Below, one piece after another: positions 1 through 64,000 of a DNA stretch of 64,000 nucleotides. Within the stretch, counting starts at the first letter, position 1. The number at the start of each line of letters is the position of its first letter. The notes below the pieces were generated by a model. It had not been told where the DNA came from. It did not search any database and was given only the letters and a program-made list of their open reading frames with translations. Source of the stretch: Ascidiella aspersa (taxonomy: Eukaryota); the NCBI GenBank assembly GCA_963924565.1, contig OZ004608.1, positions 28,396,001 to 28,460,000 of the forward strand. The letters run 5' to 3'. A program made the position numbers and the translations under genes.

Positions 1-3000
1 ACCTTACTCGGCCATTTGGATTACATTCGCACCACGGTTTTCCACCATGAATATCCATGGATTCTTTCTGGTTCCGATGATCAGGTGATTACAATTATCC
101 ATTTTTACTCATTAAAGTACTGATGCTTCGAACACCTATTCGAGCAATCTTCTTTAGGGCAATATAATTGCAACTATATGCGAAAAAATATATATACTAG
201 GCAAACAGTAAAAGAAAAACAACAATGGACCACATTCTAAACCACGAGGCGCGAAAATTGAGATAAACACCCAATCTCCTTTTTTTCTTTTTGCCTGACA
301 GCAACAGCATATTTTATCGACTTTATATGGTTGCTATTTATGGGGTCATAATTGAAGGTTTGTTTTTATAATAGACAATCCGGATTTGGAACTGGCAATC
401 TAGATCTTGCATCGCTGTGCTCACCGGCCACAACCATTATGTGATGTCGGCCCAATTTCATCCATCTGAAGATCTCGTTGTTTCCGCCTCATTGGATCAG
501 ACTGCAAGGGTGTGGGACATTGCTGGCCTGAGAAAAAAGAATCTCTCCCCTGGATCAGGAGTAGAGGAGTCTTCCTCTCGTGGAAGCGGTGTTGGTGCTC
601 CCGCTTCCATTGAGCTCTTTGGAAGCACCGATGTCATGATTAAACATGTCTTGGAGGTAATGTTATTTTGTCACAAGTCTTTGAACTTGTCTTATGTCCA
701 TTGTCCACCCTTAGTTATGCTGTTTCTATACTGTTCAACGTTATATTACAAAAAATCCTGAGGTTAAAATTTTAAGTCTTTAAAAACCTACATATTTTCT
801 TTGTAAACTCACTGAATGTCATTGAATTTTTTTTATAAAATTTGTTTGACAACCCTGTTATGTCAAAAGTTGTTTGTAGTTCTGTTAATTGTTATTCTAA
901 CAGATTTTCCTTTCTTCCTAATTTATAGTTCTCTTTTGATTATTATACTACTTTATCCTTTTTCGGATGAAAGTATCTAACAAATTCTACTTGTATGAAT
1001 TATACTACCTGTAATTCTATTTGTTGAAAGATGTTTTAATATTATATATCGAATTATTGATTGCGATGGTCAGTTAGTGTATAGTAGTCTATTTACAATA
1101 TAATGTTTTACTTTTTTAAATGATTTCTAAAAAGCACTGGCGTAAAATGACAAATTATTAGGTCTACTTAGAGTACTTTGTATTTGATTGTTATCCTTTC
1201 TTTTTAGGGTCACGATCGTGGTGTAAACTGGGCTTGCTTTCACCCAACCATGCCTCTCGTTGTGACCTCAGCCGACGACCGTCTCGTCAAACTCTGGCGA
1301 ATGAACGAGTCTAAAGCCTGGGAAGTGGACTCATGCCGTGGTCATTACAACAACGTGTCCAGCTGTGCCTTTCACCCTCGCCAAGAGCTGATTCTCAGTG
1401 CTTCGGAGGACAAATCCATCAGGGTGTGGGACATGGGCAAGCGAACCAGCATAAACACATTCAGACGAGATCATGACAGGTTTGTTTTCCAGTTGGATAC
1501 AAATCATGACTCAGCGTTTCCTTGCGACCAATTTATTGTGATGGGTTTATGCAAAAACAATGGTGTCAAACTAAACAACCATTATTTTTCCTTGGGGCTG
1601 CTAATTTCATATATATACTAAAACAATGCTCTATTAATTAGTAACAAAAAAAAATTATTTGGCTGTTAGTTGAACTAACAATATCTCTTTAAAACTATGA
1701 TGCTTTACACCAGTGGTTCTCAAACTTTCACGAGTCAGGGCCCCCCTTCCTTTAGCACTAAACACTCCGTGGTTCCCCTTGCTCATGAATTTGAAAAACA
1801 CTTTAAATATAAAAGAGGTCTCTAAATACATAACTAAAACCAAAAAATAGTTTAACAGGCTAATTAGTAAAGTAAGACATGCCTGTGACCCCATTAAGAC
1901 CTGTTTCCCTGATGGCTAATGGTCACTGTTGAAAAACTGCTTTACACCTTTCCGTCAAAAAGTTTTGTTTTTTCAGTTAGTCAAATGTAGCTTTCAATAA
2001 GATTGTATTTTCTAGATTTTGGATTTTGTCCTGTCATCCCACCTTGAATCTTTTTGCTGCTGGTCACGATGGTGGTATGGTGATCTTCAAGTTGGAGCGT
2101 GAGCGTCCAGCTTTTGCCACTCATGGAAACTTTCTCTTCTATGTCAAGGACAAATACCTGCGCAAGCTGGACTTCACCACAAGCAAGGACACTGCTGCTA
2201 TGCAGCTAAGAGGGTAAATAATTCTTTAGTTATAAATTTACACTGTAGCAGGCCTTTTTTTAAATAATGCAATATTTTGGAGTTTGTTATTATTGCTTAA
2301 AGAAAAAAAATACAAAAAAATGAATATATGTTAAAGTATTAATGTACTGTAACCTACATTTCTGTTGATTAATTGCAATCTATTATTTGTAGAGGGTCAA
2401 AGGCTTCAGTGTTTTCCTTGTCATACAACCCTGCCGAGAATGCTGTCGTTGTCACTTCGAGGGCCTCTAACATTGAGAACTCGCACTACGACCTCTACCA
2501 GATACCAAAGAACACGGATTCCTCCAATCCAGATGGTAAGCTGTCTCTTTACTACGTATACATAGATTAAATATAACAAAAGTGTCATATTTCTTAGTTT
2601 ATCCGATTGAAAGCTTATTTAGTAGTAGAAGATGACCATTTTGGACAAATGTTTCCAGATAACAAATTACCCCTTTTTCTCTTTGTTGTAGTATAAACTT
2701 TAGACCTAGGTTAACGTTTCTTCTAGTGATATCTAGGGTTTAAATATAGTTTACTTAAACTAAACAACTTACAAGGACTAAAACATGCGACAATTGGCAT
2801 AATAACTCTGAAAATGAACTAAATATGAAACAAATGGCTAATAAGACGTATTATCATTTAGTTATTCATGTAAGTGACAGTCGTGTACATGTTGACAGTA
2901 AGAATATATAATTGGTAAATGAATAGTTTTAGTATGACTGTCTAAATGTTTTTCAAATGTGCAGTAAGATTTTGCTGCAAAAAAAGGTTAATCTAATGTT

Positions 3001-6000
3001 AATCTGCAGCACCGGAGGGAAAGAGATCATCGGGTCTCACTGCTGTGTGGGTTGCCCGTAACCGATTCGCCGTCCTTGATCGCACTCACACCATCATCAT
3101 CAAAAATCTCAAGAACGAGATTACCAAGAAGGTTCAGGTGCCGGCGGTCGACGAGATTTTCTACGCCGGAACTGGCTCGCTGTTGCTGCGCACCCCGGAA
3201 GGCATCACTCTTTATGATGTGCAACAAAAACGGTAAGACATATGTATGAGTATTGAGTATTGAGTATAGGCCTGACTGCCAGAAAATTTGCCCAAATTGA
3301 AGAAAAGCCTTTTTTGTTGAGTTTTAGTATCCATTGTTTTTACGACTTATTTTGAAAGTTTTATAGTTGGGCTAGTCCCAAAATCGAGGTACAAGTTGGG
3401 AAAATAATAGCCAATAGTAGGCAATTTATTAATGTTAAACTAGAACTGTTGTACATCCTTTCAGTAATAGTATGCAAAAAATAGTAGGCAGTGGATTGAA
3501 ACGCTTTAGGCTCTAAACACTTTTAACGTTACCGACCATCCATGTGCAATGCGCATGTGTTTATCCGTGATAAGTACCTTAAATAACTTAAAAATAGCAA
3601 TAAACAGAAATGAACTGTTCACTTTCACACTTCGCATGACTCTTGAAACAATCGCAAAATGCTAATATAGCTATAAGCCTATATCCAGGGTTGCCATCTG
3701 CTATAGGACCAAAAATAAGCACGCTGCTCTATGATGATGTAATACCACTCGTAGTTATTTAATGCAAGCTGTCGCGCAATTCTTCTAGCGAAATCCTTGC
3801 TTAAAAACATTTCGAACTGCCAAAGTCGAGTTTATTTGTGCTTAACTTGGATAAGTAGTCAAAATTAAATTATAAGAAATAAAATTAAGACAAACGTAAC
3901 GCACATCTCAAAATTAAGCACGTCACTTAAAAATAAGCATATTAGTATTTTTCTTACACTCTACTTAAAACTAAGCACAAATCTTGGGAATAAACCCAAA
4001 ATGGCAACCCCGTATATTACCCTCTTTCGCCCGTCGCTTTTTGCAGTTCGCTGGCCTCGGTGAAGATCGCCAAGGTGAAGTACGTGGTGTGGTCGAGCGA
4101 CATGTCGCACATCGCGCTGCTCGCCAAGCACAACATCATTATCTGCAACCGAAAGCTCGAATCGATGGCCACCATCCACGAGAACGTGCGCGTCAAGTCC
4201 GGCGCTTGGGAGGAAAGCGGGGTTTTCATCTACACCACTTCGAACCACATCAAATACGCACTCACCAATGGGTAAAAAATGCGCACTCAAAAATACCTTT
4301 GTTTGTTTTGTATTGCTATAACTTTAAATGTAATTTCGTATTGCTATACTCTTAGATGTCGTAGTAGATTTGTGCGGACTTTTTATTTGATTTATATATA
4401 TTATATATTATATTTCATTTTTATTTATTTGTTATATATATACACAAGATGCCATCATGGAAATGTAGATATTACATTTAAATGAAATCCTTTACTCATT
4501 GTTTTTGATCCACCTCTTAAGATTGAAAGATTCATTTTATTTTTGTGCAACCATTTTGAAACTAAGAACACAAAAAATACACGCCGAAAATATCTTACGT
4601 CCATCGAATCTAGCTGTCCAGTTGTCCACTGTCTAAAATCTAAATTGCCAGGGAGTTACGGTCAAAATTTAAACGTTTGTTCAAATTAGTTTACTACAGC
4701 TTTCGCCTTCTCTTTCATTTTACTTTGTTTTACAATTGTTATAGCTTGTTACGTGTTCCTTATATGTGATAATTTTTTTCAGTGACCACGGCATAATCCG
4801 TACCCTGGACCTTCCGATCTACGTGACCCGTGTTAAGGGAACCAGTGTGTACTGCCTAGACAGAGAGACCAGACCCAGGGTACTCAACATTGATCCCACC
4901 GAATTCAGATTCAAGGTATGAAAATCAAAGATTAGCAAACTCTACGAGTTGGTTAAAATTTTTGTTACGCAGTGATTGCAACAAACAGATTCGTTATTTG
5001 ATCGTTCGTTTTAAGTGCATTCATTAATAATAATATATTACTTAATTAAACCAAATAAAATTCTATACAGGGTTTTTCCTAAGTTGGCAAACCAAAATTC
5101 TAGTTTATTTATTTTTTGTTATTCTGACGGTCGAGAGATGGTTTACTAAAAAATTGAAAATAAAGCATAATGTTTTATTCGCATTACTCATTTCGTAAAT
5201 TCCTTTTCGTAAATAATTTGTTCATGAGTTGTTTTTGTTTTGGAGCATGGTTTTATTTTATCCCTGATAGAAATCTCCTTGAAAAATGACAAAATTCGTA
5301 TAAGGTTTAGAGGCAGATATCTTGTTGAGTATTTTTTTGACCTAAACAAATCGTTTCATCATTAACATAAGAGGCATCATTAAAACCTAACTGAATAACT
5401 GTGCTTCAAACTAAAGTAGAAAGTGCCAAAAAACGCGATGACAATATTTTTTTCCTTTTCCACCAGATGGCGCTGGTGAACCGCAAGTACGACGAGGTGC
5501 TTCACATGGTCCGCAACACAAAGCTGGTCGGCCAGTCGATCATCGCCTACCTCCAGCAGAAGGGTTACCCAGAGGTGGCGCTTCACTTCGTTAAGGACGA
5601 CAAGACACGTTTCTCGCTTGCACTCGAGTGCGGCGACATCGAGGTAGGTTTTTGGGGAGATTTTATTTTTTAGAGCAGCTATAAAAAATAAAGTTGTCGT
5701 GTTTCTGAAAAAATATATAATTGAGCATCTACACTGCATGAATTCCACATTTGCAACATAGTCTCTTGATCAAGTATACCCCTAAACACACTTATCCAAA
5801 TTTTGTCCATGTATAGGTTGCGCTATTATTGGGTAGATAGCAAGTAGTGGGGGATTACGGCCGGCTGTAGCCGTATGTTGCCCGTCCCTGCCCTAAGACC
5901 TAAAACGCACTTAACACCATTTTGCCTGTAGGTAGCGCTTGCTGCTGCGAAGGCGCTAGACGACAAGCAGTGTTGGGAAGCTCTCGGTGAGGTTGCTCTC

Positions 6001-9000
6001 GCCCACGGAAACCACCAAGTGGTCGAGACCGCATACCAAAGGACCAAGGACTTCGACAAACTCTCCTTCCTCTATCTGCTCACCGGAAACCTTGAGAAGC
6101 TGAGAAAAATTATGAAAATCGGTGAGTTACTTTGACATGAAATGTGAGAACATCTTATTTTACAGTGACTAGAATCTAATTAGCGGTGATAAAAACATTT
6201 CCACCAGTGGTTTTCAAACTTCTATGGTCCCTGGTCCCTGGTCAGTTAAAGAGACTAAAACAACCCCAGGCTAATCAATGAATAAAAAATGTTGTTAAAA
6301 CGTTTCTGTCGGTCATTTTGTCTTCCATATAGCAAACAAGCAAAACAATAAAAATAAAAAATCTAAGGGCTAACTTTCGTAACGTTTCAACTTATTCTTA
6401 TATTTGCGCCCTTACATCACTCCTCTATTTAGCCGATTTATGCAAAAATACTTGAAAAAGTTCTTTGGATTTAATTTGTTGTAAAATTGTTTTCATTTAC
6501 ACTTATACGAACAATTCTCCCTTTTTTGCCAAGTTCTGCAAAGATACTGAGTTATTTTATTGTTTTGTCTTATTTGTTTTATTTACACCCTTAAACTATA
6601 GTTTTCCTCTCTTCAGCCAAGTTTCGTCATGCAAACAGCATTTTTGATTTTGTATCCTAAACAATTTTAATAACGCTTTAAACAAAGAATTTCGTTCTCG
6701 TTTGCAAACGTTATAACGTCAGTCATTATGTCTGCAATTTATGCGGAATGCGAAAACAAACCAGAAAAAAATTTAAGTGCGATATCAGCACCGATACCCT
6801 AGTATCGGACGAGTTCCGATACCACCACTTGGCATCGGGTATCGGCTGCAACATTTAATCCAACATCCCTAGTTACAAGTTACACATTAAATTTACGGCC
6901 TTATTCACTCGCTCCTCTTTTAGCCGAATTCCGCAAAGACACCTCGGGTCACTACCAGGCCGCTCTCTACCTCGGCGACGTCTCTGAGCGAGTCAAGGTG
7001 CTCAAGGGGTGCGGCCAGAAGTCCCTGGCTTACCTCACCGCCGCTACTCACGGCCTCACTGAGGAAGCAGAGAACTTGAAGGAGGAGGTTGCTCCTGAGG
7101 TTGATCCCAACGCGGTCCTCCTGCAACCTCCGCCGCCGATCCGACAGTGCGAGGAAAACTGGCCGCTGCTCACCATCAGCAAAGGTAGCTGGCAGTAAAT
7201 TTATTGATTGGGTAGGGATACTTTAAGTCTGTGATTCTAAAACTGTTTGCCTCGATAGATTCACAAGAATGCTACGAAGCTTATTTGTAATTTTGCAATA
7301 AAATTATTTGAATTACAAATAGGCATCCAGATAGCGTGATAATTCAATGGTACACTATTTATAGATAACTGATAATATTATGGTATTTACCTCTATTTCT
7401 TTGACGTGTATGAAGCAATAAAATCCGTTAACATTATACTGTATGAAAGTTTTAGGCTCTACAAAATATTGTGAAAAAAGTGCTTTCGAGTCGTTCTTAG
7501 TAGCACGATCACTGCTCTACTGGTGAACATTGAAAGCAAAGTTTGAATGACCAAGTCGCGTAAAGCAATGTGGTTTATTTGAACTCTTTCTCGCTTTCCC
7601 TTATTTATCGCCCACAGGATTTGGCAGCAACGGTCAAATCTAGTTTTTATTAAACACTCTCAAACTGTATATTTGTTTAACTATAAAAAAAATTAATAAA
7701 TAATTTGTAAAAGACTGAAATGAAACAAACTAACTAAAGTTTTTTTTTTTGGAAAACATTATTTAAAAAAACAACAACTAATATTTCTGTCATGTTTAAC
7801 GAGTTATAAAGTTACTGATTTGATGTAACTTTAAGTTTAGAGGAATGCTTTAAATAACATTGTTTTAAAATTAAACTGCCTCTATATCAGCACTGATCTT
7901 ATGTATATCTACCAAGCGAGTTAATTCTTTCCCGCGCTCAACCACACAACTTCTCCATTGTTCACCAATCACCAGACAGCTCCTATTAAATTCCACAATT
8001 TTTCATCCACTTCTTCTTTGCCACCTCCCAGGCTTCTTCCAGGAGTCGCGGATGGCCAAGGGAGCAAGCGGAGGACTCGGCGCCGACGTGGACCTGGACG
8101 CGGACACCGGTGGCTGGGGAGACGAGGTGGAGCTCATCATCGACGACGAGGGAGCCATCGTCGAGGAGGACTTTGAGGACGCGCAAGAGGGTGACGCAGA
8201 AGAGGGGGGAGGTTGGGATGTGGACGACGACGACCTTGAGCTGCCTCCAGACCTCGACATCGGACCGAGCGATGGAGCTCAGGGTGAAGGCTTCTTCGTG
8301 GCTCCAACCAAAGGTAGGTATTTTTTGGGAGTTTCCCATTATTCAAAAAAAAAGAAATCCAAAAAGGCGAAGGTCCCGAATTTTCAACTTAGAGAATTCC
8401 GCGTTTCTGACGTTAATGATGTCATAAAATAGTGACGGGTATGACGTATTTCCTCAATATTCATTTTGCAACCAGCTGATAATTGATAATCCTTGTTTCT
8501 AGCTATATATTTACGAAAAGGGATTCTTTCTGTACAAGCGTTGCTAGTATATATTACTCTGCCCAGTCTAGTAATTGTGTAAAATATAGGATGTGTAGAA
8601 AGGGTGAAGTTTATAAGAAGAATTGCTATTGGGTATTCGCTCGGCAACATTGCTTAATCTGATGTAACCTTACAAAACCACCAAGCGTTCAATCGAGTTT
8701 TAGTGATAGATCTATGTTAGGCACTCAATTTTTAACAGTTCGTTCAACCTGGATATGAGTCCAACCAGAGTACACTCTTGTAGTCAAGTGTCGGTATATT
8801 ACTATTACTCTCTCCACTCAGTAGCTTATCATGGACGAGTGTCAAACATAAACCAGTTTAGTATATACCATGACTTTTACCGCTTTAACAGGGACGTCTC
8901 AGTCTCAAGTTTGGTGCAACAACTCTCAGCTTCCAGTTGATCATGTACTGGCCGGATCATTCGACACCGCATTCCGAGTAAGTAAACGTGGCCTCATTGG

Positions 9001-12000
9001 CGTTTCACCCTTCACATTTTAGCTGCGACTTAAAAACTGTGGATATTTTACCGATTACGCTCTAACCCAGTTGTTTTCGTGCTTTCTGTAAACCAGTTGT
9101 TTTTGGGCTTTCCTATTCCGTGATCGTCGTACGTTAATTTTCTACACCCGAAGCCCCTTGAGTCTTTAACATTCAATTTGTTAAAAGAGTCTACTTACAC
9201 CTCTTGTTTTTTAGCCACGTTAGACATTCCGGCGAAAAAGCCCAAAATATAATGCGATCAGAGTTAAATGCGCTCTTGTTAGTTTGAACATTCTTACATA
9301 TTATGCCTTACGTCGTGACTTCCCAAATAATGCCAAAGGCAACCAACTGACTAGCGGAAAAATGAAAACAACAAAAAATTACTTTGCCTCAAATATTTGC
9401 CAAAAAATAACAGATTTAAAGACTATTTGCTGAAAACTACTACGCACAAGGCTCGAGGGTAATTTAAGATCGCCATTAAGTTTCAGCCGCGAGTCCCCGA
9501 AACACAGTGAGCGGGTTTTTGGAGTTCGTGCAAATGCTCGCTAACGCACGTGCACCGTTAAGCGATCAACTGACCAGGAGTGGTAGCATCTGGGGCCGCC
9601 ATATTATTTGCCTTTTTGCAGGCCAAGAAGTTAATAACCCCCGTGTTGATATTTGTTTTAATCTTCTTCAATTTGCTAACCTTTCTGTGTCTTTGTTTTA
9701 TGATTTAAAGATTCTTCGAAAATACGTAAAAGCCGCAAACATTGTACGAAACCTCAAAATTGGACCTCTATAAATAAAATTTGCGCATCACTAATTTTAA
9801 CACCTTTTTGCTGTACACATAATGATGTCTGGCCTGGTTTATGAAAAAAAAACTGATCTAACCGTTGCTCTACCATGTCATGCAGTTACTCCACGACCAA
9901 GTCGGTGTGACGGACTTCAAGCCGTACAAGACTCTCTTCATGCAAACCTACGCCAGATCGCGCACCAACTTCACCGGCATCCCGGGACTTCCCCCGATGA
10001 AGGGCTTCCCCCATCGAAATTGGAGGGAGGCCGGCGCCAAGGGGGGATTACCCGTGGTGGGCCTGAACCTTGCCACCCTTGCTACGAGATTGCAGGTGTG
10101 ACTTCACATATTACTAAAATTTGTGTTGTCTGTGTGTTAGACTGTACTGTTGAAAATATTTTTTTTAAATCGAGAGGTTTCGCAAACGATAAAGCCTGGC
10201 CATTTTTTTGTTAATTCATGAGTGGCTGTTTAAGATATAACTAAATTGATTCTATCGTGGAAATTGCCAACGGTTAAAAAGCGTTTTTAGAGACTCTATT
10301 TTTTAAAACAAAATCTATATTTTTTATGCGTTAGATGTAATTCAAGCTATTAACAATAATTAAGTTGTTCTCCATTTGACAAAATATACCAACTCCATAC
10401 AATACGTCTCGGTCGCATTTGTTGTTGTTGTTATATGGCCTTATAGCAACGTCTATAAAAAGATGCATTAATGGCAAATCAATTTAACAAAAAAGTGTTT
10501 TCATTTTTCAAAGTTGTCATTCCTAACTGGTTTTTAAGAATGTACTGTTCATACCCACCTTATCTAGCTAACGGTAAACTCCTTCCGATTGGTTGCCAGA
10601 TAAACTTGTTTTTATATTGCAGGATGCTTACAAGCTTACTAGGCTGGCTAAGTTTGATGACGCAATAGTGAAATTTCGCGACATTTTGCTTTCTGTTCCG
10701 CTCCTGGTGGTCGACAACAAGCAAGAAATTAGCGAGGTGACCAACGCTATTTTCAAGCCTAAGAAAATCCCTAGTTTTTAGCTTACCTTACCTCTCGATG
10801 TTCTTGGTTATAATTGTTGTGTTGTTTTTTTTTTGAACTTTAAATATGAGACATTGTCTTGCAAATATTTTATTCTTAGATTATAGCATATTTTTTGTTT
10901 CGTGAATGGTGTAAGCAGAGTATTACGCAAAAAATGTTCCAACGTTATTTGCGGAAGACTTATCGGAATAATCTTCCAGTCCTTTTAATTTATAATAAAC
11001 ATTTTTTTTATCTAAAAAGTATTATTTAAGACAGGGGTGGCCAACCAATCAGATACCAATAGCCGCATTTGTTACTTGGTTAACCGCAAAGAGCCAAACC
11101 ATACACACATGAAACGAAATGAACGGCCTATCACTCCATTTCTTACTAACTCCACAAAGCTATCGCGCGAAGCGCGATAAAAGTGCCTTTATTTCGTTAG
11201 ACAAAATTTTAATTTAGAATGAATACAATGGCCTTCGGCAAACAGTCGATTCGAAATCGAAGCTGACAATAATCCATAACTTAACCAAAGGAAATCGAAA
11301 ACAAATTATAAATACAACATGAACGTAACAGCCGCATATAACTGTGTGAAGAGGCGCTGTTTGGCCATCCCTACATTAAGCGATCCAATTTAAAGTCTTC
11401 AAAAACCTTCAAATTTTCTTTGAATGAATTTTTTTCCAAAAATTCTGTGGCAACCCAATGTACTAACAAACTCACTGTTATTCGCCAGGCGCAGCAACTA
11501 GTCACAATCTGTCGCGAGTACATCGTTGGTCTGAGCATGGAGCAATTGCGCAAGTCGCTGCCCAAGTCCAGTCTTGAGGAGCAGAAGCGGTCTTGCGAGA
11601 TGGCCGCCTACCTGACCCACTGCCAGTGGCAACCAATCCATCTCATCCTGGCGCTGCGAACCGCGCAGAACCTTGCCTACAAGCTTAAGAACTACAAGGT
11701 CGGTCGACGGTTGTCTTGTGATTTTGCATTTCTTTAGATTGATTAATTTAGCAAATAGGCCCGTCCCACAAACCCAACTTTTTTGTAAACGTGTGCTTAT
11801 ATTTCAAAAAATGTATTTTAAAAATGTTTGTTGTCAAAGTGTCTGGGGTCACGAACCAACCCTTTTTGTTATCTTCATCGCAAAAATATCATTGAGAGCT
11901 TAAGCGTGATACGCATCCTTGAAGGAACTACAGATATTAACGATGTATACTAACCAGGTGTCATCAATCTTTTTCATAACTCTAACGGAAAATTGGATCG

Positions 12001-12992
12001 CGGGCCGCACAACTAAAGGATTCACGATGGCGGGCCAAATGTAAAATTTTGTGCCCAACTTTATTTATATCATTATAATCGTTACAAAACTGAACAGGGC
12101 GTTATAAAATTTTTGTTGTTCAGTTTAAATTTGTTCGGAACTGCACCCGACGACCTTTTTGCTGTATGTTGTCACATCCCGCTAGCCGTAGTTTTGTGGC
12201 CCTTGTGCTAGAGTAGACCAAAGCACTCTCCAAACACAAATATTCTCACAATCTACTTTGAGACATTATTTTATATTACTTTAAAACTTACAACCTTGCC
12301 TCCCCAGACCGCCGCCTCCTTCGCGCGTCGACTTCTCGAGCTCGGACCAAAGCCGGACGTTGCGTCACAAACGCGCAAGATAATCGCCGCCTGCGAGAAG
12401 AACCCACGCGACGCCAACGAGCTGCTGTACGACGCTCACAACCCCTTCGACATCTGCGCCGCCACTTACGTTCCAATCTACAGGTAGGCGATTGCTTTTC
12501 GGTTGTGTATTGGCTTTCGGGCCAAGTTTCCAATCCGTCGGTTGAAAGAAATTTTAAACCTATACGCCGCCGCTTTTGCTTTTTAATGCGTTTTAGGCCT
12601 TAAGTTTTAAAAAGTAGGGGAAAAACAAACCCCGTTTGCTGAATACACCTGGGAGATCAAGGCAGACATCGTTGCCTGTAATATCTTATTTATTAGGACC
12701 TCTATTTGATTAACTTTTTAACTTATAGCGATTAGAGTTTCCACGGTCCCTTAACGCTTAATATTGCGTTTGCTTTTAAACCAGCGGGAAACTTGGCCGG
12801 ACATTACCGAAACGCGTTTAAATAATATTTAACGTTCACATTTTTTGCAGGGGCAAGCCAGTTGAAAAGTGTCCGCTGAGTGGCGCCTGCTACACTCCTT
12901 CCCACAAAGGCGAGATCTGCCGAGTGAGTCAATGCACCCAGATAGGCAAGGACTGCGTCGGGCTTCGAGTTAGCTCCATCCAGTTCCGCTGA
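1..12992 (+). CDS. COPA: Coatomer subunit alpha (alpha-COP), 5'-truncated by window edge
   Basis: Phase-consistent GT-AG exons: <1-84, 375-656, 1208-1479, 2016-2213, 2393-2535, 3010-3232, 4047-4271, 4783-4915, 5467-5643, 5932-6121, 6924-7184, 8032-8313, 8892-8977, 9886-10095, 10623-10736, 11489-11698, 12308-12483, 12851-12992 (TGA). Translation gives hallmark alpha-COP sequence: WD40 repeats ([39 protein letters not shown]), [18 protein letters not shown], acidic GGW linker, C-terminal [12 protein letters not shown]...[16 protein letters not shown]. Confidence 0.97.
1711..1939. mobile_element. Non-autonomous hAT (Buster/Charlie-like) MITE in COPA intron
   Basis: Left TIR CAGTGGTTCTCAAAC, degenerate right TIR GTTGAAAAACTG; perfect 8-bp TSD CTTTACAC at 1703-1710 and 1940-1947. 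Confidence 0.75.
11032..11373. mobile_element. Degenerate hAT-type MITE in COPA intron
   Basis: CAGGGGTGGCCAAC ... GTTTGGCCATCCCTA terminal inverted repeats, internal AGCCGCA motifs; flanks only partly match (ATTTAAGA/CATTAAGC). Confidence 0.55.
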
Positions 12993-14129
12993 TTCCATCG
13001 CCATCTAAAGCCCAGACTTTCTTAAATTTGTTTACGCTTGTATCCTGCTGCTTTCTCATTTCCATAAAGACCGAACTCTGATCGTTTTTTAGGAATTGTT
13101 TACTGGTAAAATTAAATATGTGTTTTAGCGTATTTTACGAACCCAGTGTTTTAAAAATAGTCCCCACAGTAGTTACCATATGTACAGCGATGCAAATTCA
13201 CATCGACCTTTTTCTTTCTGTGCTACCCAGACCCTAAACTGATCATTCCGAACACATAAAAGTTTTAATTATTTTGTGGAATTTAACATTTATCTTGTTG
13301 GCCACAACGTTACTTTTGTTGGCTGCGCCTCAGTTTGCTCTTATCGGATTCTAAGGTCTATGCGACATTGACTGAACTTGTAGGTAGGAAGCCTTGTGTT
13401 ACTCATCCTGTAACCTACTTTGGTGCAATGACATTGCGCAAGAAAATAAAATTATATCCAAACAAATATAGTGTGTCGTGACTGGTGAGTGATTCTATTT
13501 TGGATTAGAAAAGGTCGCTCATTAATGACAATTTATCAACTAACTGGTTTCTTTCTCTGGAATAGTGAGTTACTTTTCGGATAGTTTCTTAGATTTTGTG
13601 AGGCCAACGCTGGACTGCTAACCGTGGCTAATTGTTGCAGTAGAATAAAAACACTTTTAGTAAAAAAGGTGTTTATTAGAGGAAAAAACTCTTCCTATTA
13701 GTACTATCGTAACATACCGCCCTATATTTACTTGTATAAACTTAACAGTGGTCATACCTATAGGGAAGTCCGATACTTTACATTCTACTCCGATAACCAA
13801 TATTTTGGGCAAAAAGCATAGTAATCCCTTATACCAAATGATGTCACTGCTATGCACAACAAGCAAAGTAGTTACAATTCAAACATTCGAAGGCCTTTTC
13901 ACCAGGTTATTAGGCCAACATTTGCTTTAGGGTTAAAAACTTCAGTTACCTTCATTTGTGTTAGCCTTCTATAGTAATTTTCGATAAACTTACCTTTAGT
14001 TTAAAAAGGGACACAGATCATGACTGAAATTCCTATACTAATTTAGTATCGGATCGGCACCGAACCATCCTAGAATGGGTCGAGTACCGAAACTACAGCG
14101 TATTATTATTAGATATCCCTAGTCTAGGC

Positions 14130-15165
14130 CAGTGCTCCGCAACCTTTTTTCACTTACGGCACACCAACAGAGCTAAAAATATTTGGCGGCACACCTACGA
14201 AATATATGAAGATCAACAATAGACAACAAAAGCAATATTCCAGGCTTCCCAGGGAAAATGTACGACATTTGATTAAACGCGCCTTACGCGCCGAAAATGT
14301 GACGCTTAACACTCTTTTATGTTGTGTTTTTACGGTCTTCCTAAAACATCTTAAAACGGCCACAAGAACTTCAGCCTTAAGACCTACATTGAACAACATC
14401 AACGCCGGTATAAAACACAGTTTGGAATAAGTCCAAAACAGAACTAATAGTTGTAATAACGTTTAAATCGAAATAAGCCCTTGACCCATCAGAATAAAAC
14501 CTAAATGGCTAGGCATACACAGCATTTTACCTAACCTTAAACCCAACCCCTTAATTCATCACTAACTCTTCTTATAATTCAAACCCTAACATAATTTCTA
14601 ACCCCGCCCATTAAGCTGCATAACACTAACCCCCCAAAAAGGGAAAACAACACAATGCAAAAACAGCGGCCCTCCAAAGGCGCCCTAATCGCTGTTACAA
14701 CTAGGCTATAGAGCGCGCAAACGTCGACACCAAAAGAAGCCAGATTGATGACCCCCGATCATTCCACAGCCTCTCAGAACATTTTTAGGCATTTTATTTA
14801 AAGGCCTGATTCCTATGAACTTTGAACTTATTTTGACAGGTTTAGGTATATTTAGGCGATTTTAGATCTTATTCTATTGTGGTATTGCTGCATATTAATA
14901 CCCGTGTTGTAGTTAGTTAAACAACTGTTTTGAAATCCGACTTCCGGCGATTGACGTAACGTAGATTTTAGTTTTAAATATTATGGAAAATTTATAAGGT
15001 ATCCCTTGATTATTGCATAATGTTAAAATGCCTGCCTTGATATACTATTTTTATTCAATTATACTGTAAAAAGTACAATTCAGTAGAATAAACGTAAGTA
15101 AACCCCTCCGGGAACGTCGCGGCACACCTGGCATGGTCTCGCGGCACACCGGTTGCGGAGCACTG
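14130..15165. mobile_element. Non-autonomous hAT element (~1.04 kb), intergenic
   Basis: Perfect 15-bp TIR CAGTGCTCCGCAACC / GGTTGCGGAGCACTG; perfect 8-bp TSD GTCTAGGC; subterminal CGGCACACC motifs at both ends; no transposase ORF. Confidence 0.9.
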
Positions 15166-15731
15166 GTCTAGGCTAGTCATAATCATAACTCATGACCAAG
15201 GCTGTGAGCAAAATATTTTAGGGACTACCCCATCAAAATATTTGCATTTGTTAAAAACTATGACCAAGTGCCATAGGGTGTCATATTAAATTTGCTACTT
15301 GAACGTCCTGATTTTCCGCGGGTTGCCTAACTTTATTCTATTACTTTGCAACCATTAAATATAAAATCTCGATATTTTTAATATGAATATTTTTAGTCTG
15401 CTTCTCTTTCCCTCTTTTGACAAAAACAATGTATTCACTTTGCTCATTTCCCTTAACTTTTTAGAGTGGGCTTAAAAGTCCTATTATAAAGTGTGATTGC
15501 CAGTATAAATGCAGAGCGTTGACAGCGTGCTATCGTAAAACTACTGTACTGCTCAAAAACGTGAAAAGCATTCCTACATATTTTATCCAACGTCGTAACT
15601 TGGTCATACTGTGTAGTATTTTGTTACGGATTGCGTCACCAAGTTATAAAACACTTACCGCGATTTGTTTACTATCGTGAAGTATAACGTTCGGTTGTAT
15701 TTTTATCTTAACCTTAGTGTGTGGTAAAAGA

Positions 15732-18700
15732 ATGGCGGAGCAACCAGAAAAGAAGAAACTAGAGAGCTACAGGTTCTGGGACAAGGTTTTAGGAAAACCT
15801 AAACTGATTGTTGCACCGATGGTCGATGCAAGTGAACTTGCTTGGCGAATGCTGTCACGAAAATACGGCGCCGAACTTTGCTACACCCCAATGTTGCACT
15901 CTGCTGTGTTTTGTAAAGATCCACAATACAGGTGACACATCCGACGTGTAAGATAATGTTAGTTTCGTTTGTAAACATGATATTTTGGTTTAATTAAGTA
16001 ATTTTTATCATACTTTGAGATACCAGTCTGAAAAATATGCTATACCTCAACGAGAAAACTCGGTTTATTAAAATTTGGGTGACTGAGTGCAACAAGGGTG
16101 AAAAATGAATTTACTTGTGTAATATATGAAAAGTCTTGATTACTGTTGAAAATATGAAGAGTGTACCCATAATTTTTTTTCAACAAAGCCAACCCGCACC
16201 CCAAAAAATCAAATATGTATCCGATTTTCTATGTGTTACGATATAGAAATATTACTTTGACTTTTGGTGCACCCGTCACATTGATTTTTTTGACTGTGCA
16301 CCCGCAAGATCTCATAAAGATGTGCAATACCTTCCAGCTGGAGTATGCACAACTGATAATTTTGGACCGATGCAAACTGTAGTGCCACATTGAAGCATTA
16401 AAAAGTTATATATTTAATTTTGCTAATTTCAGCTGTATAAACAACTTCTGTAGCTTAGAGTAGTTTTATCATTATTACATCAACTTTAAAAACCTTAATA
16501 TTGACACAATATTTTGGTTTATTAGAAAGGATGGCTTGGCCTCTTGTGATGCAGATCGCCCACTGATTGTCCAGTTTTGTGGCAACAACCCGGAGTACAT
16601 TCTTAAAGCTTCACTTTTGGCTCAAGACTTTTGTGATGCAGTCGATCTGAACCTCGGCTGCCCTCAGGTTTATTAAGATTAATTAATACTGAATATTTAG
16701 AAAAATTAATAATGTTTACTGCATAATAATTTACTGATTGATGTTTCATTACATATAAAAAAAAATCTAGCGTTGGTTTAGAATCCTACCTTTATTTTAG
16801 GTACAGAGTAACCAGTAGCCAAAACTGAAAACTGGGAGTATAAATATAATATTACTTGACCCACCTGAACCCTAATGCTAACCGACAACCTAGCCCAAAT
16901 AATATCCGTTGATTTGTTTATTATGTAAATGTATGGTAGGATTGTAGACCAGCGCCAAAAATCTTTATAATTTGTTCCCTATGTTAAACCATAAAATTGT
17001 TTCAGGCAATTGCCAAGAAGGGAAACTATGGAGCATACCTGGGAGAAAACTGGGAGCTTGTGAAAAAGATTGTAAAGGCTTGTCATGAACACTTATCTAT
17101 CCCAATTACATGTAAAATTCGTGTCTTTAATGACATCGAGAAAACTGTGACTTATGCGAAAATGCTGGAAAGGTTAGTTTAAACTTCAAGTAACTTTGAT
17201 ATGGAGTTATTAAAAATGAGGCTGCAAAAAAACACACTACTTCTAAAACTGTTGCAGTTTGCGTTTGGGGGTTAATTACAAGTTACATCTGTACCAAATG
17301 TTTCTATTAGTATTAAAATGTTGCTTTATTGCTGCCAATTTTAATATACAACTTATTTCTGTGGCATTTTTAAATTCATTCAAACGATCACTGTTCCATT
17401 CAGCGCTGGCTGCCAGCTACTCACAGTCCATGGACGCACAAAGGAAATGAAAGGACCCAAGACTGGAATTGCAAGTTGGAAGCATATTAAAGCTGTAAAA
17501 GAGGCTGTCAGTATTCCTGTGTTTGCAAACGGAAACATACAATACAAAGAAGATGTAGAAAGGTATTTTACCGTTTTACTTTTATAGTAATGCCACAGCA
17601 ATGTATACATCTACCTTAAATTTTCTATTGTTTTCACAAAAGTGTTAAAAAAATCATTTTATTGTTTGCTGTCATGTTTAATATAAAAATTTTTTGGCTA
17701 CCAAGATTGTTCGTTTATTTCTCATCAGGCAGTTTATTTTACATTTTGCTGGTTTATCAACATTACATGTATAAGATAATAACTCATTTTTATTTTAAAA
17801 AAGTGTGAAAACTTTATCTTTTTTTAAAAAGAAATATTTGTGTTGCTTTTAAGTGTTGCATGTTGTTTATTTGTTGTAGCCGCGACACACGGTTTGCATC
17901 TTGTTGTGCCTGTGTTGCATGTAAGGTCACTCAATTAAACTCGCGCTGCTGAGAATTTGTTATTCATGTTTGCCTACAAGAGCGTCAAATCTTTATAACT
18001 TGACAATTAATATAAATCATTTCAGGAAAACTTCTTTTTTTTACTTCTCGTTTTGTTTTATTGCTTGCCTTGTTTTAATTTTAAATTTCGCTGGTTAATC
18101 GACATTACGTGTACAAGATGATGAATAAGTTTTTTCAAAGAACATAAACACTTAATTTTTTTTAAAGAATCAATTTTTGTTTGAAGAGCATTAACGCTAA
18201 TACGTAGACAATTGTTGGTATTCATTTCAGGAAAACTGCATTTTTTGCTTGCTCCCACTCATTTTTCTTTCATTTTGCGTTGCAGGTGTCTAAGCGAAAC
18301 CGGTGTGGACGGAGTAATGACCGCCGAGGGCAATCTCTACAACCCGGCAATCTTCACAGGTGCCAGGCCCGTGTCCTGGGAGATTTCGCGCGAGTACCTG
18401 GACCTGGCCGAAGCCCACCCCTGTCCGGCCTCCTACGCACGCGGCCACGTGTTCAAGATGTGTCACCACGCCCTCCAGCGGCACACCGAGGCCCGCGACG
18501 CGATGGCGACGTCCAAGACGCTGGGCGACATGCGACGCGCCATGGATCTCCTACGCGACGTTTGTGTCACGACATGTCAGGGCCGCGATCAGGACGAGAA
18601 TCTGCCGTTTCCTCACTGGTTTTGCCAGCCTTATGTCCGCCCGGCTCCTAAACCCGATCCGCCACGTAACAAAACCGCGCCGGCCGAGGTGCAACCTGGC

Positions 18701-19003
18701 GAGGCGGTTTCCAAACGGCGTCTTAAGAAACTAGTCAAGCGCTGTCGCGACGTGTGCGACATGAGCGAACTGAACTCCTTGGAGCCAAACGAAAAAGCCA
18801 CCAGGCTGGCGGAGGCCTTGGCCAAGAAACAGGCCAACCGGCCCGTGTACGAAAAGTGCGTGGCGTGCGGCAATCCGAGCGGCACGCGCTGCGTTTTTCT
18901 CTCGTGCCGACGCTGCTGTAAGGCAAGGGCGCTTGAACTGCGGCGCTTCTGCCAGGCGCACAGACACTTTACACCGAAGGAGGCCGTCGCCAACAAGGGT
19001 TGA
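15732..19003 (+). CDS. DUS1L: tRNA-dihydrouridine synthase 1-like (~461 aa)
   Basis: Exons 15732-15931, 16526-16667, 17006-17172, 17404-17562, 18286-19003 (1386 nt, in frame). Motifs [29 protein letters not shown] (catalytic Cys), [30 protein letters not shown], and C-terminal Cys-rich CVACGN...CRRCCK...CQAH. AATAAA at 19207. Confidence 0.95.
16769..16955. mobile_element. Small foldback/MITE in DUS1L intron 2
   Basis: Imperfect terminal inverted repeat AGCGTTGGTTTAGAATCCTACC / GGTAGGATTGTAGACCAGCGC; the internal TTGACCCACC...CCCAAATAAT segment resembles the interior of the 37136-37620 element. Confidence 0.5.
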
Positions 19004-20826
19004 TGGTGTATGAACGCGGGGGAATAAGGTTTTCTCGCTCGCAATAGCTAGGTGAAGTCGCGCGAGCGGGCCAACTCTGTTTGGCGGTATTTATCTTTTT
19101 ATACAAAAGATCGCATACGCTCTTTTGATAGATTGGATTTTAAATTGTGGCCTACTATTTATCTTTTATCGCGATCGTAATGTTGTGCAAATACGTAGAT
19201 GTGGAGAATAAATGTTTCAGCGTTTAATGGGTGAATGTTAACTCCTTATGTCGAACTAACTTTTTTAAATATTTTTGCCAACATGCAACAAGGTACTTGC
19301 GAAGAAATGCCCACCATTTATTTTAGCTTTATTTTGACAATATATACAACATTTTTTAATGTATTACCGTTAAAGCAAGGTAATTTATATTATTTTTTAT
19401 TAAGAGCCTCGTACTTGCGAATTTATTAACAAGTACAGTTTATAAAAAGGGCAATTACGTTTCCTAAAAAATCCCTACTGCCCGACCTAGCTATTTGAGT
19501 GCATATATTGTAGTTTAGGTCAGTTCGACATTTCAAAAACCACTATTTTTGTAAAATATAAACTCATTGATTTACTAATGTGAACCCCAAGAAACATTTT
19601 CTGCTTATACCATGCTTTTTTTTCCAGAGACTGTTGTCCAAAAAAAAACTTTAACTTCTAATTTAAAAAAAAAGCGCTTTGCATTTACTTCAACCCCGGA
19701 AACGCTATAAGCTTTGTTAAGAAATGAACATCGCAGTTACTAATTAACGGAATCGACCTAACGGTAGATATTTTAAAATACAAAATGGGAATGTGTTATG
19801 TGGTTTATAGTTTAGTTCTAATCTAACTTCCGAAGTTTCTGAAATTGTTACTTCGTTACAAAACGCTTTTAATCTCTTGTTCCGGTACGATTTTATGCCA
19901 TGTAGGCCCAATACTGAACGCCAAACGTGTCAGTTTGGGTGAACAGTTTTTTTTTCATTCACATGCGTTAGAATAAAATTTAAAAAAAAGAATGTAAATT
20001 GAACTTGTTTTAAAATAAAATATTATTTTGTTAAGATCTTAGTTTAATTTCAGTTTTCGCAGGTCCCTTATTTTTTTACTCGTAGTTAATTTGAAAGGTA
20101 AAATAAAATCTTGTTTTTTGTTTGCCTAACAACTTAAAGTATATCTCTCAGCAGTTGTTTACGCTACAACACTACTGACGAGTGACGTGATATATATTTT
20201 ACAGAGAGAGATATTTCGGCTGTAATTACCGGAAGTCACGCCACTATCCTATTTTGAACTATAGTTGTTAAACTTCACCTTATTACTTCTGCTTTATTGC
20301 TAATTCTAAAACTGCTGAAGTGATTCGATTAAAATTATATATATATATATAATTATTTGATTATAATTATATCATGTGAGTGTAGGTTATTTCCTATTTT
20401 TACCTAGTGAGAAATCTTAATAGACACGTACGTTGAAAAGTAAATTAACTGCTACTAATACACGTCCCATAAACATGATTAGTCCAGTTATCAAATCAGA
20501 ATAAGAATGACACAAGTCTTTTCTTATTCCTGCTAATATACAAAACAATCGACTAAATGCGTTGTGTTAAAATGAGTTAATGAGCGGGTTACACACCGTG
20601 TCCGATTTTTTAGATAAATTTGGACCCACAACAAATTCTATCTATTTATATTGACAGCATTTGAGAGTATTATATAAATGTAACAAAGGGTGATAGGGTT
20701 ATATATCATTTGTTAGTTAGTTAAAGCATATCGCAAAGCGAGCTAGTGTTCGATTAGGTAATGAAGTCTGATTGTAACTCTGAAAACGACATTACTTTAA
20801 TCACAGCTTTCACATGTGAATTGGAA

Positions 20827-23800
20827 ATGTTGAAAGACAATAAATATGCTTCTGTGTGCTGCTTGTTGGCCTTCGTTCTGTGCGTTGATACTTCGTCGTG
20901 GCACAAATATAACGGATACGAATACTACGTTGGAACATCGAACGGAAATTACACGTTTGCCGAAAAATCATGTAGCGACCTTGGAGCACAACTTGCAACC
21001 ATCAAAACGAAAGATGTCCAGGATTTCTTGGTAAACATCATAGGGACCTTGACAGGTAAGTTGCTATAAAAATATAATTGGTCGATACAGTAAAATAATA
21101 AATATTTAAGTTGCTTGCATTAGATGAAGGCAATAACTAGACATTAATATGCATGAAAACAATTTTATAGCAATATTTAAAAAGCTTACGTTTAGCGCCC
21201 TACAAAAATCAGTTATTTTATTGGGCTACCTGCGATTACCCGTCCTGGAATCTCAACTGTACGAAACTTATAATCTAAGAGACATTATAGGCACCTAAAA
21301 GAGATTCGCACATTGCTCGAAGAAAACGGCATTTAGAATCTAATTATACTTTTAAAGTTTATGAGGAATGCATAACATGCAGGGAGTGAAAGTTAAAAAA
21401 TGTCTTTCTGAAACGACGATTTTTTTTACCGGATGGCATAAAATGTACATAGGAGATGTCACAAAGTTACGTCATTACTGGACGTCTAGACTCTAGAGTA
21501 AGTCTAGGTTATCTTTTGATGTAGTGCACTCATATTCAACTAAAATATAAATCTTACATACATTCGAGAAAATGGCGCGATGGCTTGTAAAATACGGCGA
21601 GTAAAACCCGAGTCTCTAGTCCGACGTGCGCATGCGCAGTTCCAAATTTACAAACTGATATTGCCGCCAATTATAAACCGTAAAAGTGTATTAAAAAAAA
21701 ATGGTGGAACATTTTCCAACCGTGTATTGTGAGTAAATAAATTACTATATTACACCATAAGGGAATTTCTGAAAATCTACCTTAATTGAGTTGCGTAGGC
21801 CATGTGGTAAAATACATGCTGTAGAGTGGGAGCGTGATTTGGGCTCGACGAAATTGCACATTTAGCCGGAGTCGCACTCGGTACGTGGGAGTCGGACTCA
21901 GGTTTAATTTTATGGCCGGAGTCGGACTAGGGAGTTGGACTCGGGAATTGGACTCGGGATAATTTTAACGGACTCCGCAACCCTGCTAACAGCAGATCTC
22001 TAAAATTTATTATACCTCAATTCGTCCCTTTCCCTTGATATGCGTGCTCGTTAACGTGTTACACTTGTTAAGTTTCTTTCAATATTTAAAATGTAAAAAC
22101 ACTTTTTTAAATATACTAATAAACCAAGTCATATTATTTGCGAACTACTATCACCTAAATTTTTGTTTCAAGAATTTCCCTATTCTCTTTACATCGGACT
22201 CACTCGCCACAACAATTCGTCGCCGTTCGTTTGGTCGGATTCGACTTTATTAGATGACAGTCTGGCCCAATGGAGGCCCGGCGAACCGAACGATTCAACT
22301 GAAAATGATGAGCTGTGTGTGATCATGGGCTGGTTGTACAGTTTTGACCCGTTGTTCAAGTGGATTGACATTTCGTGTCATCAAAGATCGAGATACGTTT
22401 GCCAACGAGAAGTTTCAGGTAAGAAAATCCTTTGTTCGTCATTCGTTCTGCCGCTAGTTGCGCATTTGCACACGAGTTTGACCAGGAACAAGTTTAGTTT
22501 CTTAGGATAACTTGAGCCACGACTTAACGTTATGACGTTATTTATGACGCCATCTTTAAACTGTCCATGACCCACCCATAAACAGAAATCATATAGACGC
22601 CACTCTGAGTGATGATTTTTCAAATTTGTATTTTTTCTTATAGTATATCGGGATTGTTTGGGACAAGCATTTCTATATTTGGAGTTCGAATATTTAGTTT
22701 ATTTGTCTCACTGTTTCACAGTTACAACTGCTCTGTCATCGGAAACTAAAGCAATCACAACACAAACATCGAACACAAAAACATTTGAAGGTAGATCAAT
22801 GCAATCAAATGATTAACTTTAATTGTTACTGAATGCAGAACTTAGACATAACACTAGGTTTTTCGAACCATTGACATTTTATCAATAAACTAAATTAAGT
22901 TGTGTCGCAAAACATTTAAAACCTTATGTCATGTTATATATCACATTTTTTCTTATAGTATATCGGGATTGTTTTGGACAAGTATTTCTATACTTGGAGT
23001 TCGAATATTTAGCTTATTTGTCTCACTGTTTCACAGTTACAACTGCTCTGTCATCGGAAACTAAAGCAATCACAACACAAACATCGAACACAAAAACATT
23101 TGAAGGTAGATCCATGCAATCAAATGATTAATTTCAATTGTTACTGAATGCAGAACTTAGACATAACACTAGGTTCTTCGAACCATTGACATTTTATCAA
23201 TAAACTAAATTAAGTTGTGTCGCAAAACATTTAAAACCTTATGTCATGTTATATATCACATTAACAACTATTTAAAAATACTGAATCGTTCAGTATACAG
23301 TAGCATAACAAAAGTAAATCGAAAAACCTCTACAGCTCTACCAACAACATCAACCGAAACGGCGACTGCACTGACAGAAGGGGAGCCTTCAGTTGACGTT
23401 CGCGTGGGCAGCACAGCGGAGCCTACGGGTAAAGCTTCACTGGGCATCATGTCCAGAATGTTTGGTGAATTAGAAAGTGAGAAATTATCGACCTTTTTCA
23501 TGTTTGTTTGTTATGCTTTAGTAAAATTAAAAAATGTCACAGAACTTGTCCAACAGGGCTTCTCGAGTTAATTTCTTTCTTAAACAACGTTGCCTAAACT
23601 AAAATCAAAAAATCAAAACAACATTTGACTGATATTTATTTAATTGAACAGCATTAGTAACTGTTATATGCCTTCTTTAAAGGTGATCATGAACCCTGTG
23701 TTGATAGTAGTATCGTTCAATTAGACCGGACTAATTAAAAAAAATAAAGTGTCTTTACATCACCCCGTATAGCTAAACATTTTATATGCAAAACAAAATA

Positions 23801-26800
23801 AAGAAAACGATTTTTAAGACGCCACCACAACACCCACTGCAAACGCCACTTCAGCGAATCCCGTTTCGGGACTTTTAACAACGATCGGATCAGCGGCTGG
23901 AGGAGGGGTGATAGGAGGGGTTCTCGTTGTTGGAGCTGCTACGTTGGCGAAAAAAATTAAAGGCGGCGGAACTGGGTAGGTTTGCTTAACAACTTTAACG
24001 TTAGTAATTTTTTGTTTACGTAACATTATAACTTACTGTAGTCCCGGGAACGGTCGACGTTCTTAGATAATTTTAATGCATCCAACTATGCTTACCAACT
24101 TAATGACAGGGGCGGATCCAGGATTTGTTTTTTTGCTGGGCATCAATATTTTCGAAAATGCATCAAAACGTGACATCATAGCAAAAGCAACTGAATATTC
24201 TGCGCGGTATCTTTTAAACAAATTTGCCAACGTGCAGCGGAAATAAATTATATTGGAAAAACACGAAAATGACGAAGAGTTTGTGCATAGCGCTATAAAA
24301 CATTTTAATTTGTGGGAAACGTGCCGCATTGGGACACAAAAAGATCTCATTGTTCGATAAAAAAGTGTTTTTGGGTTGTTTCCATTGATCCAAGATCTAT
24401 ACGGTTGTCTACTAATCGCTTGAAAAATTTCCATAAAATGCATTCCATTTTCTTGGATTTCAAGTTAGAAAGGGGTCATTTACGATACTGGCCAAATAAC
24501 AGATACGTTATCGACCCTCGAAAGTTCAATAATGGGGATTTTAGTAATGTGACATTGGTTGCCAGGCGCCTTTAGCTATAAAGATTCGTTTAAAACGAGC
24601 GAAAACCCACCAGAAATAAATAACCTCTTGAACCCCCTGTATAACGGCTATTAAACAAAAGCTTAAAAGTAAAATAGATAAGAGATGATCCATGCAACTA
24701 TCGCTAGTTTTAATCGCAAGTTTCATGTATCGTCAACGGTTTTAGCTTATTTTATTTTCGTATTTGTACAGTCAATTGTTGATATTCAATCCATTCATAT
24801 TTTAAAGGGTGGAAAAAGTCAATGTGATTCAAAAACAGACCAAGACCCACACAAAAGGTAAGTCTAACTTAAAACCTACCAATATATATTGTCAATTAAA
24901 GTAAAGTACTGAACGACTATTTAAAATTCATAATATGATTCACACTAAGTTAACCGATAAGTATAGAAAATACATCAATATCTTATTTTTGCTGAAAACT
25001 TTATTTTTTTAGCATCCTAGTTTTAACTTTTTTATTTTGAGAAGTTTATAGAACAAATGGACCATGTGATTCTGATTTTGATCAATTCTAACAGGCGTAA
25101 CTTTAAAAGTACAAAGTTCATTTGTAAAATGTACAGTCAAGTAATATATATAGTTTTTTTTGTTTTAATTTAGATTTGATTAACGAACCGCAAAACGTTG
25201 TCGGAAAGCAGCGCAACGCACAGAAGAAACGACGAAGCCATAACACGAACGCAGTTGTACCGGTCACAAGGAAAAGTAAAACAGCAAAAAAAGGCCGACA
25301 CCAAAAGAAACAGATTCCAGCGAAATCGCAAACTGATAAAATGGTTATCGAAGTGAGCGACGACGAAGAGTTTGTTGAGGAAGAAGGAGAGGAACACGGA
25401 GAGGAAGAGGATGAAAATTTCGACGAGGATGAAATAGAAGAAGACGAGGAATATACCAATGAGGAAGAAGAACAAGATGTAGAAGAGAATAACAATGTCG
25501 AGAGTGGCGAGTATAGCGAAGAATATAACGAAGACGATGTTGATAGTGCGGGATTTTCGAATTATGAGGAAGAACAAGACAATGTGGACCCTTTTCCGCC
25601 TGTAATGACCACCAAATTTCAACAATCCAAGGCTCTTAGAAAAACGGCAAGGAAAAGGATAGCAAAGGCAACGCAAAGTAAAGGAAGTACAAATAAAAAT
25701 ACAAATAGACGAGTAAGTCCGATTCCTCGTATTCACAAAGGCAAACCTCCTAAAGTACAAAGTAATTCAAGACCGAAGGTTGTTGAGCGACAAACGAAAA
25801 AAAGCATGTGGGTTGAAAATGAAATCGAGGCAAAGAAAAGAACTGCAAATGCTCAAAGAAGAACTCCTCAGAAAAGCGAATTCCGCAACAGAAATAAACC
25901 AAGGGCAGCGACACGGGCTAAATCGGCAGGTTCACCGAAAAGGTTACACAATACTAAAATCATAAGCACTGCACAAACCACCGCAGAGCGAAAAGCTGCC
26001 AGGGAACTTCAACATAAAACAGATCTCATGTTGAACCAAGTAGAAGGTAAGCAAACGCAATGGCGAACAGTTAAATAAATTAGAAAAACTCATTTGCAGT
26101 GTGTAAAATTAAAGAAAGATACCTATGGTATAAAATAACGCCTATTGTGAGAAAATAAAATAAAGCTTAGAAGGAATGAACCAACGCAGGCCCGGCTAGA
26201 GGTGATAACCGGTGGAACAGATTCTAGTCCCCAAAATAATAAAATCAAATTTACACCGGTAACACAATACCCAGCGTTTAAATATGTGTAGGCCTACTGC
26301 GGTTTCGAGTAATATATTATATAGACCTATTCCTGTAGTAAATATATATAGGCAAATAGGCTACTCTGCGGTCATGCAATAAACACAGTAATCCACAAAC
26401 AAGGCCCTTTAAATTAACTTTGAGACTCACGTTATGCATCTTACTGCTCATTCTGAAAGCAAATGTGCATGTTTATTACATTGGCTCGAATTGAGATAAT
26501 CGTTTTTAAAGACTGATCTAGTTTTGCCATTTGGTGTGGTTTAGTTGTATAATCATGTGCAAAAAATATTTACCGGGAACTTACGCATAACTGTGCAATC
26601 TAAATTTTGACTTTTTAATTGCGTAGAAGTAACAAGAATGCAGAAACCACTTCCTGCTTTACCTGGAGAAGAAGATCAGTTCAATTCAGCAGACGACTCG
26701 TTCGACGATGATGAAAATGATGTGATGACAACAGAAGGTAGTCAAATACTTTTTAACGGTTTTCTTAAATGAAAACGTAACTAAAGCCTATAAAAGACAC

Positions 26801-29800
26801 ACATGCATATGGGTTTAATAACAATTGTGACCTAGCCCCTCGAAAGCTGCTTTTTGACCAACTATTACAGCTTCCGTATCAGTAGTAGGCCTACACCAAA
26901 AACCAATCGCAGACTCGCCGAATCTGTCGATCTATGACGCAACCAGAGCAGGCCAGCAAAACAACTAGACGGCAGTGAGGTTCAAACTCACGACTTCCGG
27001 CCATACCGGAACCGTCGCTCTACCTATTGATACAAAAGCCGTAATCGTTGGTTAAAAAGCAGCTTTCGAGGGCTAGATCAAAGTTGTTGTTAAACACTTA
27101 TGTGTGTGCGTCTTTAATGGATTGATACGGTACAGTTGATATCCCTTAGATTAAAGTTGCTTGTACTAACAGAATGTAGTAAGCATTGGCGTATTGTTGT
27201 TTCTCGACTCGCTTCTCTCTGAGCCAGTTGGTAAAGCGACGGTCCCGGTATGACTGGAGGTCGTGAGTTCAAACTTCAATGCCGTCTAGTCGTTTTTCTG
27301 GCCTACTCGGCTTTCATCATTGATCGACAGATTCGGCAAGTCTGCGATGGCTTTTCGGTGTACTAACTTAAGCCTACATATAAACAATGTGTAGCCTATT
27401 CTCTGTGATCAAGGCCTTTTGGTTGTTTTCTAGCCTGGCCTTGCTTGCACTGCAATCCTGATCAGGCTGACTGAATTAGGTAAGCCTCTCCAAGGGCATC
27501 CTGTGCTTTTAAAAAACGTTTATTGTTTTCGACGTGTCATAATTCTACTACTCAACCTTACCTTATAAATATTTTGCAGCCTCTTGCTGGAACGCTAATC
27601 ATGTTACATCGCGCCCGTCCTTTGCTCAATCGACTTCAAGCAATTTCTTAGACCACCGACCTTCAACTAGGCTAAACTTTGCCGACAGCCGAACTTTCTC
27701 CTCTAACAGCAGACCAGGTAAAACAAATGTTTAACACACAAATTAGCTTCCGCGCAATTATTTTTAAATGCTTTCAAAGGGCAGAAAGACCACAGTGTGT
27801 ACGTTCGATATAAGTGAGGAAAAATATCGTTGCCATTAGTTTTTCTCAAGCAGTCTTTTAAAGGCTTTGCTGTCCTATTATTGAATTGAAATGTTTGAGG
27901 TAATAATCAATAAATTAAACATTCTTGGTGGGTAAATTGGCAAATGAAATAGGTCGGGGGGGCGGATCCAGGGGACCACATGGCTATGCCCTTCCCAAAC
28001 AGTTTGCTTTGTTTATTTTAACTATGTAAATGCAAAAAAAAAATCGGGCTCCGTAAGAATTTCAATTATGTTTGTGCTATGCCTTTGTCTGTTTTGTTCA
28101 AATCGTTTTAGCCAAAAGGCATATGGGTCTTCTCGCACTATCGGTGAAATGTTTTAGTGACTTGAATAATTAAAAGGCGTGTTTGCTTGGCGCGAAGCAA
28201 ACATTTTTTTGTGTATATTTTCTATTACAATTAACACCTCTTCAATTTAAAACTTTAACACTACGGTTACTTCTTTTTGACGTCACGTTTAGATGTAAAT
28301 TCGTGACATCACCCCTAAACAAAAATCGTCCATACGCGCTAGCTAAACGTCACGTCTTTTTAGGGTTTTCATTTTGGTTAAATGAATGAAATAAATTTGA
28401 CTTTTAAATCTGTAACACCATCTTTATGTATTATTCGTGTAAGGTTTGGCTGGGATGCACAGGGTGTCTTCAAATTATTTGGCCCTGCCGAAAGAAGGAC
28501 GTAGGTCATATGGACAAAGCTACAACGAGAAACATTCGACAGGTGACGGTTAGTCAGCTGACATCCTGCCCTATTTATTTGCAGCACAGAGTTCACTCAA
28601 AGGCTTCCGTCATTAACACAATGTCGTGTCACTGTTATTGTGAGCTAAGGCGAATGTTAATTAGGTTATCATGCTCTTTACAGTTTTAGTCATGGTCGTA
28701 TAAATGTTTTGATTCTACGTAAATTTACCACGAATGATACAGGAGACGGGGTTTTGCTTTTAGACATCTTTGCACAACGCCGTCAGTTGTCAAAGTTGCA
28801 CTCTGGTTATGACGTTAGCTCGATGTCGTCATATCCGGCTTCGTCGGTCCACTCTTCGCTTGGGGCTGAAGGGAAGGATTACTTCATCGAATCAAACTTC
28901 GGTAAAAAAGATTCTGACTGGTGTTACGACTTTAACTAGTAATTCTAGAAAATTTCCTAGGCCTCCTGTAAAGTCGATGTGAGCTCTTATTTTCGGGCAT
29001 TAAATAACCTACCAAAGAGAGTTTATATTTAAGACCATCCACAACAAGAAAACCCAATGTACAGATGAATTGGTTGCAAGAGTAGAATATTACCACACCA
29101 CAAACAATAATGACACTTAGACACACACAATTATTTACAAACAACCGACAGACAGAGCATAATGACACTTAAAGTTTTACTCGCTAATTTCACAAGGCTA
29201 CACCCAGACGTCTCCTCTCTAGACGGTCAGCCGCTGGTAATATACGCTAAAACAAAACTCCTTCTCACGGGAAACGACGCGCTCCCGAAAACCCGAGGCC
29301 TGCCTTACAGGGCGGCCGTTTCGTGGCAAGATAACATTGGGCGGACCTTTTCGTGAGAAGTTAAACTGCGGCGGGAAACAAGCGATAATTGATCGTGAGA
29401 TTTGTAGCGTTGTTTAGAGACAGGAAATAACAGGTCCGGAGTCCAATTGAACAGGCGAACACCAGGGCGCACAAAAATATTACGTTATTATACATGTCCC
29501 GAAATGCGAAAACCTAATTCCTAGCCCTACATTTAAAAGCAAAGGCGCAAAATTAATAATGAATGTTAGAATTTACAGTCGGCGTAATTAGCAATAGCAA
29601 CCGGTGATAATTTTGTAGTGCTAATTAAGCACGTAACAACTGGTTTACCAGCTTATAACAAGCTGTAAAATAAATAAACAAGAATGTCAAATTAGTTTTA
29701 CGTGTTAGAAAATTTAAAAAAGTAGTGAAAAGCGTAAGCTTTTTTCACTTTATTTAACTTTTGCTGTTTGAAATAGTTAATTTATGCCTTTCGACCTCAT

Positions 29801-30214
29801 TTCAAATAGTGTTGAAATATTTTTCATTTATACTTTTATATAGGCCTACATTTGTACTTATTTAAGTTAAGCGGTTGCAAATGAAATCGAAAATAAATAA
29901 ATGATGTTGCCAAATTATTTTAAGTGTTGGAAAATTAAAAAGTATTCAAAACGTTGAAGAGCGTAAACTTTTTCACTACCTCTTAACTTTTGCTGCTTGA
30001 CGTAAATAATTTTCACCTTTTGACCTCATTCACGTTTAGTGTTGAAATATTTTTCATTCATACCTTTATATACATTGTGCTCTTGTAAGTTAAATGGTTG
30101 CGAATAAGATTGAAAAGTAACTAACCGCTTTATTCTTTTGCAGAACATTTAAACGAACCCGAATACGACAGCGTACCCAGGGAAGACGTTAACGAATCAA
30201 GCTCGTGGAACTAA
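20827..30214 (+). CDS. Type I transmembrane C-type lectin-domain protein with Thr/Ser stalk and long disordered cytoplasmic tail (~761 aa)
   Basis: Phase-consistent exons 20827-21055, 22173-22418, 22722-22790, 23037-23105, 23294-23428, 23819-23975, 24808-24857, 25174-26046, 26627-26737, 27580-27717, 28764-28901, 30144-30214 (TAA); sum 2286 nt. Signal peptide (VCCLLAFVLCV), CTLD (AEKSC..LGAQLA, YIGL, WRPGEPN, ELCV, WIDISC, YVCQ), TM LLTTIGSAAGGGVIGGVLVVGAATLA followed by KKIK. AATAAA at 30493. The CTLD call is strong; joining of the downstream exons is inferred from phase only. Confidence 0.78.
21820..21985. mobile_element. Partial MITE with GAGTCGGACTC subterminal repeats
   Basis: Clustered GGAGTC/GGACTC motifs ending in GACTCCGCAACCCTG; similar end to 35492-35853. 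Left boundary approximate. Confidence 0.5.
22630..23262 (+). repeat. Near-identical 315-bp tandem duplication containing a 69-nt coding exon
   Basis: Two units offset by 315 nt (TCTTATAG at 22636 and 22951); both contain the exon VTTALSSETKAITTQTSNTKTFE with intact AG/GT. Confidence 0.95.
26788..27120. repeat. ~95-bp inverted-repeat arms enclosing a reverse SINE fragment
   Basis: 26788-26885 is the imperfect reverse complement of 27024-27120 (core CCTCGAAAGCTGCTTTTT / AAAAAGCAGCTTTCGAGG); the spacer 26892-27023 is the reverse complement of 27231-27362. Confidence 0.85.
27215..27362 (+). mobile_element. tRNA-derived SINE-like element
   Basis: Pol III A-box-like GAGCCAGTTGGTAAAGC and B-box-like GTGAGTTCAAAC at tRNA-like spacing, followed by a non-tRNA body; a second diverged copy lies on the - strand at 26892-27023. 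Confidence 0.6.
29702..30120 (+). repeat. Diverged ~200-bp tandem duplication in last lectin intron
   Basis: 29702-29895 and 29924-30120 share collinear blocks (AGCGTAA, TTTTGCTG, GACCTCATT, TAGTGTTGAAATATTTTTCATT, AAGTTAA..GGTTGC). Confidence 0.8.
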
Positions 30215-30979
30215 TTGAAAAAATTGTTGTGTTTTATGTTATTTGCAAAATACCCTGTTTTATCAAATGGCGTTACAAAATAGTTATTACCGACATGGTG
30301 ATGGAGCACATTTTATTTAACACTTTTTTACCAATAGCGTCATCATTAATTCCAAAATAAGGTTTTATTACTGCCTTCTTACGTAACTGCCTATCGCTCC
30401 TTTGCTATTTAAAATTTTTTGTAAAATCATGTTCATACATAGCCGTAGGCCTATTTTTATTTATCCGTGTCAGACATTCACTCGTTTAATTGAATAAAGT
30501 GTTTCTATACGTTTGCTTTATAAGTTTAATAGAATTTCGGAGGATTAAAATAGTTATTTAAACAATGAAACGTTTTTCTACACGATAAACCTTTTAGATT
30601 TTTAGTAAAAACAGTTGTCACACATATTAGACATCGATACAATTTCACAACATTGGGCAGGTTACAGGGCAATGCAATCACCGTAATAACATAGAGACTA
30701 TACAATTGCAAAACCTCGCATGATGATATGTTCATGAAACGGTTTACGACGAAATTAAAAAAATTGTTAGGACACAGTTTAGACTTCTGATATTGTTAAC
30801 ACTGAAACGTTCTCATAACGTTAAGAATTTAAATGACAGGATGACCGAACCTAAAAATATTCTTGTTTCTTGCATTGCACGAAAACCGGTACAATTCCCA
30901 AAAAATATACTTCACCATTAGAACCGCAATTCTTTCTCTCTCAGTTATTGCCAAAATCTCATGCCGATATCATTTAAAT

Positions 30980-31524
30980 CAGGGATGTCCGACCCGCGTG
31001 ATGTTTACGTGCGGCCCATCACTTATTCTCACTTTCAGTAGGGTTGATTTAAAACAGTTGTTTCGACTATTATCAAAACATGTAGAACGCGGCACGCGCA
31101 GTATTCGATGTGGGCCTAATCTTATGTTTCTATCTCAGACAATAATGGAGTCTAATGTCTCATTTCAACATCCGTCGAACACTTGTGCACCCATCATTGT
31201 TAAGTAAAATGTATGTTTTTCTAAATGTTTATTTTTGCGGATCGTTTTAAGGAAATATATCATCCCAAAGGTGTCGTACCATGGCATGATTCGGCATATA
31301 AACTCCATTTTTAGCGCCTCGCGCCAAAAAAGGCCGAGATTTAATTGAATATTTGCGCACAAATTCACTCTCGAAGAGCGGGTGTTCATAAGTTTAGTTG
31401 TTTTATGACGTCACTATATGACGTAACTTATGACTTCAATCGTTTAATTTAATAGGTTTTGCGGCCCATCAAAATTTTTAAAGTGGCAATGCGGCACATT
31501 CTGCTGAAAGGTAGGTCATCCCTG
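30980..31524. mobile_element. Non-autonomous hAT MITE, intergenic
   Basis: TIR CAGGGATG / CATCCCTG, subterminal GCGGCCC motifs, TSD ATTTAAAT/ATTTATAT (1 mismatch). Confidence 0.75.
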
Positions 31525-31992
31525 ATTTATATATACACGAAACGCAATAAATTGCAACTGGTTGTTTTACAATGTCAGCTGAACGCAAGCGCGCCTTTAT
31601 ATGTGCCATCAAAAACAAAACGACAGTGATAAGAACCCGTTTAGGTTAAAGGTTTAAACGTATTCACAGTTTCATGTTTTCCACCAAATGCGTACGGTCA
31701 AACAGGTTAACAAGGCAAATGCCTAAAAAGCGCAGAAGATTTAGACAATCTTGGTTGATAGCCGTATTTGTCTTACTCAGAGTTAGAATAAAAAACGGTG
31801 AAAAAACAAACTTTCACTCTTTGCGCTTGTGCCTTTACTTCGCTTGTTTTCACCGTTTTTTATTCGTAACCTGTCCTAATGAAGCGGGGTTGTGCGAAAG
31901 CTCGTCAACAGTTAAAAACAATTCGTCAACAGGGACACTTGTTTCAGCTTAAAACAGACTTCTCGATGTTTCGCAGTTTGTCATTGCACAAT

Positions 31993-34900
31993 TCAGTGTT
32001 CGTGAGTGTACGACATCGGCAGCCCACTGCGTCCCTCTTTGGCGACATCTACCGGCGTTTCACCCAGCTTTTGTTCGAGCCCTTGCCATGAACGCTCGGC
32101 GTAGAACTGAGCTGCAGTTTGAAATGTACAGGAGATATTAGATAAGCATATGAAAATAATAGGAAATAATGCAGTAGCAAGAATGTGTGCTGTTCTTGTT
32201 TGACTTCACCACTGCATATGAGTGCATTATTGACGACAGATTTTAGCATCGACAGAAACCAAAACTTAATAATATTCCGAAAGTTTATTAACAAGTATTG
32301 AGAGTAGGGATATTCGATAATATTGGATATGCCCGATGCCAAGCGGTCAGTATTTATCCGATACCAGGGAGTAGAGTGATATGTGTGCCGATCCCAAAAC
32401 AAATCTCAACATTTCGGCCATGGTTTTCGATCTAATTCCACTTTGAAAGTTCATTAGAAACTACCAGATTAAAGGTAACTAATTAAGTTTTGCTTAAGAA
32501 CCGTCAATTTGAACCGATTTGCTTAGTGATCATAGTAATAACGTCATTCGGAATCAGTACTTTGTCATTACTTTTTGTATAACGCGTCAAGCATTGATTT
32601 TGGAATGAAATACATATCAGAGTTTGGGAGATCTAATTTACAGTCGTTAAAAATAAGAAAAAATAGTTCCTTGATAATCCAAGTAAGAGTCATTGTTTTG
32701 TATTGAAGAAACAATAGCCTATCCAAAAGACAGTTGGCTGTTTTTTCGTTCGGTGAAGTTAAATCAAGTTATAAAATTAGTCTTTTCAAATGTACGTATA
32801 AAACACGTTTGCTTTACTCTTACCAGAAGAAAACGGATGAAAGACACTTAAGGCTTGTTGCTTTATAGTGTCGATTTGTTTATCGGCATCAGATGGATTC
32901 AACAAATTGGAAGCACCTTCAAGAACTTTACCAGAAATTAGGGAAACCGTCGCCTCATCCTGGGGGCTGAACTCCACAAAATGCTTTCCACCTAGACAGA
33001 AAAAGTTTGGCATTAAAACAAATTGCTGCAACACAATGAACAAAAAATCGATTCAGTAACATTCGGTTAAATTTCAGCAATACGAGCATATAAAGCATAA
33101 AAAATTGGAAAAATAATTAACTCAAGGGCTGAAAAGTTGAAACACGTGTTGGGAGGTTAAATTTATATTTGCAAGACATAGATTTAACGTAAGTTTAAAC
33201 CTAACCCTATTTCACTCAGCCATTTTAGTAAAAACGCGTTTTTCTAGGATAACTCTGGTCAATTGGAGGTGTAATAACGCCATTTTGCTGTCCATGGCAG
33301 CACTGGCTGCGTCAATAGGTAAAACGCCCTGGTTGGACCCGCGTGACAATTTGATGTGGCCCGCATCAGAATTTTATCGTATAAAATGTGGCATCGAAAG
33401 TTAAAACAGCCAAATTTTTATGTACAATTATTCCCTTGATATCACTTTGTGTATTTATGCGCTATGTTAGTTAAGCGATTAAATATATTGTAACGTGAAT
33501 TTTTTTTTAATGCCACCCATTTAAAAACTGGCCATTTTTGCAACAGCCTCTTGGTAGTCTATACTTCCAGAATCCAGTGAAGTACATTTTGCCAGGCAAG
33601 TGTATATGTATTTTAGAAATTTTTCTTATTTTCTATTGGAAATATTTTTTAGGCCCGCCTGTATGTGCAATGTATCCAGCAGTACTGAACAGGTTCCATA
33701 TTTTTGGAATATTTAAGGTACGCCTTCTCTGACATAAAAAATGTTAAACGAGTTAACGCACCTGGCAATAGATCGGTAAAATCGGTAACGTAGGCTTCCC
33801 CCCACTCCCTGTTTGCGTTGCAGGCCACTTCCACCTCGTACGGAGTCGCTATCGGCTTGTAGTAGTCACTGGAATCGACCAGCGCTTCCTCGGGACAAGC
33901 GACCAACACGAAAACGTCAATCTGGTAAAAATTGGAATATTGAATTACAAAGCCATAAAGGTCGAGTAGGTCGACATCATCTTGATTATTGTACACATTA
34001 TAAAAAAATGATAAAAGCAAAAATGAATAAAAAAACATCTTAATAATCAAGATGATGTCGATCTGCTCGACCTTTTTTGGCTTTGCAATTCATTATCAAG
34101 CTACATTACACATCCGTGTATAGTGTACCCAAATTGGAATAACATTTGGAGGAATAACAATGCAATGAACGTTTTGTTTACTGTTCAATACATTTGGCAC
34201 CGCCGCGATTGAAGTTTCAAGTTCAAGTTTTTTTAGTTTTTCTCCCCATCCACGATCAATACAATGCACGCAAGCAAACTAGAAAAGTGCATAACGTCAC
34301 TGAATTAGGGGAAGGAGCAGTCTTAAACCAAAAGCGGTTATACAAAGAGACTGACCCTACTAATTTAGCAATAATTTAGAGAATGGATTTGCAAAGAAAA
34401 AAAAATGCGAGGAAATAATCATATAAACACAATTACGACATTTGCAAGGAAGCAATTATATAAAAATACACAATTACGCACATAGTGATGAAGTTCGAAA
34501 CGGGACACGGCTCTTCACAGGTATAATGCTTTTGCGGAACGTAGAGAGTCTTGCTTACTACTCGCAGTCAAACACAGAAAACTGTCGTACCTCTGGGAAG
34601 TTGGCCAGCTTCTGCGGGTTCAGCTTGCCCACAACAAACGTGTAGCTTTTCTTTCCGGAGCGCTTCAGAATGTCCTTCAGGTGCTTGATGATCTCCCTGA
34701 ACCTGGCCATGCCCATGGTGCCCACGAGGATGCCGACCGTGTTTGCGTCTTTCACTCTTTCGCTCACGTAGTAGCGCTTCATCAGCATTCTTGGCATGAC
34801 ACAAGAGAAAGAAGTTTTTTGATTTTTCTGGCAAACTGTACTACCGCTTAGGCTAGAATAATTTGCACCTCTGCAAACCAGCACTGCGTCAAAAATATTC

Positions 34901-37900
34901 GTACAGATTATAGATGATTGGAAAACTGGTTTCTCAAAAGTTTTTTTTCGGGGGGGAGCATGATTTTTTTAAATGACCTTAAGTTGCATCATCATGTGAC
35001 GCCATAAAACAATAATCATAAGAAAGCTGCTATTCTCGTTGTGCGCAAGCTTGTGAAGCTGAATTTGAGTTTGAAGAGAAGGTGGCATAATGCGATGCAC
35101 AATAAATGCCGCAGTTTTATTTAAAATAGCAAATCGTGTTTACAATTTGTTTGAGTAATCGTAATTTGCCTTTACGGACAGTTACGTTAAAACGGGCAAA
35201 ACTATAATTTGGGGGACAGACCTGAACCCACCCCTGATATAAAGAGTACGCTTTATGTTGGATTGAACTAAAACAATCACGCTTGTTCTTACATTATGTG
35301 CGTTGTTAAATGTTATAGTGAACATTTTCCTAAAAGAAGGTGAGAAGAGTTACAGCTCCATCGTTAAATTTGAAAATTTTGCTTAGCTGGCAGAAACCGG
35401 CGCCGGGCCGTATTTTGCACAAGGCTCCTTTAGACACTTTACAAGGGATACTAAAATTAAAGAAGGTTAAAAACCACTCGTCTGTTTAAACCAGGACTGC
35501 AGATTCGGTTAATAATAAGCTGAGTCCGTCTCGGCCGAACGAGTGCGACTAATGCTTGAGTCCCGGCTCCAACTCCGTATTGAATCTATTTTTGTAACCA
35601 AAAGGAGGTGGATATACAATATACAGCTATCCAATTATAAGGGTGCTAACATTACCCAGCGGTAAAAGAATATTTAACTATATGCTATTCCATCTTAACG
35701 ATTACAGTTTGCAGCTTTCTAGTTTTCGCACTTGCTACATGTGCATGCCGGACTGGGGATACGAGTAGTTTTATGTAGTCCACTCGAGTCCTGAGTCTGA
35801 CAGAAAAAACAACTCCATTGAGTCCCTAATCCAACTCAGACTCCGCAGCAATGGTTTAAACATTTAAAGTATCTGTAAATTGTCATATACGCCATAATCA
35901 ATTTATTTTGAAGATAAATAAATAACCTCACAAGAACTGTGTAAAACCAGTTTTTAGAAATGTTTTATAGCAAAGGGTGCTTTTATCTAGTTGCAATTTT
36001 CACACTTGCATATTTGTCTTATGATGCCACACAAGTCTACAAATATCCTGAACAACTGAGATTTACTTGTTGATAGTAGATTTCAGTTGTGAAGTGTGAT
36101 TCGAAGAAGGGTCATAAACACATCCCTGCAAGGCTGGGTGTTTCAACTGAAAGTTCCTCAACATTTCACTATTTTCTTGGCCAATGAAGAAAACTGAGTA
36201 ATCATCAAGTTTGGTGTCTTCATGCAGTTTAACATAGAAAGATTCAAACTGGTATTCCTACGAAATGGAGTAAAAAAACAGAATTGGATCTTAACAGCTT
36301 TAGACAATACACTGAAACAACTGGAGTCAACATTAAAGTTAACATTTGCAACAAACTCTTTTGAAGAGTTAGCAAATAAAGCAGCTTGATAAAAAAACAC
36401 TAACGCATTTTTCTGGTTATTTTGGCCTTAATTCAGTGGTTTCAAACTTGTTTATTCTGTTGCCCAAATTTTGTTTATAACACATTTGCGGTCATAAACC
36501 TTTCTTGCACAACCTTTAGCTCATTTTCCAAATAAAAAGCATCGCCCTGATTAATATATAAAGCGAAATTAATTCTAACAAAAACTGAATAATCCTTTAC
36601 CTCCCGATCAGTTTTACATGGAATTGAATATCTTTATCAACAGACTGCTGGGCCCTGGAGCACAGTTAGGGAACAACTGCCTTAATTGAAGGTAACTAGT
36701 AAAATGTAAATACTCCCAAGTAAGGTATTAAAGTAATTTGTATATTTATTATTGGGGTTGATTAGCTGGACTTCCATTCGCTTACCAAAGGATCAGAGGA
36801 CAAAACTTCCTTTCGTTCTGGCAGCTTTTCAGTTCGACAAGAGCAATCTGGACAAGAGTTGGTGCAAAAGTCCTCATCTTGCTTTGTGGCATTCTCCACA
36901 GAATCAGTGGCAACACCAGGAAGGCGAATTCTTGCCATTGTAACATTAACGTAATCGGAAGCAAGTTTTTCATAGAAAGAATCTGAACAAAGCCAGTATT
37001 ATATGTTATTTATATATATATTTCATGTTCTAAACATTCATATAGTTGGTCAAAGGGTTACAGTAGACATTTTAGATAATGTTTGCATAATTATATTAAC
37101 GGCTGAAGTATGACATCAGGCTACATGCTGATTATCACCCAATCCGTTAGAAATTAGTGGATTTCTAAGCAAAAAGGTCTACGACAATTAGTCCATCCAA
37201 TGGATCAAAAAGTCTGACTTTTAGACTTTGAGGTCTCAGGCAATGCACCAATTTGACTTAACAATGTGCTTCAAAAGATTAAGTTTAATAATGTTTGACC
37301 TACCTAAATCCAAACGCTAACCAGCACCCGAACCCAAATAATGTGCGTTGAATTAATATTTACATAAACGCTTTAGGCTCCAATGCCTCAATTTGTGACG
37401 TAACAATCCTATGGTACCATAGACGAGAAACTATCTTATGCCCACCCAAGTTTGTGCTTTTTTCCCAGGGTTCATATAATTATTAAATTTACGCACATTA
37501 TTTGGGTTAGGGTGGGTCAAGTGTTATTAATGCCATTTCACACTTTTTGTAATTTTTTGTGAATGTAATTGTCGTAGACCTTTTTGCTTAGAAATGCACT
37601 AATTTCTAACGGATCGGGTGTGATTATTGTATCTATATATGCATCAAAAATTATTTTGCTTGATATATATATGGATATATATAATAAACATAGATTGTTG
37701 CAACATAGAATATATTTTGATTTTGTTTATATCAGTGGTCCTTCAAGAGGTATTGTGTTTTTTATTATTATTTATATAAAGAATTTGTGATAGTTATTGT
37801 AAGGGCCTAAAAAATGATTTTATTTATTTATAAGTTTATAACACTAGAATTTTTTATAAGTACAATAACATGTTTCAATATATACCAAAATAATTATAAA

Positions 37901-38973
37901 AATGCTTGCATAAATATACCTAATATATGCACATAGGACACTTGAGCTAAAATGCAAATCTTCTCATTGACGTCTTTAAAAGATTGCCTGAAAGAGTTGT
38001 ACATGTTGTCCAAGTTAAGGTGCCTCCCACCGAACACATAAAGTGTTGGTATCTTAGCATTGGCTGTGACAGCTGCTTTACCATAGTGAATAATGAGGTC
38101 AGCTTGGATGTGCTGTGCTGCAACTTCGTCCACATCATAACTAAAAGTTTAAAATATTTTTTATAATTTAAGCTAATGGCCACACCTTCACATACATCTT
38201 TTTTGGGATAATATCACATAATGTTTAAATTGAAGCAAAATAGAAAAACATTGGGATGGTTAATAACTGTTTACATAAAGCTTACTGTTACCTACATCTA
38301 TTTTAAGGATTATGTTGTTGCAAAACATACAAAAACTAATGAATAGTTTTAAGCATAAAAAATATACATAAAAGTTTAACTTTGTAATTATGTTTTTTGT
38401 GGGTTGTCCCACCATTTAAAAATAGATTGGGAATGCAAACATAATTCAAAGTCATGCTATGTTATATCCTTTTGAGAACATAACAGTAACAACAACCTTC
38501 CATATGAAGTGTCCGCAAGCAAATAGACATTTGCAGATGTTCTTTTTTGCATCTCAAGTGTCACCTGAGCTGCATCAGGTAACATGTAATCTGGAAACTG
38601 CAGCGCCACGCTGGTACAAAGATTCTCCTAAAAAATTAAAGAAAAGTAACAGAAGTGCTGTGGTGAAAATATTTCAACTCAAAAAGTACACTATATTTCT
38701 ATTCAGTATTTAATATAGATTCTTGAGTTTCAGGAAATATAATTTTTAAATTTACCCCCATTTTTACCAAATAAAACCATATTTACTGTAGTTAGAAACA
38801 AAAACATACATAGTAGTTAAAACCAAAAACATTACTTTGATATAATGGGCACATCTTTCAATCTCATATATAGTGTTTAAGTCAGAAGTTGTTGTTGTCT
38901 TGGAAATCAATTCTTCTGTATTGGAAACGCGAGACAACACTTCCAAATCGCTGGAGCTAAAACCAGATGACAT
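31993..38973 (-). CDS. DPH2: 2-(3-amino-3-carboxypropyl)histidine synthase subunit 2 (diphthamide biosynthesis protein 2), ~507 aa
   Basis: Exons (-): 38973-38836, 38627-38497, 38140-37920, 36982-36786, 36257-36067, 34789-34591, 33921-33762, 32991-32824, 32111-31993 (1524 nt, in frame). Motifs [91 protein letters not shown]...GRSG match eukaryotic Dph2. Confidence 0.95.
33941..34092. repeat. ~50-bp-arm inverted repeat (hairpin) in DPH2 intron 6
   Basis: 33941-33990 (…AAGGTCGAGTAGGTCGACATCATCTTGATTATT) pairs with 34042-34092 (AATAATCAAGATGATGTCGATCTGCTCGACCTT…). Confidence 0.85.
35492..35853. mobile_element. hAT-type MITE in DPH2 intron 5
   Basis: Perfect 8-bp TSD GTTTAAAC; degenerate TIRs (CAGGACTGCAGATTC / GACTCCGCAGCAATG); GAGTC/GACTC subterminal repeats. 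Confidence 0.7.
36434..36679. mobile_element. hAT MITE in DPH2 intron 4
   Basis: CAGTGGTTTCAAAC ... GTTAGGGAACAACTG with perfect TSD CCTTAATT. Confidence 0.75.
37136..37620. mobile_element. Foldback element with ~55-bp near-perfect TIRs and 7-bp TSD in DPH2 intron 3
   Basis: CACCCAATCCGTTAGAAATTAGTGGATTTCTAAGCAAAAAGGTCTACGACAATTA and its reverse complement ending at 37620; flanked by TGATTAT on both sides; an additional inner inverted pair is present. Confidence 0.85.
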
Positions 38974-40668
38974 TTGGTACTGCACAGTTTCTACTTTACT
39001 TCAGTTAAAATTAAACAAAAAAAGTTGTTTATTCGTAGTTGAAGTTTGAACTTTACATTTCAACTCAAAAAATAAAATTTGCTAACCAGATGAGGACTGA
39101 TAAAATTTGGATGACAAATCAATCATTATTAATTTGACAATTGTACATTTTGAGCAGATCTGTCAATGTAATTCTTTCCGTTGGGCTGTAAACTTTTGTA
39201 CAAATAAAAATGTGTCTTCCTTCAAGCTTAAATGTTACAAAAAAAAAATTCGAAAAGAAATCATTTAACAACTGTTTTATTTCCCAAGGAAATTAATTAG
39301 TGTTAGTTTTCTGAGTGTACATACAGAAACAGGTATTTCTTATGGAAGAGGTCATTTATCCCGAAAACAAGGTGGTTTAAATCGACTTATAATAATCACT
39401 CATGGATGTATGCATACCACTAACAGAGCCCCCATTTAATTCCCATCCCACCAAAGATCTTTGAATTAGTAAAAAGATTTTCATTGTCAAAGTAATTACA
39501 AAATTGACTTTAGCGGATGTGTTGTCTTTGTTGTTGACAAGTGCATAAAGGGTGGAATAACTGTGAGAATTGACGATTGCACCCTTAATATAAACCTCTG
39601 CGTCGAACTTGTCATTTAGTTGTTTTAATTTCATCAATAGGAGTCTAAAATTAAACTAAACACATTTTAATTTTAAGGCGGAGTATGACTCAATATTAAT
39701 ATCTTTTTCCAAAAAAGTCTGATTGCTGGCTCAGTTAGGTTGCTAATGAGTAATGTGTAAACATTTTTTGGTCGATATCTTGTTTATTTCCGGGAATATT
39801 ACACAACGAATTTCAAGCGGCGTACTTCCCTTTGGTCTTTTTAACTGAATTTTATCTTGAATAAAGGCAATTCATGCGGAAAACTCATCATGCAGAATCA
39901 TCACATCTGGTATGCAAGGTGTAGTGTGATGTCTAATTGTTTATCGAATTACGTTCAGCTTTAGATAGTCATGTATGTTACTTTTGCTGTTTTTTTCGGG
40001 CCAATGATTTTCATTTAACCTTTTTCTTTTCAAAATATGCTAGTTCTGTGTTAACTTTTTACCTTTCTTTTTACCCTGTATTTCAACTAAACTGTTTAAA
40101 TAGTAGCTGGCATCTTTTTACTTAAAAATAATTTTCATAGATTTTCATATACCCAAAATATCAACTAAGCCAGAACAAAACCATTCGTTGTTTAAATCAA
40201 TCTATTATAATTTATAACATAAAAAGTTAAGATTTTTAGGGCAATTTTATTTTTTAGGTTAAAAAAAACGCCTGGGCACATACGAACTTACATTGTAATT
40301 GTATATCTTACTTTATGTTTTAATATCACCCATCAAGGGGCAAGGGCCATCACTTAGTGTTCCACTAGTTAAAAAACAAAACTGCTAAATTTTGTAAATT
40401 TCTAGAGTTTTTGTTATGCAGTCAAATACAAGGTACGAAATAAAATACTTTGGTAATGGGATTCTACATCAAGCAAAAAAATGATTTTTACATTAAATTA
40501 TGAGTTTTTGACATTTTGCAGTTTAATAAAGGATGACTCAGATGTCCGATGCATGACTTTGCAAAAATATATACTCGTCGTGGATGAGTGCGGCTGCCAA
40601 AAAAGTTCATAAAATCTTACATAAAATGCTCACATAAATGGTATCGAATCTACGCCACTACGATCGCA

Positions 40669-41212
40669 AAGGTAGGTTCACACTAGGCGCGTCTGACGTT
40701 AACGTAAAACATTTCTTTAAAACGCTTTCGGTTGCAGAAAGTTGAAATATTTTAACTTTGACGCTTTCAGTTAGGCTACTGCAGTGTTTCTTAACCTCTT
40801 TAGCTCTCGTACCCTTTGAGCTTTCATGGAATTTTGTCGTACCCCCTGTATACGACGGTCGACGGAAGTAAATACATTTTTAATAATAGGAATTACACCC
40901 AGTGATTTATAAATACGTGTTGAATGCATGCATTAAAAACAAATCTTGTAATTTTAGCAATCAGTCTATAGTTACTAATAGGTTTTTTGTTCCACAAATA
41001 TGCCTAAAGAGCGCAACATTTCACACTGACTGTCGTACCCCCTGCTTTGGTGCTTCGCACCACCAAGGGGTACACGTACTCCTGGTTAGGAATCCCTCGG
41101 TTAGATGCAAGGAAATTTGCCGTTAACGCTGACAACGTATGTGTAAACTGGACAACGCTGGCGTTTGGCGCCAGATCCAGAAGCAAAACGCGTCTAGTGT
41201 AAATTACCCTTT
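40669..41212. mobile_element. MITE with a nested hAT-type MITE (40782-41098)
   Basis: Outer imperfect IR AAGGTAGGTTCACACTAGGCGCGT / ACGCGTCTAGTGTAAATTACCCTT; inner CAGTGTTTCTTAACC ... GGTTAGGAATCCCTC with CGTACCC subterminal motifs. TSDs not clean. Confidence 0.5.
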
Positions 41213-43573
41213 GGACAAGAATCGATATAAGCTTAAACTCTAAAATAGCGGACATCCCGATTCATGCCTCAACTTTCCACTTGGTGTGAATTTGAAAAAA
41301 ACAGTTTTGCATAGTTTTTTTGCCACATCTTTATGTTCGCCCTTCCTTAATGCTTTGTATTGTATCGCCACGCTCAAGCAACAAATACGGCTGCATGCCG
41401 ATAATTAATTTTTAAGGCGAAGTTTATGTAAATTTGTTACTGTATTTTCTTCGCAAGCTGTAAGCACGATATTATAGTCATTTAATCGTAATATGTAAAC
41501 CGGGGGCGTGCAAAAATTGGTAGCCACCCTTACCTACCTCTGTCTCGCGGTAACTTTATCTGCCAAACGATATTTTGTTATACTCTAATTATCGCCTTCT
41601 TCTGGTGTCTGCTTATATGCCCTGTTACTGTACCGGTATCTATTATTTTCGTTAGAGACCGTCCTGCCTTTGCCAAGGCCAGAACAGCAACCTCTGGTCT
41701 CCTTGCTTCCCCTCTATTTTGTGACTTTCTGCTATGAAATAAACTAAACAAGCTCACCGTACAACAAGTAGTTGGCAATAGCATATAGATGCTCCTACAC
41801 TTTTATACCGATCAACCAATTATGTATATCCGGACAGTTTACGGGACAAATGTGTGCATGCAGATTAGACCGCGGACCAAACGCATTGCTAATCGACATG
41901 GTTCATTTTAATGTAAACATACGCTCACTAAAAACGTATATGTTAAACAAATGCCAGGTTTACAGCGACGGGATTTATAAGGCCATATACTGAAGAAATT
42001 TCAAAGCGAGCGACATCTCATGTTCTATAAAAATCTTGGCATAAGCTTTAAAACCCTATTCGGGTCGCGCCCTAAAACTCAAGCTTGCCACCCGCTTCAT
42101 TGGACGCTTTGCGAGCCACATTTGGCCCGCGGGCAGCAGGTTGCAAATGTCAAATGTAAACTATCTTACCCGGGTGTCTAAAATATCCTATTTATTTTTT
42201 TTATTGATAGTTTATACAGGGTTACCTTCGGCAATTAGCACCAAAATATTGGTTTATGATGACGCTTTAATGCACGGTTTTACACAATTCCGTAAACATT
42301 TTCAGGCATAACGTAACAAGGGTGTAGCCTATCAATTTTGCTAGGGTGAACCATCAGATAGGGGTGAATGAAGGGTGAATTATAAGGTTAAACTTATTGT
42401 TTGTACGCCTTTTCCCATATACAGTCTAAAAATGTAGAACAAACACCATCAATTGTTAACTGTGTTAAAATTGCGTCCCGCTAAACAACTGGTTCTAAAA
42501 CCAAAGCATAGGCCTATACCAAATGCATATCACAATATATTTTTCAAGCGTATATAGTTAAGCAGAAATCTAATAAAGCACTGAGATCTGTCAATTTTCC
42601 TAATGGAAGTAGGAAAAGTTTCCTATTTTTACTTACATAAATGAAATATTTTGATATAGTTTTTAGTATGTTTCCTTCCTTGAATCTGTCCCTGCTACTC
42701 GTGATCGCCCCAGGCCCCAATCCCAAATCATATTTGTTGCCAACTTTTACTATGTAAATGCAAACACGTTTTTGCGCTCTTTTTTAAATTTTAGTAGTTG
42801 TGTGTGATTTAAGAAAATTTTTGCTTTAGCCAAAAGGCAACGGCGCCATGCCTACTATGGTATATTTGGCCGTTTAAACATAAACTCTAAAAATAAAAAC
42901 TGTAAAATTTAACTATAGAGTTATTATATCGCGAAATATTAAAAACTCTTTTATGCATATATGCGTCACGTATCCAATTTCGCTTTAGGCTGCATGTTTG
43001 CACACGAGTTACCTTAATCTTATTTTCGCCTCATTCACTTTTTAAGATTATAAATCTTTTATGACGTACCTCTCTAAAAATTTTCACGGTTCCAGAAATA
43101 AAAACTATGGATTCTCCGCTAACTGTGGTATTGACCTATAGTGAAAGATATGCAAAAATATTGAGAGAAAGCTTAACTTATTTGAAATACCTTCATGGCT
43201 ATCTCAAGGTCAATTTTATTTATGTATTGAGAAAATCGTTACTATACAGAAATGTAGAAAATCGTTTTTTCGGATGTGACATTTAATCAACAGTTTCATT
43301 TTTCTGTAATTATATCGAGAAATGTGACCGACCAAAATAGACATTGTTATTCGAGATCGTTTTGAAGCTGAAAATACCTTTAAAATACTGTGACGTACGT
43401 GTTTGCGTTTTAAACTATTTCTCTTGTCTAAAATTCTTGGACTGAATAACGACAAACTTTTTAGTTGCTGTTTTTTTGTAACCAAAGCGACCAAAAAAAT
43501 AGACTCTCGTGATTATACGCATGGTAGCTCTGTGTTCACACGCGAGACGGACACAGTCTAAAATAGACTAAAC

Positions 43574-43880
43574 CAGTGGTGTCCAACTCAAACTTGCCGA
43601 CGTGCCAATTTTTATTTTATAACCTCTTCCCGTGCCAAAGTTTAGCAACTATTTTTTTTCTAATATTAAAAGCGCTTTTATACAAAGAATAAAACCAGTA
43701 CAGTGTTATAATATCAGAAGTAATCGTTTGTTGTCGTAATTGCTGGATTGTTTTGTATTGTGAATATACAATGACAATTGACAGTACAACATATTTAGCT
43801 TTTTTGACAATTGGCTGTATTTTTGGGCGGCTTACGTGTCATTTTTTAATAGGTCGCGTGCCTCATTTTGGACACCCCTG
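43574..43880. mobile_element. hAT MITE, intergenic
   Basis: CAGTGGTGTCCAA / TTGGACACCCCTG TIRs; TSD GACTAAAC/GGCTAAAC; CGTGCC subterminal motifs. Confidence 0.75.
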
Positions 43881-44243
43881 GGCTAAACCCTTTATAGGTA
43901 AACCCAAGGTCAACGAACATATTAAACCAACAATTGCGCCCATTACCCTATACTACGGTACTTATTTTAAATATATATATATCGCAAAACAAGTAGGCCT
44001 GTGCGGCTCTCAAAAAATATTTTATTATCATTAGAGAACATTTTTTTTTTTGGTTTACTTAATTTTATGTTTATTATGTTTTTCACCTATATAGCCCCGT
44101 TTTAACGGCTCATTAATAAAAATTAACGGCAGTCGTTTATTTTGTGATGGCCTTCATCTAACTCAGTGTTCGGCAAACGTTGCGGCCTAAAATACTGTTC
44201 TAAGGCCTAAGGAATTCCCTCTACGTGAAACTATGACATAGGC

Positions 44244-45381
44244 CAGTGGTTCTCAACCTGGGGGTCGCGACCCCCAAGGGGGTCTCGCAAGGGGCTGTCT
44301 GGGCGGTCGCCATGTACAATTTCATTAAATAAGAGTTAGGCAACATGAAGTAACAGTTTAGCAGTATAGAAGGTGCAAAAGAACCGTCGGTCTAACATTT
44401 GTCTTTGTGCGGCTTTTACTGCAGTGAACCTGTCGCGTTTATGACGTCACCATTACACTTTTCAATTAATAACTCAAGCCTAGCTTCAGTCAAACGATGT
44501 CTAATAAAAATGAATGGACGCTCCAGGATTGCCAGAAGGCCTAAAATTTGAACCAAAAACAATAAATTGTCTTAATTTAACTGCTGTGTCCGACGGTTTG
44601 TAAATCATTAGGTAAAGTTTCTGTCCTAATTCGGCCAAATTTATTTGAAACATTGTGGGATGAAGTAAAACCACGGGCTCGCGAGGCCTACAAACTTTGT
44701 TTATACCAGCTTTAACAACGTTAATTGAAAAATTGTTCGCGCTTCGCGCGATTTTGATGCGTATTTCTGCAATAATTTTCTGCAGTACTAAAGCGTCAGG
44801 TGTAGTGTAGGGCGCTTTAGTTCCACATTGAAATTTAGGCCAAGTAACAATAAAATTTGTGCTAGGTTTACAATAGGTTACAGGCAAAGTATTTCTACTT
44901 TTCAGCGGTGTCATAACATTTAAAATAGCCTTTTCAAAACATCCACAGAATACCGGTATTAAAATTTTGGTCTTGCCGTTTTGGCAAAGAGAAATAGAAT
45001 TTACAGACAGCTTTATGCTGTTAAAGACTAACCGTTTTGTAAATTTGTAAGGAATTTTGGCTGCTCACCAAGAACAGTTACCTCCATTGATTAAATTTAG
45101 TCTCGCACTAGGTTCATGCTAAATATTATTTGACCTAAAATGTCAATCTCTGACAACCCTGGCTCAAACCGTAACTTTAGCTTGTCGTGCATAGCACATT
45201 TTAGCCAAATTTTGATACAATCCTAAACTAGATATTTTCCCTTTTGAATTTTGCCAATTTTAAAATATTTTTTTATTTTTTATTTATTTTTTTTTATTTA
45301 TCATACACTATAATTGGGGGGTCGCGCAAGTTATCGAAAACTTAAAGGGGGTCGCGAAAACAAAAAGGTTGAGAACCACTG
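44244..45381. mobile_element. Non-autonomous hAT element (~1.14 kb), intergenic
   Basis: Perfect 16-bp TIR CAGTGGTTCTCAACCT / AGGTTGAGAACCACTG; perfect TSD ACATAGGC; GGGGTCGCG subterminal motifs at both ends. Confidence 0.92.
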
Positions 45382-47643
45382 ACATAGGCGGAACCGAAGG
45401 AATTTTGTTTGAGAGGCCATGGACATTTTTAGAACGACGTCGATAAATTTTGTCATAAAACAATTAAAAACGAATAAAACTAGTGTATCGCACAAGATAA
45501 AACGTCCCAAACATTTAATAAACAATTAAGGCCGACAAACTATAACTATAAACGCACCTAAATTAAAAGACAATGCAAAACCTATGTGAACTACAATTTT
45601 GGACGAAGTTTAACGACGACTTGCCGATATGGACAAAATTAATGGACGACTTGCGGTGATTTTTGGCTAGTGGTAAATTAATTGAATGTCAACTATGTAA
45701 AATAGCTAAAATTGTCACACTATATATTTATAACAGGGTTGCTTGTTAATAGAAACTAGAAATACGTTTATTTGACTAGCACCATTAGATACTCATTTGT
45801 TTCATTCATAGAACGCAAATAAAAAGATTGGTAAAACTAGTAGAATAATAATAGTTGTGTTGCAGTCATAATAGTGTTTTTCTTGCACACGACAAATGTC
45901 AATTCGTCAATATATTTTCAATTTTAAACGTCATGATCGCAAACCCCATGACTGTCGAAAGCTTTTCGACCCATATAAGGTTCGACTGATGCGCATGATT
46001 TGTTAAAAGACACATGACTGGAATCAGGCCTAAAACCACGTACAGGATAAAAGCTCAGGTCACGAGGATATTCTTGGAATAAATAAATGAAGCGCTTATT
46101 CCAACTACACGAGAAGTTTGATCGCCGTATCGCGGAACGGTATCAGTCAAGCTAGGGCCAATGTGCCGCGATCCGTAAATTTCTACGGCACGCAATCATC
46201 CGGGTAACCACAAAAACAAAAACCCTATTGAGTCTGTGATACAGGATATGCTGTCTGGATTATTTTTATTGGCCGTTTTGTCTCTGCGAACAATATGCTG
46301 TAAGTTGCTTCTGGTGCGCTAATTGTTTTAATAAAAATGACATTCGTTTGTAGATCTGACCAAACTCAATTTTTGTGATTTTCACTTTTTCTTTGAAAAT
46401 GCAAACATAGGTATATATAGAAGGCAAAGCAATTTGCTAATCTTATTGCAGGCAACCTGCATCAGCGGTTGAGTCATCCATGCATAGCGAGCAAAATTCT
46501 CGAGGGCTGGTGTGCAAGAGGCATATCTGACTTTGTCTATAGGGCAATTTTTCTCAGTTAGCTGTTAACGTTAAAAGAAAGTTTCCTGATTAGTAGGGTG
46601 TTTATTTTTGGACCTGAAAATGATACATTTTGACCTATAAATTGGGTTTTAAATGCAGACTTCTTAAAAATGGTTTTAATTAATATTTTTGATATCAAAA
46701 GATTTAAACAACTATAATATAGGTCAAAAATGTCTCATTTTTAGGTCAAAAAATTAATATTTTCATATCGAAGATTTAAACAACTATAATATAGGCAAAA
46801 AAGAACAATTTTAATAAACCTTTAAGTAAACAGTTTAGTTAAAATATAAGGTGTCATATTATCGAAATAGCAAACGGTATAATTGCAAGCACCACCGATA
46901 AACACTCAGCAAATTTGTCAAAATCAGAGATCTAAAGCAAAATTGCTGTATGCAGAACCTAACACGTTAAATGTGTATTGCTCTAATGAAAATATAATAC
47001 AGTTAAACTCTTGTTGGATGTAACTCAAAACTAAATATTAATAAAAGTTTAAACCAAACGACAATTTCAAAAAGCTTATTACAGTTTGTGTTAATTTGGT
47101 AACGATTTTTGGGCATTTTGTAAACACTTTTGACTTCAACAATTTTGACAGAAATAATTTTCACAAATTTTGACCTAACGAGTGTTTTGACTCGTTTTGC
47201 AAGTAAAAAATAATCGTCCAACTGATGAGTTAATAAAGGTTTTCGACTGTTTTTGTAATAGGACGATTTTCTCTATGTTTTATGAATGCTTTAACAGATT
47301 ACAAATTAAAGTGCATTTCGCCAGGGTTGATAGGAATTGTTGGGAGCAAGTGTGAGATCTGAGTAGGCCTACATCTTGAAGCAAGAAACTGAATGTGCTC
47401 ACTGGGAAATATTTTGACAAACGCTACAGACTTTCCGCTATACGCGTTCTCAAACTTTAGGAAAAAGAGGACGCCGGAATACATGATGCGAATCCTTGTG
47501 GCCATGCAACACTTGCGAGTATCGCCAAGTCCGTGCATGGAGGCTTAGTAGTTGCTAAACGCTGGAACGAAAAAAGGGGGACAAGAAATTATAAATAGGA
47601 AAAATCACGCACCGGTGATATCATAGAGTTAGATTCATAGGAC

Positions 47644-47680
47644 TATTTAAGTCAGGCTTTAGTCAACGGTTAAGTCAGTT
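47644..47680 (+). promoter_or_regulatory. Possible core promoter (TATA-like plus Inr) of the Gly-rich gene
   Basis: TATTTAA at 47644 and TCAGTT initiator-like motif ~31 nt downstream, ~230 nt upstream of the ATG. Motif spacing only. Confidence 0.3.
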
Positions 47681-47907
47681 CCGCAGCTTTCCTCAATTTG
47701 TTCGACAAACCGACGTGAAATTAAAAATAAATTTCGGGGGCAAATTTTCGACGAAAGTACCGCTTAAAATTACTTTGACCTTGTGGTTTGCAAGCACATG
47801 CAAACTAAATAATCACTGATTAGCAACTTTACAATTGTATTCCTTGTAATTGCTCTATAGTCTAGGGTGTTGCATTTCTTTTACATTGTTTATAATTGTG
47901 TGGAAAA

Positions 47908-50111
47908 ATGACGACATCGCGGCATCTTTGGATGATAAGCGTCGCTTTGGTACTCTCAGTAACTTTCCAAATGAGCGGTAAGTAACTTAAACGTTGTAAG
48001 TAAAGCGTATAATTGTATTGTCCGCGAATTTGTTTTTTGTTTGAAAGTTAACTATATCGAAAATTAATTTGTTCATTCTACGTTACATACTACACTATTC
48101 CTTTTAGCTAAAATGCGTTAAGTCTTAAATTTACAGTTTTGCGTATTACTTCAAACCGCCAAACAAACCTTGCGGTAATTAATTGCAATATTATTTCCAT
48201 AAACATGAAAAACAAAATTATTTGAAGAATGAAATAAAGAGCTTATTTTGTTGGTTTGATGCAAAAGTTTTTTTTCTAAACTCAGACTTGATGGACTGTT
48301 AATAAGATGTTACCTTTTTATATTGTTGCGGGCGTTTTTCATTTCCTTCATTGATTTCGGCATGCATTGTATGCAATAGCGTTCGGTGTCATTCGCCCTG
48401 AATAAGGCAAATTGTGTGTATGTTGTCGAAACGTTGGAGAACAAAAAATACCAGTGGGGACACTTTGATTATAAAGATGCCTTGTAGCAACAGTTTATAG
48501 AATATTACAATACCAACACTGGCAAAATGAAACGTTTTTGCCACTTTGCCTAAATTTTAACTCTTTGTTTATTTTACAATAGATGCCGAACACGGCGGAC
48601 AACAATCACCGACGCCAAGCAGGCCTGTCCCAACTGGAATGATGGAAAGAATGACAACAACCGATTACGTTGCAATGTCGGGCGATAGGACAACAGCAAC
48701 ACATCATATGAGCGGCGATACGACAACATCAGTACACATGACGTACCCTACACACCCAACTACTCATACCGGTCCACAGCCAAACTACACAAGCCCAACA
48801 CCAACTCAACCAGGTCCATCACCAACAGGACCTAGCCCCAGTCCAACTGGTCCAGCACCTACTGATGAGCCAGGTACTAGATTTGCTAAAATATTCTTAG
48901 AGTTTTTATACCAAATATAACACCATTCTTTATTTCAAATCAAAATTTTATTTAAAATCAACCAAAAAATTGTCTAATTACAAATCCCCTTTTTTCGTAC
49001 GTGCACAGGTGGCATGCAGACGTACGCGTGTCAGATGGCAGCTTATCGGGAAGCTATGCAAGAGTACTTCAAGGTGGTGAGGATGTATTCCAAAATTAAC
49101 GGTGGATGCGGATGTGGAATGGGTGGACATGGAGACGGCATTGGTGGAAATGGTGGAGGATACGGTGGAAATGATGGCGGAATGGGCGGAAACAATGGTG
49201 GAATGGGTGGAAATAATGGTGGAATGGGTGGTTGCGGATGTGGAATGGGTGGGCACGGTGGCGGAATGGGTGGAAACGGTGGTGGCATGGGTGGAAACGG
49301 TGGCGGAATGGGTGGAAACGGTGGTGGAATGGGTGGAAACGGTGGCGGAATGGGTGGAAATGGAGGCGGAATGGGTGGAAATGGTGGTGGAATGGGTGGA
49401 AACGGTGGCATGGGTGGACACGGTTGCGGACAGGGTGGACACGGCGGTGGAATGGGTGGAAACGGTGGCATGGGTGGAAATGGTGGCGGTATGGGTGGAT
49501 ACGGTGGCGGAAACGGTGGAAATGGTGGAGGAAACGGTGGGTGTGGCTGCGGACAACATGGTGGTGGCATGGGTGGAAATGGTGGTGGAATGGGCGGAAA
49601 TGGTGGTGGCATGGGTGGAAATGGTGGTGGAATGGGTGGAAATGGTGGTGGCATGGGTGGAAATGGCGGAGGAATGGGTGGAAATGGTGGCGGAAACGGT
49701 GGAAATGGTGCTGGCAACGGTGGTGGACATGGAGGCGGAATGGGGGGAAACGGCGGCGGAATGGGTGGACACGGAGGCGGAATGGGTGGAAATGGTGGAG
49801 GAATGGGTGGACATGGTGGCGGTATGGGTGGAAATGGTGGCGGTATGGGTGGATACGGTGGCGGAAACGGTGGAAATGGTGGCGGAAACGGTGGGTGTGG
49901 CTGCGGACGTCATGGTGGTGGCATGGGTGGAAATGGTGGTGGCATGGGTGGAAATGGTGGTGGAATGGGTGGAAATGGTGGTGGCATGGGTGGAAATGGT
50001 GGTGGAATGGGTGGAAATGGTGGTGGCATGGGTGGAAATGGCGGAGGAATGGGTGGAAATGGTGGCGGAAACGGTGGAAATGATGCTGGCATGGGTGGAT
50101 TTTGGTGGTAA
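47908..50111 (+). CDS. Secreted Gly/Met/Asn-rich repeat protein (~487 aa), probable extracellular structural protein
   Basis: Exons 47908-47977 (signal peptide MTTSRHLWMISVALVLSVTFQMS, GTAAGT donor), 48583-48873 (Thr/Pro-rich), 49009-50111 (short helical segment, then GGGMGGN heptads with GCGCG motifs, ending GGFWW*). All phase 1; 1464 nt in frame. Confidence 0.85.
49100..50105 (+). repeat. Coding 21-nt tandem repeat (GGN GGN ATG GGT GGA AAY GGN) with ~354-nt higher-order duplication
   Basis: Variation falls mostly at third codon positions of the Gly frame; GTGTGGCTGCGGAC recurs at 49541 and 49895. Confidence 0.95.
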
Positions 50112-51467
50112 ATGCAACGACACAGTGAAGACGGGTAGCCTTAAAACATTTTTGCAATTAAAAAACAGCTTTAACGATGTATATATGGAATAGAGCACAA
50201 CCTATCGCGCTTATGTTTTTGACAACTTTATATGCATAACTTCATATTGTGATTTGTTATCCCAATATATATTGCTTGTATGAAAATGTGTTCCGAACAA
50301 ACTCCTAAAAATTACAAAATAATTTTTCAAGGATTAAATGGCACACCTTTTATTAAATATTTCATGTACAAATCATTTAAGTTGTTGCTTGAAGTGTAGT
50401 TGGTATTTTAAAAGTGGGCGATTTTAGCCCGTTTTATGACAACCTTAGAAAGGCTTGAATAAAGCACAATATACCAAGAGAGCAACTTAAAATTGCCGCT
50501 TATCGCAATAAATAAAACAGTAATAATGTGTTATGGGTTTTTCAACTGTATGCCGTGACACACCTACTCAGTGTATGTTACCCGTGTGCCGCGGTATTTA
50601 ATGGTGAATTGAAAAATAACCTAAAATTATTATTATTGAGAAATAACCCAAAATTACCTAAAATTAAAAACAAATATAGCATGAAGCCAGAATTGCAAGA
50701 TATCATAGTACATCAACTAGTATAAATAAATTATATTGTAGTATTGCGGTATTGGCCTGCCGTGTTTGTGTTAATAGTTAGGTAATTATTAATGGTTCTG
50801 AAAAAAAGTATGCATGGATTTAATTTAACATTTTTAGAGTCATATTTTACAAAAAATGCTTGAAAACCACTAATGTTTAGTTAAACATAAAATGCCATAT
50901 AAACACGTAAAGAACTTATAAAGACAATGGAAAACAACAGATTTGAGTACATATAATGTCGCATTGATTAACATATACTCATAGTAGGCTAATCTCTGTT
51001 GTGTATATTTGAACTTACGAATAAATAAAAACAGGACTTTGTTAATTACAAGTCTTCAAACAATAAAACACACTTTTAATATTGTACTGTTCCATTATCC
51101 TCGTAACTTTCACAAATACCCTAAGATGATAACAGCCTTAAACTTTCTCAAACCATATGCACCAATATAAGTGTCCGACTGTCCGTGAGTGCACTGAAAA
51201 TTTTACAACATTTTTGTTTTAAATGTAGCTTTAAGCACTTTTTAAACAATGTTGAACTCACTATTAGCTGGTTTACAATTTGCAGACGTAGTTTTGCAAA
51301 ATTTTGTTCAAAGCAGTGTTGAACTATTAAAGGATCCGTATCTTTAAATTACTTGACTACACTGCAGAGCCTATTAAAACTCCCCAGCAAAATCTATTGA
51401 ACTCAAAGGCGTAAAGGTAAACATTTTTTACTGAAAGGCCTCTTTTTCACAATTAGGCGACTTCAAG

Positions 51468-54400
51468 TTAACGGTAAAAAATAAGAAAGGTCGATTCGTA
51501 GAGAGCTTTCTTGGCGCACCAAACGTCCGTAGCATTCTGTGAATCGTTCCAACAGAGCGAGGCAAAATCACCGCAGTAGTTGGCATTCGAGTTGATGCCG
51601 GTCGATCCAATGCAAGCGTGTTGAGGATGACTGAGTTTGTTCACTTTAACACCGGGACACAACGCGAACAAGTTTCCGCTGATGTCCACCACTCGAAACT
51701 GCAATAAAGCCCGGTAAAAAATCATTACATTCAGTACCAAAAACTTTCAAACCTGCTGTAAAAATCTTATCGGCTGCTGTACTAGAAATTCGAATAATTT
51801 ATTAAGAGTAGTTTTTTAGATTCGTCACATACGTCATAAAAGTTTGGCAAAGTTAATTATTATAATATATTAAAATTTGAACATACACTTTTTAAGATGA
51901 GTAAACTAACCAGGCTTACGTTTGTGAAATATGAAAAAAAAACTACTTTTACTGCCATATCTGGGTAGTATTTAACTACTTGAATAGACTGAAAACACAT
52001 CCATATATTCTTGCATTTTTTATAATTTAAAATATATTTGTTGCTTTTGTGGCGTATAGACAGATAGGTCAACAAAACTACATTTAGAATAATGTCGCTG
52101 TAGAAAAGAAACAACACTTTACTTTCAAAACTAAAAAATGTAGTAAAACTAAGTATCTGTGTGAGAATTGATCACAGCGGTTTACTTATACCTGGATATA
52201 ACATGGTTCCACTTTGTCCTGCACGTTTTTTCCCAACTGCCAAACAAACAATGAAGAGTTACCGTGATCCATGTGGACTTCCGGACTTGGTCCGTTGTCC
52301 CCTGGAAACGTGTAACTCCCGGTCAATTTGTAATGGTCGCGAAAAAGTCGGAATAGATTTCCGCCGTAGAGTTTCAGAAAACCGTCGCGAGTGTAGTACC
52401 GCAGGTGGGCGCTGTTCTGCCACATGCTAACGTCGACGTCGTTCGGAACTTGCCAGATCATCACGTTTTCGGCTGTGATACCTGAATACCCTAAAATAAA
52501 ATAAAAGGGTAAAGCATTTAGTAGGTTTAAACCTATCAACCAACACCAAGTTTGTAGAGCTGGCAAATGTATTTTTTTTTATTCCAACGTTTCGACGTCC
52601 TATACAGGTCGTCTTCATCAGGGTAAATAACACTGAATGCGACCATGAACATCAAGGTAAATAACACTGAATGCGACTAGTACAGTGCACGATAAACAAA
52701 GGAAAAAAGAAAAAGGAAAAAAAGAATGGAACGCAAGCAACGCAAACACCGTTGTTATTAACCAACACGTTTGCAAGTCAGCTTGAATAATTAAGAAAAT
52801 AGTTGTTGGCTGAAATTTACCTGTACCGGTATATTTAATTGTTATTATTTTACAAAAATCTGCTTTGCTGTTCAAGGCTTTCCAGTCAGCATGCCTCAAT
52901 CAAGCCCTTTTAAACGGCTGACGACTTTCAATTTTTAAACTTTGTTCTAAAGCAAGCAAGCAAGTACGCTTATATAGGTGTATTTGATTTTAAGTTACTT
53001 ATTTAATTTAATTTACGACAAAAACACCATAAAATGAATTTTTAAACGCGGTAGGCATTTTTATAGCAATTGTAGTCGACATAGCCTTCAGCTGAATGAC
53101 GTGATGAATAAATGGTTGGGCACGCCTGTCTTAAAAAAGAAGTTTAATCCGAATAAATTATTTACTGCACTACAGGGCGTTAAAAACATTTTAAATGTAT
53201 TGCTAATATTTCAAAAGTTTCAAATCGTTATTTTTAATTTAAATCGTTACACTGCAGGGATCCAGTTATCGCTTATGACTTTACCGGAATTTTTGTAGTC
53301 GTCATTCGTCGCAGACGCAACCTTTCCCAACGTAATCGTATTCGACCAGGCGGCGCCACCTCGCGGATAATTGTTGCCCTGATCGCTGGACCATCTATCG
53401 CCAGTCGTACAGCGTCCAGTAGAAGTCGGGTTGTTGTCGTGGACCGATGCGACCAGAGTCCAGCCGCCTCCGTCCGTGGTCATGTCGCAATAGGTCTGGT
53501 ATGACGCGCCGTCCGGGTCCTTTAAGCTGTAGATGCCGCTGCGCAGCTCTTCAATACTCGGAAAGTACCTTACGTCCTTACAAGACGTCAAATCACCTAT
53601 GAGGAGCACAGTAATACTGATTTAGTTGTGGAACAGGCGTTAGCCTAGTTTTTTTAAGTAGTTTTTTGAGTGTGAGTATATATCCATTAGTGAAATTAGT
53701 GTAGACGTAGAATGGCACTTACTTCGTAAAAGATCAAGCTTTCCTCGTATATTCTGTGAATTAAAAAAAATCAGGGGTTTCCAAGTGATATGCTATAAGA
53801 AAATGCTTATACATTAATTACATTTGAAAAACGTTGAAAGTAGATTTACCATAAGCGATGTACTAATTTTCATATTCTACCAGATTTATCTTTATACGTC
53901 AAATGCAACGTTACCTTTTATAAAATTATACAAATTTATACGGAAATTATATAGTTACACTTTTGGTACTACTAGCCGATAAAAACTTACAAAGTAGTAC
54001 AGTACTCCAATAGTTCCGTAGGATATAAGACTGGCCAAAATGGCGATTATTCTTGAAACTGAACAACCCTTTTTGTTAGATTCTTTGACAAAAATGCATC
54101 AGTCAAAAATTTAGGACAAATTGATACAAGCTTAGTAGGCTACTTTTGCAGGCCATTTTTTATTTATGTTTGGACTGTTTATGTTTATTTGTTATCAATT
54201 TTTTTTAATTTACTTAAATTCGCTTTTCATTTTTTAGAACTTTGTGATGTTTTCTGGGAAATTTGTTTTTAATTAGTAAGTTACTGGTTTTACAAAAAAT
54301 GTAAGTAAGTTAACAACCTTAGAAATAATTTTTTAAATCAATGTTATGCAAGGGCTATAACAACTTGTTGCAAAGTTTAGTTTTCAGGTTTTTCATACCT

Positions 54401-57400
54401 TTTTCACCTTCTTCAACCTCGGCGCTATTTCTTCGTGACGATTGGGCTGTAAAATATTTTCGAAGATGTAAAAAATGTAACTACAACATACAGGTATACA
54501 ACCACTGTTATTTTTCAACACATCATTTCCAAAGAATTAAAGAAGTAGTGTTTTGTACAGTAGTATAAAGTAAAGGAACAGTTCACACTATTAAAGACTG
54601 AAAACAAGTAAAAAATAGTCTGTTAGTCCAAAGTTTTGTAAAAAGTGCCACATGGTTCTTTACAAATGCAATATAGCTCTGCCAAAACGCATTAAATAGA
54701 CATCATTATATTTTGCAAATCTGTCACTAACATCTGCTTTACGCTGTACAAACAGCAAACACTGTGAGTAAATATTAAATAAAAAGCACATAAGACTCAC
54801 AAAACTCAATTTCTGGTTTCGCTTGCTTGTTCTTCTCTTCGTCACCTGAACAAAAATGTTCGCTAATAGTTCATTTTTTTTCTGTTTATTTTCAAGCAAA
54901 AAACAGAATTAGTTCAAATAATACCACCTTCCTTTTTGGTTTTCACGTCCTTTGCAAACTTGCTAAATGCACCTGAAATATCTAGAATAAAAATAAAATT
55001 AGATAAAATGAACTCCAATATATATATATATATATATATGTTTAGTTTATAGCAGGCCTTATTTATTTTATTTGGTTTACTAAAACTTTTTTGACTATAT
55101 CGACCATTCGTTATACTTAAGAGACCGTATATTCTAATCATAATAGCCTACAATCCGAAACGATCCACTTGTTTGTCGATTTTCTGTTTAGGCACTATAT
55201 TTTTGCATAGGGTCGACTGCTTATAATACATATGGTTATCTAGATTCTAGACAAAATGTTATAAAACTTATGTTCTCTAACCTGGGTCGCCGCTTTGCAA
55301 TTCCTTCACCAAAGTTGTGGAAGCTTTCACCACTTTAACAACTTTAAAGGCTGAAATGTAAATAATTAAAGTTTAGGCCTACGCATAAAAACGTTTGCTT
55401 GCTAATGAATTGTTTTTTTGTAATTTGTTGTGCGAAACAGTGCTTGTTCTAACATATTGTGTTTGTAAGTACAGATTTTTTGTCGTATTCTAAAGTTTTT
55501 CACTGAGACTATTCGTCATGGCTACTACGCATGAATTAGCCGGAGCACTGCACAGGCCTCTCTAATTCGTAGAAATATATATAAGGCATACCTCTAGAAA
55601 AATTCCTTCAAGTAAAAATCGATTCAGTTTTTCGCTTAGCACAAACATTTATTTTTACCACTGTAGGCTCGATCGGTCAAAGCATATCGGATTTAAATCA
55701 GGGCAATTGCAGCACACTTAACATTTTCTAGTTTTTTAACCGCCAACAAAATGTTTTGAGGCACATGCGGAATGCTTCTGTTTTGATTATTTGGTTTATT
55801 TTTAGACCAATTCGAACAGTAAAAAGTACGATTTTGTACACTATGAAAATTAGACTGTAGTTTTGGTCAAATATGCTTAGTTATTGTTGTTTTATTTAAT
55901 GTCACACCATGACATAATCTTAAGAATTATATTACAGTATAATGCCAACAAGCTATGAAGTATAATGCCAACAAGCTATGAATACGATCATGTGTTTCCG
56001 CCAAATATTCTAAAATTTACACCGCATTGGAATTTTCATTTACCCGACTCTTTGCTTGGAAGTTTTTCCGAAAATTGCTTTAAGCGTCGAACCTTTGGTG
56101 AAACTGCAAAATAAAATTAATTTTATTCTCATTTTAATTTATTAGGCTACCAAGGAAATGCTGGTAAAGCATACAATTCCTACACCAAAATTTATCGATG
56201 ATTAGGACAAACGTAATTTAGTTAACGTGACATAACGAGTAATGATGAATTGAGCAAATGTCTTACCTGGTTTAGTTGCAGCATCTTTTTCTTCCGTAAC
56301 ACCGGTGGTACCAGCATCATCCATGCCTTTGGAATCTACACCAATACAATAAAAACTGCTATAATGCGTATTTAAAATGTCTGTACAGCATAAGCCGGTG
56401 TTTATAGTTATACTGTAGAATTAAATCACAAATTAAAATCTTTCCACGAAGAACGATTTTTTTCGGGTATATACGAGTTTCTAGCCTTGCAATATATCAC
56501 GCAGGACCAATACCGCTTAACTCTCAAAAATCAAAATGAAAATGTATTGTAATTATTTAAAATATCTGTTTCAGTTCATACCTTGAGATTAGTTTATATA
56601 GTTTTATTTTTTACCTTCTTTTTTTGTTTTAACTTCTTTAGCAAACTTGCTGAATGCGCCTGATAAATCTAAAAAACAATATTCATTAAGGTTAGCTATT
56701 CGTAACATTTAAAACACAAATCGGACATCAAGCAGCAAAAAAAGATTTTAAGCAGCAAACATTAGGCCCGAATAGCCCATATAAGGATGGAGTCTGTATT
56801 ATAGCTTTTATATAATCGATCTATTCTGTTCGTACAAGTACATTTTCCGTAAACAAGGAGTCGCTACAGGCGCTTACTTTTATAATTTTAGTAGTTTCCG
56901 GTAGTAATTGCTTTCAGATTAGGCTATTTATTTTTCAAGGGAGTTAGCTTCAGCCAAGAGCCTCAATAAATTACCTTAATTGACAGTGCACGATTTAAAA
57001 TGAATTATGCGAAATTACGTTTTTCTTAAACAGAAATTGCTACTTAAAATGAATATTATTTAATATTTTATTTTTCCAACCTGGGTCACCACTCTTCAGT
57101 TCCTTCACCAAAGTTGTTGAAGCTTTAACCACTTGAACAACCTTAAAGGCTGCAATGTAAATAAAACAATTTGAAATGCATTTTACTAGAGCGCTTAACA
57201 AACTATGTTCCAGACTGGATTTTAGTTGACAATTCTTGCAAATTTGAATAAGCACAGTATGTCCGCTCTCACGCCATTTTAAGATCAATTATGTTACAAG
57301 TAAACATAATCGTTTTAACCTGTGTCCTTAATAATTGTGGCCTGAGAATTAAAACCACACAACAAAAACATAGGATGCCAACTTTACCCGACTCTTTGCT

Positions 57401-57675
57401 TGGAAGTTTTTCCGGAAATTGTTTGAAGCGTCCCACTTTATGTAAAACAAAACAAAACAAAACGTGAAAAAGGAAAAATTGGCAATCAAAAAATGATTTA
57501 TGTTTCAGTCTCCTAACAAATCCTATCTCAGCGTACCGGTATAGCCAACTTGACACGAGGGAAATATAATAGGCGAATTAAATGTACCAAAATGTGATTT
57601 ACTGTTTATATAATTTTTACCTGCTTTCTTTGCAGCATTTGTATTTTGCGTGACATCTGTAGTGTCGGCATTCAT
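51468..57675 (-). CDS. Type II membrane-anchored intelectin-like (fibrinogen-related/X-type lectin) protein, ~496 aa
   Basis: Exons (-): 57675-57621, 57435-57388, 57149-57081, 56668-56615, 56335-56267, 56103-56044, 55350-55282, 54981-54928 (or 54925), 54446-54399, 54082-53991 (TM IIAILASLISYGTIGVLYYF), 53753-53723, 53596-53285, 52490-52192, 51698-51468; 1491 nt in frame. Intelectin motifs YQTYCDMTTDGGGWTLVASVHDN, CTTGDRWSSDQGN, ATNDDYKN, IWQVPN, DNGP, ALCPG, CGDF, LIFYR*. The intelectin domain is high confidence; the 5' exon chain is inferred from splice sites and phase. Confidence 0.82.
52578..52630 (-). ncRNA. Minimal hammerhead-ribozyme-like motif (Penelope-like element pLTR remnant)
   Basis: The minus strand reads CC-CUGAUGA-A-GACG-A-CCU-GUAU-AGG-A-CGUC-GAAAC-GUU-GG-AAUAAA: catalytic boxes, a well-formed stem II, palindromic AACGUU stem III remnant and a trailing poly(A) signal. 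Stem I is weak. An adjacent direct repeat (GGTAAATAACACTGAATGCGAC x2) spans 52616-52677. Confidence 0.6.
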
Positions 57676-59750
57676 TTGTTTGTAGTTTTACTAAAATATG
57701 TTTTTAGTTTAAATGTATACCTTATTTTAATATATGTCTTAAATTTAACATCAACGAGAAAACAGCAGTGTTTTTGAGAAAATTTGATTGTCAAACTATA
57801 TACTCTTATTTGAACATATTTAATTTAATTTACTGTGTTTAAATGAAAAGCGATTAACAGATTATTATTAAATATAGGAAAGCGGCTATGTTCACGGATA
57901 ATGACGCAATTTACTTCACACGAATACCTTTTTGAAATCTACCAACCTGCACATATAACTTACTTCTTTTTTAATAAAGTTTTCTACATGGTTATCAAAT
58001 CGCCTATCGTATTAATTATACCCCATGTAGTATTTTTTATTTAAATTTTTTTCGTCTATGTAAAAATCCTTTTCATTTGAAATAACACAGCTAAGAAAAT
58101 CCTGCCCAACAGTAGTATTATTCAGACATCACTCGAAATAAATAAAAATATCTAAACCTGTTAAAGGCGACAGCGATTTATTTAAAAGTTTCAAAAAAAC
58201 CCTGAAAGCTACAAACTTTGTGACAACGATCTGTTACTTGAAAATAAAAAAATAAACTTACTAAAGGTATAAATATTCTAAAGGTCCTTGAAATTTTATA
58301 CCATTTATCGACGTTTCTCAAAATCAAAACAAAATCATTATGATTGAGGTTTTAAAGTCGCTATAAGAACTTTTTCGTCATCAATGAATCAATTTTCTGA
58401 CGTTGTAATCTAGGGCATATTTCAGTCAAACATATCACTCGACCGGAAATACAAATGACCCGCCAATAACGTTATGTATCATCATGACGTTTTTTTGTTA
58501 ATAACAATCTTCACCTAGAGAAATAAATTTGTCTCGCTTTCACTATTTTTAAGCATTTTCTGATTCTGGGATTTAAGAAATGCCGAGCTTGCAGGTCGAG
58601 TAAATGATATCTTCAGGGTTCTTACAAAACGCGAAATAATACCGTTTATAAATTGAAGATATTAAACGTTGGTTAACGTAATTTATTGTTACGTTTTTAA
58701 ACGTGGTGTTTTTTCTATGGATTTCGTTCAATGACTTGACAATTCACTAAAACTGTTGTGATTGCAAGAAGGCCATTATAGGTAAAAACGTTTTATATTT
58801 TTTATCTCGGTTTCGTGATTAATATCGCCTAATGGGCAAAAAAATTATATAACTTATAAACATATACCTGGATACAAAAAGGAAGATTGCTAAAAAAAAT
58901 TAAACATAAAAAGTTGGTTGTTTTATGTTTGTTTCAATAAATTACTTTGATGCCTTATTTTGATTCCATCACCATCTATCTATACTTCTACGTTTCATTT
59001 ATTTCCACAATAAATTATCAAAATACGCATATTTAATATTGCCAAGATATGACCCGTCCGGTTATAAACAAATATTGAACTTTCTTTCACCGTGAAACTT
59101 AACAGTCTTAAAAAATCTTACAAATAACAAGATTTTAAAAACGAAACATATAGGAACCGTTTTATTATCTTAAAATATAAAAGTGATTGCCTTAAGCGCT
59201 TTTATAAACCATTTAACGCCCAAATCTAATGCATGGGAGAAACAACAGAAATCATATGAAGTATTACTAAAAAGCAAATATTTACAAAGTGTTACGAAAA
59301 ACTCTGTTGTGAGCAAATAAACTTTAGAGAGTTGTAACTTGTAAATAGTAACCACAACTCATTTAAATCTTATTTTGGTTTGCTTTCCTAAGCACCCTAG
59401 AAATTTTGAATCTCTTATTTTACATTAAATTATACACCGAGCAAGAATCATTTTTATTAGAAAAACACACAAAGAATGACTATTCATACAAGTAGCCAAC
59501 TTATAATTATATATGCCAGAGTGTTCAATTACACTCCGTTTTGGAGTTCAAAACTCCAAAAATGCGAAATCAAAGGTTGCCGAAAACGTGTAAAGCTACT
59601 AATTGTACGTAATCATTAAAATATTAGCCAGGACACATATTACGGTACGTATAACTTTATGGAAACGTTAGGAAGAAAGTATATAGCTATGCATATAGGT
59701 AATTAGATTTAATACCATTATAATATAAAATAAATTCGTTAAAGATATAA

Positions 59751-61175
59751 CTATTTTAGGCTTTGATGATTTCCCTGGATAGACTTGTTCAAAAGCGCTT
59801 GCCGCTCAGTCGAAATATCCTCAATTTTTTTTAATTTTTCCTCAGCATCCAATCGCTTGTTGTTTGGCCGAAGAAAACAAGACAAAACAAGCATGAGTAG
59901 AAAGCAGGTGGTTTGGAAAAGAAAAATTCCCGTCACCGAGGTCGTTTCGAAAAACAGCCTTCCCAGCTCTGAAGTCACGAGAGATTCAAGAAAATTAATA
60001 CCTGAAAATAAACTCGCGACGAAGGCCTCTTTCATTGGATAAGTAACCTGGGTAACTGCTTCCAAGACCGGAATCTGAATTATTCGAACCGAAAATCCAA
60101 TTATAAAGTTGCAAGCATAAATACAAGCAATGCTGTCCAAGTAATAACCAAGCAAGACGATTAAAGTAAACAAGATCAAAGCCAAGGCTCCTACTCTTAT
60201 TTGAAGCACAGGTCGGTGGAATTTGTTTACTAACCAGCCACTAAACGCAGCTCCGGGTAAGCCCCCAACAGCTAAAACTACCACTCCCCAACTGCCTATG
60301 ACGTCAGGATTTGCGTCGCTGCCGCTTTTGGCAAACATCTTACGAAATATTTGCGACATCATAAGGTACTGAGCCGGGTTGCTGTGGTCTGCTAGACCTC
60401 CAATGGTTGTAACAAGCAAAAAGCGCCAATTTGAAAATAGGGCCTTTAGCTCGCCCCAGTAACTGACAGATTCAATCGAACCTTTGTCAATTTCGTCTTC
60501 ATTTTGTCGGAGCTGAACCAAGGTCGGTGGGGTCGGCGGTCGATCAGTTAAGTAAAATATCATGAGAAGGAGAATAGCGAAAAGTAGAACAAGCGGTGTG
60601 CCGTAAATAATATAGGCGTATTTTCTATCGACGACCAGCCATTGGCCATCTGCTCGCCTGCTGTGATTTCCTGCATACGGCTGCTCCATGACTTGACTAG
60701 GCACGATGCATCCTGATATTACACCAATCGATCTGCCAAAAAATATCAGGGCGTATGCTGTTCCGAGTTCCTTGCTCGCAAACCAATAAACTGCAAACGC
60801 CGGTATTAACGAGAATGAAAGAGAGTTTCTAACACCCTGTATAAACTGCCCCAAGACTAGTAGAGGGAACAAGGTTCTACGAGAAAACGCTGCGAGCATG
60901 AAAGTATATGAAGTGATAAGCAGAGATGTACAGGCTATAATTAGGGCCCGTATTTTGACAAGACCAACGTACACCAACCACGCGACAAGCAAGGTAACTG
61001 CAACACTGCTCAGTCGATTTCCTATCGAAACCCAGTCCACTGCAACATACGACACTTTAAAATAATCCACATAGATGTTGCTGACTTGCGTTGAAAGCGT
61101 GTTGACATACGTTATCATAAAGTCCATTGTAGCAAGAGCTACAAGAAAAAGCCATCTACGTTTGTAAAGCTTCAT
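59751..61175 (-). CDS. Intronless FLVCR/SLC49-like major facilitator superfamily transporter (~474 aa from first ATG)
   Basis: Single long ORF with about 12 hydrophobic segments; family-typical KLYKRRW, VDWVS, GQ, WF..KE..TA, PPTPPT, E.TYP motifs. The ORF is open upstream to 61232 (TTG), but the first ATG is at 61175, matching the ATG position of the paralog. Confidence 0.88.
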   Translation of the reverse strand: MKLYKRRWLFLVALATMDFMITYVNTLSTQVSNIYVDYFKVSYVAVDWVSIGNRLSSVAVTLLVAWLVYVGLVKIRALIIACTSLLITSYTFMLAAFSRRTLFPLLVLGQFIQGVRNSLSFSLIPAFAVYWFASKELGTAYALIFFGRSIGVISGCIVPSQVMEQPYAGNHSRRADGQWLVVDRKYAYIIYGTPLVLLFAILLLMIFYLTDRPPTPPTLVQLRQNEDEIDKGSIESVSYWGELKALFSNWRFLLVTTIGGLADHSNPAQYLMMSQIFRKMFAKSGSDANPDVIGSWGVVVLAVGGLPGAAFSGWLVNKFHRPVLQIRVGALALILFTLIVLLGYYLDSIACIYACNFIIGFSVRIIQIPVLEAVTQVTYPMKEAFVASLFSGINFLESLVTSELGRLFFETTSVTGIFLFQTTCFLLMLVLSCFLRPNNKRLDAEEKLKKIEDISTERQALLNKSIQGNHQSLK

Positions 61176-62893
61176 AGAATCAACAAATTGCAATCTTGTA
61201 GAATTGACTTGCAGATTTCTCGCTTTGTGCAAACTTTCTTTTGATCTATTATGCTCTACAGTTTTTTTGTTTGTTTTTCTTCCAGGGCGCTAGTAAGAAT
61301 ATAAACAACACGGCGATTGACTAATAAACACTAGCAAAGACATAACATCCTTATATAATGTGTAGCATAAAGGCTCCATCAACCTTTTTTCTTGGCGCCA
61401 ACCTTTATTGTTTACAAAATGTTGCCATATCCAGAACAAACAACGAAGGCATATTGAATAAATATAGGTGATTTAAATAGGTGGGTTATAGCTGTTTAAT
61501 TTATAGTATCTGAATTACATTTGGTATTTTTAGATTTTCATAATCAGTGCTCTGCAACCGGTATGTTGCGAGACCATGCTAGGAGTGCAGTGGTGTAACC
61601 GGTACTTTGTTTTGCGTGTTTTTCGGAATATACTGTCCAAACGTCTGTGTGAATATTTATAGATACGTAAAACTAGTAATTTTGGCCGTCTGCAATCAAA
61701 CTTTTCAAACAGTGTTACGTTTAATTGCTAAAATATTCTGTTAGTCAAAAACAAACTCAACTTTCGACCAAACGGTAGCCTACAACAAATGCTAAAAATT
61801 GTTCACCTTTAATCAAAAGCGAAAGGCTGAAACATTATACCTACGCTCAATACCTGTTTAATATATTCTTGATTGGTGTTCGGGAATACAATTTAAACAT
61901 AAATTTACAAACAGTGTTTTTACGTTCAATTTATAAATGTCATTTAAAATCCATCGTGGGATTAGCCGAGGCAAGCCCTAGACTTTGAGTGGCCAAAATA
62001 TTTTTAGAATGACTAAATAAAACTTAAACAAATACACAAGGCGTCAAAACCTTGGGCACACTAAATCATAAAGGTTTTATGCAATGAGGCAACGATTATA
62101 TTCGGCAAAATATATATATTCAGTTCAAAATAAAGATATACAGAGTTGCTGTTGGGGTCAGACTTAGTAAAAGGTCGAAATGAAGGATTCAAATTTAATC
62201 GTTTTATACGTTGACGACTTTTCACAATTCAAAGAAAATATTGAATTCTGTGATGTAGCGTAAATAATTTTAATTCTAATTCTAAATATTGAGAAATTTT
62301 TAACATGACCAACTACATTGCATGAATTATATTTTCATTTGAGAGGCTGTCGTTAATGTTTTTTATTTGACGTCCTTATGTAAACCGCAATATTTTTAAA
62401 TTGTATTTTATATTAAAAACAATCGATATACTCCGCAGCATCGTCTACAATTTGTTTTGCAATGCTTTTTTAGAAAGTTTAGTTCAGTGACCTGAACAGA
62501 TAACAAAACAATTCGAATACTGTACAAATCGAAATGACTAAAACTAGGTCTTGACTTGTACAAATGACAACCTAAGGTAGCAGTACGGTACTTGAAGTGT
62601 TGTTTTATCACAACGACTTGACGACGATAAATGCCTATAGTCATTGAACAATCCAAATCGCTAAAGTGTTAGAGCTAGAATACACATTTAGACAATCTTC
62701 ATAATATCGGTAGGGAACATTACAAGCTACTGAGTCTCTTCCATGTTGATTATTGGAATGTGCGAAGCAATTGAAATAAATTGACCCTAATTAAGCACAT
62801 AAAGTGTCAAAAATAACTGAAAGTTCAGGAAATAACTGAACTTCCGTCTCTGAGATGAGTTGTGATAAATTGGCTGAATGCTTTTTAGGTGTC

Positions 62894-64000
62894 ATGAAGT
62901 TAAACAAGCGTCGAAGGTATTTCCTTGCAGCGTTGGCTGTAATTGATCTTGTCGTGAGGTAAGTAAACGCACTTTAAAACCAAGCTAACAACATCTATAT
63001 GTAAATTATTTCAAAGTACCGGTATCGCATGTTGCAGTCAACGTGTATGTGTTGCAGTCAACGTGTATGTCGGTTGTCTTAGTTACGGCTATAGGCATAA
63101 CCTGTACTTTTCTGCTCATAACTTCCTTCGCTGTGATGCTCATTGAGTTTTCCTAATCTTATTTTATTTATTTTACTAGTTTGGGAAAAGTCTGACATGG
63201 TGTGAGGAACTTCCTGAATTCCCCCTTGATTCCGGCGTTTGCAGACCATTGGTTTGCCATCAAAGGACACCAAATAGCGGTACGCCGTAATATTGTTTTG
63301 CAGATCAACTGGTGAAATATCAGGATGCATCATTCCGAGTCAAGTAATTCAGTAGCCGTATGCAGGAAATTACACCACGCGAGCAGATGGCCGATGGCTG
63401 GTCCTCGATAGAAACGTCGCCTACAGCGAACCGCTCGTTTTACTTTGCGCTATTTTCCTGCTCATAACACCATACTTCATTGTGTGATTCTCGACCTCAT
63501 TAATCTTGGTTTTGCATCTAAAAAGGGAAGAAGAAACTTAAACTTTCGTTAAATCAGTCAATTATTGTGGCGAGCTAAAAACATTACTTTCAAGTAAGCG
63601 TTTTTCTGGTTGCTAGCGTTGGCGGTTTAGTGGATCAAAGCAACCCGCACCTCATGCTGTCACAAATATTTTTTAACACCTCATGCTGTCACAAATATTT
63701 TCGAATGCCACAAAAAGCGACAGCGAAGTTGGGAAGTGATTTTGCCTGTCGGAAGCTTATATGGAGCTGTGTTTGGTGGGTGGCTGGTTGACAGATTCCA
63801 GCCAACTGCTCTTCATATTAGAGTCGGATCTTTGGCTATGTCTGTAGACGGGATGCTTGGTTATTATCTGGACCGTTTTGCTTGTTTTTATGTATCCAAC
63901 ATTATGATTGTATTTTATGTAAAATCGTTGAGGTACTTGTGGTGGATGTTTCCATCTTGTTTGCCTATCCTATGAAAGAAGCATTTTTGTCACGATGTTT
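62894..64000 (+). pseudogene. Decayed paralog of the adjacent FLVCR-like gene (runs off window end)
   Basis: Collinear remnants MKLNKRRRYFLAALAVID..., ISGCIIPSQVIQ*PYAGNYTTRADGRWLVLDR, GAVFGGWLVDRF...IRVGSLA, YPMKEAF, with multiple stops, frameshifts, deletions and short tandem duplications (about 63029-63072 and 63648-63702). Confidence 0.88.

Follow-up and report, generated by a model that had tools for sequence, protein, structure and literature searches.

For yeast Dph2, residues C106, C107, C128 and C362 are proposed as cluster ligands; in the account of these cysteines given in PMC11048331 conservation of the tandem pair is reported for five eukaryotes, removal of both of its cysteines leaves the protein nearly inactive, single cysteine mutants retain some activity, and the domain-2 ligand of the archaeal protein of P. 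horikoshii is C163. Yeast is held to require the DPH2 cluster in vivo, and activity is lowered by the human variant C341Y (PMC10538292, passages on DPH2). The cluster of Dph1 is described as catalytic and that of Dph2 is concluded to reduce it (bioRxiv 2024.09.16.613322, citing Dong 2019, in the part dealing with the two clusters); Dph3 is named as an iron donor too (PMC8251694, statement on Dph3). Yeast was not complemented by the Arabidopsis pair (bioRxiv 2024.09.16.613322). What the DPH2 cluster does is at present described in loose terms only, either as regulation or as reduction of the DPH1 cluster. Among other four-cysteine sites, CX8CX2CXC of anamorsin binds a [2Fe-2S] cluster (PMC8251831, description of this motif). 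In the openly accessible literature searched, DPH2, diphthamide and ascidians were found together in no paper, evidence of diphthamide in Ciona was not found, and titles and abstract openings on DPH2 phylogeny, loss and cysteine residues contained no variant of the kind reported here. Judged from the sequences compared below, the ascidian-wide DPH2 variant is real and, as far as these searches show, undescribed.

The window, i.e. the whole stretch of DNA analysed, comprises 64,000 nucleotides of Ascidiella aspersa (contig OZ004608.1, positions 28,396,001 to 28,460,000 of the forward strand). Nine exons with GT-AG ends on its minus strand were joined to a 507-aa open frame of DPH2; window coordinates, all minus strand: exon 1, 38836-38973 (ATG at 38973; N-terminus in agreement with Phallusia P0001); exon 2, 38497-38627 (PF01866 positions 1-32; donor position as in L017); exon 3, 37920-38140, with two former ligand sites, that of the tandem Cys (Y91, 38139-38137; D92, 38136-38134) and that of HxGxxC (HYGKAA, 38088-38071); exon 4, 36786-36982 (helix end, strand and the variable loop carrying the motif); exon 5, 36067-36257 (opening with the segment aligned to the archaeal domain-2 ligand loop); exon 6, 34591-34789 (PF01866 positions 193-257, E 1.5e-19); exon 7, 33762-33921 (ACPE with the sole remaining ancestral cysteine, C368, at 33897-33895); exon 8, 32824-32991; exon 9, coding part and stop, 31993-32111. 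Five of six scanned exons matched Pfam PF01866 (Diphthamide_syn), and the motif-bearing exon 4 gave no Pfam match at E ≤ 1. Support for the splice junctions comes from Phallusia DPH2, matched at full length (62% identity over 502 columns), and from L017, in which the exon boundaries are identical. Exon 3 gave no match in a homologue search, and exon 4 gave none that could be used in the atlas. In RNA run X3 the exon-containing bins were covered (exon 4 bin, depth 5.97), several purely intronic bins had depth 0, and the orientation was that expected for a minus-strand transcript. A pseudogene was ruled out by the open frame and by pN of about 0.1 against pS of about 0.7. The DPH2 of the window is an intact, selected and expressed gene.

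Several features were recorded in the introns and beside the gene. Intron 3 contains a MITE-like element (37136-37620; 55-base terminal inverted repeats, 96% complementary), the summed contig depth of which was very high in runs X1 and X2; intron 6 contains a short high-copy hairpin repeat (33957-34075; 34-base arms, 94% complementary); in intron 5 (34956-35163) 208 bases are exchanged for 16 others in a run X2 contig, an insertion/deletion difference. Neighbouring frames are: 7875-8432, plus strand, with a coatomer alpha C-terminal match; 18185-19003, plus strand, with a dihydrouridine synthase match; 59751-61289, minus strand, 512 uninterrupted codons with an MFS_1 transporter domain. At 48978-50201 all six frames are open in G-rich sequence (GC skew 0.37 in the bin 48001-50000) and the one frame scanned had no Pfam match; this segment is probably a tandem repeat.

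The nearest named proteins, among the matches listed, were DPH2 of Phallusia mammillata, Clavelina lepadiformis, Ciona intestinalis and Styela clava. Orthology was assigned to DPH2, not DPH1, from the named best matches (DPH2 or subunit 2) and the lack of the domain-2 GC ligand motif, the trees having contained no DPH1 sequence. FastTree trees computed without the ligand and loop columns placed the named ascidians and the window protein in one clade with P0036, P0186, P0004, P0172 and L017, these five being assigned to it by tree position alone (support 0.987 with 203 sequences, 0.997 with 38). The window gene is an ordinary ascidian DPH2 orthologue, its species probably lying close to Phallusia. 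Phallusia DPH2 is about 40% identical to the amphioxus and shark proteins.

An earlier note on this DNA had claimed that the ligands of the SCC and HxGxAC motifs were lost, and the translation bears this out: residues 90-92, spanning the exon 2/3 junction, are SYD in place of the ancestral SCC; residues 108-113 are HYGKAA in place of HxGxxC; three of the four ancestral cysteines are gone and C368 of ACPE is kept. Across the clade, the second tandem position is Asp in 8/8 sequences, the HxGxxC cysteine is replaced by Ala or Ser in 8/8, and the first tandem position is a bulky Tyr or Phe in seven of eight members, with Cys in Styela only. The ACPE cysteine is kept in eight of the nine members covering the site, Styela only having Asn. 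Every member with all three sites covered keeps exactly one cleft cysteine, mostly that of ACPE, in Styela the first of the tandem pair. Since the double loss of the tandem cysteines leaves the yeast protein nearly inactive, the intact and selected ascidian DPH2 needs another solution. The ancestral cleft cluster site was, at the level of sequence, lost from DPH2 before the main ascidian groups diverged; the split of Stolidobranchs from the other groups is put at about 390 Mya (PMC5899321, dating of this split).

Translation of 36866-36837 (minus strand, exon 4) gives a 10-residue C-x3-C-x2-C-x-C (C203, C207, C210, C212) in the variable domain-2 loop, as the earlier note had read it. For comparison an alignment of 296 sequences was assembled, the window model and 295 matches (34, the best 120 of 1340 and the best 150 of 3597), in which teleosts are over-represented owing to the selection by best match; 261 of the 296 span all three ligand sites (249 canonical and 12 others) and 35 were left out as incomplete; P0186, which lacks its C-terminus, and L017-L020, sequences of one species that are 99% alike, were added later. 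C-x3-C-x2-C-x1-2-C was present in seven of the eight ascidian-clade sequences that cover the loop (window DPH2, Phallusia, Ciona, Clavelina, Styela, P0186, L017); the eighth, P0036, has neither the ligands nor the motif, with 5 scattered loop cysteines. CX3CX2C occurred in the loop of 0/249 canonical DPH2s among the best matches taken and of 5/12 non-canonical ones, all ascidian. Hence the motif is retained in close relatives that lack the ancestral cysteines and is absent from the canonical orthologues, the two comparisons that the earlier note had named as decisive. The note had also proposed to test whether gain of the motif and loss of the ligands co-vary across species; as placed on the tree, ligand loss and motif are a single event on one branch, exceptions exist, and the co-variation thus has no statistical weight.

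The motif was then compared by codons between the window and L017. Nine of its ten codons differ and every change is silent; over a 14-codon block around it pS was 1.09 and pN 0, and over the next 14 codons pN was 0.72 and pS 0.68; for exons 3, 6 and 7 pN was 0.21, 0.10 and 0.11 and pS 0.64-0.79 (uncorrected proportions throughout; the 14-codon block was picked after its identity had been seen, the 10-codon motif was fixed beforehand). Among six proteins the first three motif cysteines are invariant and the other loop positions average 14% pairwise identity. The four-Cys pattern arose in 0.025% of 20,000 shuffles of the window's loop, and in the canonical loops it would be expected by chance 0.06 times per 249. 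From these codon and residue patterns, the motif is under purifying selection and constrained like the core, the gene not decaying.

The loop itself (window residues about 184-232) is an unusually Cys-rich segment, about six-fold richer than another variable linker in the 249 canonical orthologues. Cysteine makes up 405/7994 loop residues (5.1%) and 119/14950 residues of the C-terminal linker (0.8%), the N-terminus of the same proteins having 0.85%; with 121 representatives at 50% identity the values were 4.7% for the loop and 0.4% for the linker. Four or more cysteines were counted in 20/32 canonical loops of at least 50 residues and in 0/232 linkers of that length. Long canonical loops usually bear CC and CxxC clusters. 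Since the loop is already Cys-prone in canonical DPH2, the ascidian spacing looks like an older tendency that became fixed and not like a fresh acquisition; the same richness argues against the loop as an inert filler.

P0001 has an identical motif; its AlphaFold2 model is confident in the core (mean pLDDT 86) and uncertain in the loop (57-63). The model superimposes on archaeal Dph2 with Z 21-25 and rmsd 3.2-3.5 over 309-318 residues (residues 25-404, Z 25.2), the next fold having Z 8.2; PF01866 was the only Pfam family above the cut-off (E 2.6e-81). A search of a PDB copy yielded no eukaryotic Dph1-Dph2 chain. By profile alignment the end of the loop falls on the archaeal GQ(V/L)LGC segment, presumably the site of P. 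horikoshii C163, so that the loop can plausibly approach the cleft; the distance from the motif to the next core strand is variable, 45 to 130 residues. When the P0001 loop, its core and a 4Fe-4S cluster were put together in a complex prediction run without alignments, the score was 0.00, a value that counts neither way.

The preferred reading, to which a probability of about 0.4 is given, is that the four cysteines, fixed at constant spacing in a loop that, by alignment, would lead from a domain-2 strand towards the cleft, constitute a metal site in their own right. Its likeliest form is one Fe or an Fe-S cluster on a flexible stretch of chain, comparable to motif 1 of anamorsin, and it would continue the accessory function of the lost DPH2 cluster. 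Such a site may assume part or more of that job, handing electrons or iron received from Dph3 on to the catalytic DPH1 cluster, and may also steady the DPH1-DPH2 dimer; it would neither bind nor cleave SAM. The earlier note had likened the motif to the canonical radical-SAM motif. The CX3CX2C spacing of that superfamily is indeed found, and the form CX3CX2CXC is written for HemN-type proteins (PMC10320005, notation of the motif). In a radical-SAM motif an aromatic residue precedes the third cysteine; here this residue is D, D, E, E, G and D in six proteins and D in L017, so that the Asp remarked on in the earlier note is confirmed in the window and in L017, and an aromatic is lacking in 6/6. 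The partial TIM-barrel is absent around the motif, the whole protein having the Dph2 fold, a Pfam Radical_SAM match is missing, and eukaryotic Dph2 is described without a predicted SAM pocket (bioRxiv 2024.09.16.613322, structural prediction part). With the fourth cysteine added to the lacking aromatic and the Dph2 fold, a radical-SAM site was rejected, and acquisition of a canonical one that binds and cleaves SAM is extremely improbable; of the label only the spacing stands. A functionless, neutrally Cys-rich loop, the caveat attached to the earlier note, might be suspected from the four or more cysteines in 34/249 canonical loops and from the missing motif in P0036. It is largely refuted by the silent codon differences between the window and L017, next to freely evolving codons; retention of the spacing over about 390 My also speaks against it, and it is rated as very improbable.

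Two further readings deserve more weight. Ascidian DPH2 could be a scaffold without Fe-S cluster, DPH1 being served by Dph3 directly; the motif, its fixation having nothing to do with the loss, would then be a Zn knuckle of structural use or an element for docking. Motifs of four cysteines take up Zn no less readily than Fe. About five further lineages lack two or more ligand sites and the motif as well: P0195/P0201, P0249, P0271/P0273, P0171 and P0276 (among the best 150 of 3597 matches; P0171 and P0276 were outside the completeness filter and assessed by eye). P0271, P0273 and P0276 keep no ligand site, P0271 and P0276 have zero loop cysteines, and P0195, P0201 and P0249 have 5-6 each. These lineages sit at separate places of the tree, and their count of five is approximate owing to the weak support of deep FastTree nodes. 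They are possible cluster-less DPH2s as far as their sequences go, and ligand loss without the motif suggests that a replacement may not be needed. P0036 without the motif, the Tyr or Phe that could fill the cleft at the first tandem position, the residual activity of the yeast cysteine mutants (PMC11048331, mutant data) and CxxCxC-type loops in 4/249 canonical DPH2s point the same way. The scaffold does not account, however, for the fixation of this precise spacing in the ligand-less ascidian clade alone, and the other ligand-less sequences have no assigned function, some perhaps being gene-model errors; it is regarded as possible, though rather doubtful. A ligand swap, an idea already put forward in the earlier note, would keep a [4Fe-4S] cluster at the ancestral position, held by two to three loop cysteines, the remaining cleft cysteine and possibly Asp92. 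In its favour, the loop runs into the segment aligned with the archaeal domain-2 ligand, one cleft cysteine is kept per fully covered member, and the second tandem position is always Asp, a possible Fe-S cluster ligand. Against it, four loop cysteines are enough for a site of their own, the distance to the core strand is as variable as given above, residue 91 is bulky, and the archaeal Asp at this position points away from the cluster (PMC11048331, description of the archaeal site). Moreover, the remaining cleft cysteine of Styela differs from that of the other members; with all four loop cysteines present and that of ACPE absent, Styela makes the motif independent of the ACPE cysteine and speaks against a simple swap, which is considered unlikely. 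The self-contained site, for its part, leaves the retention of the ACPE cysteine in most of the clade unexplained. Taken across these three readings, metal binding by the motif would be very probable.

More speculatively, and on balance doubtfully, the accessory Fe-S site of DPH2 may be movable: the Cys-rich loop would be an old and so far overlooked metal-handling segment of eukaryotes generally, which in ascidians has wholly taken the place of the cleft cluster as a four-Cys Fe or Fe-S relay from Dph3 to the catalytic cluster in DPH1, and several further lineages would do without a cluster. A whole chordate clade, the model Ciona included, has dismantled the cluster site with the gene still under selection, which amounts to a natural experiment; through it, four point changes are enough to put the question of cluster function to the test. 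Should iron be bound by the loop, this would be a rare case of a cofactor site relocating within one fold.

Compared with known systems, the window DPH2 belongs to the same family (PF01866) as yeast and human DPH2 and has the same fold and conserved core; the third ligand (yeast C362, human C341) is kept as well. The ascidian proteins have lost the tandem cysteines (yeast C106/C107) and that of HxGxxC (yeast C128), for which conservation between yeast and humans is described, and add the fixed four-Cys motif in the domain-2 loop. Archaeal Dph2 (3LZD, 6BXN, 6Q2D) and DPH1 draw on this loop region for a cluster ligand, there one cysteine in GQ(V/L)LGC, whereas the ascidian loop has four cysteines some 20 or more residues upstream of the corresponding position and the domain-1 cysteine is gone. 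With the canonical radical-SAM CX3CX2C (HemN-type CX3CX2CXC) the cysteine spacing alone is common; the ascidian motif lacks the aromatic residue and the barrel and lies in a variable loop. The best functional analogy is motif 1 of anamorsin/Dre2, a cytosolic electron-donor protein, with four cysteines ending in CX2CXC; its first spacer is 8 and that of the ascidian motif 3, so that CX8CX2CXC itself is not reproduced and the likeness is one of cysteine pattern only.

Follow-up and report, generated by a model that had tools for sequence, protein, structure and literature searches.

The DPH2 gene and its surroundings

The window, i.e., the whole 64-kb stretch of Ascidiella aspersa DNA analysed here, carries a DPH2 gene on the minus strand. 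Its exons were located by tblastn with Phallusia Dph2 as query and then joined at GT-AG sites, which gave nine exons, eight GT-AG introns and one stop-free frame of 507 residues, in agreement with the initial annotation that had described the frame as intact. Exon 1 (38836..38973) starts with the ATG at 38973 and was assigned from the tblastn match to Phallusia Dph2 and the frame, as were exon 5 (36067..36257) and exon 8 (32824..32991). Exon 2 (38497..38627) ends with the DTSYG motif and a phase-2 GT donor, exon 3 (37920..38140) contains three lost ligand sites, exon 4 (36786..36982) encodes a variable loop, exon 7 (33762..33921) encodes a retained ligand cysteine and exon 9 (31993..32111) ends with TGA. 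PF01866 is matched above cut-off in exon 3 (E 2.9e-17), exon 6 (34591..34789; E 1.5e-19) and exon 7.

At the exon 2/3 junction GGA AG/gt at 38497 joins ag/T TAT GAT at 38140, and the protein reads GSYDVDE and then HYGKAA. The columns of the yeast-type cluster ligands were mapped via conserved motifs in an alignment that has no named yeast row, with the yeast numbering taken from PMC11048331. The tandem cysteines (yeast C106/C107) are replaced by Tyr91-Asp92 (38134..38139, minus strand) and the third ligand (C128) by Ala113 (38071..38073, minus strand), and the last one (C362) is kept as Cys368 (33897-33895). This is what had been read from the window at the outset, i.e., tandem Cys to Tyr-Asp, third ligand to Ala and final Cys retained, and it matches the codons TAT, GAT, GCT and TGT; the yeast ligands given at that time agree with those in PMC11048331.

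The neighbouring regions at 375-12600, 18185-19003, 20758-22510, 53247-53621 and 59751-61289 hold genes for a WD40 protein (presumably coatomer alpha), a Dus-family gene, a C-type lectin, a fibrinogen-domain protein, which we take to be intelectin-like, and a single-frame MFS transporter. No neighbour gene is linked to DPH2. On the plus strand, a 316-codon open frame at 25128-26078 without a Pfam match encodes one acidic and one basic tract, and its end is presumably similar to a histone H3-like helix. A further plus-strand frame at 48978-50111 (377 codons, Gly/Met/Asn repeats) has scattered CGCG units and is open in several frames.

An artefact or gene decay, i.e., a wrong splice, an assembly error, a pseudogene or a spare copy next to a canonical DPH2, is hardly credible as an explanation for the missing cysteines and is already largely refuted. 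A transcript form that restores the cysteines had been named beforehand as speaking against their loss; none was found when joins of exon 2 to exon 3 at GT/GC-AG sites were enumerated, as tandem cysteines appear in 0 of the 11 one-intron and 0 of the 366 two-intron forms with an open frame. Database entries for Phallusia, Clavelina and Ciona also have the Tyr/Phe-Asp junction peptide, as do two proteins from contigs that scarcely exceed the coding sequence. Nor was a canonical DPH2 paralog, likewise named beforehand, found among the best candidates scored: a PF01866 search of the 309-Mb genome gave two loci, the DPH2 of the window and one DPH1, and a canonical amphioxus Dph2 as query gave the same two loci and no second DPH2 (seven matches among the 10 best candidates). 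That the genome searches rank best candidates only speaks for a hidden copy; the frame open over 507 residues and the recurrence of these substitutions in four ascidians known by name, and in other proteins from three of their clusters, speak against any artefact.

An out-of-frame TGT TGT opens intron 2 (38484-38496, minus strand), exactly where the tandem cysteines have been lost. None of the splice forms brings it into frame, and its occurrence at the start of the intron is probably due to chance.

Ligand loss in tunicates and other eukaryotes

For comparison 295 proteins were gathered by two word searches and a HMMER search; a word search with exon 3 as query gave no match. The alignment held 279 proteins of at least 300 residues and the window protein, P0186 being swapped for its full-length cluster mate P0308, and 264 rows were scored once 16 that were gapped or poorly aligned at the ligand sites had been removed. 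All four cysteines are present in 250 of the 257 non-tunicate rows, three in one (Trichogramma) and at most one in six; the sample, ordered by similarity to Phallusia and rich in fish, under-counts divergent lineages, and 6/257 is not a eukaryote-wide rate. The ligand cysteines are not commonly absent in this sample; their common absence in animal Dph2 had been named beforehand as a finding that would weigh against an unusual loss. Tunicate-clade Dph2 has exactly one of the four cysteines in 7/7 rows. Styela retains the one in the C106 column; the window protein, Phallusia, Clavelina, Ciona, P0036 and P0308 all retain that in the C362 column, and because the retained cysteine differs no single one is fixed in tunicate Dph2. 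A bulky Tyr or Phe occupies the first ligand column in six of the seven, Asp92 is invariant in all of them, and His100 and His108 are kept.

The seven tunicate-clade rows are monophyletic in two quick trees, with an SH-aLRT of 100 in one and of 97 in the other, where two fragments are nested inside; P0036 and P0308 are put in the clade by tree alone. The window Dph2 pairs with that of Phallusia, to which it is 65% identical. No protein named as Oikopleura was among the matches listed. The loss, which the initial annotation had described for this gene, is real, but it is a trait common to all sampled tunicates and recurs in other eukaryotes.

The nearest database matches of the window protein are named subunit 2, a separate DPH1 locus exists in the same genome, and the tree groups it with Dph2; domain, predicted fold and tree all identify it as a Dph2 orthologue. 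The AlphaFold model of the Dph2 of Phallusia, a relative of the window protein, has a mean pLDDT of 85.7 and matches archaeal Dph2 in Foldseek (E 2e-19 to 6bxo). Eukaryotic Dph2 (yeast Dph2, human DPH2; PF01866) shares with the tunicate protein the orthologous sequence, the predicted fold, the DTxYG, HxG, GKxN and ANF motifs, the C362-equivalent cysteine and the presence of an intact gene for the partner Dph1 in the same genome, whereas the tunicate protein is without the equivalents of C106, C107 and C128 and has a four-cysteine loop. Judged by its ligand residues, the window protein would fall outside the cluster-binding type of yeast and human. The archaeal Dph2 homodimer (3lzd, 6bxm, 6q2d) shares the predicted fold and the Asp at the second tandem column, but its subunits are catalytic and have three ligands; the tunicate subunit has one, and its loop is inserted beside the second archaeal ligand.

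Conservation was measured against 142 canonical representatives with less than 60% identity. In these, 42 columns are at least 90% conserved, and five of them are altered in at least 5/7 tunicates, namely three ligands, Ser115 (to Thr/Val) and Leu318 (to Met). In tunicates the 38 non-ligand columns are retained at 0.90-0.92; the canonical proteins have a median of 0.97, with 0.84 as the 5th percentile. The loss in tunicate Dph2 is directed at the ligand site. In addition, 21 columns have a residue that is common to six or seven of the seven tunicate proteins and rare elsewhere.

Ligand-poor Dph2 outside the tunicates comprises the proteins of the sponge Corticium (XP_062504438) and the green alga Myrmecia (KAK9814668), both among the six rows with at most one ligand cysteine, as well as P0195, P0201, P0249, P0273 and P0276. 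P0276, a seventh loss protein that was among the removed rows, is without the tandem cysteines and the last one. A single clade of the 13 loss rows was rejected (AU p 0.0012; quick tree of 32 hand-picked rows), and ligand loss arose more than once, with separate origins outside the tunicates. As in tunicates, three or four ligands are gone and the other conserved columns are mostly kept (0.87-0.97); they differ in that the C362 column is lost in all of them, their origins are separate and CX3CX2C is absent. Over the non-tunicate sample the C362 column is missing from 6/7 rows with a broken tandem and from 0/250 intact rows, a co-loss with a Fisher p of 2e-11 when kinship is ignored. The ids flagged for independent ligand loss are P0171, P0195, P0201, P0249, P0271, P0273 and P0276.

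Literature searches on Dph2 in Ciona or tunicates and on natural ligand loss found no report among sources that included few subscription papers and excluded supplements, where ligand-poor alignments possibly stand. The ligands of Dph2 have been called conserved from yeast to man on the basis of five eukaryotes, in PMC11048331. Ligand-poor tunicate Dph2 is real and, apparently, an unreported variant of a known enzyme.

The four-cysteine loop of exon 4

In the variable loop encoded by exon 4 the window protein has a CX3CX2CXC motif (Cys203/207/210/212; 36837..36866, minus strand). A CX3CX2CX1-2C loop is present in six of the seven tunicate-clade proteins, spanning Phallusia, Ciona, Clavelina and Styela, and CX3CX2C is found in 0/273 other rows anywhere in the protein; shuffled loops yield this spacing in 0.2-0.8% of trials. 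The four cysteines are the sole invariant loop columns in the six proteins, and their flanks are 17% identical (58/334 pairs). The loop therefore matters for something, since the four cysteines are invariant amid such divergent flanks. It lies directly ahead of the second archaeal/Dph1 ligand column and is anchored beside the cleft.

It is tempting to speculate that the loop holds an Fe-S cluster or redox-active iron and, in place of the lost cluster, passes electrons from Dph3 to the Dph1 cluster. This is the main rival to a Dph2 with an empty pocket, and we regard it as possible, if on the whole doubtful. The distribution of the motif, its rarity in shuffled loops, its placement just before the ligand column and the identity of CX3CX2C with the classical radical-SAM cluster spacing, as given in PMC10669111, all speak for such a relay, and if the loop does hold iron it would be a rare example of a cofactor site relocating inside an enzyme. 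On the other hand P0036, a member of the tunicate clade, has the ligand losses and no motif, and motif gain and ligand loss both trace to a single ancestral branch, so that their association counts as one event. The loop is also cysteine-rich in ligand-intact Dph2, where at least four loop cysteines occur in 46/250 proteins without fixed spacing, often as CC pairs in low-complexity sequence, and CX2CX1-2C in 4/250. In the Phallusia model the loop has a pLDDT of 57-61, and zinc is also compatible with four cysteines.

The loop profile matched no Pfam family, the Atlas search with the loop gave no usable match, and in the PDB the profile had one weak match, to the metallothionein 6grv (E 9.2 across eight residues). 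No radical-SAM Pfam domain was matched in the loop or in Phallusia Dph2. The likeness to classical radical-SAM CX3CX2C is one of spacing alone, as the tunicate motif sits in a variable loop, has a fourth cysteine and comes with no radical-SAM domain; the window protein is not a classical radical-SAM protein. Loss without such a replacement does occur, because CX3CX2C is absent from all six loss proteins outside the tunicates; the loop contains one cysteine in the sponge and none in the green-algal model, and cysteine richness of the loop showed no significant excess in these six over the 250 canonical proteins (p 0.09).

Cluster state and the diphthamide pathway

Catalysis in yeast takes place at the Dph1 cluster, whose reduction by Dph3-Cbr1-NADH is aided by the Dph2 cluster (Dong 2019, in the summary of PMC8153317). 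According to the same source the Dph2 cluster is required in vivo in yeast, and its role is termed "far from clear" in PMC10669111. Dph3 is additionally said to donate the fourth iron (in the account of PMC8251694). The question posed is whether the second cluster is an obligatory electron relay or a replaceable stabiliser, and proteins with repeated natural loss of the site, one of them in the genetic model Ciona, make its purpose testable.

The reading that we prefer, and to which we give about an even chance, is that the DPH2 of the window, a single-copy tunicate gene missing three of the four cluster cysteines, encodes a non-catalytic partner of Dph1 with an empty pocket and a loop that would bind metal on its own. 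A single thiol would be unable to hold a [4Fe-4S] cubane, and Tyr/Phe91 may occupy the space vacated by the cluster. Dph1 would cleave SAM on its own cluster, Dph3 would supply it with iron and electrons with no relay through Dph2, and Dph2 would serve as the second half of the dimer, a structural partner. The loop may then be a separate, tethered metal-binding module that is not strictly required for electron transfer. An empty pocket is consistent with the intact frame, with a site-specific loss in all sampled tunicates, with intact Dph1 ligands and with the presence of DPH3-6 and of the eEF2 histidine. In agreement with this, a single cluster suffices for the archaeal dimer in vitro (Zhu 2011, cited in bioRxiv 2024.09.16.613322), and diphthamide is still detectable in yeast C106,107S, according to PMC11048331.

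Two facts weigh most against an empty pocket: the yeast double mutant is nearly null, and most tunicates retain Cys368. Yeast C106,107S is almost without activity and its dimer is destabilised (as described in PMC11048331), and human C341Y, a variant at one ligand, lowers activity (as described in PMC10538292); given these mutants, a cluster-free Dph2 would need compensation. The C362 column is kept in 6/7 tunicates, yet it is lost in all six other loss proteins, and an empty pocket leaves this retention unexplained. The invariance of the loop cysteines and a retention of conserved columns that lies below the canonical median also count against it.

The initial annotation had left the choice between a Dph2 that lacks the cluster and one that ligates it otherwise, and the sequences would favour the former. 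A cluster held at the canonical place by Cys368, Asp92 and at least one loop cysteine is improbable, although Asp92 occurs in all seven and Cys368 in six of the seven tunicates, His100 and His108 are kept, and the loop anchor adjoins the cleft. Asp is the archaeal residue at this column in all three solved sequences (Cys-Asp), which makes it weak evidence for new ligation and led us to downgrade Asp92 as a new ligand; it may rather be a return to the archaeal Cys-Asp pattern. In P. horikoshii this Asp points away from the cluster, as reported in PMC11048331. Furthermore, Styela has no cysteine in the C362 column, the first ligand column is bulky in 6/7, and the tether that follows the motif is about 20 to more than 100 residues long, measured to an approximate column.

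It is also conceivable that a pathway step has been lost or rerouted, with little diphthamide made, or with a Dph1 homodimer, and Dph2 kept for another job. Mutation of these cysteines in yeast or human removes most of the activity, and the 21 columns with residues particular to tunicates would fit a new job. We consider this quite unlikely, more so than a cluster in the old pocket, since DPH1, DPH3-6 and the eEF2 histidine motif are present in the same genome and most conserved Dph2 columns are kept. DPH1 has an uninterrupted frame at C2:32.149 Mb (L002, a locus separate from DPH2), and its product keeps GACCVDD, VLGC and SSCPRL, the three ligand motifs, aligned to the three archaeal ligands. 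Exons of DPH3, DPH4 and DPH6 were found, and likewise of DPH5; the names of DPH3-6 are provisional, given at the level of exons from Pfam matches and known motifs. Two eEF2-like genes (L011/L013 on C1 and L014/L015 on C7) both have the HRGGGQ diphthamide-histidine motif, and the copy on C7 is divergent.

Upstream of DPH1, a flavoprotein domain (PF02441), presumably PPCDC-like, ends 9 bases ahead of the first ATG of DPH1 on the same strand and in the same frame (L002:754-2541, C2, ~32.148-32.150 Mb), and an AG stands immediately before this ATG. Trans-spliced operons are described in ascidians in PMC1488885, and the arrangement of the flavoprotein and DPH1 fits such an operon.

What the first reader, a model, noticed from the sequence alone, without database searches (positions are those of the whole stretch)
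51468..57675. Intelectin recast as a type II membrane receptor with a ~185-aa cytoplasmic tail
Seen: instead of a signal peptide, the intelectin exons are preceded in phase by a 31-nt linker exon, a TM exon (ESNKKGCSVSR-IIAILASLISYGTIGVLYYF, basic residues on the N-side) and nine small hydrophilic exons starting at ATG 57675. The TM exon and most of the small exons are absent from the ORF track. Established: characterised intelectins are secreted oligomeric lectins; type II anchoring is known for the distinct FReD protein FIBCD1. Inference: a cell-surface, possibly signalling, X-type lectin. RRNS (PKA-type site) and a juxtamembrane Cys (possible palmitoylation) lie next to the TM.
Basis: partly seen in the sequence, partly recalled or inferred. 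Interest (0 to 1): 0.75.

Follow-up and report, generated by a model that had tools for sequence, protein, structure and literature searches.

The report
Membrane-anchored intelectin with repeated cytoplasmic tail
This looks like a real gene for a sugar-binding immune-type protein (intelectin) tied to the cell membrane by an inner anchor and carrying a long, repeated tail of unknown kind inside the cell, but no RNA yet shows it is made as one piece, and similar anchored forms are already predicted in other sea squirts.

Summary
On the minus strand, 15 exons (57675..51468) all have AG/GT borders and join in phase to 1536 nt, 511 codons plus stop. There are ten small tail exons, not nine.

The tail is a duplicated four-exon cassette under purifying selection (pN 0.059, pS 0.443). 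A sister gene 20 kb away has the same build. The hydrophobic exon has no ATG and an in-frame TGA just upstream, so it cannot start a protein.

Transcript proof is missing. The one RNA run, about 6% read, gave almost no depth and no joints.

Membrane-anchored intelectin models are not unique. 7 of 95 short representatives are such models, from Ciona, Styela, Clavelina and Branchiostoma. This scan also noted another one elsewhere in this genome (not checked by me). I found no paper describing them.

What is particular here is the tail. It is lysine-, serine- and threonine-rich, has no tyrosine, matches no Pfam family, and occurs only in these two genes. Signalling is unsupported. Verdict: new variant of a known kind, moderate interest.

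The parts
57621..57675 (-). Exon 1: ATG at 57675, peptide MNADTTDVTQNTNAAKKA plus 1 nt. An in-frame TAA lies 5 codons upstream, and an AG lies 15 nt upstream of the ATG (a possible trans-splice acceptor; inference).
   Evidence: 50% identical over 16 aa to exon 5
57388..57435 (-).
   Evidence: 86% to exon 6; 57457-57383 aligns to 56116-56039
57081..57149 (-). Exon 3 (module B): FKVVQVVKASTTLVKELKSGDP, phase 1-1.
   Evidence: (91% to exon 7)
56615..56668 (-). Exon 4 (module C): LSGAFSKFAKEVKTKKE, phase 1-1.
   Evidence: (88% to exon 8)
56267..56335 (-). Exon 5: SKGMDDAGTTGVTEEKDAATKP, phase 1-1. It is a copy of exon 1 and holds an in-frame ATG at 56324, a possible start of a shorter isoform.
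56044..56103 (-). Exon 6 (module A, second copy): SPKVRRLKQFSEKLPSKES, phase 1-1.
55282..55350 (-). Exon 7 (module B, second copy): FKVVKVVKASTTLVKELQSGDP, phase 1-1.
54928..54981 (-). Exon 8 (module C, second copy): ISGAFSKFAKDVKTKKE, phase 1-1.
54801..54845 (-). Exon 9: acidic spacer DEEKNKQAKPEIEF, phase 1-1. It ends in F like the spacer exons of the sister gene.
54399..54446 (-). Exon 10: QSSRRNSAEVEEGEK (holds RRNS), phase 1-1. The exon at this position in the sister gene is not alike in sequence.
53991..54082 (-). Exon 11: juxtamembrane SNKKGCSVSR plus the 20-residue hydrophobic core IIAILASLISYGTIGVLYYF (mean Kyte-Doolittle 1.88). It has no ATG, an in-frame TGA lies 4 codons upstream of its acceptor, and it runs phase 1 in, 0 out.
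   Evidence: (only two such exons in the genome)
53723..53753 (-). Exon 12: 31-nt linker NIRGKLDLLR, phase 0 in, 1 out. It is identical in the sister gene, and the intron after it is 121 of 126 identical.
53285..53596 (-). Exon 13: first intelectin exon (..SCKDV..YCDMTTDGGGWTLVASVHDNN..). It matches Pfam Fibrinogen_C at 25 bits (cut-off 22).
52192..52490 (-). Exon 14: second intelectin exon. It aligns to XEEL residues 116-209 (E 3.4e-13).
51468..51698 (-). Exon 15: last intelectin exon, ending ..LIFYR and TAA (51470-51468). It aligns to XEEL 214-289 and to human intelectin-1.

Best explanation
One gene encodes a single-pass type II membrane protein of about 511 residues. The N-terminal cytoplasmic part has about 201 residues. 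It consists of a start exon, two copies of a three-exon cassette (A: RFKQFxEKLPSKE; B: FKVVxVVKASTTLVKEL; C: SGAFSKFAKEVKTKKE) separated by a copy of the start exon, an acidic spacer, and a basic juxtamembrane stretch with one conserved Cys. A 20-residue hydrophobic segment acts as an uncleaved signal-anchor. The complete intelectin (X-type lectin) domain is then held about 15 residues outside the membrane. Shown: the exon chain, its phases, the selection on the tail exons, the sister gene with the same build, and the intelectin identity of the last three exons. Inferred: that all exons are joined in one mRNA, the N-in/C-out orientation (from the disulfide-rich ectodomain with three N-glycosylation sequons and from the length of the N-terminal part), surface display, and glycan binding. 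The tail is rich in Lys, Ser and Thr and lacks Tyr, so ITAM-, ITIM- or YxxPhi-type signalling is unlikely. Its most likely role is a regulated scaffold or a membrane- or cytoskeleton-associated segment that positions or clusters the lectin (a guess, low confidence). The gene probably arose when a cytoplasmic-tail-plus-anchor exon set replaced the signal-peptide exon in front of the old phase-1 intron. The tail cassette then duplicated in tandem, with the former first exon now used as an internal exon.
For: The exon chain has 15 of 15 AG/GT borders and consistent phases, 1536 nt in all. The hydrophobic exon has no ATG and an in-frame TGA lies upstream. In the internal duplication only exons plus splice flanks still align. 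Over 54 codons there are 15.5 synonymous differences on 35 sites against 7.5 non-synonymous on 127 sites (pS 0.443, pN 0.059, ratio about 0.09), so both copies are kept as protein. The sister gene at G000:C2, about 28468229-28473313, has 14 AG/GT exons with the same order and phases. All exon length differences are multiples of 3 (69/60, 45/63, 48/78, 92/101 nt), and the linker exon is identical. The upstream neighbour is a separate single-ORF, 493-aa, many-helix protein ending at 59751, so the tail exons do not belong to it. The last three exons match XEEL and human intelectin-1 and Pfam Fibrinogen_C. The analogous build of N-terminal tail, internal hydrophobic segment and intelectin domain occurs in RefSeq models of Ciona, Styela, Clavelina and Branchiostoma: 7 of 95 representatives of 800 aa or less among the best 150. 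At least one other intelectin gene of this genome (L003) has an ordinary ATG-led signal-peptide-like piece 231 nt upstream, so secreted forms coexist.
Against: There is no transcript evidence. The RNA run X3, with about 6 in 100 of the run read, laid 7 reads, all only partly. 27 of 30 bins had no depth, no tail exon was covered and there were no joints. No protein of this species, and nothing above 69% identity, is in the two protein collections, so no independent gene model exists. Flanking charges do not decide orientation: by my count, about net 0 on the N side and +1 on the C side. All tail exons are phase 1-1, so skipped-exon or shorter isoforms are equally in frame, for example a start at ATG 56324. 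The sister gene has an in-frame ATG 4 codons upstream of its anchor exon (read), which would allow a short-tailed form there. The amphipathic character of the tail exons is weak: the best helical moments were reached by 1-20% of shuffles in exons 1-8. The joined product was never run through a topology or structure predictor, because that step was left out by rule.
Confidence: 0.68

Rival explanations
1. The gene is real, but the main product is shorter. Transcription or SL trans-splicing begins at the acceptor in front of exon 5 (ATG 56324), or some cassette exons are skipped. This would give a tail of about 120 residues or less. The upstream cassette would be an alternative 5' part rather than a constitutive one.
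For: Exon 5 is a copy of the start exon and keeps an in-frame ATG 11 nt behind its acceptor. The sister gene starts its open chain with an ATG 11 nt behind an acceptor. All tail exons are phase 1-1.
Against: Exons 2-4 are as well kept as exons 6-8 (pN 0.059 against pS 0.443). This would not be expected if one cassette were unused. Exons 1-4 have no stop or terminal exon of their own and must be spliced onward.
Confidence: 0.15
2. There are two transcription units. The hydrophilic exons, with or without the hydrophobic exon, make a small cytoplasmic or tail-anchored protein. Reading through the donor at 53991 gives 11 more codons and a stop. The intelectin exons would belong to another mRNA or be unexpressed.
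For: No RNA joint was seen. Read-through after the hydrophobic exon ends quickly in the window gene (read).
Against: The intelectin exons then have no start codon or signal sequence. Exon 13 begins in phase 1, and the linker exon that feeds it has no ATG. The read-through stop is not kept in the sister gene, where the frame stays open (111-aa open frame). Both genes keep the phase chain through the anchor, an identical 31-nt linker and the intelectin exons. The intelectin exons are under purifying selection between the two genes (ratios 0.31 and 0.36).
Confidence: 0.1
3. The protein is made as modelled, but the hydrophobic segment serves only for entry into the ER. The ectodomain is then released by cleavage or shedding, so the working form is a soluble intelectin like the characterised ones.
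For: Characterised intelectins are secreted (PMC12800186, passages). The stalk between the membrane and the domain is short and basic (NIRGKLDLLR) and is identical in both genes, which could mark a processing site (inference).
Against: A 20-residue core about 200 residues from the N-terminus is not a signal-peptide arrangement. A conserved, selected tail of about 200 residues would be pointless for a mere export signal.
Confidence: 0.07

Closest known systems
Characterised intelectins (human ITLN1, PDB 4WMQ/4WMY/6USC; Xenopus XEEL, 4WMO)
   Same: The last three exons align over the whole intelectin fold. Exon 14 aligns to XEEL 116-209 and exon 15 to XEEL 214-289 and ITLN1 chain 232-306. The CDMTTDGGGWTLVASVH motif and the C-terminal ..LIFYR are present. 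The aromatic-box position W288 is kept and Y297 is W (alignment; role of W288 and Y297 from passages of PMC12800186).
   Different: There is no N-terminal signal peptide. Instead there are about 201 hydrophilic residues and an internal anchor. At the calcium/ligand site, the positions aligned to N260, E262 and E274 are H, Q and N (the roles of these three residues are recalled from Wesener et al. 2015, which is not held). H263 is kept. The same P-Q-H/Y change is seen in other tunicate intelectins.
Predicted membrane-anchored intelectin-like proteins of tunicates and amphioxus: Ciona intestinalis XP_078486252.1, XP_078487815.1, XP_018672990.1; Styela clava XP_039251235.1; Clavelina lepadiformis XP_076814314.1, XP_076822543.1; Branchiostoma floridae XP_035698623.1
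   Same: They share the order of N-terminal hydrophilic part, one internal hydrophobic segment and an intelectin domain. None is characterised in any paper I could find.
   Different: Their tails are 13-61 residues long and unrelated in sequence. None of the 205 fetched proteins matches tail modules A, B or C below E 0.4. Several have extra ectodomain parts (a cysteine-rich stretch in Clavelina whose cluster members UniRef names 'WSC domain-containing protein'; a collagen-like stalk in Branchiostoma). On the exon-13 tree the window gene and its sister do not group with them, and the anchored state needs at least 5 changes (97 columns, poorly resolved).
[quoted passage not shown]
   Same: It has a type II orientation with a C-terminal domain of the fibrinogen-related superfamily that binds small acetylated or glycan ligands. 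This is an analogy of design.
   Different: FIBCD1 has a canonical full FReD. Here Pfam Fibrinogen_C matches only profile positions 15-51 of 221, as is usual for intelectins. The tails are unrelated. The gene is not a member of that family.
Type II C-type lectin receptors (ASGPR, DC-SIGN, Dectin-1 type; recalled)
   Same: They share the design of an N-terminal cytoplasmic tail, a signal-anchor and a C-terminal lectin domain.
   Different: The lectin fold is different. Those tails work through tyrosine, di-leucine or ITAM-like motifs. This tail has no Tyr, Trp, His or Cys in the 181 whole-codon residues of exons 1-10.

Membership tests
Intelectin / X-type lectin | Sequence similarity over the whole intelectin fold to solved intelectins | tested here: met
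   Exons 14 and 15 match XEEL (E 3.4e-13 and 1e-08) and human intelectin-1 (1.8e-09 and 3e-04). Exon 13 finds 1244 proteins at E<=0.001, and the named ones are intelectins.
Intelectin / X-type lectin | Short fibrinogen-related segment at the start of the domain | tested here: met
   Pfam PF00147 scores 25 bits (cut-off 22) on residues 18-53 of exon 13.
Intelectin / X-type lectin | Calcium/ligand-site residues of ITLN1 (N260, E262, H263, E274 recalled; W288 and Y297 from PMC12800186) | tested here: inconclusive
   By the alignment these positions read H, Q, H, N, W and W. Two carboxylates are replaced by amides, and the position aligned to E274 lies beside a gap. Other tunicate intelectins share the Q. 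Binding cannot be judged from sequence.
Intelectin / X-type lectin | Secreted through an N-terminal cleavable signal peptide (as in all characterised members) | tested here: not met
   There is no signal-peptide exon. The only hydrophobic stretch begins about 201 residues into the model.
Type II single-pass membrane protein | One internal hydrophobic segment of about 20 residues and no N-terminal signal peptide | tested here: met
   The core is 20 residues with mean KD 1.88. Exons 1-10 have mean KD of +0.10 or lower. The joined product was not run through a predictor, because that step was left out by rule.
Type II single-pass membrane protein | N-terminus in the cytosol, C-terminal domain outside | not testable with these tools
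   This is inferred from 9 Cys and 3 N-x-S/T sequons in the C-terminal part against none in exons 1-10 (my reading). Flanking charges are not decisive.
Type II single-pass membrane protein | Tail, anchor and ectodomain on one mRNA | tested here: inconclusive
   The RNA run X3 gave no depth on the tail exons and no joints, with about 6% of the run read. Comparative evidence favours one mRNA.
Tyrosine-motif (ITAM/ITIM/hemITAM) lectin receptors | YxxL/I-type motif in the cytoplasmic tail | tested here: not met
   There is no Tyr among the 181 whole-codon residues of exons 1-10, nor in the juxtamembrane SNKKGCSVSR.

The most novel reading that the evidence does not exclude
The A-B-C exon cassette is a new, lineage-restricted cytoplasmic module. 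It links a membrane-bound intelectin to the cell interior without tyrosine motifs, for example through Ser/Thr phosphorylation, lipid or cytoskeleton binding and a palmitoylated juxtamembrane Cys. Together with the other anchored forms predicted in tunicates and amphioxus, this would mean that invertebrate chordates use intelectins as true cell-surface pattern-recognition or uptake receptors, a role not known for this lectin family.
Probability: 0.25. Interest if true: 0.65.

Novelty: new variant of a known kind. Interest (0 to 1): 0.45.

Why it matters
Intelectins are treated in the papers I saw as secreted lectins (PMC12800186). Some papers also mention a lipid-raft-associated lactoferrin-receptor role for mammalian intelectin-1 (PMC7873212, passages). 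A gene-encoded signal-anchor with a selected cytoplasmic tail of about 200 residues would make this an integral membrane receptor. It would add to a so far undescribed set of anchored intelectins in tunicates and amphioxus. It is also a clean example of exon-cassette evolution: phase 1-1 exons, a tandem cassette duplication, and a former first exon reused as an internal exon. The importance is limited because expression, topology and ligand are all untested, and because anchoring itself is already common in database models.

Tried and rejected
RNA evidence. One RNA-seq run of the same species label (X3) and one DNA-like run (X1) were laid on 52100-57950. X3 gave 7 partly fitting reads. About two lay on the 5' part of exon 13 and the rest on a high-copy repeat in the intron at 52492-52883. 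There were no joints, so this says nothing either way.

Search for the species' own annotated protein or spliced fragments. The representative search with exon 13 and the word search with exon 13 (34 hits at E<=1e-20 among 69 candidates, best identity 65%) found nothing from this species.

Homology of the tail.
- Pfam on the 7 tail, anchor and sister-gene tail exons of 20 aa or more gave no credible family. The only row is a sub-threshold match on the anchor exon, 15.2 bits against a cut-off of 25.
- Per-exon profiles of modules A, B and C found only their own four copies each in the 308.6-Mb genome. The first-look filter there is coarse.
- The same profiles found nothing below E 0.4 in the 205 fetched proteins.
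- The big collections could not be searched for the tail, because single exons are 15-22 aa and the joined tail was not to be used.

Amphipathic-helix idea for the tail. Support is weak: only exons 4 and 6 reach the 1-5% shuffle level.

PKA-site idea. RRNS is not conserved in the sister gene.

Tree. I asked whether anchored intelectins form one clade. They do not on 97 columns (at least 5 changes), but 31 of 59 inner branches are unresolved. P0134 and other rows covering fewer than 85 query positions were dropped before the tree.

Candidates rejected after inspection among hydrophobic-segment hits. P0053 is a fish model whose hydrophobic stretch looks like the ordinary signal peptide behind an upstream-extended start. 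P0123 is a metagenome protein with a lipoprotein-like signal. P0070 is a partial primate 'hypothetical protein'. P0150 was not inspected.

Papers. Wesener et al. 2015 is not held. Yan et al. 2013, on the intelectin family in tunicates, was seen only as a reference and not read, so it may describe domain architectures. Supplements were not opened, and those of PMC6321704 or of tunicate genome papers might list anchored intelectins.
Full report
WHAT IS THERE. I read the minus strand from 57900 to 51300 and checked an exon chain by script, exon by exon, without joining. Fifteen exons run from ATG 57675 to TAA 51470-51468. All 14 acceptors are AG and all 14 donors GT. Each exon is open in the frame dictated by the phase carried over. 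The lengths sum to 1536 nt, which is 511 codons plus stop.

Exons 2-10 are all phase 1-1. Exon 11 (54082-53991) enters in phase 1 and leaves in phase 0. The 31-nt exon 12 restores phase 1 for the first intelectin exon (53596-53285). I find ten, the extra one being 57435-57388. About 201 residues then precede the 20-residue hydrophobic core (IIAILASLISYGTIGVLYYF, mean Kyte-Doolittle 1.88).

THE TAIL IS A DUPLICATED, SELECTED EXON CASSETTE. Exon peptides searched back against the window show that exons 1-4 are repeated as exons 5-8, with 50, 86, 91 and 88% identity. At DNA level only the exons plus 15-20 nt of splice flanks still align (57457-57383/56116-56039, 57164-57068/55365-55268, 56681-56613/54995-54926). 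The introns no longer align.

Over the 54 comparable codons there are 15.5 synonymous differences on 35 sites and 7.5 non-synonymous on 127 sites (pS 0.443, pN 0.059). Both copies are therefore kept as protein in this frame. Exon 5 is a copy of the start exon and still has its ATG (56324) 11 nt behind its acceptor. The former first exon now also works as an internal exon, or as an alternative start.

The tail has 34 Lys, 19 Glu, 18 Ser, 16 Val, 15 Ala and 14 Thr among 181 whole-codon residues, and no Tyr, Trp, His or Cys. Pfam finds nothing in the tail exons of 20 aa or more. Helical amphipathicity is only weakly above shuffles.

WHY THE TAIL BELONGS TO THE INTELECTIN.
- The hydrophobic exon has no ATG, and an in-frame TGA lies four codons upstream of its acceptor. 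No exon between it and exon 5 has an ATG. The intelectin part therefore has no start or targeting signal of its own.
- The upstream neighbour is a separate single-ORF, 493-aa, many-helix protein ending at 59751. The tail exons are not its 3' end.
- A sister gene lies 20 kb away (G000:C2, about 28468229-28473313, locus L033). Its first intelectin exon is 86% identical. Its anchor exon is the only other match to the anchor exon in the 308.6-Mb genome.
- Read by eye and checked by script, the sister gene has 14 AG/GT exons in the order A-B-C-spacer, A-B-C-spacer, one unrelated basic exon, anchor, an identical 31-nt linker, and three intelectin exons, with the same phases.
- Its tail is diverged to saturation at silent sites (pS 0.75, pN 0.33 over the three ungapped A and C exon pairs summed). 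Yet every length difference is a multiple of three.
- The juxtamembrane Cys sits at the same distance from the core in both genes. RRNS is not kept.
- The stretch from the linker exon to the end of the first intelectin exon, with the intron between them, is 91.8% identical over 489 nt. That intron is 121 of 126 identical, which suggests gene conversion or a constrained element.

WHAT IS MISSING. No transcript links the exons. Of three runs listed, the one RNA run (X3, raw reads, about 6 in 100 read) laid 7 reads, all only partly fitting. 27 of 30 bins had no depth, nothing lay on the tail exons and there were no joints. About two reads lie on the 5' part of exon 13 and run on into unlike sequence. 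That would fit splicing but shows nothing.

X1 contigs carry three variants in tail or anchor exons. By my hand reading they are GAA>GAG (55301), AAA>AAG (56328) and AAC>AAG, N>K (54075). These are too few to weigh.

Neither protein collection holds a protein of this species for this gene. The joined steps (topology prediction, fold prediction, and search with the whole product or the whole tail) were left out.

THE LECTIN DOMAIN. Exon 13 matches Pfam Fibrinogen_C over a short N-terminal segment. Exons 14 and 15 align to XEEL and to human intelectin-1.

Chain position x of 4WMQ corresponds to residue x+7. I inferred this offset because N260, E262, H263, E274, W288 and Y297 then fall on the right letters. 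With it, the window protein has H, Q, H, N, W and W at these places. The role of W288 and Y297 is stated in passages of PMC12800186. The roles of the other four are recalled from Wesener et al. 2015, which is not held.

The Glu-to-Gln change (P-Q-H/Y) is shared with the sister gene and with Clavelina, Styela and Ciona proteins. It is a tunicate variant of the site, and its sugar specificity cannot be read from sequence. By my reading, the ectodomain has three N-x-S/T sequons and nine Cys, and exons 1-10 have none.

HOW COMMON IS THE BUILD. Exon 13 finds 1244 proteins at E<=0.001 among 1.84 billion representatives. Of the best 150, 95 are 800 aa or shorter. A hydropathy scan, inspection and names give 7 credible models with an N-terminal hydrophilic part, an internal anchor and an intelectin domain:
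- Ciona intestinalis: XP_078486252.1, XP_078487815.1, XP_018672990.1
- Styela clava: XP_039251235.1
- Clavelina lepadiformis: XP_076814314.1 (its cluster members are named 'WSC domain-containing protein' by UniRef) and XP_076822543.1
- Branchiostoma floridae: XP_035698623.1 (with a collagen-like stalk)

Their tails are 13-61 residues long and unrelated to this one. On a tree of the exon-13 region (69 rows, 97 columns, 31 of 59 inner branches unresolved) the window gene and its sister are each other's nearest rows. They do not join the other anchored groups, and the anchored state needs at least 5 changes.

The nearest named relatives are tunicate proteins, so the genome is probably a tunicate's (inference). 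This scan noted before, on another piece of the same genome, a membrane-anchored intelectin with a tyrosine-bearing tail (s1-788743). I did not check that locus. At least one other intelectin gene here (L003) has an ordinary signal-peptide-like piece upstream.

LITERATURE. Seven full-text searches listed no paper that describes a transmembrane or type II intelectin. I read passages only.
- PMC6321704 describes placozoan intelectins as secreted, and cites Yan et al. 2013 for 22 tunicate intelectins.
- PMC3048546 and PMC9953650 add nothing on anchoring.
- PMC8185196 describes calcium and diol recognition.
- PMC7873212 names intelectin-1 as the intestinal lactoferrin receptor, and its reference list cites a paper titled as a lipid-raft-associated brush-border protein.
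- PMC12800186 states that intelectins are secreted.
- PMC11174207 was of no use.
Yan et al. 2013 and all supplements were not seen and could bear on the novelty claim.

VERDICT. The reading 'type II membrane intelectin' is the best explanation (about 0.68), but it rests on gene structure, selection and a sister gene, not on RNA. 'Signalling receptor' is unsupported. Anchoring as such is already widespread in database models though, as far as I could find, undescribed in print. The long repeated tyrosine-free tail is the new element.

Noticed in passing
G000:C2:28468229-28473313 (locus L033 4229-9313, minus strand), 20 kb beyond the window's end: This is the sister gene with the same tail/anchor/linker/intelectin build (14 exons, about 508 aa from an ATG 11 nt behind an acceptor). 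It has an in-frame ATG 4 codons upstream of its anchor exon that the window gene lacks.
   Followed up: yes
window 53280-53768 against L033 6165-6653: The linker exon, the 126-nt intron after it (121 of 126 identical) and the first intelectin exon are 91.8% identical between the two genes, while all other introns no longer align. This suggests a gene-conversion tract or a constrained intron.
   Followed up: partly
window 49116-50099: A 21-bp minisatellite with 47.6 copies at 79% matches gives long spurious ORFs in five frames just downstream of the gene's 3' end.
   Followed up: partly
window 52492-52883 (intron between exons 13 and 14): A high-copy repeat: Logan word depth is 8848 against about 58 around it, and the few RNA reads that were laid fall here.
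   Followed up: no
window 59751-61232, minus strand: A single uninterrupted 493-aa ORF with many hydrophobic helices that looks like a transporter. It is the upstream neighbour, 2.1 kb from exon 1. No family search was run.
   Followed up: no
proteins P0001-P0003, P0005: The best-scoring matches to the first intelectin exon are giant proteins (1847-4522 aa) with 7-15 intelectin-like stretches. They come from metagenome contigs and from a transcriptome of the amoebozoan Phalansterium solitarium.
   Followed up: no
G000:C2:28.61-29.19 Mb (loci L018-L023, L025-L027, L029-L030): A large cluster of further intelectin-like exons that match only positions about 29-88 of exon 13. This suggests a differently split gene structure. 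It starts about 150 kb beyond the window, and several copies have a TAG inside.
   Followed up: no
window 23819-30214: Another first-reader note on this window reports a C-type lectin receptor with a long modular cytoplasmic tail (one search's companion listing). No tail exon of the intelectin gene matches there.
   Followed up: partly
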